Origin: Chloroflexota bacterium | GTDB taxonomy: Bacteria > Chloroflexota > Anaerolineae > CG2-30-64-16 | NCBI GenBank assembly: GCA_026389845.1 | Contig: JAPLHB010000170.1 | Coordinates: 41,368-105,367 of the forward strand | DNA length: 64,000 nucleotides | Direction: 5' to 3' | In this document: piece by piece, positions 1 through 64,000 of the stretch | How the letters are laid out: every line of letters begins with the position of its first letter | Position numbering within the stretch: the first letter of the stretch is position 1 | Program-made: the position numbers and the translations under genes | The notes under the pieces: model-generated | What the model was told of the DNA's origin: nothing | Database searches by the model: none | The model's input: the letters and a program-made list of their open reading frames with translations, nothing else

Positions 1-374
1 CCTGGACGCGGCGGCAGAGAAAAGTATTCTTCTCGGACACGAACCTGGTGATGCGGCTGTTCGATCTGTTGGGAACGTGGGCGGGGCGGCTGCGCATCCC
101 CTGGCTGGCGAGCAGCACGCCGCTGGAGCGCGCCGCGGCCTTCAACGCGGCGCTGCCCGAGGCTGGCGCGCCCGTAGATCGGCTGACCGGACGGTTCGTG
201 GCGCAGCAGTACGGCCGACAACAACCGAGCGGCGAGACGCTGACGGAGACAGCGACAGAGTGGGATGGGTTACAGCCGGTCCTGTGGCGGGGGTGGCTGC
301 GGTGGCTGGTGAAACAACGGCCGCGCATGCCGTGGGTGAAACGCGAGCCAACGAGAGACTTCCGCAGACTGTGA
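1..374 (+). CDS. 3' end of a gene that starts upstream of the window; DUF4129-like C-terminal tail
   Basis: The frame of ORF 48..374 stays open back to position 3. The peptide TPLERAAAFNAALPEAGAPVDRLTGRFVAQQYGR resembles the tail of DUF4129/transglutaminase-associated proteins. Confidence 0.4.
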   Translation, partial: WTRRQRKVFFSDTNLVMRLFDLLGTWAGRLRIPWLASSTPLERAAAFNAALPEAGAPVDRLTGRFVAQQYGRQQPSGETLTETATEWDGLQPVLWRGWLRWLVKQRPRMPWVKREPTRDFRRL

Positions 375-444
375 TGGAGCAGCAACCAGCAGAGGCGGCT
401 CCCATGCCGCCGGTTGCGGGCATGGGAGCCCGCGCTGCCATTAT

Positions 445-682
445 TCGCAGTACCACAAAATCCGCTTTGTCACCCTGAGCGAGCCGGTCCCGTGAAGTGC
501 GTTGCGGAGAGAATCCAGCGAAGGGTCTCGTCGTGGGATGAGAACTTGTCCCTTCGTTGCACTCAGGGCAGGCTCTGAACGCAGTGAAGGATTCTTCGCT
601 GGATTCTCGCCGTCGCGAAAGGTTAGGGGTAAACCCGCTCAGAATGACAGACGCCCAAAAGCGGATTTTGCGCCATTGCCAT
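445..682. repeat. MITE-like long-hairpin repeat element, copy 1
   Basis: Terminal inverted repeats are cacaaaatccgctttgtcaccctgagcg and cgctcagaatgac...aaagcggattttgcg. There is a perfect internal 15-bp inverted repeat, gagaatccagcgaag (509-523) / cttcgctggattctc (594-608). The same architecture recurs at 3150, 53278 and, degenerate, at 2915. Confidence 0.7.
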
Positions 683-702
683 TATTCGAATAGGTACGGT
701 AC

Positions 703-1404
703 TTACTGTCCTCGCAGCGCGTTCAACTCTTTCTTCGCGTACTCCATCGCGCTGGAATCCTGGCCGGGGCCGATGGCGAGGAACTTCTCGAACGCGGCGA
801 TCGCCTCCGTCTTCTGTCCCTTGAGCTTGTAAAGCACGCCCAGGCCGTAGTAGACTTCCGGCAGGTCAGGTTTGAGACTGCGCACTTTAGTCAGCAGCGT
901 CTCGGCGGCCGGCAAGTTTTCTTCTTGCAAGCGCACCACAGCCATCAGGTACAGGGTCTGCGGATCATCAGGTTCCAGCTTCAGAGCCGCCTCGAAGGCG
1001 GTCGCGGCCTGCCCAAGCTGTCCCATCTCGTAGTAGGCCACGCCCAGGTTAGCGTGCGCGGAGGCCAGGTTTGGGTCGAGCGCCAGGGCCGCCTTGTACG
1101 CCGTTTCGGCTTCCGTCAGCCGGCTGCTACGGACGTAGACGTTACCCAGCCCGAACTGCGCCTTGGCCGAACTGGCATCCAACGCCAGCGCGTCGCGATA
1201 CTCTCGCTCGGCGGTCGTCATGTCCCTCTTGTCCAGCGCGGTCTGCCCTGCGGCGAGATGGCTTTCCACATCGCCGCTGGATCGCGTGGCTGCCGCCTGC
1301 GGCGGCGCCGAGAGCGCGGACGGTGTGTTTGGGGCCACCGACCCGCAACCGGCCACCAGCAGCGCAACGACTAACAGGCTCATCCAGGCGAAGACACGTA
1401 ACAT
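703..1404 (-). CDS. TPR-repeat lipoprotein
   Basis: The N-terminus MLRVFAWMSLLVVALLVAGCGS has a lipobox (LVAGC). It is followed by several 34-aa TPR-like units (A..Y..AL.LDP). Confidence 0.8.
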   Translation of the reverse strand: MLRVFAWMSLLVVALLVAGCGSVAPNTPSALSAPPQAAATRSSGDVESHLAAGQTALDKRDMTTAEREYRDALALDASSAKAQFGLGNVYVRSSRLTEAETAYKAALALDPNLASAHANLGVAYYEMGQLGQAATAFEAALKLEPDDPQTLYLMAVVRLQEENLPAAETLLTKVRSLKPDLPEVYYGLGVLYKLKGQKTEAIAAFEKFLAIGPGQDSSAMEYAKKELNALRGQ

Positions 1405-1489
1405 GACTACCTCCTTCGACTTCACTCCGCACATAACGCTGCGTTCCGCTCAGGATGCCTCGTCACTATCGAGTATCCAGCTTCCAGCC

Positions 1490-2134
1490 CTACCCCTGCT
1501 TGCACTCCAACACCATCACCTGCGTTTCTTCGGGCAGATCGGAACGGGAAACGCGTAAGCTATCCTGCGGTGCGTGCTCGGTGACGCCCATCTCCTTGAG
1601 GAACTTGCTCAACGGGTCCAGCTTGAAGTTGAGGGCTGGTGTGGCGTAGTGCATCGGGATGACGATGCGGGGTTCGAGCAGGCTGATCACCTCGGCGGCC
1701 TTGTCGGCGTCCAGTGCGCTGCCGCCGCCCACCGGCACCATCAGCACGTCAACGCTCGGCAACGCTTCCACCTGCGCCTGAGTCAGCACTTTCGCGAGAT
1801 CGCCCAGGTGACAGGCGGTAATCGTCCCGAACTCGAAGACGAAGACGGTGTTCTCCTCTTTGGCTTCCCCTTGAGCGCCGGCCCCGCGCCAGGTCTGGAT
1901 GCCGCTGATGAACACCCCCTTGACTTCGTATTCGCCGGGCCGGGTCAGTACCTTCGGCTCACCCTTGACCGCGCTGGCGGCCGCGTGGCCGGGCGCGTCG
2001 TGGCTGATGGTGACGATGTCCGCCTTCATGCGAGGCAGCGAATAGCCAATGCTCTTGTCGTAGGGGTCGGTAATGATCGTCACGCCCCCTTCGCGCAGAC
2101 GGAAACAGGAATGGCCGAACCAGTCAATATCCAC
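1490..2134 (-). CDS. MBL-fold metal-dependent hydrolase (UPF0173-like)
   Basis: MDIDWFGHSCFRL...ITDPY...ADIVTISHDAPGH is the typical N-terminal pattern of this family. Confidence 0.85.
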   Translation of the reverse strand: MDIDWFGHSCFRLREGGVTIITDPYDKSIGYSLPRMKADIVTISHDAPGHAAASAVKGEPKVLTRPGEYEVKGVFISGIQTWRGAGAQGEAKEENTVFVFEFGTITACHLGDLAKVLTQAQVEALPSVDVLMVPVGGGSALDADKAAEVISLLEPRIVIPMHYATPALNFKLDPLSKFLKEMGVTEHAPQDSLRVSRSDLPEETQVMVLECKQG

Positions 2135-2244
2135 GGATGCTCTCCGATCGGGATTGATCCCAAATGCTCGGGCCGGTCTCCGACCGAGCCGAATAGATTC
2201 GCGCGATCTGTGCCGATTATACCCCGATCACCCCGTTAAAAGCA

Positions 2245-2271
2245 AAGACAGGGCCTCAGCGGCCCTGTCTT
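2245..2271 (-). terminator. Rho-independent terminator downstream of 2298..2690
   Basis: An 11-bp stem, aagacagggcc / ggccctgtctt, has a 5-nt loop. On the minus strand it is followed by tgctttt. Confidence 0.6.
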
Positions 2272-2297
2272 CCCGTCACCCCATCACCCATCACCCA

Positions 2298-2690
2298 TTA
2301 CATGGACAAAGATGCGCCACCACGCAACGTTGTCGCCAACCGCATCACCCGCCTACGCAGTGGATCGCTTTGGACCAGGCGATACAAAGGCCCCGTCACC
2401 AGCACTCGCTCCACTACTAAGTTCTTTGCAACCAACGATTCCAGCTTCTGCGCGACCACGTGTCTCGGCTCGTTCAGCACCACTGCCAGATGACCCGGTG
2501 TGACCCAACCCTCGTTATCAGCGAAAAAGATCAGCATCTCCCATTCACGCGAATCACGCGCATAACACTGCAGGAAGGCCACCAAACCATGGTCTACCTC
2601 GTCCTGCGCTGCGCCAACCATAATATCAGGTACGTAGCTCGATGCGCCCATACCGTGGCTGAGTATCATTGTGTGTTCCCCCGAAGTCAA
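2298..2690 (-). CDS. Hypothetical protein, possible winged-helix fold
   Basis: This is an intact 130-aa ORF. The C-terminal half, HVVAQKLESLVAKNLVVERVLVTGPLYRLV, looks like a wHTH recognition helix plus wing. No family was recognised. Confidence 0.45.
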   Translation of the reverse strand: MTSGEHTMILSHGMGASSYVPDIMVGAAQDEVDHGLVAFLQCYARDSREWEMLIFFADNEGWVTPGHLAVVLNEPRHVVAQKLESLVAKNLVVERVLVTGPLYRLVQSDPLRRRVMRLATTLRGGASLSM

Positions 2691-2914
2691 TGTGTTCTGG
2701 CTGTGAGACCCTTACCTCACAGCTTCTAGGCTACCATATGTCAAGATCGTTATCAATGGTACTTTGTGCCCACATCCAAGAAACTGAAAGACGACCCGGT
2801 AGTCCATTTCCGCACGAATTTTGACGCCCAGAAACACGAAAAGTAACGACAAAATCTCGACAGGTTACTCCTGCTACGGAAAACGTCTAAGTTCCAAATG
2901 TAACCGCAAGCGTA

Positions 2915-3095
2915 GGCATCCCTTCACTGCGTTCAGGGCAAGCTCTGAGCGGAGTCCCGGCTGTCTTTGGGCCGGAACGTAGTCGAAGGATGCCGAAGCG
3001 GTCACATCGGGACCGCATTCCTTCGGCTGCGCTCAGGACAGGCTCTTCGACTGCGCAGCGAAAAACCGCTGCCCCGCTCAGGATGCTCCGTCACA
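2915..3095. repeat. Degenerate or partial copy of the MITE-like element family
   Basis: It contains the 24-nt core units ccttcactgcgttcagggcaagc and ccttcggctgcgctcaggacaggc, and the cgctcaggatg end motif. Confidence 0.5.
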
Positions 3096-3149
3096 TTTTG
3101 ATTTGCTGCGGCATACCTGTTCCGGTAGACAATCTGATCATGTTTGTGT

Positions 3150-3442
3150 ATAATCGCAGTACTGCAAAACTCGCTTTTGTCACCCCTTCGTTGCACTCAG
3201 GGCCTGTCCTGAACGCAGTGAAGGAGCAAGCTCTGAGCGGGTCGGCCCCCGTGAAGTGCGTCGCGGCGAGAATCCAGCGAAGAGCCTGCCCTGAGCGCAG
3301 TCGAAGGGGTCTCGTCTCGGCAAGGAGAACTTGTCCTGAGCGCAGCGAACGGATTCTTCGCTGGTGTCACGCCGTAGCAAAAGTTCAGGGACGAACCCGC
3401 TTAGAATGACAGGCAACTGGTAGCGAGTTTTGCGCTATTGCG
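3150..3442. repeat. MITE-like long-hairpin repeat element, copy 3
   Basis: The termini are gcagtactgcaaaactcgcttttgtcacc and acccgcttagaatgacag...agcgagttttgcgctattgcg. The internal core units match those of copy 1. Confidence 0.7.
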
Positions 3443-3509
3443 AAGAATCCACCAAGATGAAGTTATCTATTACGGAACCAGCCGACCTTGGCACCCTCGG
3501 AGGAACCCG

Positions 3510-6500
3510 ATGGCTCGACCGTTGAACGATTCTCCGTACCTTTTCGGCCTGCACGACTCTGGGGGCGAATCAGTCATGGCCCAACAGGGTCTCTTCGGCT
3601 GGATCCTCTTCACCGAAGAATTAGGCCGCGACCCCAACGACACGCGCGGCGGGGATTACAGCCGGTGGGCCGATCAGGGCTTCGGCATCCTGGTCCGCCT
3701 CAACCACGGCTACGAGCCGGGCGGGACGCTTCCCCGCTCCAGCTTTTACGCCGACTTCGCGAAGCGCTGCGCGAATTTCGTGCGCGCCTCACGCGGCTGT
3801 CACCTCTGGATCATCGGCAACGAGATGAACTACGCGGTCGAACGGCCCGGCGTGCGGATTGACTGGAACCAGAACCCGCCCGCGCTGCTGGATCCCGGCG
3901 AGGCGATCCTGCCCGGCATGTACGCCAACTGCTATCGCCAGTGCCGGGATGCTATCAAGGCGCTGCCCGGCCACGAGTCCGACCAGGTGATCGTCGGCGC
4001 GCCGGCCCCCTGGAACGAGCAGACCAAGTACGACGGCAATCCCACCGGCGACTGGGCGAAATACCTGACCGACACGCTCACCATCCTGGGGCCGAAAGGC
4101 TGCGATGGGGTCGCGATCCATGCCTATACCCACGGCGCCGACCCCAAGCTGATCTACACCGACGCGACTATGAACACGCCGTTCCAGAGCCGGCAGTACA
4201 ACTTCCGCGCCTATCAGGACTTCATGCTCGCCGTGCCGCTGGCTATGCGCTCGCTGCCAGTCTACCTGACCGAAACCGACCAGAACGACACGTGGCGCGA
4301 CGAAAACACGGGCTGGGTGCAGCGCGCCTACGGCGAGATTGACTGGTGGAACCGGCAGCAGGGGAACCAGAAGATCCGGGCGGTCATCCTCTATCGCTGG
4401 CCCCGCGGGCTGGACAAATGGGGCATCGAGGGGAAGAGCGGCGTCATCGAGGACTTCAAGCAGGCCATGCGCTACAAGTACCAGTGGGAAGACGTCGCCA
4501 CCGATACGACGCAGCCGACGCAACCCACGCAACCGACGCAGCCAACCCAACCGACGCAACCGGTCGTGGACACCAGCCCGATCACCTTCAGCCAAACCGG
4601 CCGGACGACCAGCGGCGCGTTCGCGGCGTTTTACCGGCGCTACGGGCTGGACATCACCGGCTACCCGATGACGGAGATCTACGTCAACTCGGACAGCGGC
4701 CTCAAGACACAGGATTGGCAACGCCTGGTGATGGAGGAATTCCCCACCGGCACAGTCCGCCTGCGGCTGGCCGGCGATGAGCTTACCAAAGTACGCGCCC
4801 GAGTGGACCAACTCCAGAAGCAGGTCGCCCAGTTGATGACCAACGCGAGCAGCCCCACTGGCGCCGGCGGCCCGGCGGAACCAACCATCAGCGACATCAC
4901 CAGTCAACTCCCGCGCAAACCCGAAGGCTTCGTCAAGCGCCAGGTGGCCGACATCCAGTTCATCGTCGTCAACCACAGCGGGGTGCGCCCCGAAGTCGGC
5001 GCCGACCGGGTGGCCCAGGCCCAACTCGCCCGCTTCCCAGGGATCGTGGGGCAATATTTCATCACCGGGAACGGCCAAATTCAGCAGACCAACCCCATTG
5101 ACGAGGTCGTCGCCCGCGACCAGGCGTGGATCTACAACGGCATCAACATCTATGTGGCGGGCAACTTCGACACGGTCATCCCCAGCGATGCCCAACTGGA
5201 TGCCCTGGCCCAACTCTGCGCCTGGCTGCTGTGGCAGTACAAACTGCCGCAAGACGCCATCCGCGGGGTCAGCGAGTTCATCGTCACCCACTCCCCCGGC
5301 CTGCAGTGGCTGAACAGCCCGCGCTGGAAGGATCTGCTGCTGGAGCGAGTGGCCGCGGTGCCGGTGCTGCCAGCGCCCCAAGCCGGCGAGGACGTCACCG
5401 CCCTCCGCAGCCAGATCAACGCGCTCCAGGCTCAGTTGAAGGACCTCCAGACCCAGGCCGATGCCTTGCAGGCACGTAACGCCACCTTGCAGACGCAGCT
5501 CGAGGCCGCGCTTAAGAACAGCAGTAGCAGCACGGTGGCGAAGCCGACCATTACCGACATCACCGTGCAACTGCCGCGCAATCCGGACAGCCTGAAGCCG
5601 CGGCCCGACGGCCAGGTCAAATACCTGGTATTCAACCACACGGCGGTGGATCCGAGCGTCGGCGTCGAACGTATCGCGGCAGCGCACCAAAAGCGCTGGG
5701 GCGCGATCCTCTACCAGTACTTCATCTCCCCCGACGGCACGATCCTACAAACCAACGCGCTCGACCAGGTGGTGGATCTGAGCCAGCCGTGGATCGCCCA
5801 GGGGATCAACATCGCCCTGGCCGGCAACTTCACCGCCGAAATCCCGAACGACAAACAGCTCACCGCCGCGGCCCAACTCAGCGCATGGCTGATGCAGACC
5901 TACAATCTTCCGATCGAGGCTGTCCAGGGGGTCGCCGAGTTCATCAACAGCCAGTCGCCGGGGCAGCAATGGCTGGAAGGGCGCAAGTACAAGGAGTTGT
6001 TGCTGGCGCGCATCAACGCGCTGGTGAAGACTGCGACGCCGGCCCCACTCCCCGGCCTCGGCGACAGCGCGGTCGTGGCGACGCTGCGCGCCCAACTCGC
6101 CCAGCTTCAAACGGCGCTGACCCAGGCACAGGGCAATCTGACGGCGCTAACCCAGGAGCGCGATCGGCTGAAGGCGCAGATCGGCCAGCCGTCGGCGACC
6201 GAGGCTCAGCTCAACCAGCAGGTGCAAACCCTGACGAAACAGGCGCAGACGTTGAACAACGACAAGGCCGCGCTCAGCCAGCAGGTGCAGGCGTTGACCA
6301 GCGACAAGGCCACGCTCAGCCAGCAGGTGCAGGCGTTGAGCAACGACAAGGCCGCGTTCAGCCAGCAGGTGCTGGCGTTGACCAGCGACAAGTCGTCGCT
6401 GGCGCAGCAACTCACGGCCGCCGCCCAGGAACGGACGACCCTCAGCACGCGGATCACTGACCTGCTCCAGCAGGTCAAGGTGCTGCAAAGCGGCATCGGG

Positions 6501-7370
6501 TCTGTGACCCCAGCCGGCCCGACGGTGATCTCACCGCCGCCTATCCAGGACATCACCGATCAACTGGTGAAGCACCCGACGTTGAAGTATGCGACGCGCA
6601 CGCTAGATAAAATCACCCACGTCACGATCCACCACAGCGCCGCGCCGGCCAACGTCACCCCCGACCGGGTGGCCGCCTACCACGTCAACACCGTCGGCTG
6701 GCCGGGCATCGGCTACCACTTCTACGTCGAGCCGGATGGCGCCATCTTCCAGGTCAACAAGCTGGAAACGATCTCGTATCATGCGGGAAACAGCAACTCG
6801 TACTCCATCGGCGTGTGCGTCTCCGGCACCTTCAGCGGCGGCGTCGTGCCCACCCCGCTCCAAATCGAGCAGGCCGGCCACCTGGCCGCCTGGCTGACGC
6901 AAAAGCTGAACCTGAAGCTGGAGAACGTCATGGGGCACAAGGAGTTTCCCGAAAACGTCACCGAGTGCCCCGGCGATGATTGGCTGGCCGGCAAGCAGTG
7001 GAAGCAGCTACTGGTGGGGCGCGTAAAAGACGTGTTGGCAGGCCGCACGACGTCCGCGACGAAGACCATCGGCCACTACATGCTCTTCTGGCAGCGCCAG
7101 GACGACTGGGCGAAGGAAGACTGGGCCGCGGCCGCCAACTACTTCGCCCGCTTCCGGCCCACCGCCGGCTTCTCGGCCGATGACGCTTGCAACGCGGAAT
7201 ATGTCACCATCGTCGGCGGCACGGCCGGCGTATCCGCGGAGGCCGAGCAAGCCCTGGTCGCGGCCAACTGCAAGGTCGAGCGACTGGCCGGCGTGGACTT
7301 CACCGACACCAAGCGGATGCTGGACACACTCGCCCAGAGCGGCCGACGGTTCAAGACGTTCAATGTCTGA
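3510..7370 (+). CDS. Multidomain cell-wall hydrolase: N-terminal TIM-barrel glycoside-hydrolase-like domain, TQP linker, three amidase_2 (PGRP/N-acetylmuramoyl-L-alanine amidase) domains separated by coiled coils, C-terminal domain of unknown function
   Basis: The ATG at 3510 is preceded by GGAGG (3500-3504). The GH-A-like motifs are WIIGNEMNY and VYLTETDQ. The third amidase domain has the canonical IHHSA...GYHFYV...GHKEF...TECPG pattern. The first two domains are degenerate. Confidence 0.85.
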   Translation: MARPLNDSPYLFGLHDSGGESVMAQQGLFGWILFTEELGRDPNDTRGGDYSRWADQGFGILVRLNHGYEPGGTLPRSSFYADFAKRCANFVRASRGCHLWIIGNEMNYAVERPGVRIDWNQNPPALLDPGEAILPGMYANCYRQCRDAIKALPGHESDQVIVGAPAPWNEQTKYDGNPTGDWAKYLTDTLTILGPKGCDGVAIHAYTHGADPKLIYTDATMNTPFQSRQYNFRAYQDFMLAVPLAMRSLPVYLTETDQNDTWRDENTGWVQRAYGEIDWWNRQQGNQKIRAVILYRWPRGLDKWGIEGKSGVIEDFKQAMRYKYQWEDVATDTTQPTQPTQPTQPTQPTQPVVDTSPITFSQTGRTTSGAFAAFYRRYGLDITGYPMTEIYVNSDSGLKTQDWQRLVMEEFPTGTVRLRLAGDELTKVRARVDQLQKQVAQLMTNASSPTGAGGPAEPTISDITSQLPRKPEGFVKRQVADIQFIVVNHSGVRPEVGADRVAQAQLARFPGIVGQYFITGNGQIQQTNPIDEVVARDQAWIYNGINIYVAGNFDTVIPSDAQLDALAQLCAWLLWQYKLPQDAIRGVSEFIVTHSPGLQWLNSPRWKDLLLERVAAVPVLPAPQAGEDVTALRSQINALQAQLKDLQTQADALQARNATLQTQLEAALKNSSSSTVAKPTITDITVQLPRNPDSLKPRPDGQVKYLVFNHTAVDPSVGVERIAAAHQKRWGAILYQYFISPDGTILQTNALDQVVDLSQPWIAQGINIALAGNFTAEIPNDKQLTAAAQLSAWLMQTYNLPIEAVQGVAEFINSQSPGQQWLEGRKYKELLLARINALVKTATPAPLPGLGDSAVVATLRAQLAQLQTALTQAQGNLTALTQERDRLKAQIGQPSATEAQLNQQVQTLTKQAQTLNNDKAALSQQVQALTSDKATLSQQVQALSNDKAAFSQQVLALTSDKSSLAQQLTAAAQERTTLSTRITDLLQQVKVLQSGIGSVTPAGPTVISPPPIQDITDQLVKHPTLKYATRTLDKITHVTIHHSAAPANVTPDRVAAYHVNTVGWPGIGYHFYVEPDGAIFQVNKLETISYHAGNSNSYSIGVCVSGTFSGGVVPTPLQIEQAGHLAAWLTQKLNLKLENVMGHKEFPENVTECPGDDWLAGKQWKQLLVGRVKDVLAGRTTSATKTIGHYMLFWQRQDDWAKEDWAAAANYFARFRPTAGFSADDACNAEYVTIVGGTAGVSAEAEQALVAANCKVERLAGVDFTDTKRMLDTLAQSGRRFKTFNV
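4509..4562 (+). repeat. 9-bp x 6 tandem repeat encoding a (TQP)6 linker
   Basis: The sequence reads acgcagccg acgcaaccc acgcaaccg acgcagcca acccaaccg acgcaaccg. Confidence 0.9.
6246..6398 (+). repeat. 42-bp tandem repeat (3 full units plus 1 partial) encoding 14-aa coiled-coil units
   Basis: The encoded units are LSQQVQALTSDKAT / LSQQVQALSNDKAA / FSQQVLALTSDKSS. The nucleotide units span 6273-6314, 6315-6356 and 6357-6398. Confidence 0.85.
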
Positions 7371-8115
7371 GGCGCCATACCAGGTCTCTCTCCCCGTCTT
7401 CGAAGGCCCGCTCGATCTGCTGCTGCAACTGATCGAGCGGGAAAAGCTCGACATCAGCACGGTCTCGCTGGCGCAAGTGGCCGATCAGTTCCTGGCCCAC
7501 GTCCGCGAGTTGGCGCAAGTGGGGGGCGACACCCTGGCCGACTTCCTGGTAGTCGCGGCGCGGCTGGTGTGGATCAAATCGCGCCTGCTGTTACCCCAAC
7601 CAGCCGCCGCCGCGGAGGAGTTGGAAGAAGACCCCGCCGAGACGTTAGCCCGGCAACTCCGCGAGTACAAACGCTTCAAGGAAGCCGCCGTGGCCCTGCG
7701 CGCCATTGAGGAGACCGGTTACCACACCTACGCGCGAGTGGCGCCGCCGCCCGAACTGGAGCGCCGCCTGGCCGACAGCGACGTCACCCTGGCCGATCTG
7801 CTGGCCGCGGCCGGCCGGGCGTTCGGCAGCCTGCCCCCCCCGCCGCCGGTTCCCCTCGGCGTGGTCGTCCCCTTCACGCTCACCATTAACGACCAGGTCC
7901 GCCTCATCCGCCGCGCCACGGCCGACGGCGCCACAGTCACGTTTCGGGCGCTGTTGAGCCAGGCGCGTCATCGGCTGGAGATCATCGTTACCCTGCTGGC
8001 CGTGCTCGAGCTTATCAAGCGCGACAAGCTACACGTCACTCAGGCCGACCTGTTCGGCGAGATCATTCTTGCAGGGGTGGATGGCACGGAGATCGAAGAA
8101 GAGGAGGAGATATGA
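7363..8115 (+). CDS. scpA: Segregation and condensation protein A
   Basis: MSEAPYQVSLPVFEGPLDLLLQLIEREKLDISTVSLAQVADQFL is the ScpA N-terminal signature. The ATG at 7363 overlaps the upstream stop as ATGTCTGA. Confidence 0.85.
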   Translation: MSEAPYQVSLPVFEGPLDLLLQLIEREKLDISTVSLAQVADQFLAHVRELAQVGGDTLADFLVVAARLVWIKSRLLLPQPAAAAEELEEDPAETLARQLREYKRFKEAAVALRAIEETGYHTYARVAPPPELERRLADSDVTLADLLAAAGRAFGSLPPPPPVPLGVVVPFTLTINDQVRLIRRATADGATVTFRALLSQARHRLEIIVTLLAVLELIKRDKLHVTQADLFGEIILAGVDGTEIEEEEEI

Positions 8116-9251
8116 TTCCATTTGCCCAATCCCTCATCCGCTGCCCCAGCCCGGCGGGGGAAGAAGGCGCGGTCGTCGAGTTGATTCTGGCCGAGATGCG
8201 CGGACTGGGCTTTGATCGCGCCTGGCGCGATGAAAACGGGAGCGCAGTCGGCGTGATCGAGGGCGCGCGGCCCGGCCCGACGCTGTTGCTCGACGGCCAT
8301 TGCGACACGGTGGGCATCGCGCCCGGCGTGCCGTGGACGCGCGACCCGTTCGGCGGGGGGATCGCGGCCGGCGCGCTCTACGGCCGCGGCGCCGCCGATA
8401 TGAAAGGCGCGCTGGCGGCGATGATCTATGCGGCGGGGAGCGTTGATCGGGCGAGACTGGCCGGGCGCGTGGCGGTCAGCGCGACGGTGATGGAGGAAAA
8501 CCTGGAAGGCGCGGCCTTGAAGACGGTCATGGCTGCCGTCCACCCCGCCTGCGTAGTCATCGGCGAAGCGACCGACCTGTGTCTGAACCGCGGCGGCCGC
8601 GGCCGGGCTGAGATCCATCTGGAGACTATCGGCCGGCCGGCACACTCCTCCACCCCGCACCTGGGCCGCAATGCCGTCCTCGACATGCTGAAGGTCATCC
8701 AGGCAGTCGAGCGGCTGCCGATGCGGAGCGATTCGCTGCTCGGCCCGACCCTCCTGGCGCTCACCGACATCATCTCCGACCCCTACCCCGCCTACTCGGT
8801 GCTCCCCAGCCGGTGCCGCGTCACCTACGACCGGCGCCTGCTGCCCGGCGAAACCGCTGATGGCGTCCTGGGAGACCTCCAGAGTCTGGCGGACCTCGAA
8901 GGTCTCGGCATTGCCTTGGCCGCGACCATCGCCCAGGGCGAGCACCGCACCTACACCGGCGCGACCTTGCGCGGGCTGAAGTTCCTGCCGGCGTGGATCC
9001 TCGATGAGGGGCACCCGTTCATGCAGATGGCCTTGCGCGGCCTGCATTCGGCGGGCCTCGCACCCCAGTTCGGCGCGTATCGTTTCTGCACCAACGCGGC
9101 CTACAGCGCCGGCATCGCGGGCGTGCCCACCGTCGGCTTCGGACCAGGACGCGAGGAAGACGCGCACGTGGTAGATGAGCAAGTGGAAGTTGCCGCGCTG
9201 CTAGCTGCCGAGCGCGGTTATCGGGGGATCATCGGGGCGGTGTTGAGATAA
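8112..9251 (+). CDS. M20-family metallohydrolase (YgeY/ArgE/DapE-like)
   Basis: The motifs LLDGHCDTV and YGRGAADMKGALAAM are the M20 metal-binding signatures. The start overlaps the scpA stop as ATGA. Confidence 0.8.
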   Translation: MIPFAQSLIRCPSPAGEEGAVVELILAEMRGLGFDRAWRDENGSAVGVIEGARPGPTLLLDGHCDTVGIAPGVPWTRDPFGGGIAAGALYGRGAADMKGALAAMIYAAGSVDRARLAGRVAVSATVMEENLEGAALKTVMAAVHPACVVIGEATDLCLNRGGRGRAEIHLETIGRPAHSSTPHLGRNAVLDMLKVIQAVERLPMRSDSLLGPTLLALTDIISDPYPAYSVLPSRCRVTYDRRLLPGETADGVLGDLQSLADLEGLGIALAATIAQGEHRTYTGATLRGLKFLPAWILDEGHPFMQMALRGLHSAGLAPQFGAYRFCTNAAYSAGIAGVPTVGFGPGREEDAHVVDEQVEVAALLAAERGYRGIIGAVLR

Positions 9252-9284
9252 AGAAACCAGGTTTCTGGCAGAAACCTGGTTTCT
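9252..9284. terminator. Bidirectional hairpin terminator between convergent genes
   Basis: A perfect 15-bp stem, agaaaccaggtttct / agaaacctggtttct, has the loop ggc and is followed by ttgctattt. Confidence 0.75.
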
Positions 9285-9307
9285 TTGCTATTTGGCGGAT
9301 CTTACGT

Positions 9308-9946
9308 TCAGCGCACTCCGACCAGTGACCTCGCCAATCGCACGGCCGAGCTGGCGTCGGGGCTGTAGCCGTCGGCGCCGATCTGCCTGGCGAAGGCGTC
9401 GGTCACCGGTGCGCCGCCGATCATCACCTTGACCTGGCCGCGCAGGCCAGCCTCGGTGAGCGCCTTCACCGTGCCGCTCATCGAGGGCATAGTGGTGGTG
9501 AGCAGCGCCGACATGCCGATGACCTGGGGCTTGTGCTCCTTGACTGCGTTGACGAACTTTTCCGGCGTCACGTCGGTACCCAGGTCAATCACCTGGAAGC
9601 CGGAGCCTTCGAGCATCATGGCCACCAGGTTTTTGCCGATGTCGTGCAGGTCGCCCTTCACCGTGCCAACGACGACCTTGCCGGCCGGCGTGGCGCTGCC
9701 TTCCGCCAGGTGCGGCTTAAGGTACGCCAGGCCCGCCTTCATGGCCCGCGCCGACACCAGCATTTCCGGCACGAAGTACTCGTTCTCCTCGAAGAGCCGA
9801 CCGACCTCGGCCATGGCCGCGATCAGGCCGTCCTTCAGAACCGTCTCGGCCGGCGCGCCCGCCGCCAGCGCCGCCTTGACGCCTGCCTCGGCGCCCGGTG
9901 CATTGCCGTCCAGGACGGCGTTGTAAATCGCTTCCAGATTGCTCAC
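9308..9946 (-). CDS. Corrinoid (cobalamin-binding) protein of methyltransferase systems
   Basis: It has a B12-binding helical cap plus a Rossmann domain with the D.H..G motif (GDLHDIGKNLV) and GMSALLTTTM. AGGAGGA lies upstream of the ATG. Confidence 0.85.
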   Translation of the reverse strand: MSNLEAIYNAVLDGNAPGAEAGVKAALAAGAPAETVLKDGLIAAMAEVGRLFEENEYFVPEMLVSARAMKAGLAYLKPHLAEGSATPAGKVVVGTVKGDLHDIGKNLVAMMLEGSGFQVIDLGTDVTPEKFVNAVKEHKPQVIGMSALLTTTMPSMSGTVKALTEAGLRGQVKVMIGGAPVTDAFARQIGADGYSPDASSAVRLARSLVGVR

Positions 9947-10147
9947 CTGATCCTCCTGATGAAAACTACGCTAGGCCGTAGCCGGCCAGATTGCCGATCG
10001 CCGATCGGCCGCGCACTACTGCTGCTTACTCTACGCGTAAGCGACGCCGGAGTCCATGACCTTAATCAGCAAGCCGGTATCACTTTTTCAGGTCGCGATC
10101 GGTCAAAACCGTCGAACGACCGCGCCGAAGGTCGGACGGCGATCTTT

Positions 10148-10176
10148 TTGACACAAAGCTGGACTTCTGGTATTAT
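10148..10176 (+). promoter_or_regulatory. Sigma-70-type promoter for tRNA-Lys
   Basis: TTGACA (10148-10153), a 17-nt spacer, then TATTAT (10171-10176), about 30 nt upstream of the tRNA. Confidence 0.6.
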
Positions 10177-10206
10177 CTACCATGCTTCCGGCGCACGGAA
10201 ACGCAC

Positions 10207-10279
10207 GGGTCGCTAGCTCAATTGGCAGAGCATCTGACTCTTAATCAGAGGGTTCAGGGTTCGAGTCCCTGGCGACTCA
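10207..10279 (+). tRNA. tRNA-Lys (anticodon CUU)
   Basis: The cloverleaf can be read by eye. The acceptor stem is GGGTCGC/GCGACTC, the anticodon stem tctga/tcaga with loop cTCTTAAt, and the T arm is GGTTCGAGTCC. CCA is not encoded. Confidence 0.9.
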
Positions 10280-10294
10280 TACGAAATACGGGCC

Positions 10295-10340
10295 AAAAGG
10301 GGCAGCCAACCACTATTAATAGTGGTTGGCTGCCCCTTTT
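10295..10340 (+). terminator. Strong hairpin terminator after tRNA-Lys
   Basis: A 20-bp perfect stem, aaaaggggcagccaaccact / agtggttggctgcccctttt, has the loop attaat and ends in TTTT. Confidence 0.8.
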
Positions 10341-10639
10341 GTCTACCCTCCAGACGGCGCGTGTTGCCAATCGGTTGCCAAACTGCTGGCCGGCCCACCT
10401 CGGTTGCCATACGGGAGACAGGCGGCGCCTGGTGGTCTCTTTTCAGACGGAGGCCCGTCCGCGAACCTGGCCGATCCGCGCTCATGTGCGGCGAACACCT
10501 GGGCCTGCTTTGCGTGGCCGCCTGGGATGACCGGTCGTCTTGGCCTGACGACGAGCTATGCTGGTCGCCATCGGCTGGCAGTTGGCGGCGGTCGCGTGTA
10601 GCCGCGAAATTGCCGAAAAAGAGGTCGCTCTCCGTGAAA

Positions 10640-11000
10640 GAAATAGCCGGCGATCTGCTCTCCTTAATATGTGTCAAGACGACGGTTTGATCGTGGCCAT
10701 GTTCGGCGCGGGAGCACGGGGTTACATCCTCAAGGGCTCACGCAGCGCCAACCTGATGCACGACGTGCGCATCGTGGTCGCTGGCGGCGGGCCATTGACC
10801 CGCACATGGGTGTCCGCCTGCTGCATGCCTACTACTGCGACCACCCGTCGCGCTGCGCTGTGCCGGTTCCCCCGGCGGGAGCCGGATGGCGCTCCAATCT
10901 AGCATCATGCCATCGAACTGACCACTGTCGCCGCGAAATCAACGGAACCACGTGAGCCCGCAAAAGAAATCGGTGCTATGCAATTGAGACTGGTGACTTT
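10640..11000 (+). pseudogene. Decayed, frameshifted remnant of a NarL/FixJ-type response regulator (end of the receiver plus LuxR HTH)
   Basis: DDGLIVAMFGAGARGYILKGSRSANLMHDVRIVVAGGGPL reads in one frame. The expected continuation (DPHMGVRLL.., ..PRREPDG.., ..ELTTVAAKS...KEIGA) is scattered over the other frames with stops. Confidence 0.35.
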
Positions 11001-11006
11001 TGTGAT

Positions 11007-11035
11007 TTGACTTCGGAGGCGCTATATGCGATAAT
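11007..11035 (+). promoter_or_regulatory. Candidate promoter of the HTH gene
   Basis: TTGACT (11007-11012), a 17-nt spacer, then GATAAT (11030-11035). Confidence 0.45.
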
Positions 11036-11102
11036 CCGTGTGCTCGTTACTTTGTATGCGCCCGTGCATGCTTTTTGGCGCTTCTGCTCAATCGTCTCAC
11101 CT

Positions 11103-11351
11103 ATGTTTCTGCGCCCGACGCGGCGCGCGTTCCAACAGGTCAGGTGTCCCTTGCAAGACCTACTCACTGTGCAAGAGGCGGCAGACTATCTCCGCGTCAG
11201 CCGGGCCACCATCTGGCGATGGTGCCGCACGAAAAAGGTGCGCGCAATCCAGATCGGACGGGAATGGCGCATCGTCAACGCCGGCCTACTTCAAATCCAG
11301 GAAGACGTGACGCCCCGCGAGGCCATTCCCTACATGACACACCCGTCGTAG
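11103..11351 (+). CDS. Excisionase-family helix-turn-helix DNA-binding protein
   Basis: LLTVQEAADYLRVSRATIWRWCRTKKVRAIQIGREWRI is the classic HTH_17/excisionase-family motif. The exact start is uncertain within ORF 11007..11351. Confidence 0.7.
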   Translation: MFLRPTRRAFQQVRCPLQDLLTVQEAADYLRVSRATIWRWCRTKKVRAIQIGREWRIVNAGLLQIQEDVTPREAIPYMTHPS

Positions 11352-11517
11352 CTTCTCTCCGGTAATGCCGCACCGGGCCTGGCGATGCGTCAGGCTCCAG
11401 ATGGCTAAACCGGACGGGCCACCAGCAGATGACTCGTTAGCTCCGGACTGCGTCACATCACACAATAGCCACAACATCGCCTTGTGAGGCGACGTTGCGG
11501 CGGAGCTTTGCCACCGC

Positions 11518-12282
11518 TTGAGCACTATTCCTTCTCACGCTGCCCCGCCTCAAGCCAGCCTGCTGGCGGGGGGGCGGCTCTACCTGGGTCGCCAGGCCAG
11601 CAGCCTGCCGCGCTACCTGATCGAACAGTTCATCTTGACCCTGATCGGCTGGGTGCCGACCATTGTCGGCATCGCGCTGCGCGCCCTGGTCTACCGCCTG
11701 ATCCTGCACATGGACGGCGCGGCGGCCATCGAGAACGGCGTACGCCTGCGCTTTGCCGATCAGATCCGCCTGGGACGCAACGTCTACCTGGATCAGGGGG
11801 TCTATCTTCATGCCTGCCCCCAGGGTATCACCATCGGCGCCAACACCCTGGTGATGCACGGCGCCGTGCTCCACGTCTACAACTTCCGCAACCTGCCCCA
11901 CGCGTTCATCCGCATCGGGCAGGACAGCCTGATCGGCGAGCTGAACGTGCTGCGGGGCCAGGGCGGCATCACCATCGGCGACCGGGTCTACACTGCGCCG
12001 CTGGTGCAAATCCTTGCCGTCAACCATGTCTTCAGCAACCCCGACCGGCCGATGCTCGAGCAGGGGATCACGGCCGAAGGGATTGCGATCGAAGATGACG
12101 TCTGGATCGGCGCCGGGGCAATCATCACCGACGGAGTGCGCGTAGGCCGGGGCGCCGTGATTGCAGCGGGCGCTGTCGTGACCCAAGATGTCCCCCCCCA
12201 TACAGCGGTCGGCGGCGTGCCGGCCCGCGTGTTGAAGCAGATTGATGGCTCGACCCAGGCGCACGGGCCGGTGCATTATTGA
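11518..12282 (+). CDS. Left-handed beta-helix (hexapeptide-repeat) acetyltransferase
   Basis: It has hexapeptide repeats and the C-terminal [49 protein letters not shown]. Confidence 0.8.
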
Positions 12283-12318
12283 CAGGCGCTACGCAATCAG
12301 CCCGCTTTTCGGCCACGA

Positions 12319-13595
12319 ATGTCACGAATTGACACGAAAAGGCCTGCAGAGAAACCCATGACTGTCCTCTCGGTCGTTATTCCGGCCTATAATGAAGCGG
12401 AGAGCATCCAGGCTGTAATGGAGCGCGTCCTGGCCGTTCGGCCGCGACTGACGGAGGTCGGCGTGAGCGATCTGGAGCTGATCGTGGTGGACGACGGCTC
12501 GCGCGACCGCACGGCCGAGCTGGTCGAGGCCACCCCCGGCGCCCGGCTGATCCGCCATCGCACGAACGGCGGCTACGGCGCGGCGCTCAAGACCGGCTTT
12601 GCGGCGGCCCGCGGGGAGTGGATCGGCTTCCTGGACGCCGACGGCACCTATCCCCCCGAATCCTTCCCCGAGCTGTGCCGCGTGGGACTGGCGCAGGACG
12701 CCGACATCGTCATCGGGTCGCGCATGGCCGGCGCGGCGAGCGAGATGCCGGCCGTGCGGCGGGTGGGCAACTTCATCTTCGCCAACCTGGTGAGCTTGGT
12801 CAGCGCCCAGCGCATCACCGATTCGGCCAGCGGCATGCGGGTCTTCAAGAAGAGTGTGCTCGAACGCATCTACCCGCTGCCCGACGGGCTAAACCTGACC
12901 CCGGTGATGAGCACGCGCGCCCTGCACGAGGGCCTCAAGATGATCGAGGTGCCCATTCCCTACAGCGAGCGCGCCGGCCGCTCGAAGCTGAGCGTGGTGC
13001 GCGACGGGATGCGCTTCGCCCAGTCCATCGTCTGGACCGCGCTGACCTACAACCCGGTGCGGCAGTTGGGGCTGATCGGGCTGGCCTGCCTGGCGGTGAC
13101 GCTGGCTGTGGCGCTGTGGATCGTGGTGCAACGCGTCCAGGGGATCACGACCCTGTCGCCGTGGGGCATCTTCGCACTGTTCACGGCCGCGGTGCTGGGC
13201 GTGGCCGGGGTGAGCATCTTCCTGCTGGGGGTGATGTTCAACTACCTGGTGGCGATCTTCTACAAACGGCCGATCCGCCAGGGCCTCTTCGGTCCGTCGC
13301 TCTTTCGCTCGCCCCTCGACCGGCACTTCTGGTGGCTGGGGCTGCTGGCCCTTCTGACCGGCATCCTCCTGGCCGTCGCCAGCCTGGCCCTTAGCCTGCG
13401 CGGTTGGCCCGCGGATCGGCTCTGGTTCTGGCAGCTCGGCGCCGCGATGAACGCCATCATCGGCGTGCAACTCATCATCGGCTGGTTCATCATGCGGGTG
13501 CTGGAGGAGTTGAGCCAGCGGGAGGCGCGGGTGGCGGGGGATATGCGGGCGAATGGGCAGGGGTCAGGGGGCAGGGATCAGGAGTCAGCCCACCC

Positions 13596-13599
<4 letters not shown>
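12319..13599 (+). CDS. GT2 glycosyltransferase (polyprenyl-phosphate sugar synthase-like) with C-terminal membrane domain
   Basis: [14 protein letters not shown]...[10 protein letters not shown]...DADGTYPPE are the GT-A motifs. Several transmembrane helices follow. An alternative start is at 12358. Confidence 0.85.
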
Positions 13600-15205
<1,606 letters not shown>

Positions 15206-15209
<4 letters not shown>

Positions 15210-16250
15210 TCGCGATCCTCGATCTGGCGTTGACCGGCATTGCCGGCGCTCTTTGGTATCTCTGGCCCGCGTTGGGGCCCTGGCCGCTCCTGCTGATCGC
15301 GGCGGGGCGCCTGGCCCGCATTTTAACACCCGGTCACCGCGGATGGCAGCGCACCCGTTACGACCTGCCGCTGCTGCTCTTCGGCGCGACCGCAGCGTTC
15401 GGCGCGTGGCTGGCGTATGATCCGGCCGCCGGCTGGGGCAAATTCTGGGGCATCGTCGGCGGGCTGGCGCTTTATGACAGTCTGGCGCGCGGGCCGGAGG
15501 ATGTGCACATCGCCGGCCGGGCGTTCTCGCCCCAACGACTGATCTTCGCCCTGCTGCCCGCGGTCATCGCCCTCTACTTCCTGTTGACGACCGATTGGTC
15601 GCGCTGGATGGGCAAGCTGCCGTGGCTCGATCCGATCATGGCTTGGCTGGCCGCCTGGCAGCCCGATCTGCCGGGGCATCGGCTGCACCCCAACGTGGCC
15701 GGCGGGCTGATCGCCGCCTTGATCCCCTTGCAGGTGGCCGCGGTGCGAGGGCGGAGGATCGCAGGCCCGCTCGTCGGCCTCGCGGCGCTCGGTCTGCTGC
15801 TGACCGGCTCGCGCGGGGCCTGGCTGGCTCTGGGGGCGGCCAGCGCAGCCTGGGCGGTCTGGCGGGGGTGGATCCGCCGCTGGCCGCGCCAGGTTCGATG
15901 GACCGCGGCCGCGCTGCTGGCAGTGAGCGGAGTCGCCGCGGCAGTGATCGCGCTGGCGCTTGGCCCCGCCCTACTCCCCGGTGGTCGCCTGGAACTCTGG
16001 CGCAACAGCCTCGACCTGGCGCTGGACACCCCGTTCACCGGTCTCGGCCTGGGCGGCTTCCAGATGGCCTATTCCAGCTATGTGCTGATGCTCCACGTGG
16101 GCCACACGATCCACAGCCATAACCTGCTGCTGGACATCTGGCTGGAGCAGGGGCTGGTGGGGGCGGCGGCGTTCGGGTGGCTGCTAGTAGAGTCGGCAGT
16201 GGTCAGGGGTCAGGGGTCAGTCGTCAGTCGTCAGTTTTCAGTGGGGCTCG
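15206..16250 (+). CDS. O-antigen ligase/polymerase-like membrane protein (Wzy_C), N-terminal part up to a frame break
   Basis: It has multiple transmembrane helices and the motif GLGLGGF...HSHNLLLDIWLEQGLVGAAAFGW. After the repeat at 16199-16243 this frame becomes Arg/Gly-rich nonsense. Confidence 0.7.
16199..16243 (+). repeat. Heptamer tandem repeat (GGTCAGG/CGTCAGT) at the frame break in the O-antigen-ligase gene
   Basis: The units ggtcagg ggtcagg ggtcagt cgtcagt cgtcagt tttcagt are followed by a GGGG run (16243-16246). Confidence 0.85.
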
Positions 16251-16259
16251 GCGGCGCTC

Positions 16260-16949
16260 ATGGCGCTGGGGGTGATCCTGTTGCACGGGCTGGTGGACGA
16301 TGCCTTTTACGGCAGCCGCGGGGTGCTGCTGCTGTTTGTCCCCTTTGCGCTGCTGGCGCGGGAGGAGCAGGAAAGGGGGAGACAGGGAGACAGGCAGAGA
16401 GGGAGAGGGGGAGCCTTGATCTCAGCCTCAGCCTTAGCCCTGCTCCTCGCCCTGCTGCCAGCCACGCGGGCGGTATTTCAGGCGAACCTGGCCGCGTTGG
16501 CGCAGACGCGGGCCGAGCTTTCGGTCTACCGCTGGCCGGCCTATCCGATCCAAGACGCGCTGCGGCGGCAGGCGCCCGGCAGCCCACCACCCGTGGACCT
16601 GGCCCCGGCGATCGCCCGTTACCGCACCGCGTTGGCGCTGGATCCCGGCAACGCGGCCGCCAATCGCCGCCTGGGGCAGATCGAGCTTTCGCTCGGGCAG
16701 TACGATGCTGCTCGCCGCCACCTGGAGGCCGCCTATGCCACGGCGCCGGGCCAGCGGGCCACGCGCCAACTGTTGGGCGAAACCTACGCCCTCGCCGGCG
16801 ACCCCGGCCGCGCCGCTGCCCTGTGGCGCGCCGTAGATCTGAGCCAGGGACAACTGGCCTTGCGCGAGTGGTGGTACGGCGCCATCGGCGAGACCGCCAA
16901 TCAGCAGCGCATCACGCGGGCCATCCGCCAACTGACAACCGATCACTGA
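16260..16949 (+). CDS. C-terminal part of the O-antigen-ligase-like protein (last transmembrane helices plus TPR domain), in a different frame
   Basis: ALGVILLHGLVDDAFYGSRGVLLLFVPFALL continues the Wzy_C topology. TPR-like ALALDPGNAAANRRLGQIELSLGQYDAA follows. This frame is open from 16191. Confidence 0.7.
   Translation: MALGVILLHGLVDDAFYGSRGVLLLFVPFALLAREEQERGRQGDRQRGRGGALISASALALLLALLPATRAVFQANLAALAQTRAELSVYRWPAYPIQDALRRQAPGSPPPVDLAPAIARYRTALALDPGNAAANRRLGQIELSLGQYDAARRHLEAAYATAPGQRATRQLLGETYALAGDPGRAAALWRAVDLSQGQLALREWWYGAIGETANQQRITRAIRQLTTDH
16361..16460 (+). repeat. Purine-rich then pyrimidine-rich simple repeat, in-frame
   Basis: ggaaagggggagacagggagacaggcagagagggagaggggg is followed by ccttgatctcagcctcagccttagccctgctcctcgccctg. 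It encodes EEQERGRQGDRQRGRGGALISASALALLLALL. Confidence 0.75.
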
Positions 16950-17821
16950 TGACTGACAACACCCTAGCCCCCAGCTCCCAACTCCCAATCCCCACCGTGG
17001 TGATCGAGCCGACCCGCGGCCTGGCCGCGCTGCAACTGCGCGCGGTGTGGGAGTATCGCGAGCTGCTCTTCTTCCTGGCCTGGCGCGACATCAAGGTGCG
17101 CTACAAGCAGACCGCGCTGGGAGTCGCGTGGATCGTCCTGCAGCCGCTCCTGAGCACGGTCATCTTCACGCTGATCTTCGGCGGGCTGCTCAAGGTGCCG
17201 TCGGAGGGCGCGCCCTATGCCGTCTTTGCTTTGGCCGCGCTGGCCCCGTGGCAGTATTTCGCCGGCAGCCTGAGCCGGGTGGGCGGCAGCCTGATCAACA
17301 GCGCCAACCTGATCACCAAGGTCTATTTCCCGCGGCTGATCATCCCGCTCTCGGGCGTGATCTCGACCCTGGTGGATTTCGCCATCGCCTGCGCCGTACT
17401 GGTCGTCCTGCTGATCTTCTACCGGATCCCGCTGACGATCAACGTCGTGTGGCTGCCGGCGTTCCTGCTCCTGGCGGTGACCACCGCGCTGGGCTTCGGG
17501 CTGTGGCTGGCCGCGCTCAACGTGCGCTTCCGCGACGTGAACTATCTGATCCCGTTCATGCTGCAAATCTGGATGTACGTCACACCCGTGGTCTACGGCA
17601 CGTCGCTGATCCCCGCGCGCTTCCGGCCGCTCCTGGCGCTGAATCCCATGACCGGCGTCGTCGAAGGCTTCCGCTGGGCGCTGCTGGGGACAGGAGTCAG
17701 CGGGCAGGGATCAGGGGACAGCCTGCTGACCGCGGTCTCGGTGGTCATCGCGCTGATCGTCCTGGCATCGGGGCTGGTCTTCTTCCGCAGCACCGAGCGG
17801 ACCTTCGCGGATGTGATTTGA
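16949..17821 (+). CDS. wzm: ABC-2-type polysaccharide export permease
   Basis: LRAVWEYRELLFFLAWRDIKVRYKQTALGVAWIVLQPLL is the ABC-2/Wzm-TagG signature, followed by six transmembrane segments. The start overlaps the upstream stop as TGATG. Confidence 0.85.
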   Translation: MTDNTLAPSSQLPIPTVVIEPTRGLAALQLRAVWEYRELLFFLAWRDIKVRYKQTALGVAWIVLQPLLSTVIFTLIFGGLLKVPSEGAPYAVFALAALAPWQYFAGSLSRVGGSLINSANLITKVYFPRLIIPLSGVISTLVDFAIACAVLVVLLIFYRIPLTINVVWLPAFLLLAVTTALGFGLWLAALNVRFRDVNYLIPFMLQIWMYVTPVVYGTSLIPARFRPLLALNPMTGVVEGFRWALLGTGVSGQGSGDSLLTAVSVVIALIVLASGLVFFRSTERTFADVI

Positions 17822-17844
17822 GGGTGGTCGCTGCCGAACGGCAT

Positions 17845-17873
17845 TTGACGCCAGGGCAGGCGCGGGGTAGAAT
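17845..17873 (+). promoter_or_regulatory. Sigma-70-type promoter (module P1, copy a)
   Basis: TTGACG (17845-17850), a 17-nt spacer, then TAGAAT (17868-17873). GGGAGGGG precedes the ATG at 17922. Confidence 0.65.
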
Positions 17874-17921
17874 GTGTGGGTCAGAATCGAGCATAGACGA
17901 ATGGCAGGGAGGGGTATCTGA

Positions 17922-18269
17922 ATGGGCGCCAATTTTGCTATCGCGGTCGAGCCGTTGGTTCGACGCCAGATCTTTGCCACCGAAGAACAGGCCGCACGCG
18001 AATTAGTGCGGGATTACATACTGCGCCAGATCGCGCCTTTGCAGCGGGAAGTAACCCGCTTTGAGCGCAGATATGGCATGCGTTTCGAGCGTTTCGGCGA
18101 GTATCTTCACGAACGCTCGCTGCTGTTGCAGACCAGCGAACTGGCGCCCCAGCAACGCCAGGCCCTCGGTCAGGCCATCATGCAGGAAGAGGATGCTTGG
18201 CTCGACTGGAAAGCAGCCCAAGAAATGCTGGAAAGCTGGCTGGGATTACGCCAAGAGGTAACGGGGTGA
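17922..18269 (+). CDS. Putative antitoxin-like small protein (partner of the DUF6516-like gene)
   Basis: This 115-aa helical protein (..FERRYGMRFERFGEYL...DAWLDWKAAQEMLE) is coupled to the next gene by a GTGA overlap. Confidence 0.5.
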   Translation: MGANFAIAVEPLVRRQIFATEEQAARELVRDYILRQIAPLQREVTRFERRYGMRFERFGEYLHERSLLLQTSELAPQQRQALGQAIMQEEDAWLDWKAAQEMLESWLGLRQEVTG

Positions 18270-18652
18270 CGTCTCTACCCTCTCTGCTCGGGGCCTTGAG
18301 CGCAACAATCCAGGCGCATTCCCTGTGCAAACGCGTCGCAGACATCGAGACTCGGGAATTCACAGCCAATCAATTTCTCTTCAAAATCAGAGCCGAATTT
18401 GCCAATAAGACGACCCTCCAGGTGCGTGTCTACTTCAACCGGGGCCACATTGACTACGCTTATCAGCTTTTCGCAGACACACCGCTGCTGCGCTGGGACA
18501 ACAAGGAAGAATTCCGTTCTATCGCGACCTACCCCCACCATCACCATGATGCGCAAGGCAACGTCCAACCCTCGCCGTTGCTTGGCGATCCCGTCTCCGA
18601 TATCCGGATGGTGCTGGCAGCCGTGTCGCAATTCCTGGCCACCAACAACTAA
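18266..18652 (+). CDS. DUF6516 (TumE-family)-like putative toxin
   Basis: The GTG at 18266 overlaps the upstream stop. The core LLRWDNKEEFRSIATYPHHHHD resembles the RwDN...PHHkH core remembered for DUF6516. Family assignment comes from memory only. Confidence 0.45.
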   Translation: MTSLPSLLGALSATIQAHSLCKRVADIETREFTANQFLFKIRAEFANKTTLQVRVYFNRGHIDYAYQLFADTPLLRWDNKEEFRSIATYPHHHHDAQGNVQPSPLLGDPVSDIRMVLAAVSQFLATNN

Positions 18653-18656
18653 AACT

Positions 18657-18975
18657 ATGCCCAACATCGCCATCCGCGTCGACCACCTGGGCAAGCTCTA
18701 CCACATCGGCCAGCTCCAGCAACGCCACGACACCCTGCGCGATGCGATTTCGGATTTCCGATTGCGAATTTCGGATTCTTTTCGCCGCTCCAATCCGCAA
18801 TCCACAATCCGCAATCCGAAGACCTCTGGGCTTTGCGCGACGTCTCCTTCGAGGTGCAGCGCGGCGAGGTGGTGGGCATCCCTTCGACTACGCTCAGGAC
18901 AGGCATCGGCCGCAACGGCGCGGGGAAGAGCACGCTGCTCAAGATCCTCTCCCGCATCACCGAGCCGATGGGCGC
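18657..18975 (+). pseudogene. wzt decoy a: codons 1-30 and the Walker A region of the ABC ATPase, interrupted by a simple repeat and a 24-nt insertion
   Basis: [30 protein letters not shown] plus [20 protein letters not shown][PSTTLRTG][23 protein letters not shown] parallels the real wzt at 25117. The copy is truncated after about codon 95. Confidence 0.8.
18747..18820 (+). repeat. Simple repeat with complementary arms (CGGATT)n / (AATCCGC)n
   Basis: atttcggatttccgattgcgaatttcggattc ... caatccgcaatccacaatccgcaatccgaag. Confidence 0.85.
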
Positions 18976-18992
18976 CTGCCGCGTGGTTGCTC

Positions 18993-19022
18993 TTGCCGAA
19001 TCGGCGTCTGGTAAGGTATAAT
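18993..19022 (+). promoter_or_regulatory. Candidate promoter of vapBC
   Basis: TTGCCG (18993-18998), an 18-nt spacer, then TATAAT (19017-19022). AGGAG lies at 19045-19049. Confidence 0.45.
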
Positions 19023-19056
19023 CACCCCAGCAATAATCTGGCATAGGAGACCCGAA

Positions 19057-19320
19057 ATGTTACATGAGCAAGAGTTAGAAGTTCGGCAAGGTGTCTGGAT
19101 TGACAAAGATTGGCTCAAAAGCGCCGGTTTGGGCGGCCGGCTAAACGTGCTGGTGCAACCCGGTGAGATTCGTATTTTGCCGGCGAAGGGATCGCCCAAG
19201 CAGATCGGCACTACCTTAGGCTGGGACGTCTTCAGGTCTTTGGGAGACGCCGCCGCGCCCGGTCAACTGCCCGACGCAGCCGTAGAGCATGACCGCTACC
19301 TGTACGGGAAGCAGCTATGA
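19057..19320 (+). CDS. vapB: AbrB/SpoVT-type antitoxin
   Basis: GVWIDKDWLKSAGLGGRLNVLVQPGEIRILP is a swapped-hairpin AbrB-like motif. It overlaps the PIN gene by 4 nt. Confidence 0.75.
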   Translation: MLHEQELEVRQGVWIDKDWLKSAGLGGRLNVLVQPGEIRILPAKGSPKQIGTTLGWDVFRSLGDAAAPGQLPDAAVEHDRYLYGKQL

Positions 19321-19733
19321 GGCAGGTCTTTGTTGATACCAGCGCCTGGGATGCGCTGGCCGACAGTCGAGACGCGCGGCATGACCCGGCGCTGGTATTC
19401 AGGCAAGAGATCGCCGGCCGCGCGCAGTTGGTTGTTACAGACTACATTCTAGACGAACTGTACACACTGTTGCTGCTCAATATCGGCTACCAGAGCACCG
19501 TCAATTTCAAGGGCAAGCTCGACACCCTTGCCAAAGAGGGCGTAATGTCTGTGGTGTGGGTTACCGAAGCCATCGCCCAGGAAGCCTGGGAGGTTTTCAA
19601 GCGGTTTAACGTGGACAAAAGTTGGTCATTCACTGACTGTGTGTCTTACGTGGTGATGAAACGGCGTGGTATCACGGAAGCGTTCACTTTTGACCACCAC
19701 TTTGAGCAAATGGGCTTCGGTAAACTCCCGTAA
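19317..19733 (+). CDS. vapC: PIN-domain toxin
   Basis: MRQVFVDTSAW...DYILDELYTLL...FTDCVSYVVM...AFTFDHHF carries the four conserved acidic positions of a PIN domain. Confidence 0.85.
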   Translation: MRQVFVDTSAWDALADSRDARHDPALVFRQEIAGRAQLVVTDYILDELYTLLLLNIGYQSTVNFKGKLDTLAKEGVMSVVWVTEAIAQEAWEVFKRFNVDKSWSFTDCVSYVVMKRRGITEAFTFDHHFEQMGFGKLP

Positions 19734-19789
19734 GGTCCCAAATCGAAGACGGTCCTCCACTCTCTGCGTTCCGTCTTGAAGTTCACCCT

Positions 19790-19879
19790 ATGTTCAACAG
19801 CGCCATCCGCGTCGACCACCTGAGCAAGCTCTACCACATCGGCAAGCTCCAGATCGCCTACGACTGTGGCGAAGAGTAA
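19790..19879 (+). pseudogene. wzt decoy b (first ~20 codons only)
   Basis: MFNSAIRVDHLSKLYHIGKLQIAYDCGEE*. The nucleotide match to 25126-25175 and 18666-18715 is visible by eye. Confidence 0.75.
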
Positions 19880-19891
19880 GGAGTATTGAGT

Positions 19892-20125
19892 ATGCAGACC
19901 GCAATCGGTTCATCTGCGTTTCAGAAGACCATCGAGGGCGTCGAAAGACTACCGATTGACGACCAACTGCTGCTGGTCGAGATCATCAAACAACGTTTGA
20001 TTCAGCATCGCCGCGCCGAACTGACGACGGTGATCGCAGAAGCCCGTGCAGCCTACCGGACCGGCAATGTGCGACGAGGCACTCCAGACGACCTGCTGAA
20101 GGAGTTGGAGGAGTTGGACGAGTGA
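19892..20125 (+). CDS. Putative type II antitoxin
   Basis: TAAGGAG lies 8 nt upstream of the ATG at 19892. This small acidic-tailed protein overlaps the downstream RelE-like gene by 4 nt. Confidence 0.6.
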   Translation: MQTAIGSSAFQKTIEGVERLPIDDQLLLVEIIKQRLIQHRRAELTTVIAEARAAYRTGNVRRGTPDDLLKELEELDE

Positions 20126-20406
20126 GAGCGCTGATCTGGAGTCCGAATTTCACTCGTCTGTTGCGCCGGAAAGTCCGCCAAAACCCGCTGCTGCGTCAGT
20201 CAGTCGGGAACACTCTTCGCCAGCTTGCGGATGACCCCTTCCACCCTTCGTTACACAGCCATAAGTTGAAGGGCAGCCTGGCAGGGGTATGGGCGTGTAC
20301 GGTTGACTACGACAACCGGATTATCTTCGAGTTTGTGGAGGATCCCGGCTCCGCGGAGAACGCGATCCATCTCCTCGCTTTGGGCACTCACGATGAAGTC
20401 TACTGA
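20122..20406 (+). CDS. RelE/ParE-superfamily toxin (YafQ/RelE-like)
   Basis: DPFHPSLHSHKLKGSLAGVWACTVDYDNRIIFEF...LLALGTHDEVY is the typical RelE/YafQ core pattern. Confidence 0.75.
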   Translation: MRALIWSPNFTRLLRRKVRQNPLLRQSVGNTLRQLADDPFHPSLHSHKLKGSLAGVWACTVDYDNRIIFEFVEDPGSAENAIHLLALGTHDEVY

Positions 20407-20417
20407 TCTCTAAAACC

Positions 20418-20510
20418 ATGCCCAACATCGCCCTCCGCGTCGACCACCTGAGCAAGCTCTACCACATCGGCCAGCTCCAGCAACGCCACGACACCCTGCG
20501 CGATGCGCTG
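20418..20510 (+). pseudogene. wzt decoy c (codons 1-30), running into a simple repeat
   Basis: [31 protein letters not shown]. It shares even the taaaac(c/t)ATG context with decoy a. Confidence 0.8.
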
Positions 20511-20615
20511 TCATCAGTTTTCAGCCGTCAGTCATCAGTTCTTGGTTCTCAGTCGTCAGTTCTCAGTCGTCAGTCACCCTCGCCCACTGACCACCGACCA
20601 CTGATAACTGACTGC
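20511..20615 (+). repeat. Heptamer repeat block R9 (GTCAGTC family followed by an ACTGACC arm)
   Basis: tcatcagttttcagccgtcagtcatcagttcttggttctcagtcgtcagt...caccctcgcccactgaccaccgaccactgataactgac. A near copy lies at 21726-21820. Confidence 0.85.
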
Positions 20616-20669
20616 TCATAACTCGCTCCGCCGCGGTCGTTGCCCCGACTGGGCGCTGCCGGACGGCAT

Positions 20670-20698
20670 TTGACGCCAGGGCAGGCGCAGGGTACAAT
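20670..20698 (+). promoter_or_regulatory. Sigma-70-type promoter (module P1, copy b)
   Basis: TTGACG (20670-20675), a 17-nt spacer, then TACAAT (20693-20698). It is part of a ~144-bp duplicate of 17830-17973. Confidence 0.65.
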
Positions 20699-20746
20699 GT
20701 GTGGGCCAGAATCAAGCATGGACAAATGGCAGGGAGAAATATCTGA

Positions 20747-20809
20747 ATGGGCGCCAATTTTGCTACCGCTGTCGAGCCGTTGGTTCGACGCCAGATTTTT
20801 GTGATATAG
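20747..20809 (+). pseudogene. Truncated copy of the first 18 codons of the antitoxin-like gene 17922..18269
   Basis: MGANFATAVEPLVRRQIFVI* compares with MGANFAIAVEPLVRRQIFATEE... Confidence 0.8.
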
Positions 20810-20831
20810 ACCCCCGACGGGAGTTGCACGC

Positions 20832-21218
20832 ATGACCACTGCACTCGATCTGACCCCAGAGGACTTGAAGCGCTATCGAGACGCAGCACGTCGGCGCGCA
20901 GCGCCCCTGGCGCTGGCGCCGACGGAGGCCGCTGTACGGGACGAATTGCTGACGCGGGTCCGCCGAGCAGCCGCTGTGCTGACCACACGCTATGGCGCGA
21001 AACGCGTCACCTTGTTCGGCTCGCTGGCGCACGAGGCCTGGTACGCGGCTGACTCGGATGTTGATCTTGCGGTGGAAGGGATGCCCAGCGAAGACTACTG
21101 GCGGGCGTGGCGAGCCGTCGAAGAGATCATCGGCGATCGGTCAGTGGATTTGGTCGAGGTGGAAACGGCAAGAGAATCCCTGCGCAGCGCCATTGAACGG
21201 CGCGGGGTGATGTTATGA
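20832..21218 (+). CDS. Minimal nucleotidyltransferase (MNT/MntA-like antitoxin)
   Basis: The motif is LFGSLAHEAWYAADSDVDLAV (GS...D.D). It overlaps the partner gene by 4 nt. Confidence 0.8.
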   Translation: MTTALDLTPEDLKRYRDAARRRAAPLALAPTEAAVRDELLTRVRRAAAVLTTRYGAKRVTLFGSLAHEAWYAADSDVDLAVEGMPSEDYWRAWRAVEEIIGDRSVDLVEVETARESLRSAIERRGVML

Positions 21219-21706
21219 CTGATCCGGAAAGAGAACTTGCGGAGCGCATCCGCGGCGAGACCGTAGACCTCGACCGTTCTGTGGCGCGGGCATCTGCGGC
21301 ATGGGAACGCGGAGGGAAGGCCGGCACCGAGCAGGACTACTATCTGGATGCGGTGGCCCTGAATTTGCACAGTTTCTACTCAGGAATCGAGCGTCTGTTC
21401 GAATTGACGGCGCGGCACATTGATCACACCCTGCCGGACGGCGAAGCCTGGCATCGCGTGCTCGTCACTCGAATGGCGCAGGAAGTGCCGGACGTTCGCC
21501 CGGCGGTCATCAGTCCAGATGTCGCGGCGACCCTGGACGAATATCGCCGCTTCCGCCACCTGGTGCGCAACGTCTATGCAACCAATCTCGTGCCGGCCAA
21601 AATGCAGGGCTTAGTTGAGCGCCTGGCGACTCTGTGGCCCCGGCTGCGCGTCGAACTGATCGCCTTCGCAGGATTTCTGGAACAGATATCGTCAGACGCA
21701 ACCTGA
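21215..21706 (+). CDS. HEPN-like (HepT-like) partner of the MNT
   Basis: It has a helical bundle with LDEYRRFRHLVRNVYATNL. The position directly after an MNT gene is typical of type VII TA pairs. No clean Rx4-6H motif is present. Confidence 0.6.
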   Translation: MTDPERELAERIRGETVDLDRSVARASAAWERGGKAGTEQDYYLDAVALNLHSFYSGIERLFELTARHIDHTLPDGEAWHRVLVTRMAQEVPDVRPAVISPDVAATLDEYRRFRHLVRNVYATNLVPAKMQGLVERLATLWPRLRVELIAFAGFLEQISSDAT

Positions 21707-21725
21707 GGGCAGCTATTCCTTCTGT

Positions 21726-21820
21726 AGTCATCGGTTTTCAGCCGTCAGTCATCAGTTCCTGGTTCTCGGTCGTCAGTCACCCTCGCCCATTGACCACCGA
21801 CCACTGAAAACTGACAACTC
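21726..21820 (+). repeat. Heptamer repeat block R10, direct repeat of R9
   Basis: agtcatcggttttcagccgtcagtcatcagttcctggttctcggtcgtcagtcaccctcgcccattgaccaccgaccactgaaaactgac. Confidence 0.85.
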
Positions 21821-21823
21821 GTT

Positions 21824-21858
21824 CCTCTCCCGCATCACCGAGCCGACCAGCGGCCGGC
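21824..21858 (+). pseudogene. wzt decoy d (codons ~88-98 only)
   Basis: cctctcccgcatcaccgagccgaccagcggccgg compares with the real wzt ctctcccgcatcaccgagccgacgggcggccgc. Confidence 0.65.
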
Positions 21859-21883
21859 GATTCACCGACGCTTTGACAATCAC

Positions 21884-23521
21884 ATGAGAATCACTCGTGA
21901 GCACTTAGTCCTCATTGCCATCCTGGTGCTGGCCTTGGCTCTGCGGCTGTGGAGCATTGATTTCGGGTTGCCCTACGCCTACCACATTGATGAGCGCAGC
22001 TACGTGATCGGTGCGCTCAACCTGGGCCAGGGCGAGATCAACGGCTATCCCCAGCAGGTCGGGCTGGTCAACGTGCTCATCGGGGAGTATGTCGGCTATT
22101 ACCTGGTGGGGCGGTTGGCCGGGCTGTTCGCCTCCGCCCAGGACTTCGCCCGCGCCTACTACACCGATCCCACCGTATTCTATCTACTGGGCCGCCTAAC
22201 TAGCGCGGTGCTAGGTGTCGTGAGCTGTTGGGCGGTCTACCTGCTGGGCAAAGAGCTGCGCAATCGCCTGGTGGGGCTGGCCGCGGCCCTGCTGGTGGCG
22301 GTCAATTTCCTGCACGTGCGCGAGTCGCACTTCACAACCCCCGACGTGGCGCAAGCGCTGGGCTTCACCATGGTTGCCCTGCTCTGCTTGAAGACGCTGA
22401 AGTCCGGCCGCTTGCGCACTCTTTACATGGCCAGCTTCCTGGGCGGCGTCGTAATCGCCTGGAAATGGGCGTCTTTCCCGCTGATCCTGCCGTTGATCTT
22501 CGTGGCCTGGCAGGCAGGCGCGGGCCGGTCGTTCCTGGCGGTCTTCAAGCGTTGGCTGATCTGCGGGCTGCTGGTCTTGGTGGGCTTTGCAGTGTTCTCG
22601 CCGCAGCTTCTACTCTTCCCGGCGCCCTACATCGAGTGGGCGAAGCGAGATTACATCACGGGCAGTGTGGGCGGTTACGGCGGGTTCCTGATCGACACGG
22701 TGCCCGGCTGGCTGTTCTATCTCAAAGCCTCCTGGATCGGCTTAGGCGTGTTGGGGTTGGCCCTGGCGCTGGCCGGGCTAATCCTGTGGACCTACCGGCT
22801 GCTCTGGCTGCGAAACCGACAAATTGCCGTGCCGCTGCTGTTGTTCGTCGGCTATTTTCTGCTGATGGCCAGCTCCCGGCGCTACTTCGTGCGCTACGCC
22901 GTGCCTATGGCGCCTTTTCTTGCCCTGGCCGTAGCCGATGCGGTCAACTGGGCCAGCGAGCGGTGGTCGGCCGGCAGCCGGCGGGGCGTGGCCGCGGCGC
23001 TGGTCGCCCTGGTATTGTTGGCGGCCGTGCAGCCAACCATGGCTGCGGCGCGGGCCAATATCCTGTGGGCGAGAGAAGACACGCGCACCCTAGCCAAACG
23101 CTGGATCGAGCAGAACATTCCAGAAGGCGCGAAAATCGCCACTGACTGGATGGTGCACGGCGTCCCACTGGCTACGTCCGACGTCCCCTCACCCTATTCT
23201 AGTCGTACCTATCAGGTGACCGAAGTCAACGGCCTGGGATTGTCGGACCATCCGGTCGAGTTCTATCGGGCAGAAGGGTTTGATTACCTGATCACCACCA
23301 GCTACATCAGCAACCTGCACCTGGTGGATCGCCAGCGAGACGAAGGGCGCGACGCATTCTACCGGTCGCTGGACTCCACCTTCGACCTGGTTCAAGAGTT
23401 TCGACCTTACACCGGAAACGTCGAGCCACCTTTCATGTTCGATCATATCTACGGCCCCTTGACCGCGTTGTGGCAATTCGGCCTGCCAGGGCCGACGTTG
23501 AAGATCTACAGGGTCAGATGA
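21884..23521 (+). CDS. GT-C-fold membrane glycosyltransferase (ArnT/PMT-like)
   Basis: It has about 12 transmembrane helices, a first-loop acidic motif YHIDERSY, and a large C-terminal soluble domain. Confidence 0.7.
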   Translation: MRITREHLVLIAILVLALALRLWSIDFGLPYAYHIDERSYVIGALNLGQGEINGYPQQVGLVNVLIGEYVGYYLVGRLAGLFASAQDFARAYYTDPTVFYLLGRLTSAVLGVVSCWAVYLLGKELRNRLVGLAAALLVAVNFLHVRESHFTTPDVAQALGFTMVALLCLKTLKSGRLRTLYMASFLGGVVIAWKWASFPLILPLIFVAWQAGAGRSFLAVFKRWLICGLLVLVGFAVFSPQLLLFPAPYIEWAKRDYITGSVGGYGGFLIDTVPGWLFYLKASWIGLGVLGLALALAGLILWTYRLLWLRNRQIAVPLLLFVGYFLLMASSRRYFVRYAVPMAPFLALAVADAVNWASERWSAGSRRGVAAALVALVLLAAVQPTMAAARANILWAREDTRTLAKRWIEQNIPEGAKIATDWMVHGVPLATSDVPSPYSSRTYQVTEVNGLGLSDHPVEFYRAEGFDYLITTSYISNLHLVDRQRDEGRDAFYRSLDSTFDLVQEFRPYTGNVEPPFMFDHIYGPLTALWQFGLPGPTLKIYRVR

Positions 23522-25068
23522 ATAGCCATAATTTGAGCAAGCCCTCGACTACGATGGTTCTTGCAGCAGTCATAGCCTTTGTGACAGTCGCTGTGCGACT
23601 GGGCTATGGCCCACGCACCGTGGACGATGCATTCATTACCTTCCGTTATGCCCGCAACATCGCTGAGGGCGTCGGTTTTGTATTCAATCCTGGTGAAAGG
23701 ATACTGGGCACCACAACTCCGCTGTTTGCTTTGCTGCTGGCAGCTTTCTACCGGATCGGGTCCCAACTGCCCTGGAGTGCTCTGTTGATCGCCAGTCTGG
23801 CTGATGCCGGCACCGCTGTGCTCATCTTTCTGGTGATCAGCAGGGTAAGCCGTAGCACGCTCGCGGCACTGGTTGCCGCTCTATTGTTCTCCGTGTCAGC
23901 AGGCAGCATCCGTTTCACAGGTGGTGGCATGGAGACGGGTTTGTTTGTGTTCTTGGTGATGTTGGCAACATGGCTTTTCATTGACGAACGCTATTCACTA
24001 GCTGCAGTCAGCGCAGCACTTGCCACATTGACGCGGCCCGAAGGCATCATTGTTCTCTGCGTGTTGGGCAGCCTTTTTCTTGTTCGATTCCGCAAGCTGC
24101 CTTGGTTCATAATAGGCATCAGCCTGGCCATCGGACTGCCATGGGTTGTCTTTGCCTTTGCCTATTTTGGTTCTCCGCTGCCCTACTCGATGGTGGCCAA
24201 AGGAAGCACCTACGCATTTCCACCATTGACGGCTCTAAAGAGTTTGCTGGGGTATCTGGTCGCATATACGTTGCCCACCGATGATCTTGAGTTGGGACGC
24301 CTGTTCAAATATGGCTTTGCGATTCTAGTACTATTCCTCGGTGCACTAACTGCCATTGTGTACGGTAAACGGCGGGGGGAGGATTATTCCGTTCTGTGGG
24401 CATTTCCTGCGGTTTATCTAGGCGTCTATACGATCGCCAATCCCCCCGTTTGGGAGTGGTATGCTCTGCCGCTGGTGCCATTCACGGTTTGCCTCTTAGT
24501 ATCTGGTGGTGTAGAAGTCTGGCGAACAGCCGTTACACGGATGAGGATAGGGAACTTGCATGCACTGGGATTTCTCAAGTTTCTGGTGTTGCCAGCGATA
24601 TGCCTCTTGGGACTCGTTCAAATCCAACAGATTCTACGCATCGACGTAAGGGTTGGCCGAGAGTTGACCTACGCCGATATCGCACATAAGCTTCAGCCCT
24701 TACTGCAGCACGAAGATAACCTGGCTGCGCCGGAGATCGGCGCCCTGGGCTATCTTTTGCCGAGCGCCTATATGCTGGATACGCAAGGGCTTGTTTCGCC
24801 AGCTGCCGTGCCCTATCGCCAGGATGTATTGCGCACACTTTCGCTCGATGTGGATTTCCAAGCATTGTGGTTTGCGAGTGGCGCGATACCACCGAGCCTC
24901 ATTGCTGAGCAGAAACCTCAGTATGTTGTCTCACCTGAGAAGCTGGCTGCCCTCCTGGTCCGAGATGAGGTGTTCTCTGAAGCCTACCGTCTGATTCTCA
25001 CCGAGCCTAGTGACTTTATGGGTGGTTCAGGCATCCTGGTTTGGCAAAGGGTCGATGGTGGAAATTGA
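23518..25068 (+). CDS. Polytopic membrane protein, GT-C-like putative glycosyltransferase
   Basis: The ATG at 23518 overlaps the upstream stop as ATGA. The first-loop motif is DDAFITFRYARN. It has many transmembrane helices and visibly lower G+C than the flanks. Confidence 0.55.
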   Translation: MNSHNLSKPSTTMVLAAVIAFVTVAVRLGYGPRTVDDAFITFRYARNIAEGVGFVFNPGERILGTTTPLFALLLAAFYRIGSQLPWSALLIASLADAGTAVLIFLVISRVSRSTLAALVAALLFSVSAGSIRFTGGGMETGLFVFLVMLATWLFIDERYSLAAVSAALATLTRPEGIIVLCVLGSLFLVRFRKLPWFIIGISLAIGLPWVVFAFAYFGSPLPYSMVAKGSTYAFPPLTALKSLLGYLVAYTLPTDDLELGRLFKYGFAILVLFLGALTAIVYGKRRGEDYSVLWAFPAVYLGVYTIANPPVWEWYALPLVPFTVCLLVSGGVEVWRTAVTRMRIGNLHALGFLKFLVLPAICLLGLVQIQQILRIDVRVGRELTYADIAHKLQPLLQHEDNLAAPEIGALGYLLPSAYMLDTQGLVSPAAVPYRQDVLRTLSLDVDFQALWFASGAIPPSLIAEQKPQYVVSPEKLAALLVRDEVFSEAYRLILTEPSDFMGGSGILVWQRVDGGN

Positions 25069-25116
25069 GGGAGTAGCTGCCACAGGTATAACTTGTTCAA
25101 CGCTAACGAGCGTACT

Positions 25117-26364
25117 ATGACCAACAATATCGCCATCCGCGTCGAAAACCTGAGCAAGCTCTATACCATCGGTGCTCGCCAACAGCGCCCTGATACTCTG
25201 CGCGATGTCCTGAGCGGCCTGTTCCGGCGCAACGGCAAGCACGATTATGAGACCGATCTCTGGGCCCTGCGCGACGTCTCCTTCGAGGTGCAGCGTGGGG
25301 AGGTCGTTGGCATTATCGGCCGCAACGGCGCGGGCAAGTCCACGCTTCTTAAGATCCTCTCCCGCATCACCGAGCCGACGGGCGGCCGCGCCGAGATCCA
25401 CGGACGAGTCGCCAGCCTGCTGGAGGTGGGTACCGGCTTCCACCCCGAGCTGACCGGCCGCGAGAACGTCTACCTAAACGGCGCGATCCTGGGCATGCGG
25501 CGAACCGAGATCAACCGACGCTTCGACGAGATCGTCGCCTTTGCCGAGATCGAGCGCTTCCTGGATACCCCGGTGAAGCGCTATTCCAGCGGCATGTACG
25601 TGCGTCTGGCGTTTGCCGTGGCTGCGCACCTGGAGCCGGAGATCCTGCTGGTGGACGAGGTACTGGCGGTGGGGGACGCCGTCTTCCAGAAAAAGGCCCT
25701 CGGAAAAATGGCCGGCGTTGTAAATGAAGGGAGGACGGTTCTCTTCGTGAGCCACAACATGGGGGCCATCTCGAGCTTGACACAACGAGCAATCCTTCTT
25801 GACTCAGGTAGTCTTGTTGTTGATGCTGCCACCAGCATATCGGTATCTTTGTACTTGTCTTCCACCTATGAAAACAATGCAGAGTGGCACAGCGATTTAC
25901 AGACCGAGCATCCTATCCAGATTCGTTGTATCAAACTTCTCAATGATAGAGGCCAATTGTCTACGGAATTCGATGTAGCGAAGGGATTGCTGATCCAGGT
26001 AGAATATGTGGTTCGTGAACCGGTGCGCAGCGCAGTAATCGCTCTCAATCTGCATGCTGCTGACGGAGCACACGTCGTGAGTCTTGAGGATATTGATGGA
26101 TCTCCCGATCTGCTGATGCAACGGTCACCAGGTATCTTTCGTACCTGCGTGAGGCTTCCAGGGAATTGGCTAAATAGTGGCACCTATCTTGTACGAGCTG
26201 GCTCGGGCGTTCCGAGATTTGCGATCTTCGATAATATCGAGGCGCTTCAGTTTTCACTAATGGAAACTGGTGAGACCACAAAACGAGGGCATAGAAGCGG
26301 CTATTTGCTGCCGATGCTCTCATGGGAAACAGAAATCATTCTAGATGGGAAAGGTGTAACTTGA
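25117..26364 (+). CDS. wzt: Polysaccharide-export ABC transporter ATP-binding protein with C-terminal carbohydrate-binding-type domain
   Basis: It has Walker [10 protein letters not shown], signature YSSGM, Walker B LLVDEVL, and a ~170-aa C-terminal extension as in Wzt/TagH. The start was chosen by analogy to the decoys (MTNNIAIRV). Confidence 0.85.
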   Translation: MTNNIAIRVENLSKLYTIGARQQRPDTLRDVLSGLFRRNGKHDYETDLWALRDVSFEVQRGEVVGIIGRNGAGKSTLLKILSRITEPTGGRAEIHGRVASLLEVGTGFHPELTGRENVYLNGAILGMRRTEINRRFDEIVAFAEIERFLDTPVKRYSSGMYVRLAFAVAAHLEPEILLVDEVLAVGDAVFQKKALGKMAGVVNEGRTVLFVSHNMGAISSLTQRAILLDSGSLVVDAATSISVSLYLSSTYENNAEWHSDLQTEHPIQIRCIKLLNDRGQLSTEFDVAKGLLIQVEYVVREPVRSAVIALNLHAADGAHVVSLEDIDGSPDLLMQRSPGIFRTCVRLPGNWLNSGTYLVRAGSGVPRFAIFDNIEALQFSLMETGETTKRGHRSGYLLPMLSWETEIILDGKGVT

Positions 26365-26369
26365 CAGCT

Positions 26370-27563
26370 ATGACCTGTGCCATCATCCCCGCGCGCGGCG
26401 GCTCCAAAGGCATCCCTCGCAAGAATGTACGCTTATTGGCGGGGAAGCCGCTGATTGCGCATACCATTGAGCACGCTCGCCAGTCTCGCTTCGTGCAGCG
26501 GGTGATGGTGTCCACCGATGATCCCGAAATCGCTACTGTCTCGAAGCAATATGGTGCCGAAGTAGTCTGGCGGCCGGCAGAGATTAGCGGCGACACGGCC
26601 TCGTCGGAATCAGCGCTGTTGCATGCCCTGGAACACCTGGGTTCGACCGAGGGCTATGAGCCGGACCTGCTCGTCTTTTTGCAGTGTACGGCGCCCCTGA
26701 CCCTGCCGGAGGATATCGACGGCACAGTACAGGCTCTGCTGGATAAAGGCGCCGATTCCGCTCTATCTGCCACGCCGTTCCAGTGCTTCCTTTGGCATCA
26801 GGATGAGAATGGCGATTCGGTAGGTATTAATCACGACAAACGGGTCCGGCTTCTGCGCCAGCAGCGGGAGCCGGAGTACCGGGAGACTGGGGCCGTCTTC
26901 GCGATGCGCACCAAGGGCTTCTTGCAAGCGAAGCATCGCTTCTTCGGTAAGACTGCTATGTATATGATGCCGCCGGAGCGGTGTCTGGATATTGACGACC
27001 TGGTGGACTTCCAGATCGCTGAGATGCTGCTGCGGGAACGGCAGCGGCAACAGAGAGCCAACTTGCTACCAGGCTGCGTGGCTGCTCTGGCGCTGGATTT
27101 CGACGGCGTCTTCACGGACAATAAAGTTATCGTCTCTCAAGATGGACAGGAAGCGGTTGTCTGCGATCGCAGTGACGGTTGGGGGCTGGCCCAACTGAAT
27201 AAACTGGGATTGCCCATTCTGGTGCTTTCCACCGAGCAGAACCCTGTGGTGCAGGCGCGGTGTAACAAGCTAGGCATTCCGTGTCGGCATGGTCTGCAGG
27301 ACAAACTTGCCGTTCTCAACGAGTGGCTGGACGTGCGTGGTCTGGACCGTTCGCAGGTGGTCTATGTCGGTAACGACGTCAACGACCTGGCGTGCATGAT
27401 GGCCGTCGGCTGCGGCGTAGCTGTTGCCGATGCCTCTCCCCAGGTGCTTTCGGCCGCTCGCATTGTACTGACGGCCAATGGCGGTCAAGGCGCCATTCGG
27501 GAATTGACCGACCTCATTGCGGAGAGATCAAACGAGGAGCGCATCCATAGCCAGGCCAGTTGA
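26370..27563 (+). CDS. Fusion of an acylneuraminate/Kdo-type cytidylyltransferase and a KdsC-like HAD phosphatase
   Basis: The N-terminus is CAIIPARGGSKGIPRKNVRLLAGKPLIAHTI (CTP_transf_3). The C-terminus is LDFDGVFTDNKV...GNDVNDLACM...ADA (HAD, KdsC type). Confidence 0.8.
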   Translation: MTCAIIPARGGSKGIPRKNVRLLAGKPLIAHTIEHARQSRFVQRVMVSTDDPEIATVSKQYGAEVVWRPAEISGDTASSESALLHALEHLGSTEGYEPDLLVFLQCTAPLTLPEDIDGTVQALLDKGADSALSATPFQCFLWHQDENGDSVGINHDKRVRLLRQQREPEYRETGAVFAMRTKGFLQAKHRFFGKTAMYMMPPERCLDIDDLVDFQIAEMLLRERQRQQRANLLPGCVAALALDFDGVFTDNKVIVSQDGQEAVVCDRSDGWGLAQLNKLGLPILVLSTEQNPVVQARCNKLGIPCRHGLQDKLAVLNEWLDVRGLDRSQVVYVGNDVNDLACMMAVGCGVAVADASPQVLSAARIVLTANGGQGAIRELTDLIAERSNEERIHSQAS

Positions 27564-27752
27564 GATCGGCGGTCGTCCGGCCGGGCTTGGCCACCCGACT
27601 TGCATCATGGCCGAAAGGCGACGTCGGTGGAGCCGCGCGGGTTTGCTCGGCTGGTGAGGGATATTCGGGTAAACGAAGCAGCGCTGGGGGATGGAGTGAA
27701 ACGGGTATACATCAGCGAGTTCCGACACGCGACAAACTAAGGAGTACACGCA

Positions 27753-28628
27753 ATGACCTGGCGAAGGGTAGCAAAGCGAATCGCATATTGGACAATGCCC
27801 CCTGGATTTCAAGACCTGGCACGCAGGCGCCTTTCTGGGAGATCTGCTGTCACAAAGGAGCCGCTTTCAGAGATCGAACAATGTCTGTTGAGCAGAAATC
27901 TCGAACTTCATAACCGGCATCTAGGTGAACGGTGCTTTATTCTGGCAACTGGACCATCAATCAAGACGCAGGACTTGAAACTGCTCAAGACTGAAACTTG
28001 TATTGCAGTTAGCAACTTCCTTGTGCACCCCGATTATGCCGTGATTCGACCCCAATACTACTGCCTTGCCCCATATCATCCGCCAATTACCGAAGATAGT
28101 TGGCAAGCCTGGATGACAGAGATAGCTGGCAAGACGCTGAATGCAACAATGTTTTTTGGTCTCGCTGACCGCGAGCGTAACGAAATCAATGGCCGTTTTG
28201 CTGGTCGTCAAGTGCATTACCTCAAGTTCGGTGGCGCGCTTGATGATCTCGTCAGGGACGGTGTCGATCTTTCAATGGCCGTTCCTGGACCTCAGTCTGT
28301 CACGATCATGGCGCTGCTCATAGCGATATATATGGGATTCAAGAACATCTATTTGCTTGGTTGTGATCATGACTGGATACTACATGTCGGTACAAGTACT
28401 CACTTTTACAATGAAAGCCAACACGCTTTGAATCGTAGTGGATATAGCGAATGGCATAAACCCGAACTCGGTAGCGAGTTTGACAGTCTCTCCAATCTTT
28501 GGAGGCAATACAAGACGATTCGTGTGCTTGCGACTGGCCTCGGCATAAGTATTTCCAATGCCACTGGCGGCGGCATTCTTGATGTTTTTCCTCGTGTACG
28601 CTTTGAGAATCTGATGGTAAAACTATGA
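27753..28628 (+). CDS. DUF115/MptE-like protein (Maf-type putative nonulosonic-acid/sugar transferase)
   Basis: CFILATGPSIK...IAVSNF...LLGCDHDW resembles the DUF115 core. TAAGGAG lies upstream. G+C is low. Family recognition is moderate. Confidence 0.45.
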   Translation: MTWRRVAKRIAYWTMPPGFQDLARRRLSGRSAVTKEPLSEIEQCLLSRNLELHNRHLGERCFILATGPSIKTQDLKLLKTETCIAVSNFLVHPDYAVIRPQYYCLAPYHPPITEDSWQAWMTEIAGKTLNATMFFGLADRERNEINGRFAGRQVHYLKFGGALDDLVRDGVDLSMAVPGPQSVTIMALLIAIYMGFKNIYLLGCDHDWILHVGTSTHFYNESQHALNRSGYSEWHKPELGSEFDSLSNLWRQYKTIRVLATGLGISISNATGGGILDVFPRVRFENLMVKL

Positions 28629-29497
28629 CAGCCAGGCAAGTAGTCAAGCTATTTGTTCCTCCTGTCCTTGTGGATTGCTACCGCGTTTTACGCAGCAGAA
28701 TCAAGAAAACTGGTCCATCAAACAACTACCAAGCCAAAGATGGTCTTCATCTGGAAGGCGACTACTCTTCCTGGCGCGCAGCCATGGCCGACAGCACGGG
28801 CTACGATGCCGAGATTATCCTTGCGAAGACCACGGCTGCGCTGCTCAAAATCAAAAACGGTGCGGCGGTCTACGAGCGGGATTCTGTCCTCTTCGATGAG
28901 ATTCAGTATGCCTGGCCGCTTTTGGCTGGCTTGATGTGGGTGGCAGCTCGCTCCGGCGGCAGCCTCAACGTGCTTGATTTCGGCGGCTCGCTGGGCAGCA
29001 CCTATTTCCAGAACCGCGCCTTCCTGGCCGGGCTCCGTGAGTTCAGGTGGAACATCGTGGAGCAAGCTCGCCAAGTCGAGACCGGCAAGTGCTGGTTTGA
29101 GGACGAGCATCTTAAGTTCTACGCCTCCGTCGAAGACTGCCTGGCCGAGACGCAACCTCAGGTGATTCTTCTGAGCGGCGTTCTCCAATACCTGCCAGAG
29201 CCCCATGCAATCCTGGATGAGCTGTTAGGCCTGACCTGCGATTGTCTGATCATTGACCGCACGCCGTTTTGGAATGGGCCGATGGATCGGCTCTGTGTGC
29301 AGCACGTGCCAGCGGAGATTTATTCGGCCAGCTACCCCAGTTGGATTTTTCCGATACAGCGGTTCCGTTCAGTCTTGAACGAAAACTGGGAGGTTGTGGC
29401 CGAATTTGACAGTTTGGATAAACTGGCGGCACCTGTGGAGACTATCTGGAAAGGGATGATCGCAACCAGGCAGAAAGAGATTTCGGATCATGGGTAA
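28625..29497 (+). CDS. Methyltransferase, TIGR04325-like
   Basis: LNVLDFGGSLGSTYFQNR...VILLSGVLQYLPEP matches the pattern recalled for this polysaccharide-cluster methyltransferase family. Confidence 0.6.
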   Translation: MTARQVVKLFVPPVLVDCYRVLRSRIKKTGPSNNYQAKDGLHLEGDYSSWRAAMADSTGYDAEIILAKTTAALLKIKNGAAVYERDSVLFDEIQYAWPLLAGLMWVAARSGGSLNVLDFGGSLGSTYFQNRAFLAGLREFRWNIVEQARQVETGKCWFEDEHLKFYASVEDCLAETQPQVILLSGVLQYLPEPHAILDELLGLTCDCLIIDRTPFWNGPMDRLCVQHVPAEIYSASYPSWIFPIQRFRSVLNENWEVVAEFDSLDKLAAPVETIWKGMIATRQKEISDHG

Positions 29498-29639
29498 TAA
29501 CCAGCCTCTGCCCAGGAGCAAGGTATTGATCACCGGCGGCCTGGGCTTCATCGGTTCCACTCTGGCCCGGTGCCTGGTGAAACTGGGCGCGCAGATGACG
29601 CTGGTGGACAGTCTGCACAGATCTTTGAATTCATTCTGA
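29490..29639 (+). pseudogene. 5' fragment (~42 codons) of an NAD-dependent epimerase/dehydratase, truncated at the IS boundary
   Basis: MGNNQPLPRSKVLITGGLGFIGSTLARCLVKLGAQMTLVDSL, then HRSLNSF*. It is paralogous to the 5' end of 31986..32969. Confidence 0.8.
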
Positions 29640-31176
29640 CTCTAGTTTCGGCTAACCGGCTTCCAGACCGCAGACTGCCGCGCAGGTCTTGCGGGCAACA
29701 CCGAGGGCCTCGTCGACTTGGCGAGGTCCCCAGAGCATGTTTTTGATTGTCTAACCGCCCTGAAAAGGGCCTTACACCCGCGCTGCCGAGCCTTTGCTGC
29801 GCCGAAACAGGCTGGAACCCTTCGGCAAGTGGTCGGTGACCGCGGCTTTCTGACGAATTTCAGCTGGCAACGGGTAATCGGTCGGAAATCCCGTCCGTGC
29901 CAGCACGCGCCGCAGGCGGCCAGGCGTGGGCTGCGGGTTCCGATCCCAGAAGCCAGTGGGGATGGCGGGCAAACAGGCCGCCGCATACGACAAAATGGCG
30001 CCCGCCAACAGGGCCAGTTCGGGCAAGCGCTGACAGGTCTCCTTGGCGAAGACGAACGCGCGCCCGGCCCCAATCATTTGTTTGGCCGCCAAGGGCACTT
30101 GTTCGACCGGCCAGCGATCCCGGTAGAGGGCGCGCACGTCTTGGGCGGCCAGCGTCAGGTTGGTGGCCAGCACGAGCGGTTTGGTATAGCGCGGATCATG
30201 GATCACGATGACGGTGAACCGCGGGGCGTCCGCCAAGTCGTCGGCCCGCGTGCTATTCAAGACCAGTTTGTCCCAGATTTCTGCGCGGACAGTGACGTCA
30301 TCTTCTTGCCACTCGGCGGTGCGGTCGGGTGCCGTGGCCGCAAGCGTATGGTCTTTATAGGTGCGCGCCACGGGCCGCACCAGGGTGCCCCGCTCCGCGG
30401 GCCGGCCCGTGCCCGCATATTCCGGCGGTTGCTCGCGCCGCGCGGTCATATTGCGGGCTTGTTTGGCGACGTAGCGCGGGATCTTGGCGCTCTGGATTGC
30501 CTCCAGCGCAAAGCCACCATCGCTGACCAGCACATCCTGCGGCTTCAGGATGTCCTTGGCGAAGGTAATCAGGGCTTGGATCAGGCCTTCTTCCTGCGGC
30601 TGGGCAGGATCAACGCGCAATAGACCCAAGGGCAAGAGCAAGCGCTGCTTGCCGACTTGGCCAACCCGCCCGATGATGCCGAGCACGACCGCCGGCAGCG
30701 CTTTCCCGGCCTGGTGGTCGTAGTGTTTGCTCGGACAGTTCTGCAGCCGGGGGCGACTGAATCCGGTGGTGTCAATCGGCACGGCACAGTACCCGCCGTG
30801 ATAGCGGACTTGCCACTGCCCGGCGCGGCCCAAGGCGGTTTCCCAGTTGACCAGCAATTGGCCGATGCTCCAGCCGCCCTGGCCAAGGGCTTGCCAGGCG
30901 CGGCGCACCGCCCGGTCGGATAAGCCTAGTTGCGCCAAGCCCGGAATGACAGCGCCGCGACTGAGCAGTAACTGGCCGCTGACCAGCATCCACAGCAGAT
31001 GCAGCAACGCCAGATTAGTGCCCACCGGCACGAATCGCACGACACCGCACAATAGCGCCATCATCTGCGCAGCAGGTTCGCTCATTGGCTCAGGCCTCCG
31101 GCATGGTATCGAAAACTCAGTCAGTTTACACCATGTCACCGGCCTGGGTCAAACTCAATTTAGCGGAAAGTAGAGT
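29638..31176 (-). mobile_element. IS element (IS4/IS701-like) with imperfect terminal inverted repeats
   Basis: The left end GACTCTAGTTTCGGCTAA (29638-) compares with the reverse complement of the right end GACTCTACTTTCCGCTAA (-31176), a 16/18 match. It encloses a single DDE transposase gene. No flanking direct repeat was seen. Confidence 0.75.
29772..31085 (-). CDS. DDE transposase (IS4/IS701-like)
   Basis: It has ALYRDRWPVEQVPLAAKQ (a YxxR...E...K-type signature). GGAGG lies 9 nt upstream of the ATG at 31085. Confidence 0.8.
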   Translation of the reverse strand: MSEPAAQMMALLCGVVRFVPVGTNLALLHLLWMLVSGQLLLSRGAVIPGLAQLGLSDRAVRRAWQALGQGGWSIGQLLVNWETALGRAGQWQVRYHGGYCAVPIDTTGFSRPRLQNCPSKHYDHQAGKALPAVVLGIIGRVGQVGKQRLLLPLGLLRVDPAQPQEEGLIQALITFAKDILKPQDVLVSDGGFALEAIQSAKIPRYVAKQARNMTARREQPPEYAGTGRPAERGTLVRPVARTYKDHTLAATAPDRTAEWQEDDVTVRAEIWDKLVLNSTRADDLADAPRFTVIVIHDPRYTKPLVLATNLTLAAQDVRALYRDRWPVEQVPLAAKQMIGAGRAFVFAKETCQRLPELALLAGAILSYAAACLPAIPTGFWDRNPQPTPGRLRRVLARTGFPTDYPLPAEIRQKAAVTDHLPKGSSLFRRSKGSAARV

Positions 31177-31195
31177 CTGAGAGGTATAGGTATTT

Positions 31196-31978
31196 ATGAG
31201 AAGGATATTACGCCCAATCAAGAAATTTGTGGTCAAAATAACACCGAAGTATCTTCTTGAAACCTTAGCAGAGGTGGAATGTACAATAGCAAGACGCTGG
31301 GTTTCAAGTGCGCATCGGCGGTTGATGGCTATTCAGTGGTCCTTACCGTCTCAGCCGGAATTTTTTGATCACCAGATAGATCTCTTTTATTGGTGGCTCG
31401 CCACAAGGAATTCTTTATGGTTGGAAAGAGGCGTGTTCGGCAGCCTGGCGCTAAGGGGGGGGTGTGTGCTAGAGTTAGCTTGTGGCGATGGTTTCAATGC
31501 ACGTAATTTTTACAGCTTGCGATCTGAGCGTGTAGTCGCCTGTGATTTTGACCCCAAAGCAATAAAGACGGCGGAAGGGAAGAACAGTGCATCCAATATT
31601 GAATTCTTGCTAGCAGATATTCGCACGGAGATGCCGGAAGGTAGATTTGAAAACATCATCTGGGACGCTGCGATTGAGCATTTCACTCCCGATGAAATTG
31701 CGAAGATTATGGACAATATACAATCACGGCTAACCGATGATGGCATACTGTGCGGTTATACCATCGTGGAAAAACCTGATGGTACGAAGTCGTTATCGCA
31801 TCATGAATATGAATTCAAGAGCAAGGAGGATCTTTTACGATTCATCTCACCGTATTTCAAGAATGTGACGGTGTTCGAGACTGAATACCCTGTGCGACAT
31901 AACCTGTACTTTTGGGCTTCGGACGGGATACTGCCGTTTGGCCCTGGCTGGTCCGAGGCAGTAACCTACTGTAGGTAG
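31196..31978 (+). CDS. Class I SAM-dependent methyltransferase
   Basis: Motif I is VLELACGDGFNARNF. G+C is markedly low compared with the neighbours. Confidence 0.75.
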   Translation: MRRILRPIKKFVVKITPKYLLETLAEVECTIARRWVSSAHRRLMAIQWSLPSQPEFFDHQIDLFYWWLATRNSLWLERGVFGSLALRGGCVLELACGDGFNARNFYSLRSERVVACDFDPKAIKTAEGKNSASNIEFLLADIRTEMPEGRFENIIWDAAIEHFTPDEIAKIMDNIQSRLTDDGILCGYTIVEKPDGTKSLSHHEYEFKSKEDLLRFISPYFKNVTVFETEYPVRHNLYFWASDGILPFGPGWSEAVTYCR

Positions 31979-31985
31979 AAATTGC

Positions 31986-32969
31986 ATGGAGAGCGTGCTT
32001 CGAGAAAAGCAAGTACTCATCACCGGTGGCCTGGGCTTCATCGGCTCCACCCTGGCCCGGCGGCTGGTGGAGCTGGGCGCGTGTGTCACCCTGGTGGACA
32101 GCCTGATCCCCGAATACGGCGGCAACCTCTTCAATATCGCCGGCATCGAGGATAGGGTCCGGGTCAACATCTCGGACGTGCGCGACGAGCACAGCATGAA
32201 ATACCTGGTGCAGGGGCAGGATGTCCTCTTCAATCTGGCCGGCCAGACCAGCCACATGGACTCGATGCAGGACCCGTTCACCGATCTAGAGATCAACGCC
32301 CGTGCCCAACTCTCCATCTTAGAAGCTTGCCGCAAGCACAATCCGGGCATCAAGATCGTCTTCGCCAGCACGCGCCAGGTCTACGGCAAGCCGGACTACC
32401 TGCCGGTGGACGAGAACCACCCGCTCCGGCCGGTGGATGTCAACGGTGTCAACAAGATGGCCGGCGAGTGGTATCATATTCTCTACAACAACGTCTACGG
32501 CATTCGCGCCTGCGTCCTGCGCCTGACCAACACCTACGGGCCGCGCATGCGGGTCAAGGACGCGCGGCAAACGTTCCTGGGCGTCTGGATTCGCTTACTG
32601 GTGGAGGGCAAACCCTTTGAGGTGTGGGATGGCCAACAGGTGCGCGACTTCACCTACGTCAACGATGTGACCGAGGCGCTGATGTTAGCGGCGACCAGCG
32701 ATCAGGCCAACGGCCGGATCTACAACCTGGGTGGAGATAGAGCTATCAGCCTCAAGGCCCTGGCCGACTTGCTCGTAGAAATCGCCGGAGGTGGCAGCTA
32801 CCTCGTGCGGGAATTTCCAGCCGAGCGCAGGCGCATCGACATCGGCGACTACTACGCCAATGACCGGCTCATTCGCACCGAGCTTGGGTGGGAGCCGGCC
32901 ATCTCCCTGCGGGAAGGCCTGGCGCATACGTTGGCTTACTATCGTTCCCACTTGGCTGACTACCTGTGA
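31986..32969 (+). CDS. NAD-dependent epimerase/dehydratase (SDR family)
   Basis: The motifs are VLITGGLGFIGSTLARRL, ASTRQVYG and the YxxxK-region NKMAGEWY. Confidence 0.85.
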   Translation: MESVLREKQVLITGGLGFIGSTLARRLVELGACVTLVDSLIPEYGGNLFNIAGIEDRVRVNISDVRDEHSMKYLVQGQDVLFNLAGQTSHMDSMQDPFTDLEINARAQLSILEACRKHNPGIKIVFASTRQVYGKPDYLPVDENHPLRPVDVNGVNKMAGEWYHILYNNVYGIRACVLRLTNTYGPRMRVKDARQTFLGVWIRLLVEGKPFEVWDGQQVRDFTYVNDVTEALMLAATSDQANGRIYNLGGDRAISLKALADLLVEIAGGGSYLVREFPAERRRIDIGDYYANDRLIRTELGWEPAISLREGLAHTLAYYRSHLADYL

Positions 32970-34072
32970 ATACCGAATCCGCAATCCGCAACACCTGCCC
33001 AACACCGCAGGTGCTGGGTCCGCAATCCGAGATCGGCTATTCATTCTGCACCTACTTCGACAGGAACTACCTGACACGCGGGCTGGCTCTCTATCATTCG
33101 CTGGTTCGCTACTGCCAGAAGCCTTTTACGCTATGGGTGCTTTGCTTTGATAATGAGACGTATGACGTTCTCGCGCGCCTCGACCTGCCAGGCGTGCGAC
33201 TCATCTCCCAGCAAGAGTTTGAAGCTGGCGACGAGGCGTTGGTACGCACGAAGGACGAGCGCAGCCGAGTTGAGTACTACTGGACGTGTACGCCCTCACT
33301 GCCGCTCTACATCCTGCGCCATCATCCCCAAGTCGAGATCGTCACCTACCTGGACGCCGATCTCTATTTCTACAGCGACCCTCAGCCGATCTATGACGAG
33401 TTGAGCGCCGGTTCGATCCTAATCATCGAGCACCGCTATGCGCCGGAGCATGCGCACCATGCGGCAACTTCGGGCGTCTACAACGTAGGCGTGATGGCTT
33501 TCCGTCGGGATGAGCACGGCCTGGCCTGCCTGGAATGGTGGCGGGAACGCTGTCTGGAGTGGTGCTATATGCGTATGGAAGACGGCAAGTTCGGTGATCA
33601 GAAATATCTGGACGACTGGCCAGAGCGGTTTCCTGGCGTGGTAGTACTGAAGCACAAAGGCGCAGGGTTGGCGCCCTGGAACGTATCTCGCTACCGATTG
33701 GCGTTTGCTGACTCAACGGTGAGCGTGGATGGCCAGCCGCTAATCTTCTATCACTTCCACGGATATAAGCTCATTTCTGGGAACATTTTCGAACCAGTCT
33801 GGTACGGCTATCGCATCACCCTCGATCAGATCAGATGCTTCTACCTGCCCTATTCCCGCGCTTTACGCTCTGCTGGGTTGTTGGCGCATATACCAGGGAC
33901 TCACATCTCCTGGGCTACACGGAGCATCTTACGCGGCCTTCTGGACCAACGCCTGTTGTTGCTAGAATCAGAGTGGTTGTCGTTGGCTGTTTGGCGTTTG
34001 GGTGGCATACTCACCAGCTTCAAGAGCTTGTACACTACGACTAGGACAAGAAAGCTCAACCATGGCATTTAG
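32966..34072 (+). CDS. Putative GT-A-fold (GT8-like) glycosyltransferase
   Basis: [20 protein letters not shown]...YLDADLYFY (DxD)...KFGDQKYLD. Family assignment is tentative. Confidence 0.5.
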
Positions 34073-34610
34073 GTTTATGTCTCCTGTATATCGCTTGGGT
34101 CTCAGCATGTACTTGACGAGTGCCTGGGGGCACGTGCCATCACAACACCTCAGACGGTGGGGGTATCGGCGCCTGTTTGGCCTCACAATTCCACGCACCA
34201 GTGTAATCTACTCGGGGGCTGAGATTCGTGCTCCCTACAATGTCGTGATTGGTGAGTTTACCAGCATCGGACATCATGCCATCCTCGATGGCCGTGGCGG
34301 CTTGACGATTGGATCAAACGTGAATCTGAGTACGGGCGTGTGGATATGGACAAACGAACACGATGCCCAAGACCCCGATTTCAAGATTACCTCTGCTCCT
34401 GTAGCCATTGAGGATTATGCATGGTTGAGTTGCCGAGTCGTCGTTCTGCCCGGCGTGATTATTGGCAGGGGGGCGGTTGTAGCGGCCGGAGCCGTCGTTA
34501 CCAAAGACGTAGAACCGTTCACGATCGTTGCCGGCGTGCCGGCAAAGCCTATCGGAAAACGCAGCCCTGCCCTACGGTACTGTTTGAGCGGCTATGTTCC
34601 AATTGTCTGA
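34062..34610 (+). CDS. Left-handed beta-helix acetyltransferase
   Basis: [49 protein letters not shown]. Confidence 0.8.
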
Positions 34611-34623
34611 TCGGCAAAGTGCA

Positions 34624-36141
34624 ATGAGACATCGGCTTAAGGGTATGACAGTGCTCTGTTGGTTGTTGCTGTGTTTGTCCAACGTGGTGATGCCAGGTTG
34701 GGTTCACGCAGATGGCCCTGTATGGACACAGGCGGCGCCGTTGGCCTCAAATAGTGAAGGCGTGTTGATAACGTCTGATTCAGCAGGCAACGTCCACGTA
34801 GTGTGGGGCAACTGGATCGGCTCGGATCAGCCGGAGCCACATTCTAGCAACACCATCTTCTACAAATGGTGGGATGGTAGCCGCTGGTCTGATCCGGTTG
34901 ACGTTCTGGCTGCGTCGGGCGTCGGCGGCAATGCGAGAGTACTCATCAATGGGCTTGCCACAACCGGTGATGGGCGAGTCGTGGTGCACTGGATCAGCTC
35001 TGCAGGCCTGCTGGTTAGTGATGCTGCAATTGGAAAGGCCGACGATGCACGGAACTGGCATACCACACTGATCGATTCTAGCAAGACAAATTGGTCCGCT
35101 TTGGCGATTGACGAGGCTGGTGAGAGATGGTATGTAGTCTTTGTGGCCGAAGATAGGGATCAGATCAGGCTCATCTCCTCAGAGGATGCCGGCTTGACAT
35201 GGCGTGAGCCGATCGTCCTTTGGACAACCCCGGCTTCCAGTTCAGCGCCTTCAAATCCAACTCTATCAGTTGCCTCTGACGGCACAGTTCATCTGGCCTG
35301 GTCCGAGACGACCGAACGACGTGAGTGGGCAGGAGAGGCAATATGGTATGCCAGGATGCCGCAGGGAGATGAAAAGCAGATTGGGTTACGAGAGGTGGCA
35401 AGGAGCAGTTGGCCAGATGGCCCGACGATGGATTGGCCCGCATTGGCAACCAATCCAACTGGCGCCGTGCACTTGTTCTGGAACAACGGCGTCGGGTCTC
35501 AAACGGGACGCTTTCACGAATGGTCAGAGGATTCCGGCGTTACCTGGTCTGGAATTGAGCAAGTATTTCCAGGAGAACTCAGTGGTCAAACCGGTCGAGC
35601 CGGTTTGGTCTTTGATTCTGCCGGCACATTGCATATCGTTACCTCTGCCGCGGGGCCCGAAGGAGCCACAGCCGTCCGTTATTTCACATGGCGTAACGGC
35701 CAATACGCCCCGTATCAAACCCTGTCTGATGTCCGGCTTTTCTGCGAGTATCCAGGCGTAGCGATTACAAACGGTCATCAGTTACATGTAGTCAGGCCCT
35801 GTCAGGTTGCCTGGCGTTCACCGGAGCCCTCTGTGCCTTACTACATCTCGGGTTTGGTGGAAGCGCCTGTTATCGGGCCCAAGGGTTTTGCCGAGGCTGC
35901 GAGGATTGGTTCGGTGGCAGGAGAACAACCTCCGGTCACTGTTCCTGTCACAGGCACGGAAGCAACGAGAGCGATCGTGGAATTGGATCGCGAGCGGGGA
36001 GTAACCCTGGTAGGGAACGAGGTTCTCACCACTACTGCCAGCTCTAGCTTTCTATTTACAGTGGCCTTTCCCGCGGCGCTGACGGCGCTGTTTGTCCTCG
36101 TTACTGTGGTTTTTCTGCATCTACGCAGGAGCCGAACATGA
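34624..36141 (+). CDS. Secreted, membrane-anchored BNR/sialidase-like beta-propeller protein
   Basis: It has a signal peptide (LLLCLSNVVMPGWVHA|DG), Asp-box motifs SEDAGLTW and SEDSGVTW, and a C-terminal transmembrane helix followed by RRSRT. Confidence 0.65.
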   Translation: MRHRLKGMTVLCWLLLCLSNVVMPGWVHADGPVWTQAAPLASNSEGVLITSDSAGNVHVVWGNWIGSDQPEPHSSNTIFYKWWDGSRWSDPVDVLAASGVGGNARVLINGLATTGDGRVVVHWISSAGLLVSDAAIGKADDARNWHTTLIDSSKTNWSALAIDEAGERWYVVFVAEDRDQIRLISSEDAGLTWREPIVLWTTPASSSAPSNPTLSVASDGTVHLAWSETTERREWAGEAIWYARMPQGDEKQIGLREVARSSWPDGPTMDWPALATNPTGAVHLFWNNGVGSQTGRFHEWSEDSGVTWSGIEQVFPGELSGQTGRAGLVFDSAGTLHIVTSAAGPEGATAVRYFTWRNGQYAPYQTLSDVRLFCEYPGVAITNGHQLHVVRPCQVAWRSPEPSVPYYISGLVEAPVIGPKGFAEAARIGSVAGEQPPVTVPVTGTEATRAIVELDRERGVTLVGNEVLTTTASSSFLFTVAFPAALTALFVLVTVVFLHLRRSRT

Positions 36142-37166
36142 ATGAGCAGCCGCACGGAGCACAGGGATCGCGAGGTAGTTGCGTGTCGTTCTTGCCCCTT
36201 GTATCAATTGTGACGCCTAGCTTCAACCAAGGCTGCTATATCGAGCAGACCATCCAAAGCGTGCTGGCGCAGGATTATCCGAATATTGAATACATCGTTA
36301 TGGATGGCGGATCTTCTGACAATACGCTTGATATACTGCGAAAGTATGAGACGCACCTGGTTTGGACTTCGGAACGTGATCGGGGACAATCTCATGCGAT
36401 TAACAAGGGTTGGCAACGAAGCAGCGGTCAAATCCTCACCTGGCTTAATTCTGACGATTACTATGCTCCTGGTGCTATCAGAACTATCGTTGAGCAGTTT
36501 GTCGCGCACCCAGACGCCGCGGTTGTGTACGGAGATGTCGTATACGTTGATGCGGATGGAGTGTTCCTACGAAAGGCGCTGGTCGAGGCTAGTCTGTTGC
36601 CTAATATTCTGGTGACAAACGTTGTTGGTCAGCCAAATGCCTTTGTGGCACGCTGGGCAGTCGAGCAAATCGGACCAATCAACGAGGATCTGCACTACGT
36701 CATGGATTGGGATTTATGGCTTCGCATGGTACACCTGCCGTTTGTGTATGTGCCCGAGCTCATAGCACATGCTCGAATCCACGAAGGAACCAAGACCTTC
36801 GGTCAGGCTGATCGTCATCTCGCTGAGTGTGTGCGTTTTCTGGAAGATTACTACAGAGGCGCTCCTACTTGGGCGCTTCCATTCCGGAATCGAGCGGTTG
36901 CGTATTGGTATGCAGCGCTTGGTAGCTATTGGGTGCAATCGGGTCAGTTCCGCCGTGCGCTAGGGTGTTTTCGTCGAGCAATCATCCGCGATCGAAGGTA
37001 TATCCGGAATCGCGGCATCTTGATGGCTTTTGCTTGGGGATTACTGGGTGACCGCCTGGCTGTCAAAATTCGCAGCCTTCGATCAGTGTCAAAGAATGCC
37101 TCTCGTCCACAAGACCCCTTCCAGAGCAATCCCTTTGCGAATGTTTTCTCTGGCCTGAGCCTATGA
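36138..37166 (+). CDS. GT2 glycosyltransferase
   Basis: VSIVTPSFNQGCYIEQTIQSVLAQDYPNIEYIVMDGGSSDNT...NSDDYY. Confidence 0.85.
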   Translation: MNEQPHGAQGSRGSCVSFLPLVSIVTPSFNQGCYIEQTIQSVLAQDYPNIEYIVMDGGSSDNTLDILRKYETHLVWTSERDRGQSHAINKGWQRSSGQILTWLNSDDYYAPGAIRTIVEQFVAHPDAAVVYGDVVYVDADGVFLRKALVEASLLPNILVTNVVGQPNAFVARWAVEQIGPINEDLHYVMDWDLWLRMVHLPFVYVPELIAHARIHEGTKTFGQADRHLAECVRFLEDYYRGAPTWALPFRNRAVAYWYAALGSYWVQSGQFRRALGCFRRAIIRDRRYIRNRGILMAFAWGLLGDRLAVKIRSLRSVSKNASRPQDPFQSNPFANVFSGLSL

Positions 37167-37801
37167 TTGACAGGCTTGATTTTTCTTTCTCTCGGAAGGT
37201 GCAGTTGTTGCGAGGGAAGCTCGCCGTCTGGCGGGGCGTCAGAGCGGGTCATCGGTTTGGCCTGGGCAGAATGACTCGAATTGTGTATCCCAGCTACCTT
37301 CTGGTTGGCGACGATGTCACGATTGATGATTTCGGGTACCTTCACTGTCTCGCAGAGAGAAAAGTCCGCATTGGCAGTTGCACAAGCATAGACCGTAATC
37401 TCTGGCTGTCCTGTGGGGGTAGACCAGGGGATTGCGATCATGGGTTCTTCGAGATCGGCGAGCATTCATATGTGGGTTGTAACGCGGTCATTGGTGCCGG
37501 CGGTGGAATCCGGATCGGCAGCAACGTCTTGATGGGCCAGTGCGTGAACATGCATGCCGAGAAACATGTCTTTGCCGATCCAAATCGCCTGATCCGCGAG
37601 CAAGGGGTCAGTTACCAGGGCGTGGTGGTCGAGGACGACGTATGGATCGGTTCCAAGGCTACCATTCTGGCTGGTGTGACAGTCGGCAGAGGTGCCGTGA
37701 TTGGTGCAGGGGCGGTAGTCACGCGTTCGGTCCCGCCCTATGCCATTGCTGTCGGGGTACCAGCACGCGTTATCGACTTTCGCAGCCATGATCAGCCATG
37801 A
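37163..37801 (+). CDS. Left-handed beta-helix acetyltransferase
   Basis: VEDDVWIGSKATILAGVTVGRGAVIGAGAVVTRSVPPYAIAVGVPARVI. Confidence 0.8.
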   Translation: MIDRLDFSFSRKVQLLRGKLAVWRGVRAGHRFGLGRMTRIVYPSYLLVGDDVTIDDFGYLHCLAERKVRIGSCTSIDRNLWLSCGGRPGDCDHGFFEIGEHSYVGCNAVIGAGGGIRIGSNVLMGQCVNMHAEKHVFADPNRLIREQGVSYQGVVVEDDVWIGSKATILAGVTVGRGAVIGAGAVVTRSVPPYAIAVGVPARVIDFRSHDQP

Positions 37802-39027
37802 GAATCGCCATCTACCACAATCTGCCTTCTGGTGGCGGGAAGCGCGCCCTCTACGAGATGACCAGGCGCCTGGCAACCAGGCACTCGGTGGACGTCTACA
37901 TCCTTTCCTGCGCCGAGCACGACTTCTGCAATTTGCGGCCGCACTGCCGCCGCCATGTCGTCTTTCCTTTCCATCCGCTACCTCTGGCTCGCTCACCGTT
38001 CGGCCGTCTCAACCAGGGCATCCGTACTCTGGATCTCTTGCGATTACGTGCCCTGCAGCGGCAAATTGCCGCTCAAATAGACGCTGCGGGCTATGACGTG
38101 GCGTTTATCCACAACTGCCAGTTCGGACAGAGCCCCAGCCTGCTGACTTTTCTGCGAACACCATCGGTCTATTACTGTGCAGAGCCACCGCGTTTGATCT
38201 ATGAGCCGCCGGTGTCTCGCCCTTACACGACCTTCACCCGTGGGCAGCGTCTTGGCAACTTGGTTGACCCGCTGCCGCATATCTACCGTCGGGTGCTAGC
38301 CACCCTGGATCGCGCCAACGTGTGGGCGGCCAACCTGGTCTTGACCAATTCGGCCTACTCGCGCGAAAGTCTGTATCGTGCCTACGGCATCTTTGCTCGC
38401 GTGTGTTACTTGGGCGTAGATACTGGGAGCTTCCATCCCTTGGCGCTCCCCAAAGAGGATTTCGTCCTATCGGTGGGCGCTCTCAACCCTCGCAAAGGTT
38501 TCGACTTTCTCATTTACAGCCTTGCTGTGATGGAGAGTTCGGAGAGACCACGCCTGGTTCTTGCCAGCAACCACACTGAAGAGCGCGAGCAGCAGTACCT
38601 GACGCAACTCGCTAGACGCTTGCGGGTGGAGGTGGAGTTTCGCAGTCGGGTTAGCGATAGGCAATTACTGGCGCTCTATAACCAGGCGCGTGCCACGGTC
38701 TACGCGCCTATCATGGAGCCTTTTGGCTTCGTGCCCATTGAGTCGATGGCGTGCGGGACGCTGGTCGTCGGCGTGCGCGAAGGCGGGGTGCGCGAAACCA
38801 TCCTACACGGTGTGACGGGGTTGCTCGTGGAGCGAGACCCACAGGCGTTCGCGACTGCGCTCAGCAAGGTTCTGGCCGACCCCGTGTGGGCTAATGAACT
38901 CGGCCGGAACGGGATCCGCCACGTCCAGGGGGCGTGGACCTGGGAAGCGTCACTCAGCCAATTGGAAGCGAGTTTGCAGGTTGCTGCCAACCGTAATATG
39001 GCGATAGGAGACCTTCGCCATGAGTAA
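37798..39027 (+). CDS. GT4 (GT-B fold) glycosyltransferase
   Basis: The E(x7)E-type region is YAPIMEPFGFVPIESMACGTLVVGVREGGVRE. Confidence 0.85.
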   Translation: MRIAIYHNLPSGGGKRALYEMTRRLATRHSVDVYILSCAEHDFCNLRPHCRRHVVFPFHPLPLARSPFGRLNQGIRTLDLLRLRALQRQIAAQIDAAGYDVAFIHNCQFGQSPSLLTFLRTPSVYYCAEPPRLIYEPPVSRPYTTFTRGQRLGNLVDPLPHIYRRVLATLDRANVWAANLVLTNSAYSRESLYRAYGIFARVCYLGVDTGSFHPLALPKEDFVLSVGALNPRKGFDFLIYSLAVMESSERPRLVLASNHTEEREQQYLTQLARRLRVEVEFRSRVSDRQLLALYNQARATVYAPIMEPFGFVPIESMACGTLVVGVREGGVRETILHGVTGLLVERDPQAFATALSKVLADPVWANELGRNGIRHVQGAWTWEASLSQLEASLQVAANRNMAIGDLRHE

Positions 39028-39937
39028 GCAGGCAACCCAACCCAAGGTCGCCATCGTCGTGCTGAACTGGCGCAAACCTGCCGAGACCCTGGCCTGCCTG
39101 GCATCGCTGGAACAACTCAGCTATCACAGCGCCCAGGTCATCGTCGTGGACAACGGGTCGGACGACAACTCGGTGGCGCTAATCCGCCAGCACTACCCCT
39201 ACGTGCGAGTCCTGGAAACAGACGCCAACTTGGGCTATGCTGGCGGAAATAACGTGGGCATTCGGCACGCGCTCAACCAGGGTGCCGAGTACATTTGCAT
39301 TCTCAACAACGACGTATTAGTTGCGCCGGGCTTCTTGGAACCGTTGCTGGCGGCTGCTGTTGGCGAAGATGGGACGCTTGCGATTGCATCGCCGGCTGTC
39401 TGCGAGTTGGGCCGTCCCGATCTCATCTGGAGCTTAGGCGCAAATATCGTGTGGCGCAACGGTTCAGTAGTACGGCTGCACAGCGGCGAAGCGTATGCGG
39501 CCTGGGTTGGACGGCCTCCCTTCGAGGTCGATTACACCCCGGGCAGCGCCATGTTGGTGCCTCGCAAGGCTTGGGAAGCAGTCGGCTTAATGGATGAAGT
39601 CTATTTCCTGTATTATGAAGAAGCAGAATGGTGTATTCGGGCACAACGCGCTGGCTTCAGGATTTTGGCGGTACCCAATTCAGCAGTTTGGCACGAAGTA
39701 GAGGCGCAACAAGGCCGTGGTTCTCCTGCGGTTACTTATTACATGGTACGCAATGCTCTGCGCTTTCTCCGGCGCAACCTGCCGGCTGACTCGGTGACCG
39801 GGCCCATGCTGCGCGTGGCCTTACTGGCCCACTGGAATGTGCTTGGCGATCTGCGCCGCGGTCAGTTCAGACGGGCCTGGTCTCGCGTGCGAGGCGTTTA
39901 CGATTATGCCCTTAACCGTTTTGGACCGCTGAAATGA
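39020..39937 (+). CDS. GT2 glycosyltransferase
   Basis: VAIVVLNWRKPAETLACLASL...VIVVDNGSDDNS...GYAGGNNVG. Confidence 0.85.
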   Translation: MSKQATQPKVAIVVLNWRKPAETLACLASLEQLSYHSAQVIVVDNGSDDNSVALIRQHYPYVRVLETDANLGYAGGNNVGIRHALNQGAEYICILNNDVLVAPGFLEPLLAAAVGEDGTLAIASPAVCELGRPDLIWSLGANIVWRNGSVVRLHSGEAYAAWVGRPPFEVDYTPGSAMLVPRKAWEAVGLMDEVYFLYYEEAEWCIRAQRAGFRILAVPNSAVWHEVEAQQGRGSPAVTYYMVRNALRFLRRNLPADSVTGPMLRVALLAHWNVLGDLRRGQFRRAWSRVRGVYDYALNRFGPLK

Positions 39938-40542
39938 CCGCTTCGCATCCCAACCGCTCGCGTCATCCAGTTCTTGGCCGTCTGCCACTGCCCGTCAAAA
40001 AACTAGCTCACAAGGTGTTCTGGTTAGCCTACGATGCCCGCGACTTCCTGGCTGAAGCCGTAGGCTGGTTGCCGTCTAGTCGGCTGCGCCGTCTGCTTTG
40101 GCGAATGCTAGGGGTCTCGATCGGCCGCGAGACCAGCATCCAGCGCAATTGCCGCTTCTACCGGCCGGGCCAGGTGCGGATCGGCGACCACTGTGTGATC
40201 CTGCGCGACGTATTGCTAGATGGACGTATGGGGGTGACAATCAGCGATAATGTCAACATTTCTGAGGGTGTGCTGATCTTCTCGCTGCATCACGACATGC
40301 GCAGCCCGGAATTTGCGGCCAGCGGCGCGCCGGTCACCATCAGCGATCATGTATTCGTGGGTGCGCGTGCCATCATCCTGCCGGGCGTTGAGCTCGGACG
40401 CGGAGCCGTAGTCGCCGCTGGAGCCGTGGTAGCGAAGAGCGTACCCCCGCTGACCATCGTAGGCGGTGTCCCTGCACACCCCATTGGGACTCGGCCCGAC
40501 GTTCTGTCGTACACCCTTGATTACCGGAAGTTCCTCGGCTGA
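39934..40542 (+). CDS. Left-handed beta-helix acetyltransferase
   Basis: [49 protein letters not shown]. Confidence 0.8.
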   Translation: MTASHPNRSRHPVLGRLPLPVKKLAHKVFWLAYDARDFLAEAVGWLPSSRLRRLLWRMLGVSIGRETSIQRNCRFYRPGQVRIGDHCVILRDVLLDGRMGVTISDNVNISEGVLIFSLHHDMRSPEFAASGAPVTISDHVFVGARAIILPGVELGRGAVVAAGAVVAKSVPPLTIVGGVPAHPIGTRPDVLSYTLDYRKFLG

Positions 40543-40558
40543 GCGAAGGTAGGATCGT

Positions 40559-41767
40559 ATGAGATTATTGGTTGTCTCGGAAATGTTCCCCTATCCGCCC
40601 ATCAGCGGTGCGAAGATTCGGGCCTACAACCTGATCCGCCAACTGGCCCAACTGGCCGAGATTGACTTGATCGCTCAAGTGCGCACCCTGACCCCAGCCC
40701 AGCTAGCAGCCGGCACAGAACATCTGAGACAGTATTGCCGTTCGGTAACGAGCGTGCCGGGGATACCCTATCGGTACAGCATCGGCAAGGCACTACGAAC
40801 GCTGGTCGACCCGGTCCCGCCGGTAGTGCGCTACTCGAGAAACGTGTCTCTGGAACAGTTGGTGGCCCAAGCCTGGGATGGCCGTTACAATGCAGCCATA
40901 GCCACGATATCGGGTTCCCCAAATGCGGCACTCCGAAGTCTGGTAACCCTAGGTGTGCGGCCTTTGGTCGCAGACTCACTCGAGCTGGGGGTCTTCCGGC
41001 CCCGGGGCGCATGGGTTTCGTTGCGTCGCCTGCGCAACACAGTGACATGGTGGCGCATGAGGCGTTTCGCGCGCCAGCTCCTGGCGCACGTCGATGCGAT
41101 AACCGTCACCTCTGAGACTGAGAAAACGCTGTTCGCGGATCTTGTGTCGCGTCCCGACCAGTGCACCGTAGTACCGAATGGCATCGATGTGCGGGACTAC
41201 GACGGTCAGTACGGGCCTCGCGATTACAGCGCGTTGTTTTATGCCGGATCGTTTTCGTACATGGCTAACTACGAAGCCATGCTGTGGTTCACGCAGAGCG
41301 TCTTTCAACATATCCCCGAACGAGAAACGCTGCACGTATGCGTCACGGGCAATACGGCGGGCCGCGACCTGGCGCCGTTGCGGCAGGCCTGCCCCCAGAT
41401 CGAGTTCCCGGGCTTTGTGGATGACGTGCGGCCCTACTTCGCAGGCAGCAGCATCTGCATCGTCCCGATCAAATCAGGCGGATCAACACGGCTCAAGATC
41501 GTGGAATCAATGGCGCTGTTTACGCCGGTAGTCAGCACGAGTGTCGGAGCGGAGGGATTGGACGTCACACACGAAGAGAACATCCTCATTGCAGACTCTC
41601 CGGAAGCCTTCGCCACGCAAATCGCTCGGCTGAGGAACGACCGAAGCCTGTGGAAGCGGCTGTCCGCTGGAGGTCGCCGACTGGTCGAAGACCACTACTC
41701 GGCCGACCGTATGCGTCAGCAATTCATCCAAATCCTGGGTCGTCTTGAGATGGGAGGGAAACCTTGA
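40559..41767 (+). CDS. GT4 glycosyltransferase
   Basis: MRLLVVSEMFPYPPISGAKIRAYNL...PIKSGGSTRLKIVESMALFTPVVST. Confidence 0.8.
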   Translation: MRLLVVSEMFPYPPISGAKIRAYNLIRQLAQLAEIDLIAQVRTLTPAQLAAGTEHLRQYCRSVTSVPGIPYRYSIGKALRTLVDPVPPVVRYSRNVSLEQLVAQAWDGRYNAAIATISGSPNAALRSLVTLGVRPLVADSLELGVFRPRGAWVSLRRLRNTVTWWRMRRFARQLLAHVDAITVTSETEKTLFADLVSRPDQCTVVPNGIDVRDYDGQYGPRDYSALFYAGSFSYMANYEAMLWFTQSVFQHIPERETLHVCVTGNTAGRDLAPLRQACPQIEFPGFVDDVRPYFAGSSICIVPIKSGGSTRLKIVESMALFTPVVSTSVGAEGLDVTHEENILIADSPEAFATQIARLRNDRSLWKRLSAGGRRLVEDHYSADRMRQQFIQILGRLEMGGKP

Positions 41768-42774
41768 CACAGGCTGTTACCGATCCCGCAACCGTATCGG
41801 CTTTGAAGGGCGCTCGGGTTTTGGTGACCGGAGGCTGTGGCTTTATCGGGTCGCACTTGGTGGAGGCGTTGGTCGCCCAGGACGCGGTTGTTTGGGTAGT
41901 GGACAATCTACAAGCGGGCACCCAAGACAACCTGAAAAGCGTAGCCGATAGGGTCTCCGTGCTGATCGGCGATGTTCGTGACTCAGCATTCGTGAACGAG
42001 GCGGTGGCTCGCAGTGCTCCGCAGTACGTCTTTCATCTGGCAGCGAACGCGTCAGTGCCGGGGTCTGTGAAGGATCCTGCCTACGACTTCGAGACCAATA
42101 GTGGTGGCGCTTTCGTCCTGCTGAATGCACTGCGTACCATTGAAGGCTGCGAGAAGGTGATCCTGGCCTCGTCAGGCGCGGTGTACGGAGAGCCGCAAGC
42201 GTTTCCAATCACCGAGGAGACCCCCGTCCGCCCCATCTCACCCTACGGCGCAAGCAAGGCCGGGGCCGAGATATCGGCCCGGATGTTCCATGACGTCTAC
42301 GGCCTGCCGGTAGTGATCGCGCGCATCTTCAACACGTATGGGCCACGCATGGCCCGCTTCGTGATTCTCGACTTTCTGCGTAAGTTACAGCGCGATCCCA
42401 ATGTCCTGGAGGTGCTGGGTACAGGTCAGCAGAAACGCGATTTCAACTACATTACCGACGCGGTAGAGGGTTTGTTGATCCTGGCAGGAGGAGGAAAAGT
42501 CCCCAATGCGTATAACCTTTCCTCTGGCCAAAGCATTTCTGTTGCAGAAATGGCGCTGCTAGTCATATCTGCCCTGTGCCTAAGCACCCAAACACGCATC
42601 GTGTACACTGGCAGCAGTTGGATCGGCGACGCCCAGCGCTGGGAAGTCTCGATTGCGAAGCTTTGTGATCTGGGATATGCACCGCGGGTTACTCTGGATG
42701 ACGGGTTACGCCGTACCATTGATTGGTTCCGAACGATCCATCTAACTCCACGGCCTGAGGGAGATAGCCCGTGA
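41764..42774 (+). CDS. NAD-dependent epimerase/dehydratase (SDR family)
   Basis: VLVTGGCGFIGSHLVEAL...SSGAVYG...YGASKAGAE. Confidence 0.85.
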   Translation: MTQAVTDPATVSALKGARVLVTGGCGFIGSHLVEALVAQDAVVWVVDNLQAGTQDNLKSVADRVSVLIGDVRDSAFVNEAVARSAPQYVFHLAANASVPGSVKDPAYDFETNSGGAFVLLNALRTIEGCEKVILASSGAVYGEPQAFPITEETPVRPISPYGASKAGAEISARMFHDVYGLPVVIARIFNTYGPRMARFVILDFLRKLQRDPNVLEVLGTGQQKRDFNYITDAVEGLLILAGGGKVPNAYNLSSGQSISVAEMALLVISALCLSTQTRIVYTGSSWIGDAQRWEVSIAKLCDLGYAPRVTLDDGLRRTIDWFRTIHLTPRPEGDSP

Positions 42775-44201
42775 GCGATGGTTTGCTCGCTTTGCGTCGG
42801 TTCTCCGTACGAAGGTCTTGGCTGGCCCTTGCCACGATCGCGGCTGTGCTGGCGCTATCCGCCCTGTTGGGCATGCGCGCCTCGGTCATGTGGCTGGGCC
42901 TGCTGGTCGCGGGCCTGTCTGGCCTAATCCTGCTGCAGAGGCCGGTCCTGAGCCTGCTGGCCCTGGTGGCTGCAGCCCTGGTCTTGCCCCTGAAGATCGG
43001 CACCGGCACCGAGGTCAAGATCAACCCCGCCACCCTGCTGATCCCGGCAGTCTTGGCCCTCTGGCTGCTGGGCATGATCTTGCGCCGCGACCTGCACCTC
43101 GCGGCCGCGCGGGTCAACCGTCCGCTGCTTCTATTCCTGCTGGCTGGCCTGCTCTCCCTGGGGGTCGGTAACGCCACTTGGGATCTGACTGTGCCCCGCG
43201 TCGGCAACTTCCTGCTGGTGCAACTGGCGCAGTGGGCCATTTTCGCCTTCTCCGCTGGCGCGCTTTGGCTAACCGGCAACCTGGTCAAGGATGAGGTCTG
43301 GCTGCGCCGCCTGACGTGGGCTTTTCTGATACTGGCCGGGGGCATGGCGCTTCCACGTCTGCTGCCCGGCGCCGGGGCGTTCGCTGACCGCTTCGCGACC
43401 ATCGCCTTCACTCGCGCGCCGCTGTGGACTTTGCTGGCTGCGCTAACGGCCGGGCAATTGCTCTTCAACGCCGGCCTGCGCCCGCTCGCCCGCATCTTCC
43501 TGGCGTCTGTCCTGGTGGCCTGCGTGGCCTACGCCTTTTTCGAGCAGCGCGAGGCCGCGTCCGCCTGGGTGGGGATCGGCACGGCACTGGGGGTGCTGGC
43601 GTGGCTGCGCTTTCCACGGCTGCGTTGGCTGCTCATCGCCTTGGTCGTCGCCCTCGTGTTGATCGGCATCCTTTTCCCGGCAATCTACAACTTCGCGGGC
43701 GGGGACCAGGAATGGGCCACCAGCGGTGGCTCGCGACTGGTGCTCGCTCAGCGCGTGATCGAGGTGACGCTGCGCAATCCCATCACCGGCCTGGGCCCCG
43801 CCGCCTATCGGCCCTACGCCAACATGAAGCCATTGCCCTACCAGGGCGCGTACTGGATCGCGCCGCAGATCAACTCGCACAACAACTACGTGGACCTCTT
43901 TGCCCACGTGGGACTGCTCGGCCTGGGCCTCTTCCTCTGGTTTGCCGTCGAGTTGGGTCTCCTGGGCTGGCGCCTAAGCCAACGCTACCGGACGGGTTTC
44001 CTGGCCGGCTACGCCAATGGCATCTTGGCCGCCTGGGTTGGCAGCCTGGTCATTATGGCGCTAGCCGACTGGATGCTGCCTTTCGTTTATAACATTGGCT
44101 TTGAAGGTTTTCAGGCCAGTGTCCTGGTCTGGCTGTTCCTGGGCGGGCTGGTGTCGTTGGAGCAGATCGCGGGCCATCAAAACGGAGACCACCAACCTTG
44201 A
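42771..44201 (+). CDS. O-antigen polymerase/ligase-like membrane protein (Wzy_C)
   Basis: It has about 12 transmembrane helices and the motif GLGPAAY...INSHNNYVDLFAHVGLLGLGLFLWF. Confidence 0.75.
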   Translation: MSDGLLALRRFSVRRSWLALATIAAVLALSALLGMRASVMWLGLLVAGLSGLILLQRPVLSLLALVAAALVLPLKIGTGTEVKINPATLLIPAVLALWLLGMILRRDLHLAAARVNRPLLLFLLAGLLSLGVGNATWDLTVPRVGNFLLVQLAQWAIFAFSAGALWLTGNLVKDEVWLRRLTWAFLILAGGMALPRLLPGAGAFADRFATIAFTRAPLWTLLAALTAGQLLFNAGLRPLARIFLASVLVACVAYAFFEQREAASAWVGIGTALGVLAWLRFPRLRWLLIALVVALVLIGILFPAIYNFAGGDQEWATSGGSRLVLAQRVIEVTLRNPITGLGPAAYRPYANMKPLPYQGAYWIAPQINSHNNYVDLFAHVGLLGLGLFLWFAVELGLLGWRLSQRYRTGFLAGYANGILAAWVGSLVIMALADWMLPFVYNIGFEGFQASVLVWLFLGGLVSLEQIAGHQNGDHQP

Positions 44202-45400
44202 GGATTATCCATCTGCTCCATCACTCCATTTCACCCTTTGCGGGACAATATCCCGACCGGGATCCGCTGCACTACGATACCGGCCTACCGATGCGCTTTG
44301 CGCGCGCGATCCGCGCGCGCGATCCCGATGTCGAGCTGGAGTGCTGGCGCCCCGAGCACACGCTGCACGAACCCTACGCCTGGGTAGATGAGGGACATCG
44401 CATCCGACATCGGGTTTTCCCATCGCATTACCTCCGCTACAATCTTGAGCTGTCTCCACCGCTCTTGGCCGCCGTCCGAGAGGCAGCTTCCGACAGCCGC
44501 ACTTGTTTCCTCCTGCACGGCTCATACAACTTGCACACCTACGCACTGGCTTCAATCCTGCAGAGAGCGCCGGTCATCCTTCAGAGCCACGGCGGTTTCC
44601 CGGCCAGGGTGCTCCTGCAGATCAGCCGGCATCGGTGGCTCAAATTTCTCTATCTGCCGCTGATCCCGATTGAAGCAGCGACTCTGCCGAAGTATCCCCA
44701 CATCTTCGCGATCAGTGCAGAAGAACAGGATTACCTCCAACGTTTCTTCCCTGGCAGCCAGGTTTCGTTCTCTCCTACAGGCATTGATTTCAACCACTTC
44801 TCACCTGACGACAAGCACCTTTCCCGTCAACTCTGTAACCTGGATCCCACCGACCCAATCGTGCTCTATGTCGGCCGTCTTTCTGCCGAGAAAGGCCTCG
44901 ATTATCTGATCGAGGGCTTCCCGACGGTCGTCAGCCGCTTTCCTGGAGCACGGCTGTTCATCATCGGCAGTGGGCCTCTGCAGGCAGCCCTGGCAGCCCA
45001 GGTAGACCGTTTGGGATTGGCAGGAAGAGTGAAGTTCGTCGGTCACGTCCCCAACGCTGAACTACCCCGTTGGTACAGCGCCGCCGATGTGACCGTGATG
45101 CCCAGCCTGCTCGAGTGGTTTGGCATGGTCGCCGCCGAGTCAATGGCCTGTGGCACGCCTGTCGTGGCCACTCAGGCCGGCGGCGCGGTAGACATCGTGC
45201 GCGAGTTCGAGTGTGGGATCCTGGTGCCACCGCGCGATCCGGTGCAACTGGCCGAGGGGATTTGTGCGGTGCTGAATGGCTCCGCCAACACGCGCCCCAA
45301 CATCGAACGTGCACGGAACGCATTCGACTGGTCAGTCAAGCTCAGGTACCTATTCAGCCTGTTTGAAGCGATGGCTGCCGGAAGGACAAGCAGCCGATGA
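44198..45400 (+). CDS. GT4 glycosyltransferase
   Basis: YVGRLSAEKGLDYLI...MPSLLEWFGMVAAESMACGTPVVATQAGG. Confidence 0.85.
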   Translation: MRIIHLLHHSISPFAGQYPDRDPLHYDTGLPMRFARAIRARDPDVELECWRPEHTLHEPYAWVDEGHRIRHRVFPSHYLRYNLELSPPLLAAVREAASDSRTCFLLHGSYNLHTYALASILQRAPVILQSHGGFPARVLLQISRHRWLKFLYLPLIPIEAATLPKYPHIFAISAEEQDYLQRFFPGSQVSFSPTGIDFNHFSPDDKHLSRQLCNLDPTDPIVLYVGRLSAEKGLDYLIEGFPTVVSRFPGARLFIIGSGPLQAALAAQVDRLGLAGRVKFVGHVPNAELPRWYSAADVTVMPSLLEWFGMVAAESMACGTPVVATQAGGAVDIVREFECGILVPPRDPVQLAEGICAVLNGSANTRPNIERARNAFDWSVKLRYLFSLFEAMAAGRTSSR

Positions 45401-46160
45401 CCAGAAACGCGCGTGCGCGGGCCACTCGGAACGATTTTGTCCTCGATGTGGGATCGGGCGGGCATCCGCATTCGAGCGCCGACGTCCTGGTTGATCGCTA
45501 CCTTGAGGATACCCTTCGACATCGCGGCAACCGGCCGCTAGTCAAGGACCGCCCTTTCGTGTTGGCGATGCCTCGGCGCTCCCGTTCCGAGACAAGAGCT
45601 TCGATTATGTGATCTGCAACCAGGTCGTCGAGCATTTGGAGCAACCGTCCAGGGCATTGGATGAGTTGACCAGGGTGGAAAAGCGTGGTTTCCTGGCAAC
45701 CCCTTCCGAGTTCGAGGAGATGATCTGTACGGCGCCCAATCATCTATGGGCTTTTGCCGAACAGGATGGCGAGCTGCGCTTCAAACGCAAACAGCCGATC
45801 CATGAACTTGCCACGACGCAGGTCTTCGGCGGCGTGTTCTGGATGCTGCACAGTAACCCGCTTTACAAGCGATTGATGTTTGAATATCCCAAGCTGTTCT
45901 GGGTGAGCCTGGAATGGGAGGGACGGATCAACTATCGCGAGGTATCGGCCAACTGTCAGTTCTACGACTACCACAACTCGGTGTCGGTAGGGCCCTTGCT
46001 GGAACGAGCGCGTGCCGAGAACCTCGTTGAGTCCCTCAAGCGCTGGCTATTCTCGATCCTAGACCTGCAGCAGATTGGTAGAATCGCAGCGGTCCGCCGA
46101 AGGCTGCGAGAGTTGCTAATTCGCTTCATGGGACGGTCAACAAAAGAGTCACATTCATAA
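45397..46160 (+). pseudogene. Class I SAM methyltransferase with a frame break near 45555-45562
   Basis: Motif I DFVLDVGSGGHP and ...LVKDRPF read in frame 1. The continuation VGDASALPFRDKSFDYVICNQVVEHLEQP reads in frame 0 (open from 45507). One inserted nucleotide would join them. Confidence 0.7.
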
Positions 46161-46169
46161 GATGCTTCG

Positions 46170-47090
46170 ATGACTACCCAACCCGCTCTCTCAATCGTTA
46201 TCGTCAACTGGAACACGCGCGATCTGCTGGCAGGATGCCTGGCGTCAGTGGTCGGAAGTCAGGCGGCAAGCGGTCTGACCCCTGAAGTCTTCGTCGTTGA
46301 CAACGCCTCCACGGACGACAGCGCGGCGATGGTGCGGAATCGGTTCCCGTGGGTTCGGTTGATCGAGAACCGGGAGAACGTAGGGTTTGCGCGGGCCAAC
46401 AACCAGGGGATCGCGCTGGCGACGGGGCGCTACGTCTTGTTGCTCAACCCCGACACCGAGGTCTGGCCGGGGGCGCTGGCGGCGCTGGTCGCGTTCATGG
46501 CCGCGCACCCGCGGGCCGGCGCGTGCGGTGCGCGGCTGCTCAACGCTGACGGCTCCTTGCAGCCCGCCTGCCACCCCATACTCACCCCGGGCCGCGAGTT
46601 CTGGCGGCTGCTCTTCCTGGAAAAGCTCTGGCCGCGGGCCACCTATCCCATGCATCGGTGGGACACCGTCACGCCTCACCGCGTCGAGGTCATCAAGGGA
46701 GCGTGCCTGCTTCTGCGCCGGGAAACCCTGGATCAGGTGGGCCTGCTGGATGAAAGCTACTTCATGTATACCGAAGAGGTAGACCTGTGCTATCGGCTGG
46801 CTCAGGCCGGTTGGGAGTTGTGGTACGTGCCCGCGGCCGTCGTCACCCACTACGGCGAGGCCAGCAGCCGGCAAATGCGGGAGGCCATGTACCTTCAGCT
46901 TTACTGCAGCAAAGTGCAGTTCTACCGCAAGTTCGGCGGCGAAGCCCGCGCGGCGCGCTTCAAGCGTCTCGTGCGCCTGGCCTACTGGCCGCGGTTAGCG
47001 GCCGCCGCGCTGGGCAGCCGTCTGAAGCCCTCCCTGTCCGCCCAGGCTCGCACCTATCGCCGGCTGTTAGCAGAGTTGGTGGAAATGTAA
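46170..47090 (+). CDS. GT2 glycosyltransferase
   Basis: LSIVIVNWNTRDLLAGCLASV...VVDNASTDDS...GFARANNQG. Confidence 0.85.
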   Translation: MTTQPALSIVIVNWNTRDLLAGCLASVVGSQAASGLTPEVFVVDNASTDDSAAMVRNRFPWVRLIENRENVGFARANNQGIALATGRYVLLLNPDTEVWPGALAALVAFMAAHPRAGACGARLLNADGSLQPACHPILTPGREFWRLLFLEKLWPRATYPMHRWDTVTPHRVEVIKGACLLLRRETLDQVGLLDESYFMYTEEVDLCYRLAQAGWELWYVPAAVVTHYGEASSRQMREAMYLQLYCSKVQFYRKFGGEARAARFKRLVRLAYWPRLAAAALGSRLKPSLSAQARTYRRLLAELVEM

Positions 47091-47138
47091 TGGGTGCCAA
47101 CCCTGTCTTTCCCTGCTCCGATCCCTGAGTACGGCCCT

Positions 47139-47902
47139 ATGAGCATCGAACAAAAACTCCAACTCGAACGCGAATGGCACGAATCCGAGGACTTCGCTCG
47201 TAACGACAACTCGCTGATCGTCGGCTGTATGCGTCCCCCGCGTTCAAGGAGGCCGAAGCCTATCACATGGCGGCGCTGGGCGACGTGGCCGGCCAACACG
47301 TGCTGGACTACGGCTGCGGCGCTGGCGGCACGACGGCCCAGCTCCTGGCACGCGGGGCGCAGGTCACCGGCTTCGACATCTCGCTCACTCGGCTGCATGA
47401 GGCGCGTCAGCGCGTTGCCATCGCGCCGGACGGATCGCCGGCCGGCCTGTTGCAGTGCGCGGCCGAGATGCTCCCCTTTGCGGATGGCGTCTTCGACGCG
47501 GTATTGGGCAAGCAGATCCTCCACCACCTGGACCTGCCAATCGCCATCCCCGAGATCGCGCGCGTGCTGCGCCCCGGCGGCCGCGCCGTCCTCCTGGAGC
47601 CGCTCATCCACAACCCCCTGCTGGAGGGCTACCGCCGCCTCACGCCGCACCTGCGCAGCCCCACCGAACGCGCACTGAGCATGCACGACCTGCAGCGCAT
47701 CGCTGCCCACTTTAGCCGTTGGGAGCACCGCGAGTTCGTCCTCCTGGCCGTTCTGCCGGCCTTGCTCGGCGCCATCACCCATCGCCGACCGGCTTGGCCG
47801 CGCCTGCAAGCCCGCTGCACGAAGCTCGACCGCTGGCTGGTCACTGCCATCCCGTTCCTGGGTCGCTACTACTGGGAAACGGTTATCGTCCTGCAACGGT
47901 AA
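47139..47902 (+). CDS. Class I SAM methyltransferase with an apparent frame break near 47222-47226 (the intact part is ORF 47267..47902)
   Basis: MSIEQKLQLEREWHESEDFARNDNSLIVG reads in one frame. (R)LYASPAFKEAEAYHMAALGDVAGQHVLDYGCGAGG reads in the next frame, which is open from 47204 with no ATG/GTG/TTG before 47267. Confidence 0.6.
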
Positions 47903-47976
47903 GAGAGCGCGAGAAAAATGGAAACGCAGCCGCTGCTGCAAACTGATACCCGGATCCTACCGCCAAGCCCATCCGT

Positions 47977-48558
47977 TTATCCGCTGGCATCCGTTGCCGC
48001 ATCCCCCCGCAGCGCCACAACATTCGTTTGCGCTGCGCCGATATTCAACTGCACCAGCGCCGGCGTCCGCTGCGCCAGCTTGCGGATTCGCGCCAGCGTC
48101 TCGCACGCCCGCAGATAGCTGTGCTGCGCGACGCCGGCTCGCTCCTCCATAAAGCGTACGGCCTGCTCGCTCGCCTTACCATCTCCCATGACCGCGTTGA
48201 ACTCAAACTCAGCCAGACTCCAACGCAGATGATACAAAACCACTTGCTCGATCAGCAGCCGCTCCAGCGCCGGCGCCGTCTCATACCCCAGCTCGGCTCG
48301 CAGTTCTGCCTGTCCGCGCCTCATAGACTCAGCCATCAGGGGCGTCTTCCCCAGCACTGCGATCAGCCTATCCTCAGCGTAGACCACCAGGTCGCCTACA
48401 TGTCGCCACAGCCCCGGGTGCGCCTCCAGGTGCACCTGCAGCGCCCGCACTTCCGCGTCCGCGCCGTCCGTCTGCTTGGCCTTAGCCGCCAGTTCCCGCA
48501 GCCGTGCCAACGCCTCATCATCCTCATCGCGGATCTTGAGAGCCCTATTTTCAACCAT
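47977..48558 (-). CDS. Hypothetical helical protein (second gene of an antisense two-gene module)
   Basis: The ATG at 48558 overlaps the upstream gene's stop as ATGGTTGA. It encodes a 193-aa protein. No family was recognised. Confidence 0.6.
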   Translation of the reverse strand: MVENRALKIRDEDDEALARLRELAAKAKQTDGADAEVRALQVHLEAHPGLWRHVGDLVVYAEDRLIAVLGKTPLMAESMRRGQAELRAELGYETAPALERLLIEQVVLYHLRWSLAEFEFNAVMGDGKASEQAVRFMEERAGVAQHSYLRACETLARIRKLAQRTPALVQLNIGAAQTNVVALRGDAATDASG

Positions 48559-48856
48559 TCGCTCGCGCCCTCCACTGCCCTTTGTGCCGGTGATGCTTCG
48601 TCGCCAGCAATGCCGCTTCCACCAACTCAGCAATCATACCACTCACAAATGCAATATCATCATCAATTTCCTTCTCTGCCGCCCGCTCCGCGCGTCGCGC
48701 CGCCAGCTCGGCCTCTCGCGCCTCCGCCCGGCCGCGGGCAGCCGCTTCCATCAGCTCGCCCAACGGCCCGCCGCCCGCGTACATGGACACGACCCGTCCG
48801 CCGACCCGCCGCTTTACATAATAATACCACTGTCCGTTCCGAGTTTCCCATGCCAT
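48551..48856 (-). CDS. Hypothetical small protein (first gene of the antisense module)
   Basis: MAWETRNGQWYYYVKRRVGGRVVSMYAGGG... is followed by a charged helix and then HHRHKGQWRAR. No family was recognised. Confidence 0.55.
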   Translation of the reverse strand: MAWETRNGQWYYYVKRRVGGRVVSMYAGGGPLGELMEAAARGRAEAREAELAARRAERAAEKEIDDDIAFVSGMIAELVEAALLATKHHRHKGQWRARANG

Positions 48857-48897
48857 CGTTTGTGCTACACTTTCCGGCGACCCCCGCCTGCTCACCC

Positions 48898-48926
48898 ATT
48901 CTAGCACGGTTGTGCGTCCAGCACAA
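48898..48926 (-). promoter_or_regulatory. Promoter of the antisense module, with a palindromic operator-like site
   Basis: On the minus strand: TTGTGC, a 17-nt spacer, then TAGAAT. The -35 is half of the perfect inverted repeat TTGTGC-N5-GCACAA (48910-48926). A third TTGTGC half-site lies at 48860-48865, next to the start codon. Confidence 0.55.
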
Positions 48927-48980
48927 ATGTTCGCGCGGGGGTAACGCAAAACTGTCGGCATCCCGTAGCCTAGCCCCCTT

Positions 48981-50504
48981 GTGGGCGTCTTGGTGTCGAG
49001 CGGATGGGCGCAAGGCCCTATGGGAGCTTACTTGCCTTCGCTAACCGAACAAAAGACCGGCCGGCCCCTCCTCCTGATCCTGGCCGTCGCCATCCTCCTG
49101 CGCGTCGCTCTCGCCCTCACCCTGGGCGACACGACCCCACCGGGCAAGGACGAAACCTCCTACTTCACGCTGGGCGCGCGCGTCGCTGCCGGCCACGGCT
49201 TCACCTTCGACCGGCCCTGGTATCCCTTCACCCCGGCCGAAACCCCCACCGCCCACTGGTCGTTTCTCTACGCGCTCATCGTCGCCGCGGTCTACACCGT
49301 CGCCGGGCCCCATCCACTGGCCGTTCGCCTCGTCAGCGCCGTCCTATCCGGCCTGCTGCTGCCCTGGCTCACCTACCGCCTGGCGGTCCGGGTGACAGCG
49401 GTCCGGGTGACAGCGGTCAGGGGACAGGGGTCAGGGGACAGGGGTCAAGAGTCAGAGGCCAGATCTTCTGCCTCCTGTCTTCTGCCTCCTGCCTCCTGCC
49501 TCCTGTCTCCTGCCTCCTGTCTCCTGCCTCCTGTGCTCGCCGCTGCCCTGGCCGCCGTCTACCCCTACTTCATCCTCTACGGCGCCATGATCCAGACCGA
49601 GGCCTTCTACATCTGCGCGCTGCTCTGGTCGCTGGAACGGACGTTAGCCCTCGAATGGCAAATCGCAAACGGCAAACGGCAAACGGCAAATCTGCAATCT
49701 GCAATCCGCAATCTGCAATCCACAATCCTCCTCGGCCTCAGCCTGGGCATCGCCACCCTCTTCCGCCAGTCCGTCCTGCCGTGGGTCGCCGTCCTCTTCG
49801 CCTGGTTGCTCTATGCCGGATGGCGCGCCGGCCGTCTGCGGCAGATGATTGTGGCCGTCTCAGCCTCAACCTTAGCCTTAGCCTTATGTCTCGCGCCCTT
49901 CACCGTCCGCAACTACCGCGTCTACGGCAACTTCCTGCTGCTCAACTCCAACGCCGGCTACGCCATGTACTCAGCCCAGCACCCCATGCACGGCGTCAGC
50001 TTCCAGGAATTCGCCGCCGCGCCCCTGCCGGATGACCTGCTCAGGCTGAATCTAAACGAGGCGCAGTGGGACAAAGCCCTCATGCAGCGCGGCATCGGCT
50101 TTGTCCTGGCCGAGCCGGGCCGCTACCTGCGCTTGAGCCTCAGCCGCGTGCCCGACTACTTCGAGTTCTGGCCGAAGCCCGGCACGTCCCTCGTCAACAA
50201 CATCGGCCGTGTCGCCTCATTCGGGTTATTTTTGCCGTTCATGCTGTACGGGATTTACCTTGAGGTTAAGGCTAAGGTCAAGGCTCAGGGAGGATACTTC
50301 TCAGCCTCAGCCTTAACCTTGACCTTAGCCTTCGTCATCTTCTACAGCGCGCTCCACATCCTCACCTGGGCCATGCCGCGCTATCGGCTGCCCGTGGATG
50401 CAGTGCTGCTGATCTTCGCGGCGGCTGGTCTGGCCGACCTGCTCGCACGGCTGGCATCACGCACTCGACAACGCGCCCGCCCTGAACCTCAACCTAAACC
50501 TTAG
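48981..50504 (+). CDS. GT-C-fold membrane glycosyltransferase (ArnT/PMT-like) carrying five in-frame simple-repeat insertions
   Basis: It has the first-loop motif GKDETSYF and many transmembrane helices. An alternative ATG start lies at 49020. Confidence 0.75.
   Translation: MGVLVSSGWAQGPMGAYLPSLTEQKTGRPLLLILAVAILLRVALALTLGDTTPPGKDETSYFTLGARVAAGHGFTFDRPWYPFTPAETPTAHWSFLYALIVAAVYTVAGPHPLAVRLVSAVLSGLLLPWLTYRLAVRVTAVRVTAVRGQGSGDRGQESEARSSASCLLPPASCLLSPASCLLPPVLAAALAAVYPYFILYGAMIQTEAFYICALLWSLERTLALEWQIANGKRQTANLQSAIRNLQSTILLGLSLGIATLFRQSVLPWVAVLFAWLLYAGWRAGRLRQMIVAVSASTLALALCLAPFTVRNYRVYGNFLLLNSNAGYAMYSAQHPMHGVSFQEFAAAPLPDDLLRLNLNEAQWDKALMQRGIGFVLAEPGRYLRLSLSRVPDYFEFWPKPGTSLVNNIGRVASFGLFLPFMLYGIYLEVKAKVKAQGGYFSASALTLTLAFVIFYSALHILTWAMPRYRLPVDAVLLIFAAAGLADLLARLASRTRQRARPEPQPKP
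49384..49534 (+). repeat. Composite repeat: 15-mer x2, G-rich heptamers, then C-rich heptamers
   Basis: gcggtccgggtgaca x2, then (GTCAGGG/GACAGGG)n, ccagatc, then (CCTCCTG/TCTCCTG)n. It encodes VRVTAVRVTAVRGQGSGDRGQESEARSSASCLLPPASCLLSPASCLLPP. Confidence 0.9.
49657..49730 (+). repeat. Heptamer repeats (GGCAAAC)n then (GCAATCT/GCAATCC)n
   Basis: caaatcgcaaacggcaaacggcaaacggcaaatctgcaatctgcaatccgcaatctgcaatccacaatcc. It encodes QIANGKRQTANLQSAIRNLQSTI. Confidence 0.9.
50258..50333 (+). repeat. Hexamer repeat with a complementary arm (AAGGYT)n ... (ARCCTT)n
   Basis: ccttgaggttaaggctaaggtcaaggctcaggg...ctcagcctcagccttaaccttgaccttagcc. It encodes LEVKAKVKAQGGYFSASALTLTLA. Confidence 0.9.
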
Positions 50505-50530
50505 CCTTGACCTTGACCTCAAACTCAGCC
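50481..50530 (+). repeat. Hexamer repeat spanning the gene junction
   Basis: cctgaacctcaacctaaaccttagccttgaccttgacctcaaactcagcc covers the stop of the GT-C gene and ends at the ATG of the next gene. Confidence 0.85.
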
Positions 50531-51673
50531 ATGCACATCACCTACGTCCTTCTCTCCCCCACCTTCGGCATGCACCAATACACCGCGGATCTGGCGAACC
50601 GCATGGCCGAAGCGGGGCACGAGATCAGCCTGATCACCACCAGCCGCCTGCCGCGCGACCGCTACGACGGCCGCGTGCGCATCGTCGCGCCCGTGGACAA
50701 CCGCACCACCGGCTTCGGTCGCGAGGGCCTCGACCGCGGGGGCTACCGTCGCGTACTGGACGCGCTCACGTTCGCACGTGCCAACGTTAGCACGTTCCAA
50801 CCTGCCAACCCGCCCGCACCGGACGTCGTCCACTTCACCGGGCCCCACCTGTGGAACGTGCCGCTGCTCGCGCACCTGGCCCGCGCCGGCGTGCCCACCG
50901 TCCAAACCCTGCACGACCTGGACCCCCACCGCGGGGTGCGCTTCGGCGGGCTGATCCGCGTGTGGAACCGCCTGGTGGTGCGCTACGCCGGCCGGGTGCT
51001 CGTCCACGCCCAGGCCTACCGCGAACGCCTGCTGGCGCGCGGTCTGGCGCCGGAGCGGATCGTCTCCGCGCCGCTGCTGCACCTCTTCCTCGGCGCCACC
51101 GCGCTCACCAGCCAGCCCGGCCTGGCCGACGACGTGACTTACGAGCCGTTTGCCCTCTTCTTCGGCCGGATCGAGCGCTACAAGGGCGTGGAGACCCTGC
51201 TGGCCGCCGCCGCCATGCTGAACGGCCTCGGCTGCGACCCCTGCCGGATCGTCCTGGCCGGGGCCGGCGCGATTGACCGGCTGTGGGCCGGCGCACTGCC
51301 GCCGCAGGTCGAGCTGCTCGGCGGTCACGCCGGCGATGCCCAGGCCGTAGACCTCTTCCGGCGCTGCCGGCTTCTGGTGTTGCCCTACACCGACGCCAGC
51401 CAATCGGCGCTGATCGCCGCGGCCTACTTCTTCCGCAAGCCGGTGATCGTCACCCGCGCCGGCGCGCTGCCCGAATACGTGGCCCACGGCCGCACCGGCT
51501 ACATCGTCGAACCGGATCACCCCGCCGGCCTCGCCCGCCGCCTGGCCGAGCTGCTCGGCGCCCCCGACCGCGCCGCGGCCCTGGGCGCCGCCGGCCGCGC
51601 CTGGTACGACGCCCAGCACCGCGCCGAAGAAGCGACGTTGATGAAGATGTACCAGGACCTGGCGCGGACGTAG
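50531..51673 (+). CDS. GT4 glycosyltransferase
   Basis: MHITYVLLSPTFGMHQYTADLANR...FGRIERYKGVETLL...LPYTDASQSALIAAAYFFRKPVIVTRAGALPE. Confidence 0.8.
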   Translation: MHITYVLLSPTFGMHQYTADLANRMAEAGHEISLITTSRLPRDRYDGRVRIVAPVDNRTTGFGREGLDRGGYRRVLDALTFARANVSTFQPANPPAPDVVHFTGPHLWNVPLLAHLARAGVPTVQTLHDLDPHRGVRFGGLIRVWNRLVVRYAGRVLVHAQAYRERLLARGLAPERIVSAPLLHLFLGATALTSQPGLADDVTYEPFALFFGRIERYKGVETLLAAAAMLNGLGCDPCRIVLAGAGAIDRLWAGALPPQVELLGGHAGDAQAVDLFRRCRLLVLPYTDASQSALIAAAYFFRKPVIVTRAGALPEYVAHGRTGYIVEPDHPAGLARRLAELLGAPDRAAALGAAGRAWYDAQHRAEEATLMKMYQDLART

Positions 51674-51787
51674 GGTGCCCTGTGGCGCAATCCGCTGGAT
51701 TGCCGCTCGGCTGCGCCCCACGCGCAAGCCGGCGGCTTGCGGTACATTTTCACCCGGCTGAATCGTAACCCCAAGGGACACCCACCC

Positions 51788-53257
51788 ATGACCGACCCCA
51801 TCAACACCTTCCCCATGGCCGGGTCACATCCGGCCGCGGCGCGCATCCGCACCATGCGCCTGTCCCTGGCCGAGCGCCGCATCCTCCTGCGGGCCGTCGA
51901 TCTGCTGCTGCTCAACAGTGCGCTGCTGCTCTCGGTGGTGTGGCTCGGCGGCTACACGGTCGCGGCAGCGCTGGCCGTCGGCTACCTCAAGTGGTACGTC
52001 ACCCTGAGCCTCCTGTGGCTGATCGCGGCCAACGTCCTGGATCTCTACAACCTGGCGCGCGCGGCCAGCGGCACGGCCATCGTCGGCGCCAGCGCCCTGG
52101 CCGCGCTGCTCACCGCACTGGCCTACCTGATGATCCCCTGGCTTACCCCGCCGCTGGCCAACCGCAGCTACGGCGCCGGCTTCGTGCTGCTGGCGACCGC
52201 CGCGCTGGCCGGCTGGCGCGCGGTCTACGCCCGCGGGCTGTCGCAGCCGGCCTTCTATCGCCACGCGCTGGTGGTGGGCGCTGGCCCGGCCGCCCGTGAG
52301 CTGCTGGCCGAGCTGCGCGCCGGGGCCACCGCTAAGCGGCCCAACCCCTACCGCGGCACCGGCTATCGCATCGTCGGCATAGTGCCCCTGGGCGGCGAAG
52401 GCGCCGGCGACCTGCTGCCGGTGCTGGGCGAGCCGGCGGAACTGGCCGGGCTGGTCCGCCAGCACGACGTGGACGAGATCATCCTGGCCGACCCGCTGGC
52501 AGCCCAGGCCGACCCGGCCACATTCCAGGCGCTGCTCGACTGCCGTGAGTTGGGCATCCCGGTCCATGCGCTATCCGAAGTCTACGAGCGGCTGACCGCG
52601 CGCCTGCCGGTGGAATACGCCCACTGCGACCCGGCCCTCACCCTCAGCCCGGCCGACAGCGCAGGCATCCGGCTCTACGCAGCCGCCAAGTGGCTCACCG
52701 ACCGGGTGGGCGGGCTTGTCGGGCTGCTGGCGTTGGGGCTGCTGGCGCCCATCGTGGCCCTGGCGAACGCGCTCTGGTCGCCCGGCCCGCTCTTCTACCG
52801 CCAGGAGCGCCTGGGGCTGGGCGGCCGGCCCTTCGCCGTGCGCAAATTCCGCACCATGATCGTGGACGCCGAGCGCGCAACCGGCGCGGCCTGGGCCACA
52901 CTCGGCGACCCGCGCATCACTCCCGTAGGCGTCTTCCTGCGGAAATCGCGGCTCGACGAGCTGCCCCAGGTGTTCAACATCCTGGCCGGCGAAATGAGCC
53001 TGGTCGGCCCCCGGCCCGAACGCCCGGAATTCGTCGGCAAGCTGGCCGCAGAGCTGCCGGCCTACCGCATCCGCCACGCGGTCAAGCCCGGCATCACCGG
53101 CTGGGCGCAGGTGCGCTGCGACTACGGCGACTCGGTGGAGGCCGCCCGCATCAAGCTGGAGCACGACCTCTACTACGTGCGCCACGCCGGCTTCTACCTG
53201 GATCAGTTGATCCTGCTGAAAACCGCCGCCGTGGTGCTGGGGATGCGCGGAAGATAG
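51788..53257 (+). CDS. Polyprenyl-phosphate glycosyl-1-phosphate transferase (WbaP/EpsB-type initiating 'bacterial sugar transferase')
   Basis: It has N-terminal transmembrane helices, a central NAD-like domain, and the C-terminal PGPLFYRQERLGLGGRPFAVRKFRTM...DELPQVFNILAGEMSLVGPRPERPEF. Confidence 0.9.
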   Translation: MTDPINTFPMAGSHPAAARIRTMRLSLAERRILLRAVDLLLLNSALLLSVVWLGGYTVAAALAVGYLKWYVTLSLLWLIAANVLDLYNLARAASGTAIVGASALAALLTALAYLMIPWLTPPLANRSYGAGFVLLATAALAGWRAVYARGLSQPAFYRHALVVGAGPAARELLAELRAGATAKRPNPYRGTGYRIVGIVPLGGEGAGDLLPVLGEPAELAGLVRQHDVDEIILADPLAAQADPATFQALLDCRELGIPVHALSEVYERLTARLPVEYAHCDPALTLSPADSAGIRLYAAAKWLTDRVGGLVGLLALGLLAPIVALANALWSPGPLFYRQERLGLGGRPFAVRKFRTMIVDAERATGAAWATLGDPRITPVGVFLRKSRLDELPQVFNILAGEMSLVGPRPERPEFVGKLAAELPAYRIRHAVKPGITGWAQVRCDYGDSVEAARIKLEHDLYYVRHAGFYLDQLILLKTAAVVLGMRGR

Positions 53258-53277
53258 GGAAGGTTGAAGGTTAAAAG

Positions 53278-53510
53278 GCAATACCGCAAAAGTCGCTACC
53301 GAGCGCTTCGACCGCTTGTCATTCTGAGCGGGTTACCCCCTAACCTCTCGCGACGGCGAACATCCAGCGAAGAATCCGTTCGCTACGCTCAGACAGGTCC
53401 ATGTGCGGCCACGGATTCTTCGCTGGTGTCATGCCGTAACGAGAATTCAGGGACAGACCCGCTCAGAATGACAGCGAGCAGATAACGAGTTTTGCTCCAT
53501 TGCGTTATAA
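53278..53510. repeat. MITE-like long-hairpin repeat element, copy 4
   Basis: gcaaaagtcgct...cttgtcattctgagcgggt ... acccgctcagaatgacag...acgagttttgctccattgcg. The internal inverted repeat is cagcgaagaatccg / cggattcttcgctg. Confidence 0.7.
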
Positions 53511-53552
53511 AGATAACCTTGCACCTGCAACCTTGCACCTGTAACCCCATCC

Positions 53553-55010
53553 ATGTCCAACATCCTCTTCCTGACCCAAGTCTTGCCCTACCCGCTGGAT
53601 GCCGGCCCCAAGGTGCGCGCCTATCACATGCTGCGGCATCTGGCCGGCCAGCACCAGGTAACGCTCGTCTCCTTCACCCGGCCCGATGATCCGCCCGAGG
53701 CGACCGCCCACCTGCGTCCCTACTGCCACGGCATCTACCAGGTCCCCATCCGCCGCTCCCTCTGGCAGAACATCCGGGCCGGCATCAAAGGACTGGCGAC
53801 CGGCCTGCCCATCGTGATCGTCCGCGACGAAAGTCCCGCGATGACAGCCGTCCTGCGTCGGATCACGGCCGAGACCGCCTACGACGTCATCCACGCCGAC
53901 CAGCTCTCCATGGCCGGCTGGGGCCTCCTGGCCGCCCGCCTCGCCGCCGACGCCCCTTCGCGCCCTTTGCCCTTCGCGTCCTTCGCCTTCGTGCCCTTCG
54001 TGCTTCGCGTCCTTCGAGGCCCTTCGCGCCTTCGCGATCCAAACGCCCCTTCGCGGCTTCGTCATCCAAACGTCCCCCGCACCGTGCTCGACGAGCACAA
54101 CGCCATCTACATGCTGTCCCGGCGCATGGCCGCCGAGGAACCCCACCTCCTGCGCCGCCTGGTGATGGCCCGCGAGGCCCGCGCCTTCGCCCGCTACGAG
54201 GCCGCCATCTGCCGCGCCTACGACGCCGTGCTCACCGTCACCGAGGAAGACCGCTCCCATCTGCTCGCGCTCCAGAAGTCAGGGGTCAGGGAGCAGGGGG
54301 CAGCAACCAACAACCAGCAACCGGCGACTGACAATCTGCAATCTGCAATCACCGTCATCCCCATCTGCGTAGACCCGGAAGCCGTCCAGCCAATCTGCAA
54401 TCTGCAATCTGCAATCTGCAATCACAAATCCATCCTCCACCTCGGCACCATGTTCTGGCCGCCCAACGTGACCGGCGTGCTCTGGTTTGCGCGCGAGGTG
54501 CTGCCGTTGGTGCGGCGCCAGATCCCGGAGGCGCGCTTCGTGATCGTCGGCAAAAAGCCGCCCCCCGAGGTCCAGGCCCTGGCGGCCGACCCCCGTATCC
54601 TGGTCACAGGCTACGCGCCCGACCCCACTCCCTACCTGGCCGCGAGCGACGTCTTCGTCGTGCCCCTACATGTGGGCGGCGGCATGCGCGTCAAGATCCT
54701 CGATGCGTGGCTGTGGGGCCAGCCCATCGTGTCCACCCCGGTCGGCGCAGAGGGGATCGCGGTGCGAGATGGGGAGAACATCCTCCTGGCCGCCGGCGCG
54801 GCCGCCTTTGCCGCCGCGGTCGTGCGGCTGCTCACCGATGCGGCGCTCAACGCCGCGCTGCGCGCCAACGGCCGCGCGTGGGTGGAGGCGAACTACAGTT
54901 GGCAGGCGGTCTATCGGCAGGTGGACGCGGTCTACGCGCGGCTGCTGTCATCGCCGCCGAGCATCGAGCCACCCAGCCAGGTCGCCCAGGGGTTCGGAAC
55001 CCCCGCCTGA
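53553..55010 (+). CDS. GT4 glycosyltransferase carrying two in-frame simple-repeat insertions
   Basis: MSNILFLTQVLPYPLDAGPKVRAYHML...GGGMRVKILDAWLWGQPIVSTPVGAEG. Confidence 0.8.
   Translation: MSNILFLTQVLPYPLDAGPKVRAYHMLRHLAGQHQVTLVSFTRPDDPPEATAHLRPYCHGIYQVPIRRSLWQNIRAGIKGLATGLPIVIVRDESPAMTAVLRRITAETAYDVIHADQLSMAGWGLLAARLAADAPSRPLPFASFAFVPFVLRVLRGPSRLRDPNAPSRLRHPNVPRTVLDEHNAIYMLSRRMAAEEPHLLRRLVMAREARAFARYEAAICRAYDAVLTVTEEDRSHLLALQKSGVREQGAATNNQQPATDNLQSAITVIPICVDPEAVQPICNLQSAICNHKSILHLGTMFWPPNVTGVLWFAREVLPLVRRQIPEARFVIVGKKPPPEVQALAADPRILVTGYAPDPTPYLAASDVFVVPLHVGGGMRVKILDAWLWGQPIVSTPVGAEGIAVRDGENILLAAGAAAFAAAVVRLLTDAALNAALRANGRAWVEANYSWQAVYRQVDAVYARLLSSPPSIEPPSQVAQGFGTPA
53952..54072 (+). repeat. 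Octamer-like repeat (CCCTTCGY / CCTTCGCG)n inside the GT4 gene
   Basis: gccccttcgcgccctttgcccttcgcgtccttcgccttcgtgcccttcgtgcttcgcgtccttcgagg... It encodes APSRPLPFASFAFVPFVLRVLRGPSRLRDPNAPSRLRHPN. Confidence 0.9.
54278..54424 (+). repeat. Heptamer repeats (GTCAGGG, CAACCAG, GCAATCT) flanking a conserved GT4 segment
   Basis: gtcaggggtcagggagcaggggg..caaccaacaaccagcaacc..(caatctg)n...(caatctg)5. The unique segment between the arrays encodes ITVIPICVDPEAVQP. Confidence 0.9.
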
Positions 55011-55049
55011 AACTGCCAAGCGGCCTCAACCGCTGCGGGTACCGCGGTC

Positions 55050-55069
55050 AGGCCCTGCGGGGCCTTTTT
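55050..55069 (+). terminator. Rho-independent terminator ending the long + strand operon
   Basis: The stem aggccc/gggcct has the loop tgcg and is followed by TTTTT. It lies about 40 nt after the stop at 55010. Confidence 0.6.
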
Positions 55070-55140
55070 AAATTCAGCCGTCGGATTCTATCCGCCGGGC
55101 GACTCAGCCGGCGGGTTTCAACCTGCGGCATTGCGCCTAG

Positions 55141-55169
55141 TTGCGCCATAGCCCAATCGAGGGTATAAT
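55141..55169 (+). promoter_or_regulatory. Sigma-70-type promoter
   Basis: TTGCGC (55141-55146), a 17-nt spacer, then TATAAT (55164-55169). Confidence 0.6.
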
Positions 55170-55214
55170 CCGGGTCAATGGTCAGCAGCAAACTCAACCT
55201 TGACCTCAACCATC

Positions 55215-57515
55215 ATGACTCACCCAACACCCAACACCTGCCCCCACCTGGGCCTGGCTGCCGACCGCACGTTGGCCCGCACGCAGCCCGATACCGCTCA
55301 CCGCTGCTCCGCGCAGACGCCGCCGGGCACGCCCGACGCGGCACACCAGGCCGCGTACTGTCTGGCTGTGGCACACACCGCCTGCCCGTTCTATGTTGAG
55401 GTCGAGGATAAGGCTGAGGTTGAGGCTGAGAGCCAGGCCCGACGGGCGCGGACGTCTACCCGCCGGCGCATGCTGGCCTATCTGCCGTGGATCGCGCTGG
55501 CGCTCCTGCTGATCGTCGTGGCCGTCGTCTATGGCCGCGACCTGCTGCGGCCGCCTGCGGCCCTGCCCCCCGGCTCCAGCACCCTGACGCCCGATCCCAG
55601 CACCTTGACCCCTGTTTCCAGCCTCCTGACCCCTGATCCCGGACTCCTGACCCCTGCCACCCGACTCCCGACCCCTACCTCCCATCCGGCCACCGCGACG
55701 CCGGAGCCGGGCGGTCAAGTGCTCGTGCTCGCGCCCAAGGCGGGCGAGGCTGGCTGGTGGACGAGCGGCGAGGCGCGCGGCAACCACCTGGGGGATTCAT
55801 ACCTCTACGCCGGCTACTTCAGCGGCCAGGCGTTCGTGGCCGCGGCCCGATTCGAATTGGCGCGCGTCCCGCGCGGCGCAGCCATCCGCGAGGCCACGCT
55901 CCGGCTCACCGGCCTGCGGGATGATCGCTTCCGGCCCGAGGCCGGCGGCACGTGGCAGGTGCAATTGCTGGCTGCGGACGCGGTGAAGGAGTTCGCGCGG
56001 ACCGACTTCCAGACGCTCTTCAACGCACCCGCAGCCGTGACCCTCTTTCCGGCCTTCTACCCGGTTGACCTGGATGTCAACCGGATGCAGGAGTTGCGGC
56101 TGGACGCCAGCGGCCGCGCCTGGCTGGCCGAGCAGATCGCGGCAGGCGCGGCAACCGTGATCGTGCGGATCACCGGCCCGGCCGGCGGCGACACCCTCTT
56201 TGCCTGGGACAGCGGCGCCGGTCCGGCTAGTGGCGGCAACGGCCCGCAGATCGCCCTGGTATTGGCGCCGGCCCCGGCCACTCCGCCGCCGCTCCCCACC
56301 GAGCGGGTACTCGTCGCCACCCTCACGCCGACCCCGGCCAACGTGCTGACGGCCGCGGCACGGGTGGTCCCGGCCACCACCGGCACGCCGGTGGGCTACC
56401 GTATCGTGACGCCGACGCCGCCCCCGGCCAACCTGGCGACAGCCCAGGCGCAGGCCGTGGCGCGCGGGCTACCCCCCGTCGTGCCCAGTACGGCCACGCC
56501 CGCCAACGAAGCCACCGCGACCGCGAATGCTGCGTATGCCACCGCGGTCGCCGTCACCACAGGCACCTTTACGCCCGTGCCCACGAACGCGATCACGCCG
56601 GTGATGATCCCCGCCACGCCGGTACCGGAAAACATCGCCACCGCGGCTGCCCAGGCGTTGGCGGCCACGGCCCGCGCCCCCTTGGGCACGCCCACGCCCT
56701 TGCCCTACAACGCGCTGATCGTCACCCTGACCCCGCGGCCGTTCGAGGTGACCGCGACGCCGACCGCGGCGAACGCCGCCACCGCGATCGCCCGCTCCGA
56801 ATATGCTACGGCCGTCGCTGTGGTGGTCGGCACCTTCACGCCCCTGCCGCCGCAAGCGATCGTCGTCCGCGCCACGCCCGTGCCGTTGCTGATCTACCTG
56901 GATGAGTTGTCCCCGACTCCCGCGCCCCCGCCGACGCCGGCTATTCCCGCAACCGTCCCGCGCGAGCTGGTCGGCAAGATCCTCTTCAGCAGCGATCGCC
57001 TTGGCGATCCTCGGCTCTTTGCGTTCGACCCGGCGACGGACCGGCTGGCCCGGGTGACCCAGGGCTGGCCCTTTACCCTCGCCGCGGACGCCGAAGGCCG
57101 CTCGCCGGATGGGATCCAACGGCTGGTGGTGCAAGAGGACGCTCGGCGCACCCCGCAGGTCTACGTCCAGGATGCCCGCTACAGCGGGCTGCGCCAGTTG
57201 ACCACCACCACCGGCTGGTGTTATGATCCGACGTGGTCGCCGCGCGGCGACCGGATCGCCTTCGTCTCGCAGGAACCGGGCAACGACGAGATCTACTTGA
57301 TCAACCCCGATGGCAGCGGGATGCAGCGCCTCACTGTCAATACCTGGGAATGGGACAAACACCCTTCCTGGTCGCCCGACGGCGCACAGATCGTCTTCTG
57401 GTCGAACCGCGAGACCGGCCGCCGCCAGCTCTGGGTGATGAACGCCGACGGCAGCGGTCAACGCCGGCTGCTGGACTCGCCCTACAACGACTGGGATCCC
57501 GTGTGGGTGAAGTAG
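55215..57515 (+). CDS. Membrane-anchored protein: Cys-rich N-terminal motif, transmembrane helix, Pro/Thr/Ala-rich repeats, C-terminal TolB-like PD40 beta-propeller
   Basis: CPHLGL...HRC...CLAVAHTACPFY comes first, then the transmembrane helix LPWIALALLLIVVAVV. The C-terminus has DPTWSPRGDRIAFVS...EIYLINPDGSG...HPSWSPDGAQIVFWS...LWVMNADGSG. Confidence 0.75.
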   Translation: MTHPTPNTCPHLGLAADRTLARTQPDTAHRCSAQTPPGTPDAAHQAAYCLAVAHTACPFYVEVEDKAEVEAESQARRARTSTRRRMLAYLPWIALALLLIVVAVVYGRDLLRPPAALPPGSSTLTPDPSTLTPVSSLLTPDPGLLTPATRLPTPTSHPATATPEPGGQVLVLAPKAGEAGWWTSGEARGNHLGDSYLYAGYFSGQAFVAAARFELARVPRGAAIREATLRLTGLRDDRFRPEAGGTWQVQLLAADAVKEFARTDFQTLFNAPAAVTLFPAFYPVDLDVNRMQELRLDASGRAWLAEQIAAGAATVIVRITGPAGGDTLFAWDSGAGPASGGNGPQIALVLAPAPATPPPLPTERVLVATLTPTPANVLTAAARVVPATTGTPVGYRIVTPTPPPANLATAQAQAVARGLPPVVPSTATPANEATATANAAYATAVAVTTGTFTPVPTNAITPVMIPATPVPENIATAAAQALAATARAPLGTPTPLPYNALIVTLTPRPFEVTATPTAANAATAIARSEYATAVAVVVGTFTPLPPQAIVVRATPVPLLIYLDELSPTPAPPPTPAIPATVPRELVGKILFSSDRLGDPRLFAFDPATDRLARVTQGWPFTLAADAEGRSPDGIQRLVVQEDARRTPQVYVQDARYSGLRQLTTTTGWCYDPTWSPRGDRIAFVSQEPGNDEIYLINPDGSGMQRLTVNTWEWDKHPSWSPDGAQIVFWSNRETGRRQLWVMNADGSGQRRLLDSPYNDWDPVWVK
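55574..55680 (+). repeat. C-rich heptamer-type repeat (CCTGACCCCTG family, complement of the GTCAGGG family), in-frame
   Basis: ccagcaccctgacgcccgatcccagcaccttgacccctgtttccagcctcctgacccctgatcccggactcctgacccctgcc. It encodes SSTLTPDPSTLTPVSSLLTPDPGLLTPA. Confidence 0.85.
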
Positions 57516-57516
57516 A

Positions 57517-57595
57517 CAGGAGAGAGGGGGAGAAAGGGAGAGAGGGAGAAAGGGAGACACCCCCTCACCCCCGCACCCCTGCACCCCCGCCCCCT
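57517..57595 (+). repeat. Intergenic purine-rich arm followed by a C-rich arm
   Basis: caggagagagggggagaaagggagagagggagaaagggagacaccccctcacccccgcacccctgcacccccgccccc. Confidence 0.85.
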
Positions 57596-57610
57596 AAAAC
57601 GGAGCCAATT

Positions 57611-59242
57611 GTGGAACTCAAAGATTACATCGCCCCGTTGCGCAAATGGTGGTGGCTGATCGTCGCCTCCGTCCTCGTCGCAACCGTATCCAGCACCCTG
57701 GCCACGCGCCAGCAGTCGCCGATCTATCAAGCGCGCGCTACGATCATGGTGGGCCGCGCCATCGAAAATCCCAACCCGACGGGCAACGATTTTTATCTGA
57801 CTCAGCAATTGGCCGGTACCTACGCCGACATCGCCAAGCGCGCGCCGGTGCGCGAGGCCACCATGGCCGCATTGGGGCTGACGTGGCTGCCCGAATACAC
57901 TGTGCGCGTCGTCCCCAACACGCAGTTGGTGGAGATCACGGTGGTGGACACGTCACCCCAGCGGGTGCAGGCGGTGGCGGCCGAGTTGGCCAACCAATTG
58001 ATCCGCCAGACCCCGGCCAGTTCCGCGGGCGAGACCCAGCAGCGCCAGGCGTTTGTCAAGAGCCAGCTCGATGATCTGGAGGTCAAGATCAAGGAGACGC
58101 AGGCCGAGATCACCAAGAAGCAGGACGAATTGGGCAACATGTTCAGCGCCCGGCAGATCGCGGATGCGCAGACGCAGGTCGCGGGCCTGCAGACCAAGCT
58201 GACCACCTTACAGGCGAACTATGCGGCGCTGCTCAGCAACACACAGCAAGGCTCGATCAACACCCTCAGCATCATCGAGCCGCCCGCGCTGCCGACGAAG
58301 CCGATCGGCCCCAACAAGCTGGCGACGATCTTGCTGGCCGCGGCCATCGGCCTGGTGTTGGCAGGAGGCGCGGCCTACCTGTTGGAGTACCTGGACGACA
58401 CCCTGAAGAATCCCGACGACGTGCAGAAGGAACTGGGGCTGACCACCCTGGGCGCGGTGCCGCTGATCGAGAACCGCGACGGCGAGCTGGCCGCGCTATC
58501 CGGCGGCCAGTCGGCCGCGGCCGAGTCTTACCGGGTGTTGCGCACCAACCTGCAGTTCGCCTCGGTGGATCGGCCCCTGCGCACCCTGCTCATCACCAGC
58601 CCGGCGCCCACCGAAGGTAAATCCATGACCGCAGCCAACCTGGCCGCCGCGCTGGCGCAGGCCGGCCGCCGCGTCGTCCTGGTGGACACCGATCTGCACC
58701 GCCCCCGGCTGCACCGCATCTTCAAGCTGCGCAACAACGCCGGCATCACGAGCGCCCTGTTAGAAGAACATCCCGCGTTGGATGCGCTCCTCCAGGAAAC
58801 GCAGGTGCCGAATTTGCGTGTCCTCACGTCCGGCCCGCTTCCGCCCAATCCGGCCGAACTGCTCGGCTCGACGCGCATGAAGGAGTTGCTGGCCGAGCTG
58901 ACGGCCCTGGCCGACATCGTCGTGCTCGACAGCCCCCCTACCACCGCCCTCTCCGACGCGGCCATCCTTTCGATCCACTGCGACGGCGTGTTGTTGGTGC
59001 TGGACTCGGGTAAAACGCGGCGCGAGGTAGCCAAGCGGGCGTTGGAGGCGCTCAAGCGCGTCAACGCCCGGGTGGTGGGCGCGCTGCTCAACCGCATGCC
59101 CACGCGCGGGGCCGGCTACTACTATTACTACTATTACACCCACTACTACACGTCGGGCGATGGCCGGGACGGCGATTCGACCGAAGCCCTCGATCACCGG
59201 CGCCGGAGCAAACGCAAGGCAGGTGAGCAGCCGGCGGCATAG
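57611..59242 (+). CDS. Wzz-domain / BY-kinase fusion (Wzc/CpsCD-like polysaccharide co-polymerase tyrosine kinase)
   Basis: The GTG at 57611 lies 6 nt after GGAG. The Wzz-like N-terminus has two transmembrane helices and a coiled coil. It has Walker A SPAPTEGKS, VLVDTDLHRP and a C-terminal tyrosine cluster GAGYYYYYYYTHYYTSG. Confidence 0.85.
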   Translation: MELKDYIAPLRKWWWLIVASVLVATVSSTLATRQQSPIYQARATIMVGRAIENPNPTGNDFYLTQQLAGTYADIAKRAPVREATMAALGLTWLPEYTVRVVPNTQLVEITVVDTSPQRVQAVAAELANQLIRQTPASSAGETQQRQAFVKSQLDDLEVKIKETQAEITKKQDELGNMFSARQIADAQTQVAGLQTKLTTLQANYAALLSNTQQGSINTLSIIEPPALPTKPIGPNKLATILLAAAIGLVLAGGAAYLLEYLDDTLKNPDDVQKELGLTTLGAVPLIENRDGELAALSGGQSAAAESYRVLRTNLQFASVDRPLRTLLITSPAPTEGKSMTAANLAAALAQAGRRVVLVDTDLHRPRLHRIFKLRNNAGITSALLEEHPALDALLQETQVPNLRVLTSGPLPPNPAELLGSTRMKELLAELTALADIVVLDSPPTTALSDAAILSIHCDGVLLVLDSGKTRREVAKRALEALKRVNARVVGALLNRMPTRGAGYYYYYYYTHYYTSGDGRDGDSTEALDHRRRSKRKAGEQPAA

Positions 59243-59251
59243 GGGGACGCG

Positions 59252-60415
59252 TTGCTGCGAGGATTGTCCATCACCGATCCGACCATCCGTTTTCTGCTCC
59301 TCCTGCTGCGCGGCCGGCATGACCCGGCCGCGTTCGCCCTGGCGCGCGCGGCGGCCCCAAGCGACGCCGGAGGATGGGAGGCCGTGCGCCGGGCCATCTA
59401 CGACGAGGGGGTGGCGCCGCTGCTGTATGCGACGGTCGCGGGTCGCAAGCTGCTGCCGCCGGCGCTCGAGGCGGAGCTGGGCGAAGCGTACGAGCTGAAC
59501 ACGGTGCGGAACGTGGGCATCCTGCACGAATTGGATGCCGCGCTCCGCGGCCTGGCCGAGGCCGGCCTGCCGGTCATCCTGCTCAAGGGGGCCGCCCTGG
59601 CCGAGGCGGTCTACGGCAACCCCGCACTGCGCCCTTTGGGCGACTGCGATCTGCTCGTGCGGCCGGCCGAGGCGCCCCGTGCGCTCGCCGCGCTGGCCGG
59701 GCTGGGGTACGCGGCGACCGAGCCTGAGCCGAGGCCTGGCGATGCTCTGCGCTACGAAAGCCAGCTTTCAGTGCGGAAGCCGCCGCCGATTGCGGTGCAG
59801 ATCGAGCTTCACTGGAGTCTGTTCGATGCGCCCTATTACCAGGCCCGCCTGCCGCTGGATTGGTTTTGGGACACCGCCCTACCGCTGCCCGGGACGGCGC
59901 CCGGCAGCATGCTCGGCTGGGAGGCGCAGGCGCTCTACCTGTGCGGCCATCTGATGCTCCACCACCGCGGCCAGGGGTTGATGTGGTGGCAAGATATCGC
60001 CGAGATCTTGTGGCAGCGCGGGGCGCAGCTCGACTGGGAGCTGCTGCTGGCCCAGGGAAGGGCCTGCGACCTGGCGCTGCCGCTCCAACGGGTCTTGCCG
60101 GTCGTGGCGGCCGAGTGGGCGGCGCCGGTTCCCCCAGGCCACCTGGCGCGGCTCGCGCAGCTCCATCCCTCGCCGGCTGAGGCGCGCGTCTTCGGCGAGC
60201 TGACCGCGGCCGAACGCCCCGTGGCGCGCCGCTTTTGGGCTGACCTGGCCGCGATGTCCGGCTGGCGCCGGCGCTGGCGCTATACCTGGGACAACCTCTT
60301 TCCTTCGGCCGGCTACATGCAGCAGCGCTACGCGATTGCCCACCCGCGACTGACGTGGCTCTACTACCCGTATCGTTGGTGGCTGGGGCTGCGCAGCGCC
60401 TGGCGACGGCCATGA
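59252..60415 (+). CDS. Uncharacterised nucleotidyltransferase family protein (NTP_transf_5-like)
   Basis: ILLKGAALAEAVYGNPALRPLGDCDLLVRPAEA...IELHWSLF matches the pattern recalled for PF14907. It uses a TTG start. Confidence 0.65.
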   Translation: MLRGLSITDPTIRFLLLLLRGRHDPAAFALARAAAPSDAGGWEAVRRAIYDEGVAPLLYATVAGRKLLPPALEAELGEAYELNTVRNVGILHELDAALRGLAEAGLPVILLKGAALAEAVYGNPALRPLGDCDLLVRPAEAPRALAALAGLGYAATEPEPRPGDALRYESQLSVRKPPPIAVQIELHWSLFDAPYYQARLPLDWFWDTALPLPGTAPGSMLGWEAQALYLCGHLMLHHRGQGLMWWQDIAEILWQRGAQLDWELLLAQGRACDLALPLQRVLPVVAAEWAAPVPPGHLARLAQLHPSPAEARVFGELTAAERPVARRFWADLAAMSGWRRRWRYTWDNLFPSAGYMQQRYAIAHPRLTWLYYPYRWWLGLRSAWRRP

Positions 60416-60437
60416 CATCCAAAATGCCCAATCCCCT

Positions 60438-60466
60438 TTGACATGGCGACTCATCGGGAGTATACT
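60438..60466 (+). promoter_or_regulatory. Near-consensus sigma-70 promoter in front of the small peptide gene
   Basis: TTGACA (60438-60443), a 17-nt spacer, then TATACT (60461-60466). Confidence 0.65.
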
Positions 60467-60494
60467 GCGTACAGTTTCACACATCGGAGGCATC

Positions 60495-60695
60495 ATGAAT
60501 CCATCCACCCTCCCTCTCCAGGAAGAAAACGCTGTTCCGGTTCCGACCCGCAAGCCGTGGCAGGAACCGGCCATCGTATCCGAACGATCGCTCGAAGTCG
60601 CCGCGCAAGGCGGCCCCCCGCGCAGCCCCTGGGCCGCGCCATCGTACCTGGGGCCACTATCGGGGTCGGGGCAGAAGGTCGGCGGGTGTTTGTAG
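60495..60695 (+). CDS. Small (66-aa) leader-like peptide, candidate RiPP/bacteriocin-type precursor
   Basis: GGAGG lies 4 nt upstream of the ATG at 60495. The peptide is MNPSTLPLQEENAVPVPTRKPWQEPAIVSERSLEVAAQGG|PPRSPWAAPSYLGPLSGSGQKVGGCL. Confidence 0.5.
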   Translation: MNPSTLPLQEENAVPVPTRKPWQEPAIVSERSLEVAAQGGPPRSPWAAPSYLGPLSGSGQKVGGCL

Positions 60696-60824
60696 ACCGC
60701 TCCCACCGCTATCGTTGCCCCGCGCCGCGAGGATGCGCGGGCGGAGACGCTATGGATTGCCGGTCTGAACGGCTCGCGATGGGGTTATGCGCCGGCGAGC
60801 GCGCCGGTGCAGGGGGATAAGATT

Positions 60825-63185
60825 ATGAAACGGTATGTTGTGGTTTTGATCGTGGTTGGCGTGATCGTATCCCTCTTGACTGGTGGAGTCCGCGCCACGT
60901 CGAATCACGCAATCACAATCAATGGATCGAATGATGGCTGGGCTTCCGATGAGTCGTTCTCATGTGAGTCAGCCGACAATGCGTACTTTACCTGGGATGC
61001 TGATTATATCTATTTCGGCATCTCGGATGCAGACGCGGACTACGGTAAACTAGCCACATTCATCTATGTTGACACGGATCCCAAGACCAACCCGAGCGGC
61101 AGCGGCAACGGTACTACAACTGGCTATTCATGGCACGACACTATCGCATTGCCTTTCAACGCCGACTATACGATCGTGTGGAAAAACGAGTCGGGAAACG
61201 ATTACATCGAGGTACAACAATACTCGGGCGGGAGCTGGAACCTGGTGGCTTCTGCGACCTCGGCCGAACTGAATAGTGGCAGTAACTACGTCCAGTTCGC
61301 CATCGGCACCGATTACCGTGAAGTGCGAATCAAACGCTCAACCTTCGGTTCGCCGGATCACATTTACGCCGCTTCATTGACTGAACAGGAGTGGAATTCC
61401 TGGTATAAGTACTTCTTCTGGCCGAGTGATGCGGCGACCGCGGGTACTGGCAACAAGACTCTGTCTCACTATTTCGGTTTCGTTCTAGTGGACGGCATTG
61501 CGCCCAACTTCTCCGGCCACGAGGATACCTACCCCACTGGCACGAATGGCAGCAGCACAGATTTCAATAGCACCACCGCCTGGATTGGGGGTGTTGTACC
61601 ACAGAGCAATACGACCGCCTATGTTCGGAACGGGCATTCCGTAACCCTGAGTGACGATGCGACCGTGAAAAACCTGACAATTCTCTCCGGCGGCACATTC
61701 AACGGTGGAACGGGTACAAAAACCCTCACGATTGCCAGCGGCGGAACACTGCAGAACAACGGCGCCTACACCAAGGATACCGAGGCCGTCTCATTCGCCG
61801 GCGCAGGCACGATCGGCGGGACCATCGCGTTCAATAATCTCACCCTGGCCGGTACTGTCAGCCTGAGCAGCGGCGTCACGGTGAACGGGACGCTTACCAT
61901 CAACGCGAACGGTGCTGTCAGCAGCAATGCCCCCATCTACGGCTCGTCGTCAACCCTCCGCTACAACTCGGGCGGAGGGTACAACGTAGCAACCGAGTGG
62001 GGTGCCGGGACCAGCGGCGCCGGTGTGCCGCAAAATGTGCAGACATCGTCCAGCGGCACGAACGTCAGTCTGACTGGAAGCTCGGCGCGCACCGTGCTCG
62101 GTAACGTCACGATTGACGCCAGCACCACGTTGGCCTTGTCCAGCACGAGCGGCGGCGACCTCAACGTTGGCGGCAACTGGACCAACAACGGCACATTCAC
62201 GCACAACGACCGGACAGTGACGTTCAACGGCAGCGGCACGAGCACCTATGGCGGCAGCAGCACGACCACCTTCTACGACATCATCGTGAACTCCGGCGCG
62301 ACGGTGGACGTGGGCACGAACACCCTGTTCAATGCCAGCAACAGTGTGACCAATAATGGCACGCTGCAGCAAACCAAGACGGTTGGCGCCGGCGCGACGG
62401 TTGACTTCTTGAACGTGAGCACCAACAAGTACTATGGCCTCAGCATCATAGCTCCGACGTTGAGCGCCAACGTCGCCTCGGCCGCCGGTGCGGCTGCGCC
62501 CAGCGCCGGCCTCGGCGACGTCACGGTCAAGGTTCTCGGCGGCGGGGTGTGCGGCAACATGCACGCCAATAGCAAGCCGGTCAAACGCTGCTACACCATC
62601 ACCACGGCCAGCGGCGGCACCGCTACCGCCACGTTTTACTACAGATTCCTGGATCTGCAGGCGAGTCAAAACCCCGCCAATCTCAAGCTCTGGCAGTACC
62701 AGTCGGGCACGACCTGGAGCGAGCCGAGCGGGCTGACCTACGCAAACAGCACGTGTGTCTCGGGCGATAACAACTGCTACGTCCGGGTAACCAACCTGAC
62801 CCTGCCGGCCGGCGAGAGCCGCTTCGCGCTGATGGAGACCAACCCCACCGCGGCCGTGCTCTCCTCCTTCGCGGCCGCGGCCGAGCGGGGCGGGGTCACG
62901 GTGACGTGGGAGACGGCCAGCGAGCTGGGCAACCTGGGCTTCAACCTCTACCGCGCGGCCGCGGTGGACGGCCCGTGGGCCAGGGTCAACCCCGCGGTGA
63001 TCCCCGGCCGCTCCCCCGGCTCGCCGGAGGGGTTCACCTACACCTGGGCCGATCGCCCGCCGGCGCGCGGACTGTACTGGTATCGCCTGGTGGGCGTGGG
63101 CATGAATGGCGTCGAGACGGAGCTGGACACGGTCAGCGTGAGCTATCCCTATGGCTGGCTCTGGTTGCCGCTGCTGGCGCGGTGA
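60825..63185 (+). CDS. Large secreted surface protein with beta-helix-type Gly/Thr/Asn-rich repeats and a C-terminal Ig-like domain plus short hydrophobic tail
   Basis: It has a signal/anchor MKRYVVVLIVVGVIVSLL, with AGGGGGA upstream. The repeats follow the pattern G.T...G.L.N.G. The C-terminus is LSSFAAAAERGGVTVTWETASELGNLGFNLYR...YWYRL...YGWLWLPLLAR. Confidence 0.7.
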   Translation: MKRYVVVLIVVGVIVSLLTGGVRATSNHAITINGSNDGWASDESFSCESADNAYFTWDADYIYFGISDADADYGKLATFIYVDTDPKTNPSGSGNGTTTGYSWHDTIALPFNADYTIVWKNESGNDYIEVQQYSGGSWNLVASATSAELNSGSNYVQFAIGTDYREVRIKRSTFGSPDHIYAASLTEQEWNSWYKYFFWPSDAATAGTGNKTLSHYFGFVLVDGIAPNFSGHEDTYPTGTNGSSTDFNSTTAWIGGVVPQSNTTAYVRNGHSVTLSDDATVKNLTILSGGTFNGGTGTKTLTIASGGTLQNNGAYTKDTEAVSFAGAGTIGGTIAFNNLTLAGTVSLSSGVTVNGTLTINANGAVSSNAPIYGSSSTLRYNSGGGYNVATEWGAGTSGAGVPQNVQTSSSGTNVSLTGSSARTVLGNVTIDASTTLALSSTSGGDLNVGGNWTNNGTFTHNDRTVTFNGSGTSTYGGSSTTTFYDIIVNSGATVDVGTNTLFNASNSVTNNGTLQQTKTVGAGATVDFLNVSTNKYYGLSIIAPTLSANVASAAGAAAPSAGLGDVTVKVLGGGVCGNMHANSKPVKRCYTITTASGGTATATFYYRFLDLQASQNPANLKLWQYQSGTTWSEPSGLTYANSTCVSGDNNCYVRVTNLTLPAGESRFALMETNPTAAVLSSFAAAAERGGVTVTWETASELGNLGFNLYRAAAVDGPWARVNPAVIPGRSPGSPEGFTYTWADRPPARGLYWYRLVGVGMNGVETELDTVSVSYPYGWLWLPLLAR

Positions 63186-63202
63186 AGGCAGAAGGCAGAA
63201 AG

Positions 63203-64000
63203 TTGAGCGTGTCTATTCGGTCAATCCTTGAATTCGTTGTTCTATCGCTGCTGATCGTCGCGCTGGTCGTTGGCCCTGCGCCAGCGACCGCGACGGTCGA
63301 AGAGCCGGTCCTCACCTGGCGCGTGCAGACGCCGGAATACCGGCTGGACGCCGTGGGCCTGACCGTGCCGGAGGCGGGCCGCCACGACGTCCCCGGCGCG
63401 CCGCTCCTGCCGGCCTGGGGCCGCTCGGTGGCGCTGCCGGCCATGGGCGCGCCGATCATCGCCTGGCAGGCCGCAACCGTGATCACCTTGACCGTCGCGG
63501 CGCCCCTGCCTGCGGCGCCCGTGCCCGACCCGACCTGGTCAGCCCTGGGGAGCGCCATGGAGCAGCAAGATGCGCTGGTGGCCGTGCCCCTGCTTGACCG
63601 GCCCGATCCGGCCATCTACACCTCGGACGCCTTCTACCCGGCCTCGCCGGTGCAGGCCGTGGGCGAGGGGTGGCAGAGGGGCGAGCGCCGCCTGTCGCTG
63701 CGGGTCTATCCCTTCCAATACAACCCGGCCGCGGGCCTGCTGCGCTACTACCCCGACCTGACCGTGACCGTGCGCGTGCCAACGGTCGTCACCACAGCCC
63801 AACCGGACGCGGTCAGCCTGCCCGCCGCGGGCCTGCCCTACACGATCAACCCCGCGGCCCAGTTCATCCCCGGCGGCGGGAGCGTGCGCATCCGTACCGC
63901 CGCGGCCGGCCTCTACCGCCTGACCTACGCCGACCTGGTGGCGGCCGGCGTGCCGCTCGCCAAAACCCCGGCCGCCCAGCTCGCCATCTCCTACGGCGGC
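63203..64000 (+). CDS. 5' part of a peptidase-C25 (gingipain)-like protein (propeptide region); continues past the window
   Basis: The frame is open from TTG 63203 or GTG 63209 to the end of the window. It has a signal anchor ILEFVVLSLLIVALVV, then ...RLSLRVYPFQYNPAAGLLRYYPDLTVTVRV, which resembles the C25 propeptide motif. Confidence 0.55.
   Translation, partial: MSVSIRSILEFVVLSLLIVALVVGPAPATATVEEPVLTWRVQTPEYRLDAVGLTVPEAGRHDVPGAPLLPAWGRSVALPAMGAPIIAWQAATVITLTVAAPLPAAPVPDPTWSALGSAMEQQDALVAVPLLDRPDPAIYTSDAFYPASPVQAVGEGWQRGERRLSLRVYPFQYNPAAGLLRYYPDLTVTVRVPTVVTTAQPDAVSLPAAGLPYTINPAAQFIPGGGSVRIRTAAAGLYRLTYADLVAAGVPLAKTPAAQLAISYGG

Follow-up and report, generated by a model that had tools for sequence, protein, structure and literature searches.

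The wzm and wzt genes of a Chloroflexota O-polysaccharide exporter are separated, in the 64,000-nucleotide stretch of DNA analyzed here (the window), by a 7.3 kb gap in which predicted toxin-antitoxin (TA) pairs are interspersed with truncated copies of wzt. We interpret this gap as an array of TA cassettes that has grown through successive additive recombination events, each anchored in the conserved wzt start, and assign this reading a probability of roughly 0.55. The layout points to integrase-free accumulation of selfish or defence genes, and its footprint is better fitted by generic homology-anchored recombination combined with TA addiction than by a dedicated recombinase. What the sequences show directly is the anatomy of the locus, its recurrence, the turnover of cassettes, tight right and variable left junctions and a pattern not restricted to wzt; the recombination route and the addiction ratchet are our inference, and the TA pairs are predictions from sequence.

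Organization of the wzm-wzt interval

The left border of the array is formed by wzm (16949-17821; this and all array features are on the plus strand), which encodes the ABC-2 permease of the exporter (Pfam ABC2_membrane, 1.3e-18) and is 62-84% identical at the amino acid level to its counterparts at 160 related loci. The intact wzt (25117-26364) codes for an ABC ATPase (ABC_tran, 2.8e-23) that carries a C-terminal domain (Wzt_C, 1.5e-4, a match below the cut-off). Open reading frames and Pfam matches confirm the 7.3 kb separation and the four TA cassettes described in an earlier note on this DNA, namely A1/TumE, VapBC, an antitoxin/RelE-like pair and MNT/HepT. Also in the gap are two GT-C genes and several pieces of wzt: three copies of its first 63-90 nt, a fragment of the Walker-A region and an internal fragment of 36 nt.

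The first cassette combines A1 (17922-18269) with a predicted TumE (DUF6516) toxin (18266-18652; Pfam PF20126, 2.7e-11), for which 289 homologues were found. A1 matches no Pfam or NCBIfam family and is presumed to be the antitoxin from its pairing with TumE, which is invariable in the related loci L161, L162, L166, L171 and L174 (75-80% amino acid identity). The vapBC cassette (18993-19733) comprises VapB (19057-19320) and VapC (19317-19733; PIN, 1.7e-12) behind a promoter of its own (TTGCCG-18-TATAAT, 18993-19022). Such promoters were identified by a promoter scan in three of the four window cassettes. The scan detected none for the third cassette (19892-20406), composed of the antitoxin A3 (19892-20125) and a RelE/YafQ-like toxin (20122-20406; YafQ 9e-6 and RelE_StbE 3.5e-5, both below the cut-off). 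Homologues of this cassette are present in L001 and L019, and an A3-like antitoxin in L166. MNT (20832-21218; Polbeta, 1.1e-7) and HepT (21215-21706; HepT-like_2, 1.1e-34) make up the fourth cassette (20832-21706). Beyond it lie two GT-C-type glycosyltransferase genes (21884-25068), the first (21884-23521) matching PMT_2 (6.5e-12) and the second (23470-25068) giving a weak NCBIfam arabinofuranosyltransferase match; L166 has a PMT_2 gene at the equivalent place, ahead of its full wzt.

The promoter module previously placed at the start of the array is indeed present (17825-17976), and is itself duplicated further along (20650-20801, 91% identical). Copy 1 consists of a TTGACG-17-TAGAAT promoter (17845-17873; scan score 10/12) that is conserved in L161, L162 and L166, a leader, and the first ~18 codons of A1, with a hairpin or palindrome in the A1 start (about 17945-17965). 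Copy 2, with the promoter TTGACG-17-TACAAT (20670-20698) and a truncated A1 leader ORF (20747-20808), is in effect a decoy of the A1 5' end, again with its first ~18 codons, and now stands ahead of MNT/HepT. The segment formed by copy 2 and MNT/HepT is flanked on either side by a ~110-130-nt array of CAGTNNT-type heptamer repeats (20509-20640 and 21723-21830; 98/135 aligned positions identical).

Truncated copies of wzt

Decoy a (18657-18979) is a pseudogene in which wzt codons 1-30 (18657-18746) are followed by a heptamer array (18746-18818) and the Walker-A region as far as SRITEPMG; the latter matches wzt at 52/59 and 67/75 positions and has acquired a 24-nt insertion (18880-18903) and a frameshift. 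Decoy b (19790-19879) is a 29-codon ORF with wzt homology confined to its first 63 nt and a stop codon overlapping the Shine-Dalgarno sequence of A3. Decoy c (20418-20507) comprises codons 1-30 and is identical to a at 88/90 nt, the common stretch taking in CTAAAAC upstream of the ATG, while b is 92% identical to both a and c over its 63 nt. Identity of the decoys to the real wzt is 74-76%. Decoy d (21823-21858) is an internal fragment (LSRITEPTSGR), identical at 32/36 positions to wzt 25355-25390, and fragments ending within ~30 nt of its end point occur in L001 and L081. That the decoys are genuine copies, as the earlier note proposed, is borne out by these identities and by a 44-nt decoy core with three matches in the window and none in 100 shuffles. 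The accompanying claim that every cassette junction coincides with a wzt 5' copy holds for three cassettes; MNT/HepT is followed instead by a heptamer array and then by fragment d.

Four independent short-read contigs from three sequencing runs (Logan) are 100% identical to the window: L167 (17083-18720), L168 (18935-19835), L169 (20452-25461) and L170 (20453-21852). These contigs cross from unique cassette sequence into the adjoining decoys with junctions that are 100% identical, the c-to-RelE link lying outside their coverage, and L168 starts in the Walker-A fragment of decoy a and ends in decoy b. The gap structure is therefore not an assembly artefact. A repeat-induced chimera or collapsed strain variants might be suspected from the 56 identical nt that a and c share within the repeated wzt 5' segment, where L167, L169 and L170 break. 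However, the order vapBC-decoy-RelE-decoy is repeated in the chromosome-level assembly of L019, and together with the contigs this makes such an origin extremely improbable.

Recurrence and cassette turnover in related genomes

The same layout is found in at least ten related Anaerolineae/Chloroflexota assemblies, with TA or defence cassettes alternating with wzt 5' copies in L001, L002, L005, L009, L019, L081, L161, L162-165, L166 and L171-173. Some cassettes are shared with the window (VapBC, RelE, TumE) and others differ (HicAB, Phd/PIN, UPF0175/DUF3368, DUF4160/DUF2442, Schlafen-ATPase), each tightly trailed by a wzt start. At most of the 160 wzm loci wzm and wzt are directly adjacent (gap -3 to ~100 nt). 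These comparisons support a recurrent capture site: relatives have different cassettes at the same site, which the earlier note had proposed to look for, and none of the outcomes that it named as refuting its reading was observed.

Sequence comparisons between arrays indicate that cassettes move between them. The UPF0175/DUF3368 and HicAB cassettes of L002 and L009 are 87-89.5% identical at the nucleotide level, whereas the wzm genes of these loci are 71% identical. The two arrays also differ by insertions and deletions in mid-array, beyond the vicinity of the functional wzt. Three HicAB cassettes coexist in L002, and their divergence speaks for separate acquisitions. The genome and metagenome collections searched, in which this species is not represented and the best wzm match was 84%, yielded no recombination intermediate, no empty site and no same-species strain polymorphism.

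The right-hand junctions of the cassettes are tight. Among 28 wzt 5' copies from 11 loci, 16 begin no more than 17 nt past the stop codon of the preceding ORF and 8 overlap it, and the block promoter-A1-TumE-wzt5' aligns as a single unit in four lineages (74-79% nucleotide identity). These features bear on a rather doubtful alternative, in which the wzt fragments are relics of serial wzt or O-antigen allele replacement and the TA genes landed later and independently in this neutral pseudogene DNA. The lower GC content from ~23 kb onward (0.52-0.60 versus 0.65-0.70 upstream) does suggest a replaced glycan cluster, and inserts other than TA genes also leave fragments: L019 has a wzm 3' fragment behind two inserted epimerase genes, and L084 a wzm 5' decoy before an inserted GT-C gene and epimerase gene. 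Random landing, however, predicts neither the short distances nor the overlaps at the wzt ATG, nor would it make a TA pair and the adjoining wzt 5' end align as a conserved unit across lineages.

Variable left junctions and the question of a recombinase

In contrast to the right junctions, the left contexts of the cassettes vary. In the window the TumE unit comes after the wzm stop; elsewhere it comes after wzt fragments ending near amino acids ~60, ~201 and ~215. The RelE cassette is preceded by decoy b, ending at position 63, in the window and by a truncated hicB in L001; the A3-like antitoxin of L166 is preceded by a longer decoy. Overall, the right ends of decoys fall at wzt positions ~46, 63, 90, 190, 273 and 580. 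L174 has more than 20 kb of array, in which at least 12 TA pairs alternate with fragments of the 5' ends of ugd-, fcl- and gmd-like genes. Seen with the wzm fragments of L019 and L084 and the A1 5' decoy in the window, the decoy pattern is specific neither to wzt nor to TA genes. The cassettes proper have very tight boundaries, a -35 box or Shine-Dalgarno sequence on the left and the toxin stop on the right; tight boundaries on both sides would also be expected from a precise mechanism of another kind.

Site-specific capture would require a recombinase, acting in trans, that recognizes the first ~60-90 nt of wzt in the manner of an integron integrase or of an island integrase duplicating the end of its target gene. 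It would account for the compact, co-oriented cassettes, for the 44-nt core common to three window decoys, and for the common starting point of the sequence shared by a and c, a CTAAAAC lying 8 nt ahead of the ATG. The core nonetheless encodes MxDIAIRVxxLSKLY, a conserved N-terminus, and the genome is GC-rich and codon-biased; conservation of the core therefore needs no DNA-level function. Because decoys end at differing points, neither a recombinase nor an attC-like site was found in the array and the L174 decoys derive from three other glycan genes, a site-specific, integron-like mechanism is unlikely; the variable left contexts and the cassettes' own promoters likewise tell against the sequence-directed, integron-like capture put forward in the earlier note. 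Window searches found no recombinase, attC-like palindrome or Rfam element in the array. The statement that no integrase, attC-like element or transposase lies in or next to it thus stands for the array, and is qualified for its surroundings by a weak IS701-like transposase ORF (29772-31139, minus strand) 3.4 kb past the end of wzt.

A model for growth of the array

In our preferred model of homology-anchored addition, the incoming unit would be an antitoxin-toxin pair, with or without a promoter, followed within a few nt by the wzt ATG. Since toxin stop codons abut the wzt ATG, the TA pair would once have immediately preceded a functional wzt, whether in a donor or in this lineage itself. DNA bearing such a unit would recombine with the resident locus, at the right end by homologous pairing in wzt 5' or nucleotide-binding-domain sequence and at the left end by illegitimate joining inside or upstream of the resident wzt, amounting to homology-facilitated illegitimate recombination; equivalently, a circularized unit could integrate via a single crossover. 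The unit would supply a new complete 5' end, and the resident 5' end would be pushed upstream as a truncated decoy. Direct repeats of this sort are normally lost through recombination between copies. Here, deletion would drop a TA pair and lead to post-segregational killing, so that the repeats would persist and the array would ratchet upward. Subsequent erosion of the decoys could involve insertion of heptamers or MITEs, frameshifts and small deletions. Within one genome, copies are 92-98% alike, as against 67-79% for orthologous window cassettes between genomes; gene conversion keeping same-genome copies alike is therefore needed, or local duplication instead of donor-derived copies. The choice of site may reflect frequent exchange of glycan loci, with crossovers falling in a few conserved genes (wzm, wzt, gmd, fcl, ugd).

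A possible variant, to which we give limited credence, is that cassettes travel as homology-armed circles in a RecA-dependent 'integron without an integrase'. Two wzt 5' copies would recombine and release a circle made up of one TA cassette and one contiguous wzt 5' segment, or a linear fragment would be circularized via terminal direct repeats after uptake, and the circle would re-integrate by single crossover into any wzt copy. No integrase would be necessary, and each cassette should have a fixed left wzt arm and a right wzt copy starting at position 1. Mid-array indels between L002 and L009, and cassettes that are more alike between genomes than the core gene wzm, are in keeping with this route. 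So are a wzt fragment-hicB junction common to L001 and L002 (88%) and the junction between the end of decoy a (wzt position ~273) and the vapBC promoter, which recurs in L019 (74% nucleotide identity) and L166 (79%). Vertical descent, however, also accounts for shared junctions, the TumE and RelE cassettes have different left-hand sequences in different genomes, and no circular or permuted contig was seen. The vapBC junction in three lineages is fitted by vertical inheritance or by a fixed-arm circular unit as well as by the linear model, and the present data agree equally with the circular and the linear one-sided models.

Relation to known systems

Defence and TA islands at hotspots flanked by core genes, like the minimal mobile elements of Neisseria, swap their content by double crossover. 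As in our reading of the present locus, variable selfish or defence genes between conserved flanking genes are exchanged by homologous recombination, but those hotspots leave no stacked partial copies of the flanking genes. Tandem genomic islands that regenerate the end of a target gene (tRNA/tmRNA islands; phage 21 and e14 in icd) resemble the array in that the incoming element brings the target-gene end and tandem accretion leaves partial target copies at junctions. Such islands use a tyrosine integrase and a fixed crossover site, usually at the 3' end of the target, whereas here there is no integrase, break points vary and 5' ends are duplicated. Homology-facilitated illegitimate recombination was reportedly observed in laboratory transformation of Acinetobacter and Streptococcus by de Vries and Wackernagel and by Prudhomme et al., both in 2002. 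Our model has in common with it a single conserved anchor of homology, a non-homologous joint on the other side whose position varies, and integration that adds foreign DNA, although it is not known as a source of long ordered arrays.

In chromosomal integrons, TA cassettes are said to stabilize the arrays, following work by Szekeres in 2007. Like the present locus, integrons stack compact co-oriented cassettes at one site with turnover between relatives, and TA cassettes would be expected to guard both kinds of array against deletion. The locus differs in being without intI, attI and attC, in having most cassettes supplied with their own promoter, and in repeats that are variable-length fragments of a gene that differs between genomes. 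Stabilization of chromosomal integron arrays by TA cassettes is documented (PMC11023631).

The closest known analogues are arrays of orphan toxin/immunity modules at CDI and Rhs loci, for which a displacement model of orphan cdiA-CT/cdiI and rhs tip arrays has been published (PMC4927057, PMC3967940). Differences are that an unrelated transporter gene of housekeeping type here contributes the repeated piece, its 5' end, with cassettes upstream and not downstream of that gene, that the modules, classical type II-like TA pairs acting inside the cell, are not tips of the fragment's gene, and that transposase or integrase genes do not intervene. Common to both are tandem co-oriented toxin/antidote modules, each carrying a fragment with homology to the main gene's conserved region, which are read as a fossil record of serial acquisitions displacing the resident end, the antidote providing the reason for retention and the repeats permitting later recombination.

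Architecture of the wzm–wzt gap

The window derives from a GC-rich Chloroflexota genome; the MAGs closest to it carry the labels Anaerolineae, Anaerolineales and Caldilineales. Within it, wzm (16949-17821, + strand, ABC2_membrane) and the intact wzt (25117-26364, + strand, ABC_tran and a weak Wzt_C) lie 7,295 nt apart; wzm–wzt spacing is -3 to ~100 nt in most of 160 related loci fetched with wzm. The ABC2_membrane and ABC_tran domains of a Wzm/Wzt O-polysaccharide ABC exporter were both matched, with Wzt_C scoring 22.2 bits against a cut-off of 30.4.

The gap is filled by toxin-antitoxin (TA) cassettes interleaved with partial copies of wzt (decoys), all on the + strand. Downstream of wzm lies TumE (PF20126, 2.7e-11) with its presumed antitoxin A1 (17922-18652), followed by a wzt pseudogene, decoy a (18657-18979). 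The vapBC pair (19057-19733; PIN, 1.7e-12) precedes decoy b, a 29-codon wzt start (19790-19879), and an antitoxin (A3) with a RelE/YafQ-like toxin (19892-20406; sub-threshold matches) precedes decoy c, again a wzt start (20418-20507). There follow a heptamer-repeat array (20509-20640), a second copy of the TumE promoter module that includes the first ~18 codons of A1 (20650-20801), the MNT/HepT pair (20832-21706; HepT-like_2, 1.1e-34), a further heptamer array 3' of that pair (21723-21830), and decoy d, a 36-nt internal wzt fragment (21823-21858). Two GT-C genes lie between decoy d and wzt. This agrees with the description in the earlier note apart from small corrections. One concerns the placing of a wzt-start copy after every cassette: MNT/HepT has none, being followed by the heptamer array and then fragment d. 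Another concerns the promoter module described ahead of TumE, which is indeed there and is in addition duplicated ahead of MNT/HepT.

The four cassettes have a type II-like layout of small, adjacent, co-directional genes with a 4-nt overlap within pairs, and their toxin domains are TumE PF20126, PIN, HepT-like_2 with MNT and, below threshold, RelE/YafQ-like. On these sequence features they are predicted to be type II-like TA pairs. PADLOC gave weak candidate-family matches only. TumE itself was first described in 2023 (PMC10584680). Strong sigma-70-type promoters at 17845, 18993 and 20670 precede three of the four cassettes. The A1 5' end and promoter copied ahead of MNT/HepT lie, together with that pair, between heptamer arrays of ~110-130 nt on both flanks. 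An imperfect palindrome or hairpin, GTCGAGCCGTTGGTTCGAC, lies within the first 18 codons of A1 (17945-17965 and 20770-20790) and is kept in both copies of the promoter module. It may be an operator or attenuator, in which case MNT/HepT could now fall under A1/TumE-type control.

The decoys are present in independent assemblies

Decoys a and c are identical at 88 of 90 nt, and both share 92% identity with b across the first 63 nt, beyond which b departs from wzt; the real wzt is 74-76% identical to the decoys. Decoy a extends across the Walker A region, matching wzt there at 52/59 and 67/75, and is damaged by a frameshift, a 24-nt insertion and a heptamer array that replaces the variable loop. 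Decoy d matches wzt at 32 of 36 positions. A 44-nt decoy core occurs three times in the window, as against no occurrence in 100 shuffles.

Exact-protein look-ups recovered four independent short-read contigs of the same DNA, which come from three sequencing runs and match the window at 100%. The source samples are represented by runs SRR20698638, SRR20698639 and ERR15302166. L167 (17083-18720) runs from wzm through TumE into decoy a, L168 (18935-19835) from the Walker A fragment at the end of decoy a through vapBC into decoy b, and L169 (20452-25461) from decoy c through MNT/HepT, decoy d and the GT-C genes into wzt; L170 covers 20453-21852. The look-ups worked with TumE, VapC and HepT; those with wzt, wzm and RelE found no match, presumably because different start codons had been called. 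L167, L169 and L170 break within the repeated wzt 5' segment, where decoys a and c have 56 identical nt. A real repeat causes contig breaks of this kind in de Bruijn assembly. The link from RelE to decoy c is the only one lacking an independent contig, and the vapBC-decoy-RelE-decoy order is reproduced in the chromosome-level assembly of a related locus, L019. Given these identical independent contigs and the order in L019, the structure of the gap is not an assembly artefact. When genomes and metagenomes were scanned with wzm, the window's own species was not among the matches, the best of which were 80% and 84%.

Related loci share the layout and differ in cassettes

TA arrays interleaved with gene starts are a real and recurrent genome architecture. 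L019 (CP059258) opens with wzm, two epimerase genes, a wzm 3' fragment and a wzt start. Next comes a wzt fragment joined to vapBC at the same junction as in the window (74% nucleotide identity to 18946-19733), followed by a wzt start, antitoxin/RelE, wzt positions 1-580 and Phd/PIN_3. The array ends with a wzt start, HicA, another wzt start, a decayed Phd/PIN and the full wzt. L166 closely parallels the window, with a wzt fragment joined to vapBC (79% nucleotide identity), HicAB twice and A1/TumE, and then a wzt fragment of 150 aa, genes for sugar modification (a PMT_2 GT-C among them) and the full wzt. Other loci hold other cargo: in L002 a wzt start comes after each cassette, the cassettes being a UPF0175/DUF3368 pair, an unannotated pair and three HicAB pairs divergent from one another; L009 has UPF0175/DUF3368, DUF4160/DUF2442 and HicAB; L001 has a truncated hicB leading into the RelE cassette, then a GxxExxY gene and HicAB; L005 has a single cassette. 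In L081, which has the closest wzm (84%), the cargo between wzt starts is a homologue of the unannotated L002 pair together with a Schlafen/AlbA_2-HATPase gene. All TumE homologues that are 67-79% identical to that of the window are located in such arrays. The earlier note had proposed looking for different cassette content at the same site, and the variation across L019, L002, L009, L001, L081 and L166 bears out its prediction. Its reading could have failed on the reads, on decoy identity at background level or on uniform cassette content in relatives, and none of these was found.

A conserved two-gene unit (155 + 126 aa) occupies the cassette slot between wzt starts at L002 9734-10569 and L081 5377-6235. 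The second of the two genes has a 4-nt overlap with the wzt ATG and neither has a Pfam, NCBIfam or PADLOC match, and we regard the unit as a candidate new TA or defence pair. L162 has two ABC2_membrane (wzm-like) genes in one array (2957-3808 and 7736-8581), separated by wzt fragments and by TA or Schlafen-type genes, implying that whole-gene duplications or two stacked exporter loci occur too.

The grammar of the arrays is specific neither to wzt nor, strictly, to TA genes. L174 1-20393, from a 196-kb contig, holds an array of more than 20 kb that extends past both ends of the fetched locus and has at least 12 TA pairs, including TumE, HepT/MNT, HicAB, DUF433/DUF5615, PIN_3 and DUF4160/DUF2442. 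Interleaved with these pairs are the 5' ends of genes for a dehydrogenase (ugd-like), an epimerase (fcl-like) and a dehydratase (gmd-like). In L171-173 the array lies upstream of wzm and contains four ABC-ATPase starts, and wzm fragments were left by inserted epimerase and GT-C genes in L019 and L084. The copied A1 5' end ahead of MNT/HepT is a further case, within the window itself. L174 also has an internal segmental duplication of ~1.5 kb (1-1500 against 13900-15500, 83-100% identical).

Outside Chloroflexota, the wzm-wzt gap of a Heliomicrobium MAG contains a TumE-like pair, encoded on the opposite strand (L032 2025-2736), and small selfish-looking genes also sit in this gap at L047 1873-2238, L050 1517-1870 and L058 10946-11224; no decoys were found in these four gaps. 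In Binatia and delta-proteobacterial MAGs the gap ORFs resemble, by eye, four-helix-bundle proteins of the type encoded in 23S rRNA intervening sequences.

Junction asymmetry and a proposed homology-anchored origin

The two ends of a cassette behave differently. Of 28 wzt-start copies, drawn from 11 loci, 16 have their ATG within 17 nt of the stop of the preceding ORF, and in 8 the stop and ATG overlap (ATGA-type). This right-junction spacing is that of translationally coupled operon genes, and is the same where an ordinary gene precedes a functional wzt. The block of promoter, A1, TumE and wzt start aligns as one piece, at 74-79% nucleotide identity, in the window, L161, L162 and L166. The left neighbours of a given cassette vary by genome. 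In the window the RelE cassette comes after decoy b (position 63), and in L001 after a truncated hicB; an A3-like antitoxin related to that of the RelE cassette follows a longer decoy in L166. The TumE unit is preceded by the wzm stop in the window; in other loci its left neighbour is a wzt fragment with its end at about aa 60, 201 or 215. The right ends of decoys lie at wzt positions ~46, 63, 90, 190, 273 and 580, and internal fragments ending near SRITEP stop at +13, +13, +16 and +31 nt depending on the copy. A tight right junction with a varying left one is the combination of one conserved and one variable junction expected of homology-facilitated illegitimate recombination (HFIR). Exchange between genomes is seen in L002 and L009, which have two cassettes in common at 87-89.5% nucleotide identity and a wzm only 71% identical.

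Within a genome the decoys are 98% (window), 95% (L019) or 90-93% (L009) identical, exceeding the identity of orthologous cassettes between genomes, and all three wzt copies of L009 carry the same in-frame MITE-like insertions. The likeness of these sequences implies gene conversion or local copying.

From these junctions we infer a recombination route and an addiction ratchet. A TA pair directly upstream of a conserved glycan gene would move, or be copied, with the start of that gene, which would serve as a homologous anchor; the other end would join illegitimately inside or upstream of the resident copy, as in HFIR, and the displaced resident 5' end would become a decoy. Recombination between the repeats normally removes such partial duplications. 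With a TA pair lying between repeats, this deletion would be lethal, so that the structures could persist and accumulate, which would explain why decoys occur with TA cassettes in particular. We give homology-anchored, additive recombination combined with TA addiction a probability of roughly 0.55 as the explanation of the arrays. By an alternative route, a circularised unit would integrate through one crossover; the data do not separate this from the linear account, and we consider it rather unlikely. A broader proposal, which we would advance only as a doubtful one, is an integrase-free capture system (a 'homology integron') of TA and defence cassettes in an Anaerolineae clade, in which the 5' end of the downstream gene would be a built-in homology arm and cassettes would be excised as circles, integrated by host recombination, retained by addiction and shuffled between genomes, producing glycan-locus arrays of 5 to >20 kb.

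Comparison with integron-like capture and related systems

The earlier note read the gap as repeated, integron-like capture. Repeated capture at the site stands; a site-specific recombinase as the builder of the array is probably wrong. No intI or other integrase was found among the array ORFs, all assigned TA or GT-C functions, or the tested flanking ORFs, and an inverted-repeat search found no attC-type palindrome common to the cassette ends. The cassette junctions are wzt fragments or heptamer arrays that show no stronger folding than shuffled sequence. Individual promoters precede three of the four cassettes, where integrons have promoterless cassettes and a common Pc, and decoy ends vary, where an integrase-type island has a constant crossover point in its target gene. 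The lack of a fixed crossover point, att-like structure or recombinase, the change of the repeated gene between genomes and the cassettes' own promoters all argue against site-specific recombination. The likeness to integrons is functional, comprising a stack at one site, turnover and TA stabilisation; each defining feature tested (intI, attC, promoterless cassettes) is absent. Retro-insertion from mRNA was rejected because the units contain -35 and -10 promoter boxes. A mobile promoter common to the TumE module and the hicBA of L001 was also considered, but the match is limited to TTGACGCCAGG...TAGAAT, too short to conclude.

The nearest described analogue is the arrays of displaced orphan cdiA-CT/cdiI and rhs-CT/rhsI modules, in which acquired modules integrate into the main gene, the old tip is pushed downstream and each orphan retains a piece of conserved sequence (PMC4927057, PMC3967940). 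Both are tandem modules that each keep a fragment of the main gene, here in mirror image, with 5' fragments after each cassette. In contrast to the CDI/Rhs case, window-type cassettes lie upstream of the gene whose 5' end is repeated, the TA genes are unrelated to wzt rather than being the variable tip of the fragment's gene, and no transposase or integrase genes intervene. Literature searches on TA genes in connection with wzt, Chloroflexi, HFIR or tandem gene fragments did not bring up this arrangement, nor any account of Chloroflexota TA arrays interspersed with the starts of wzt or other glycan genes.

Were the homology-anchored account correct, cassette arrays with turnover would arise without a dedicated recombinase, from three ordinary ingredients: conserved genes as anchors, recombination that is one-sided or by a single crossover, and cargo whose addictiveness blocks repeat loss. 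This would explain the pile-up of TA genes at particular loci and leave a legible 'fossil record' of past recombination in the surface-glycan loci of uncultured Chloroflexota. Unannotated pairs in cassette slots, such as L002 9734-10569 and its L081 homologue, would be candidate new TA or defence systems, and truncated ABC_tran or epimerase 'genes' called in such arrays would be a source of misannotation.

Repeats, mobile elements and base composition

Arrays of heptanucleotide repeats, with periods of 7, 14 and 21 nt, occur at many points in the window, at 13555-13588, 14152-14217, 16183-16244, 17684-17729, 18746-18818, 20509-20640, 21723-21830, 49383-49534, 49657-49728, 54391-54430 and 55561-55676. 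Several are in frame within coding sequences, as in a radical-SAM gene and as GQGSGDS near the wzm C-terminus, and heptamers fill the Wzt variable loop beyond codon 30, even where the gene looks functional (L005 12673). The arrays fold into weak hairpins (z-scores -0.6 to -1.9), unconvincing as terminators or attC-like sites; an Rfam scan of 16-27 kb gave two sub-threshold, snoRNA-like chance matches, both on a heptamer array.

The 24-nt element CCCTTCGACTACGCTCAGGACAGG, coding for 'FDYAQDR', is inserted at 18880-18903 in the Walker A motif of decoy a. Its variant GCTCAGGACAGGCCCTTCGACTGC forms a tandem array of ~10 copies inside a ugd decoy (L174 10734-10997), related units (…TCGCTTAGGGCGGGC…) lie at identical positions in several wzt decoys (L009, L010, L019), and a further site is at L162 ~6420-6465. 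The element and its relatives look like a MITE-like family able to insert in frame.

The earlier note saw no integrase, attC or transposase in or next to the array. This holds inside it; 3.4 kb past wzt, a 455-aa ORF (29772-31139, - strand) has weak IS701/IS4-family transposase similarity (NCBIfam 3.3e-9, below cut-off) and no Pfam match, and is the sole mobile-element gene found in the array and the tested flanking ORFs. On the other side, 6.5 kb upstream of the array, a small ORF (11007-11351) has an HTH_17 (excisionase/MerR-type) domain (3.1e-13); no partner integrase was seen, and the neighbouring ORFs have no family matches. GC content falls from 0.65-0.70 upstream to 0.48-0.60 over ~23000-42700, a stretch that spans the second GT-C gene, wzt and the downstream glycosyltransferase cluster. 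The exception is a GC-rich kilobase at 30-31 kb (0.655), where the IS701-like ORF sits. The low GC suggests that the glycan cluster, perhaps with the functional wzt, came from a lower-GC donor.

Follow-up and report, generated by a model that had tools for sequence, protein, structure and literature searches.

In the window, by which we mean the whole stretch of 64,000 nucleotides analyzed here (part of contig C19), the genes and signals listed in Table 1 follow one another on the forward strand. The initial annotation had reported an NTP_transf_5-type gene followed by a 66-aa ORF, and both were found again at the same places and with the same peptide sequence.

Table 1. Features of the peptide locus in the window (positions counted from the first nucleotide of the window).
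Feature	Position	Strand	Remark
TolB-like / PD40 beta-propeller protein with Pro/Thr-rich linker	55200..57515	+	Heads the canonical cassette
Wzz-type chain-length determinant fused to tyrosine autokinase	57233..59242	+	TIGR01007 and Pfam
NTP_transf_5 (PF14907) nucleotidyltransferase-fold protein, 387 aa	59252..60415	+	Pfam
Predicted sigma-70-like promoter, TTGACA-17-TATACT	60438..60466	+	Consensus match
Shine-Dalgarno sequence GGAGG	60486..60490	+	4 nt ahead of ATG
Putative precursor peptide ORF, 66 aa and stop	60495..60695	+	ATG at 60495
Putative leader part of the precursor, residues 1-37	60495..60605	+	Predicted boundary after A37
Putative core, residues 38-66, and stop	60606..60695	+	Conserved motif and Cys65
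Secreted protein, 792 aa, with N-terminal hydrophobic signal-like segment	60807..63185	+	
PorU-like Peptidase_C25 gene, start	63190..64000	+	Extends beyond the window to C19:107809

The TolB-like gene matched PF07676 (PD40) at E 6.7e-17 and TIGR02800 at 94.6 bits, the latter under the cut-off, and a homologue occupies the equivalent place in the related loci L026, L055, L057 and L058. The ORF of the Wzz/tyrosine kinase, which contains the Pfam domains Wzz, GNVR and ParA and matched TIGR01007 (polysaccharide biosynthesis tyrosine autokinase; E 2.3e-55, 187 bits, cut-off 108), overlaps the TolB-like gene as listed. Because homologues align only from about residue 120 (tblastn alignments begin at query residues 119-127), its true start is probably near 57600. 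The 387-aa ORF matched PF14907 at E 2.3e-47 (162 bits, cut-off 31.2) and has a GDCD motif at residues 129-132. For the 792-aa protein, Pfam gave a weak G8 match alone (E 0.014, below cut-off); its conserved C-terminal domain of about 120 aa (approximately 62817-63182), which ends ...YPYGWLWLPLLAR, is found again beside peptide genes at further loci and on additional contigs of this genome. The C25 ORF was listed from 62906, and homologues align only from about residue 105-135; the C25 gene at L020:9274-12810 gave PF01364 at E 2e-63 together with Propeptide_C25, and the PorU model NF033707 at E 1.4e-45, below its cut-off.

The predicted promoter of the 66-aa ORF agrees with the consensus at 11 of 12 positions (TTGACA at 60438-60443, a 17-nt spacer, and TATACT ending at 60466). 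The exact pattern has one match in the 64-kb window and occurs in 0 of 100 dinucleotide-preserving shuffles, and a general promoter scan of 57000-64000 gave 3 sites, the shuffles averaging 0.7; the near-consensus promoter and the adjoining GGAGG noticed at the outset were thus verified. Such a promoter is special to the window copy, since just 3 of 25 scanned homologues reach at least 10 of the 12 positions. A GGAGG- or AGGAG-like site was recognized by eye 4-9 nt ahead of the ATG in most homologues, L027 being without a clear one. Two sets of metatranscriptome contigs, one from a sample in which the DNA is present, had no match on this stretch and are uninformative on expression. The 79-nt gap between the NTP_transf_5 and peptide genes is spanned without any difference by contigs of two other samples from two studies (X4 record 3, corresponding to 59944-61500, and X5 record 5, corresponding to 59242-60691). 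The genome has four intact paralogues of the 66-aa ORF and one stop-interrupted copy (on C58), and related genomes also carry relatives. Codon differences between homologues in the leader block numbered 1163, 759 and 2107 at codon positions 1, 2 and 3, with 1485 synonymous and 1235 non-synonymous differences, a pattern which shows purifying selection on the family as judged by codon substitution. On these sequence grounds, the 66-aa ORF is confirmed as a real gene and a member of a conserved small-protein family.

A profile search of 1.84 billion proteins returned 135 cluster representatives at E <= 1e-3, nearly all of 45-99 aa; they come from Anaerolineae MAGs, and every named one is registered as "hypothetical protein". 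In NCBIfam and Pfam, 0 families matched the peptide at E <= 1, and our literature search found no description of an Anaerolineae cassette of this type. The family pattern consists of a leader (R/K)xWExPxIVLERxLExxAQ, a Pro/Gly linker and GFLGPLxTSGxxGxC. Residue conservation was computed on an alignment of 23 homologues, in which W22, P25, I27, E30, R31, L33, Q38 and P54 are invariant and A37, G53, L55, S58, G63 and C65 are conserved in at least 90%. About 18 variable N-terminal residues of the leader precede the conserved block, which reads R19-K-P-W22-Q-E-P25-A-I27-V-S29-E30-R31-S-L33-E-V35-A-A37 in the window, with Ser29 where at least 90% of homologues have Leu. The window core reads Q38 GGPPRSPWAAPSY-LGPLSGSG-QKVGG-C65-L and includes the conserved G53-P54-L55-S56-x-S58 motif and Cys65; it deviates from most homologues in Tyr51 (not Phe) and S56-G-S58 (not x-T-S). 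These substitutions of the window copy could reflect relaxed constraint.

For the synteny count, related loci were gathered with a 7-row alignment, and 42 peptide loci in 27 genomes were used. The count left out L001-L015 (shorter versions of loci that are also covered at greater flank length), L019 (the stop-interrupted copy on C58), L040-L043 (paralogue contexts), and L044-L047 and L049-L051 (taken as repeats of counted loci). The canonical order is TolB-like protein, Wzz/tyrosine kinase, NTP_transf_5, HprK-like kinase, PqqD (RRE), radical SAM/SPASM enzyme, peptide, C25 peptidase and surface proteins, and Pfam confirms the gene calls in L055, L058 and L016. C25 genes are present in 32 of the 42 loci, PqqD in 28, radical SAM/SPASM in 24, HprK-like kinase in 21, Wzz-kinase in 17 and PF14907 in 13, all six being found together in nine. 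The homologous small ORFs sought in other genomes therefore exist, with conservation of leader and core and, in part, with the PF14907 neighbour. The C39 transporter is absent from every cassette.

The window has no RRE, HprK-like kinase, radical SAM enzyme or exporter, which agrees with the early impression of an orphan or non-canonical pairing. By gene content and order, it is nevertheless a reduced copy of the regular cassette, minus kinase, PqqD and radical SAM enzyme; the missing genes occur once in the genome, on contig C165, and the window's transferase falls together with those of L055 and L024 (99/99 support), which sit in complete cassettes, so that it is of the cassette type as far as this grouping goes. 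One explanation for the reduction is decay, i.e., that the cassette lost its kinase, PqqD and radical SAM genes and that the peptide gene yields no mature product. L024 and L055, which hold the nearest relatives of the window's transferase and peptide, keep HprK-PqqD-rSAM between the two genes where the window has 79 nt, conserved positions are substituted in the window copy (L29S, F51Y and T57G), and the stop-interrupted C58 copy means that family copies do decay in this genome. However, the ORF is intact and retains all eight invariant residues and Cys65, it has the window's best promoter match and a full GGAGG, its sequence is identical in contigs of two other samples, and in related genomes with a single radical SAM gene the precursor genes are as a rule scattered and have no maturase gene beside them. 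We therefore regard decay of the window module as unlikely.

The genome's only kinase-PqqD-rSAM set, together with a signal-peptidase-like protein, belongs to the paralogous cassette on C165. This cassette has no PF14907 gene, and a search for an NTP_transf_5 remnant in it found none (best tblastn E 1.2). The PqqD matched PF05402 at E 2.3e-14; the genome-wide search that had been proposed located three PqqD genes (C165, C183 and C203), none in the window, and gave a single weak C39 match (C210) and no lasso B2 gene. A structure model of the HprK-like kinase (pLDDT 87.7) has a predicted PEPCK/HPr-kinase fold, with structure matches to PEPCK from E 4e-8 and to HPrK/P 1knx at E 4.6e-5, and its match to TIGR04352 is weak (E 5e-7, below cut-off). 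The signal-peptidase-like protein, found in 6 of the 42 loci including C165, has 146 aa, a GxSMxPT motif and a predicted S24/S26 fold, for which SipA 4n31 was the best match (E 1.6e-4, TM 0.51), SpsB and LexA also being matched; it had no Pfam match at E <= 0.001. PDB sequence searches with this protein and with the window's transferase gave nothing meaningful. None of the curated NCBIfam models for named RiPP systems (SynChlorMet, GeoRSP, HPr-rel-A, mycofactocin, lasso PqqD) reached its cut-off, the scores and cut-offs being 32.7 and 100 for ScmD, 32.7 and 100 for GeoRSP PqqD, 19 and 35 for HPr-rel-A PqqD, 29 and 200 for HprK_rel_A, 22.6 and 125 for ScmC, and 87.3 and 400 for GeoRSP rSAM. The radical SAM enzyme itself is likewise far under the cut-offs of the MftC, StsB and PqqE models (123.6, 123 and 104.5 bits versus 265, 625 and 381).

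PF14907 has six matches in the genome, including three further high-scoring genes (C193, C41 and C89), and the C89 copy groups with a transferase beside a cassette in G010; the window copy is therefore not the sole candidate partner. The flanking stretches examined for these three paralogues contained neither cassette nor peptide genes. The genome is a MAG of 228 contigs (93.9% complete, 8.1% contamination), and C19 and C165 could come from different cells; the two contigs are alike in composition (GC 63.1% and 63.9%; tetranucleotide distance 0.0057 against a bin median of 0.0086). A predicted complex of RRE and leader scored 0.48 against 0.00 for the best control, with a partner pLDDT of at least 51 and at least 93% of contacts common to runs. 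It passed the mark, which 116 out of 157 solved complexes also pass, against 2 out of 215 mismatched pairs, and just 18 of the 157 solved complexes score 0.60 or under. Since solved RRE-leader complexes exist, the pass may reflect likeness to them, and the prediction weakly supports leader binding.

The radical SAM maturase (Radical_SAM E 8.7e-22, SPASM E 6.9e-7), encoded outside the window, accompanies a Cys in the peptide. Cys is present in 25 of 26 peptides of radical SAM loci, the sole exception being the second copy in L016, and in 0 of 5 peptides of HprK-PqqD-peptide loci without the enzyme; both kinds stand side by side in four genomes (G064, G207, G179 and G119). This covariation supports a pairing of Cys65 with the radical SAM enzyme, and the single penultimate Cys remarked upon at the beginning proved to be a conserved feature. 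The enzyme is single-copy in the present genome (G000) and in four of five other genomes tested, and these genomes hold 2-4 peptide loci, which suggests that one maturase set serves several dispersed precursors.

The steadiest neighbour of the peptide is the C25 peptidase, not the RRE, and the small protein might, instead of being a natural-product precursor, be a C25 accessory, e.g., a substrate, a pro-region-like inhibitor or a sorting partner, the link to RRE, kinase and radical SAM enzyme being secondary. The C25 gene usually lies immediately downstream of the peptide gene, and in L016 the stop codon that ends the second peptide copy is followed at once by the opening of the C25 frame. Four loci (L034, L035, L037 and L048) have Wzz-kinase, peptide and C25 alone. 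Peptide-adjacent C25 genes cluster more tightly, with 42-52% identity to that of the window, whereas the genome's other C25 paralogues are 26-32% identical and have no neighbouring peptide gene. Against this, the [W/Y]xxPx[I/L/V] leader motif, the frequency of PqqD and the Cys-rSAM covariation are hallmarks of RRE-dependent RiPPs, and we hold a mere accessory role to be quite unlikely. The two readings are compatible, because the C25 protein may be the leader peptidase.

A double-glycine leader as in bacteriocins or quorum signals, with cleavage and export through a C39 peptidase-ABC transporter, had been suggested by the ...LEVAAQGG of the window copy, which looks like such leader ends. This reading is very improbable and was rejected, since only A37 and Q38 are conserved at this place and the two following positions vary (G/D/E/Q/R/A, then G/P/S/A/V/D), ABC_membrane is absent from C19 and from about 30 kb around the C165 cassette, and the genome's single C39 match is weak (24 bits) and lies on C210. 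Lasso-peptide precursors have Asp or Glu at position 7-9 of the core and Thr at position -2 of the leader. The Thr rule is also cited in the available part of PMC10368454. A lasso precursor of the phosphorylated (paeninodin-like) type, to which the W-type leader motif and the HprK-like kinases and PF14907 transferases typical of paeninodin-like clusters (PMC6993621 and PMC13381572, available sections) would point, is extremely improbable and was rejected for this genome as far as sequence tells, since Transglut_core3 (B2, PF13471) has 0 matches in the 93.9% complete genome, Asn_synthase (PF00733) occurs only as two tandem genes far from the peptide loci (C210:93431-96075), the Pfam-scanned cassettes have neither cyclase nor B2 gene, window residues 38-66 include no Asp or Glu, and there is no Thr at -2 of any plausible cleavage site and no conserved Thr before the AQ boundary.

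The closest known system is that of the linear polyphosphorylated peptides (LPPs) of Bacillota, compared here through published descriptions of the Lpp proteins. According to the available sections of PMC13381572 (2026), these RiPPs were described only in 2026 and called restricted to Bacillota, and their genes, located in capsule loci, encode the precursor LppA, the HprK-like kinase LppK, the RRE LppB, the SpI-like peptidase LppS for the leader, the PF14907 transferase LppN, which had no activity in the published heterologous test, and the exporter LppD. LppN and PbaN, the transferases found in LPP clusters and in paeninodin-like lasso clusters, both belong to PF14907 (supplement of PMC13381572, as available), in keeping with the early remark that NTP_transf_5 proteins accompany lasso-peptide and related RiPP clusters. 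Discrete RREs are reported there to read a [Y/W]xxPx[L/V/I/A/F/Y] motif; the (K/R)xP(W/Y)xxPx(I/L) box, in which a RiPP leader recognized by RRE/PqqD had been seen, fits this motif, and its W22, P25 and I27 are the invariant residues. Shared with LPPs, as those sections describe them, are the small precursor with this N-terminal motif, the discrete PqqD-type RRE and the HprK-like kinase (both outside the window, the kinase activity being predicted), the PF14907 transferase, perhaps the signal-peptidase-I-like protein (here without Pfam match and in few loci), the lack of a lasso cyclase, and the position in polysaccharide (capsule/EPS) loci. In the related pseudomycoidin system, the C-terminal Ser of PsmA receives its phosphate from PsmK, and the phosphorylated peptide gains +162 Da only with PsmN, which requires a D134/D136 pair (PMC6993621, available sections). 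Judging from its domain and motif, the window's PF14907 protein is the counterpart of LppN/PsmN.

The differences from LPPs, again relative to the available text of PMC13381572, are as follows. The phylum is Chloroflexota (Anaerolineae MAGs) and not Bacillota. The leader WExPAIVLERSLEVxAQ does not follow the LPP consensus YxxPxVLxHQxIxFETxxS and has no HQxIxFET, and Trp replaces the Tyr reported as decisive for LppB. The core is conserved (GFLGPLxTSGxxGxC), whereas the LPP core is highly variable, and a radical SAM/SPASM enzyme paired with the core Cys is added. Proteins that have a C-terminal domain in common and a PorU-like C25 peptidase are fixed neighbours, and the MsbA-like exporter is absent from the cassette: none was found among the Pfam-scanned genes of L055, L057 and L058, and ABC_membrane has no match on C19, its nearest on C165 being about 30 kb from the cassette. 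Paeninodin and pseudomycoidin share the Trp-type leader motif, the HprK-like kinase with a Ser close to the C-terminus as its target and an uncharacterized NTP transferase, there needed for a hexose on the phosphate (PMC6993621, available sections); they differ in having a macrolactam synthetase and B2, which the present cassettes do not have, and the acidic ring-closing residue, so that the product here would presumably be linear or thioether-bridged.

PqqD-dependent radical SAM/SPASM systems (mycofactocin MftA/B/C, PQQ PqqA/D/E, sactipeptides and ranthipeptides) resemble the cassette in the order PqqD, radical SAM/SPASM enzyme and small peptide, and MftA and PqqA also have a conserved core. 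A radical SAM/SPASM maturase beside a Cys-bearing precursor, as in sactipeptides and ranthipeptides, is found in the family, but the core has a single Cys, not several. To our knowledge, kinase and PF14907 partners are not known in the mycofactocin, PQQ and sactipeptide/ranthipeptide systems. The C25 gene resembles that of PorU, the C-terminal signal peptidase/sortase of type IX secretion, in its catalytic Peptidase_C25 domain, in its matches to PorU models (E 1e-45 to 6e-55) and in adjoining large secreted proteins with a shared C-terminal domain and polysaccharide genes; its scores of 155-187 bits are below the cut-off of 420.

Taking these comparisons together, we think it likely that the 66-aa ORF is a RiPP precursor, that its pathway is a Chloroflexota relative of the Bacillota LPPs, and that the window holds a reduced "satellite" module composed of Wzz/tyrosine kinase, PF14907 transferase, precursor under a predicted promoter of its own, surface protein with the shared C-terminal domain and PorU-like C25 peptidase. 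The modification steps are those we infer by analogy. A discrete PqqD-type RRE would bind the leader block KPWQEPAIVSERSLEVAA, as motif and synteny suggest; the HprK-like kinase would phosphorylate Ser/Thr of the GPL-S-x-S motif, on the model of PsmK and LppK; and the PF14907 protein encoded upstream may decorate the phosphate, with a hexose in the one tested case, PsmN. The radical SAM/SPASM enzyme would act on Cys65, most likely forming a thioether cross-link, and the leader may be cut at V35-x-A37|Q38, a site that agrees with the -3/-1 rule for type I signal peptidases, by the S24/S26-fold protein or the C25 peptidase as candidates. Since RRE, kinase, radical SAM enzyme and S26-like protein form a set only on C165, the window precursor would be matured in trans, the two loci possibly complementing each other, as C165 has no PF14907 gene and the window none of the other maturases. 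The product is likely to work at the cell surface alongside the machinery for polysaccharide and C25.

A more specific proposal, to which we give only a small chance, is that the modified peptide is a structural adaptor of the cell envelope and not an antibiotic-like product. Once freed of its leader, the core, phospho-glycosylated and thioether-bridged, would serve as acceptor or linker, and the PorU-like C25 protein, as a transpeptidase, would couple surface proteins with the shared C-terminal domain via this core to polysaccharide made by Wzz/Wzy. If true, this would be a Chloroflexota analogue of T9SS cargo attachment to anionic LPS and would explain why LPP-type gene sets lie in capsule/EPS loci of two distant phyla.

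For the RiPP precursor reading, gene and motif comparison indicates that the small gene is a conserved precursor gene of a peptide-modification pathway in polysaccharide loci of uncultured Anaerolineae, and more than 100 clusters of "hypothetical" proteins of 45-99 aa gain a provisional name. A second, distant lineage thus appears to have the LPP-like set of kinase, RRE, PF14907 transferase and signal-peptidase-like protein, again in polysaccharide loci; this recurrence across phyla argues that the peptides work with capsule or EPS and not as free antibiotics. New relative to LPPs are the conserved, readable core, the extra radical SAM enzyme tracking a single Cys and the fixed PorU-like C25 neighbour, and the family offers defined substrates (GPLxTS and Cys) for probing PF14907 enzyme activity. 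The arrangement of one maturase set and several scattered precursor genes, each with a C25/surface-protein module at its side, suggests that RiPP chemistry may be linked to surface-protein processing. In the main text of PMC13381572, as available, "radical SAM" and "Chloroflex" occur 0 times. The headings of its supplementary domain matrix include Peptidase_C25, Propeptide_C25, Radical_SAM, Wzz, G8, TIGR04545, TIGR03962 and TIGR04303, and some SpI homologue of that study may therefore sit in a cassette of the present type.

The small ORF encodes a predicted RiPP precursor of 66 aa (MNPSTLPLQEENAVPVPTRKPWQEPAIVSERSLEVAAQGGPPRSPWAAPSYLGPLSGSGQKVGGCL), and its position, expression signals and two partner genes are listed in the table below. 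The window has a single exact match to TTGACA-17 nt-TATACT, and 100 shuffles gave none. The junction between the PF14907 gene and the peptide gene is spanned letter for letter by contigs of two further samples from two studies, and therefore is no assembly artefact of the G000 bin, to which the window belongs.

Coordinates of the peptide gene, its signals and two partner genes (window positions unless a contig is named)
Feature	Position	Strand	Remark
PF14907 (NTP_transf_5) protein, 387 aa	59252-60415	+	Pfam E 2.3e-47
Promoter-like TTGACA-17 nt-TATACT	60438-60466	+	consensus match at 11/12 positions
Shine-Dalgarno-like GGAGG	60486-60490	+	5' of peptide ATG
66-aa peptide ORF	60495-60695	+	ATG at 60495, 79 bases 3' of PF14907 ORF
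146-aa S24/S26-fold protein	C165:109538-109975 (L016:15539-15976)	-	between Wzz-kinase and HprK-like gene

G000 carries four intact paralogues of the peptide (one each on contigs C68 and C78, two on C165) and a further copy, on C58, that is interrupted by an in-frame TAG; one to four copies are found in each of the related genomes. Among 23 aligned members, W22, P25, I27, E30, R31, L33, Q38 and P54 are invariant, the first three supporting the RRE-recognition box that the initial annotation had proposed in the leader; L29, A37, G53, L55, S58, G63 and C65 show conservation of 90% or more. Family members begin with a variable stretch that leads into the leader block (R/K)xWExPxIVLERxLExxAQ; a Pro/Gly-rich linker, which differs in length, connects this block to GFLGPLxTSGxxGxC, after which 0-6 residues remain. 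A profile made from the alignment matched 135 cluster representatives at E <= 1e-3 and 66 at E <= 1e-10 among 1.84 billion; save a few, these are 45-99 aa long, all named ones are annotated as "hypothetical protein", and titles of records matching the family name Chloroflexi, Anaerolineae or Anaerolineales MAGs. At E <= 1e-5, a match was present in 16 of 201 sampled genomes of the class, with five families represented. Codon differences in the leader block lie mostly at third positions, synonymous ones outnumbering non-synonymous ones, and a strong ribosome-binding site precedes most homologues. Taken together, this conservation marks the 66-aa ORF as a genuine gene that belongs to a conserved family.

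At three conserved positions (S29, Y51 and G57) the window copy deviates from the consensus, and it may be a poorer substrate or be tuned to another partner. The C58 copy (22741-22950, minus strand) has its TAG in the leader (…NRQA*DEPRIVLERLLEAKAQ…) and adjoins a protein with the C-terminal domain described below; an unbroken 65-aa version is present elsewhere in the public collection (P0030). The peptide genes of C68 (9.9 kb) and C78 (4.4 kb) are near-identical (4 differences in 63 aa) and have the same upstream protein, which could stem from a recent duplication or, in a bin with 8.1% contamination, from mixed strains.

Upstream of the peptide gene is an exopolysaccharide locus with a Wzy-like polymerase, several glycosyltransferases, a methyltransferase, a Bac_transf priming transferase, a TolB-like propeller and a Wzz/tyrosine-kinase fusion. 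On its 3' side are a 792-aa secreted protein, whose C-terminal domain (about 120 aa) is conserved, and a 1179-aa PorU-like Peptidase_C25 (C25), which extends beyond the window end. When local reference proteins were mapped onto 42 peptide loci from 27 genomes, the recurrent order was TolB-like protein, Wzz-kinase, PF14907 transferase, HprK-like kinase, PqqD, radical SAM/SPASM protein (rSAM), peptide, C25 and C-terminal-domain proteins. C25, PqqD, rSAM, HprK-like kinase, Wzz-kinase and PF14907 were found at 32, 28, 24, 21, 17 and 13 of the 42 loci, respectively, and all six together at 9, these counts being lower bounds because contig ends cut many loci. The gene assignments were borne out by Pfam in two complete cassettes and in the paralogous C165 cassette of G000.

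As listed, the TolB-like ORF (55200-57515) and the Wzz-kinase ORF (57233-59242) overlap by 283 nt, and alignment of Wzz-kinase homologues begins only at about residue 120 of the listed ORF; the TolB-like gene contains a promoter-like TTGACC-18-TATGAT site (10/12) at 57198-57227. In the complete cassette L055 (5336-6886), the PF14907 protein has a listed length of 517 aa and exceeds the 387 aa of the window by about 130 residues at the N-terminus; either a true extension or an artefact of start-codon choice during ORF picking may account for this. The C-terminal domain (about 110-120 aa, ...W.T..E....GF.(L/V)YR...; window 62817-63182) is common to the 792-aa protein and the C25 peptidases, also at the C165 locus, and tblastn found the same type in ORFs on at least 15 other G000 contigs; it had no match among Pfam or NCBIfam models. 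This domain may serve in sorting, being recognised by the PorU-like peptidase. Candidate roles of C25 are leader peptidase, sortase for surface proteins, or both.

PqqD of the cassette matches PF05402 (E 2.3e-14). The HprK-like kinase gave weak profile matches to TIGR04352 (E 5e-7), ScmC and HprK_rel_B, and its confident model (pLDDT 87.7) matches PEP carboxykinases (E 4e-8), whose fold class HPr kinases share, and the HPr kinase/phosphatase 1knx (E 4.6e-5). The predicted PqqD-peptide complex, computed with alignments, scored 0.48 against 0.00 for the best control (partner pLDDT at least 51; at least 93% of contacts shared between runs), passing a mark reached by 116 of 157 solved complexes and 2 of 215 mismatches, with scores of 0.60 or less from only 18 of the 157; this pass may reflect likeness, because solved RRE-leader complexes exist. 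The prediction hints that PqqD may bind the peptide leader.

The initial annotation had also proposed a double-glycine-type leader end, which is no family feature because only A37-Q38 is conserved. Cleavage between A37 and Q38 (V35-x-A37/Q38) would fit the established -3/-1 rule of type I signal peptidases. The 146-aa S24/S26-fold protein, whose gene is present at 6 of the 42 loci, has no Pfam match; it contains GTSMTPT and an invariant His-Arg-Leu-Val-Arg-Arg stretch, and its predicted fold is like those of signal peptidase homologues and LexA-type S24 domains (SipA 4n31, E 1.6e-4, TM 0.51; SpsB; LexA; human SPC). On its modelled fold, it is a candidate counterpart of LppS, the leader peptidase of the linear polyphosphorylated peptides (LPPs) of Bacillota.

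The single Cys of the tail, already pointed out from the ORF itself, proved real and meaningful, and its presence tracks that of rSAM. Five loci with HprK, PqqD and peptide lack rSAM even at E <= 1 (L062, L065, L066, L067 and L069), and all five peptides are without Cys, ending shortly after GP(L/F)S-x-(T/S); at the 24 rSAM loci, 25 of 26 peptides have Cys, both figures being plain counts over genomes related to each other. Only the second C165 copy departs from this, with an end ...FLGPLKLS immediately before the C25 frame. Because both kinds of peptide coexist in the same four genomes, the contrast is not one of lineage alone. The Cys is a candidate rSAM target, and GPLx(T/S)(S/T), the motif of both kinds, would be the natural candidate for the kinase target.

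The lasso-peptide reading was rejected since lasso genes are absent, and that of a C39-processed double-glycine peptide since no C39 transporter is linked. In the region C210:93431-99479, two tandem Asn_synthase-domain genes lie about 3 kb 5' of the only (weak) Peptidase_C39 match of G000, and this region may be another peptide- or polysaccharide-related cluster. The early suggestion that NTP_transf_5 proteins are frequent accessories of lasso and related RiPP clusters was correct. For pseudomycoidin, the C-terminal Ser of the precursor is phosphorylated by the HprK-type kinase PsmK, and attachment of one or two hexoses to the phosphorylated precursor requires PsmN, an "uncharacterized NTP transferase" inactive as the D134A/D136A mutant (PMC6993621). 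LPPs were defined in Bacilli in 2026; they are described there as encoded within capsular polysaccharide loci, with a precursor leader YxxPxVLxHQxIxFETxxS, and as restricted to Bacillota with unknown role (PMC13381572). The Anaerolineae system has in common with LPPs the kinase, RRE, PF14907 transferase, polysaccharide context and lack of a lasso cyclase, and in part the candidate signal-peptidase-like protein. However, it belongs to another phylum (Chloroflexota), its leader differs outside the WxxPxI core, its core peptide is conserved, it has an extra rSAM/SPASM matched to Cys and C25 as a constant neighbour, and it has no exporter in the cassette. No curated NCBIfam model of the SynChlorMet, GeoRSP, HPr-rel-A, mycofactocin or lasso systems matched at cut-off. 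We therefore file it, on gene content, as a putative LPP-like pathway with an rSAM step, a variant outside the described LPP family.

Within G000 the system is split. The C165 cassette has the order Wzz-kinase, 146-aa protein, HprK-like kinase, PqqD, rSAM/SPASM, peptide, large C-terminal-domain protein, second peptide and C25, and no PF14907 gene was found in it by tblastn (best E-value 1.2); in the window, the PF14907 gene and a peptide gene occur without kinase, PqqD and rSAM. Cassette-type rSAM is on C165 only, and HprK-PqqD pairs are on C165 and C183. In the tree, the window PF14907 protein joins those of the complete cassettes L055 and L024 (support 99/99), and the peptides of all three share the ending GPLSGS...GGCL; the window module therefore resembles a cassette minus about 3 kb with the kinase, PqqD and rSAM genes. 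It looks like one that lost this segment and gained or kept its own promoter. In 4 of 5 related genomes tested, rSAM is single-copy with dispersed peptide genes, several of which are bare modules of Wzz-kinase, peptide and C25; no rSAM was found in the fifth, G020 (94% complete). The window contig C19 and C165 are alike in composition, which hints that both may come from one organism; the contamination of the bin is 8.1%.

G000 has six PF14907 matches in all. One (C203:24248-24937, 78 bits) is 18 kb apart from a third PqqD gene (43412-43612). On C183 (60393-61879; L040:8460-9880), a smaller second set comprises an HprK-like protein, a PqqD that matches PF05402 (E 1.2e-17) and a peptide of 50 aa, whose leader (RKPYETPAVVFESALEVRAG...) is related and of Tyr type and whose tail (...DLTDPAGLQKQR) differs. 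A peptide similar to this one is located 5' of two C25-like genes in another genome (L039 of G010).
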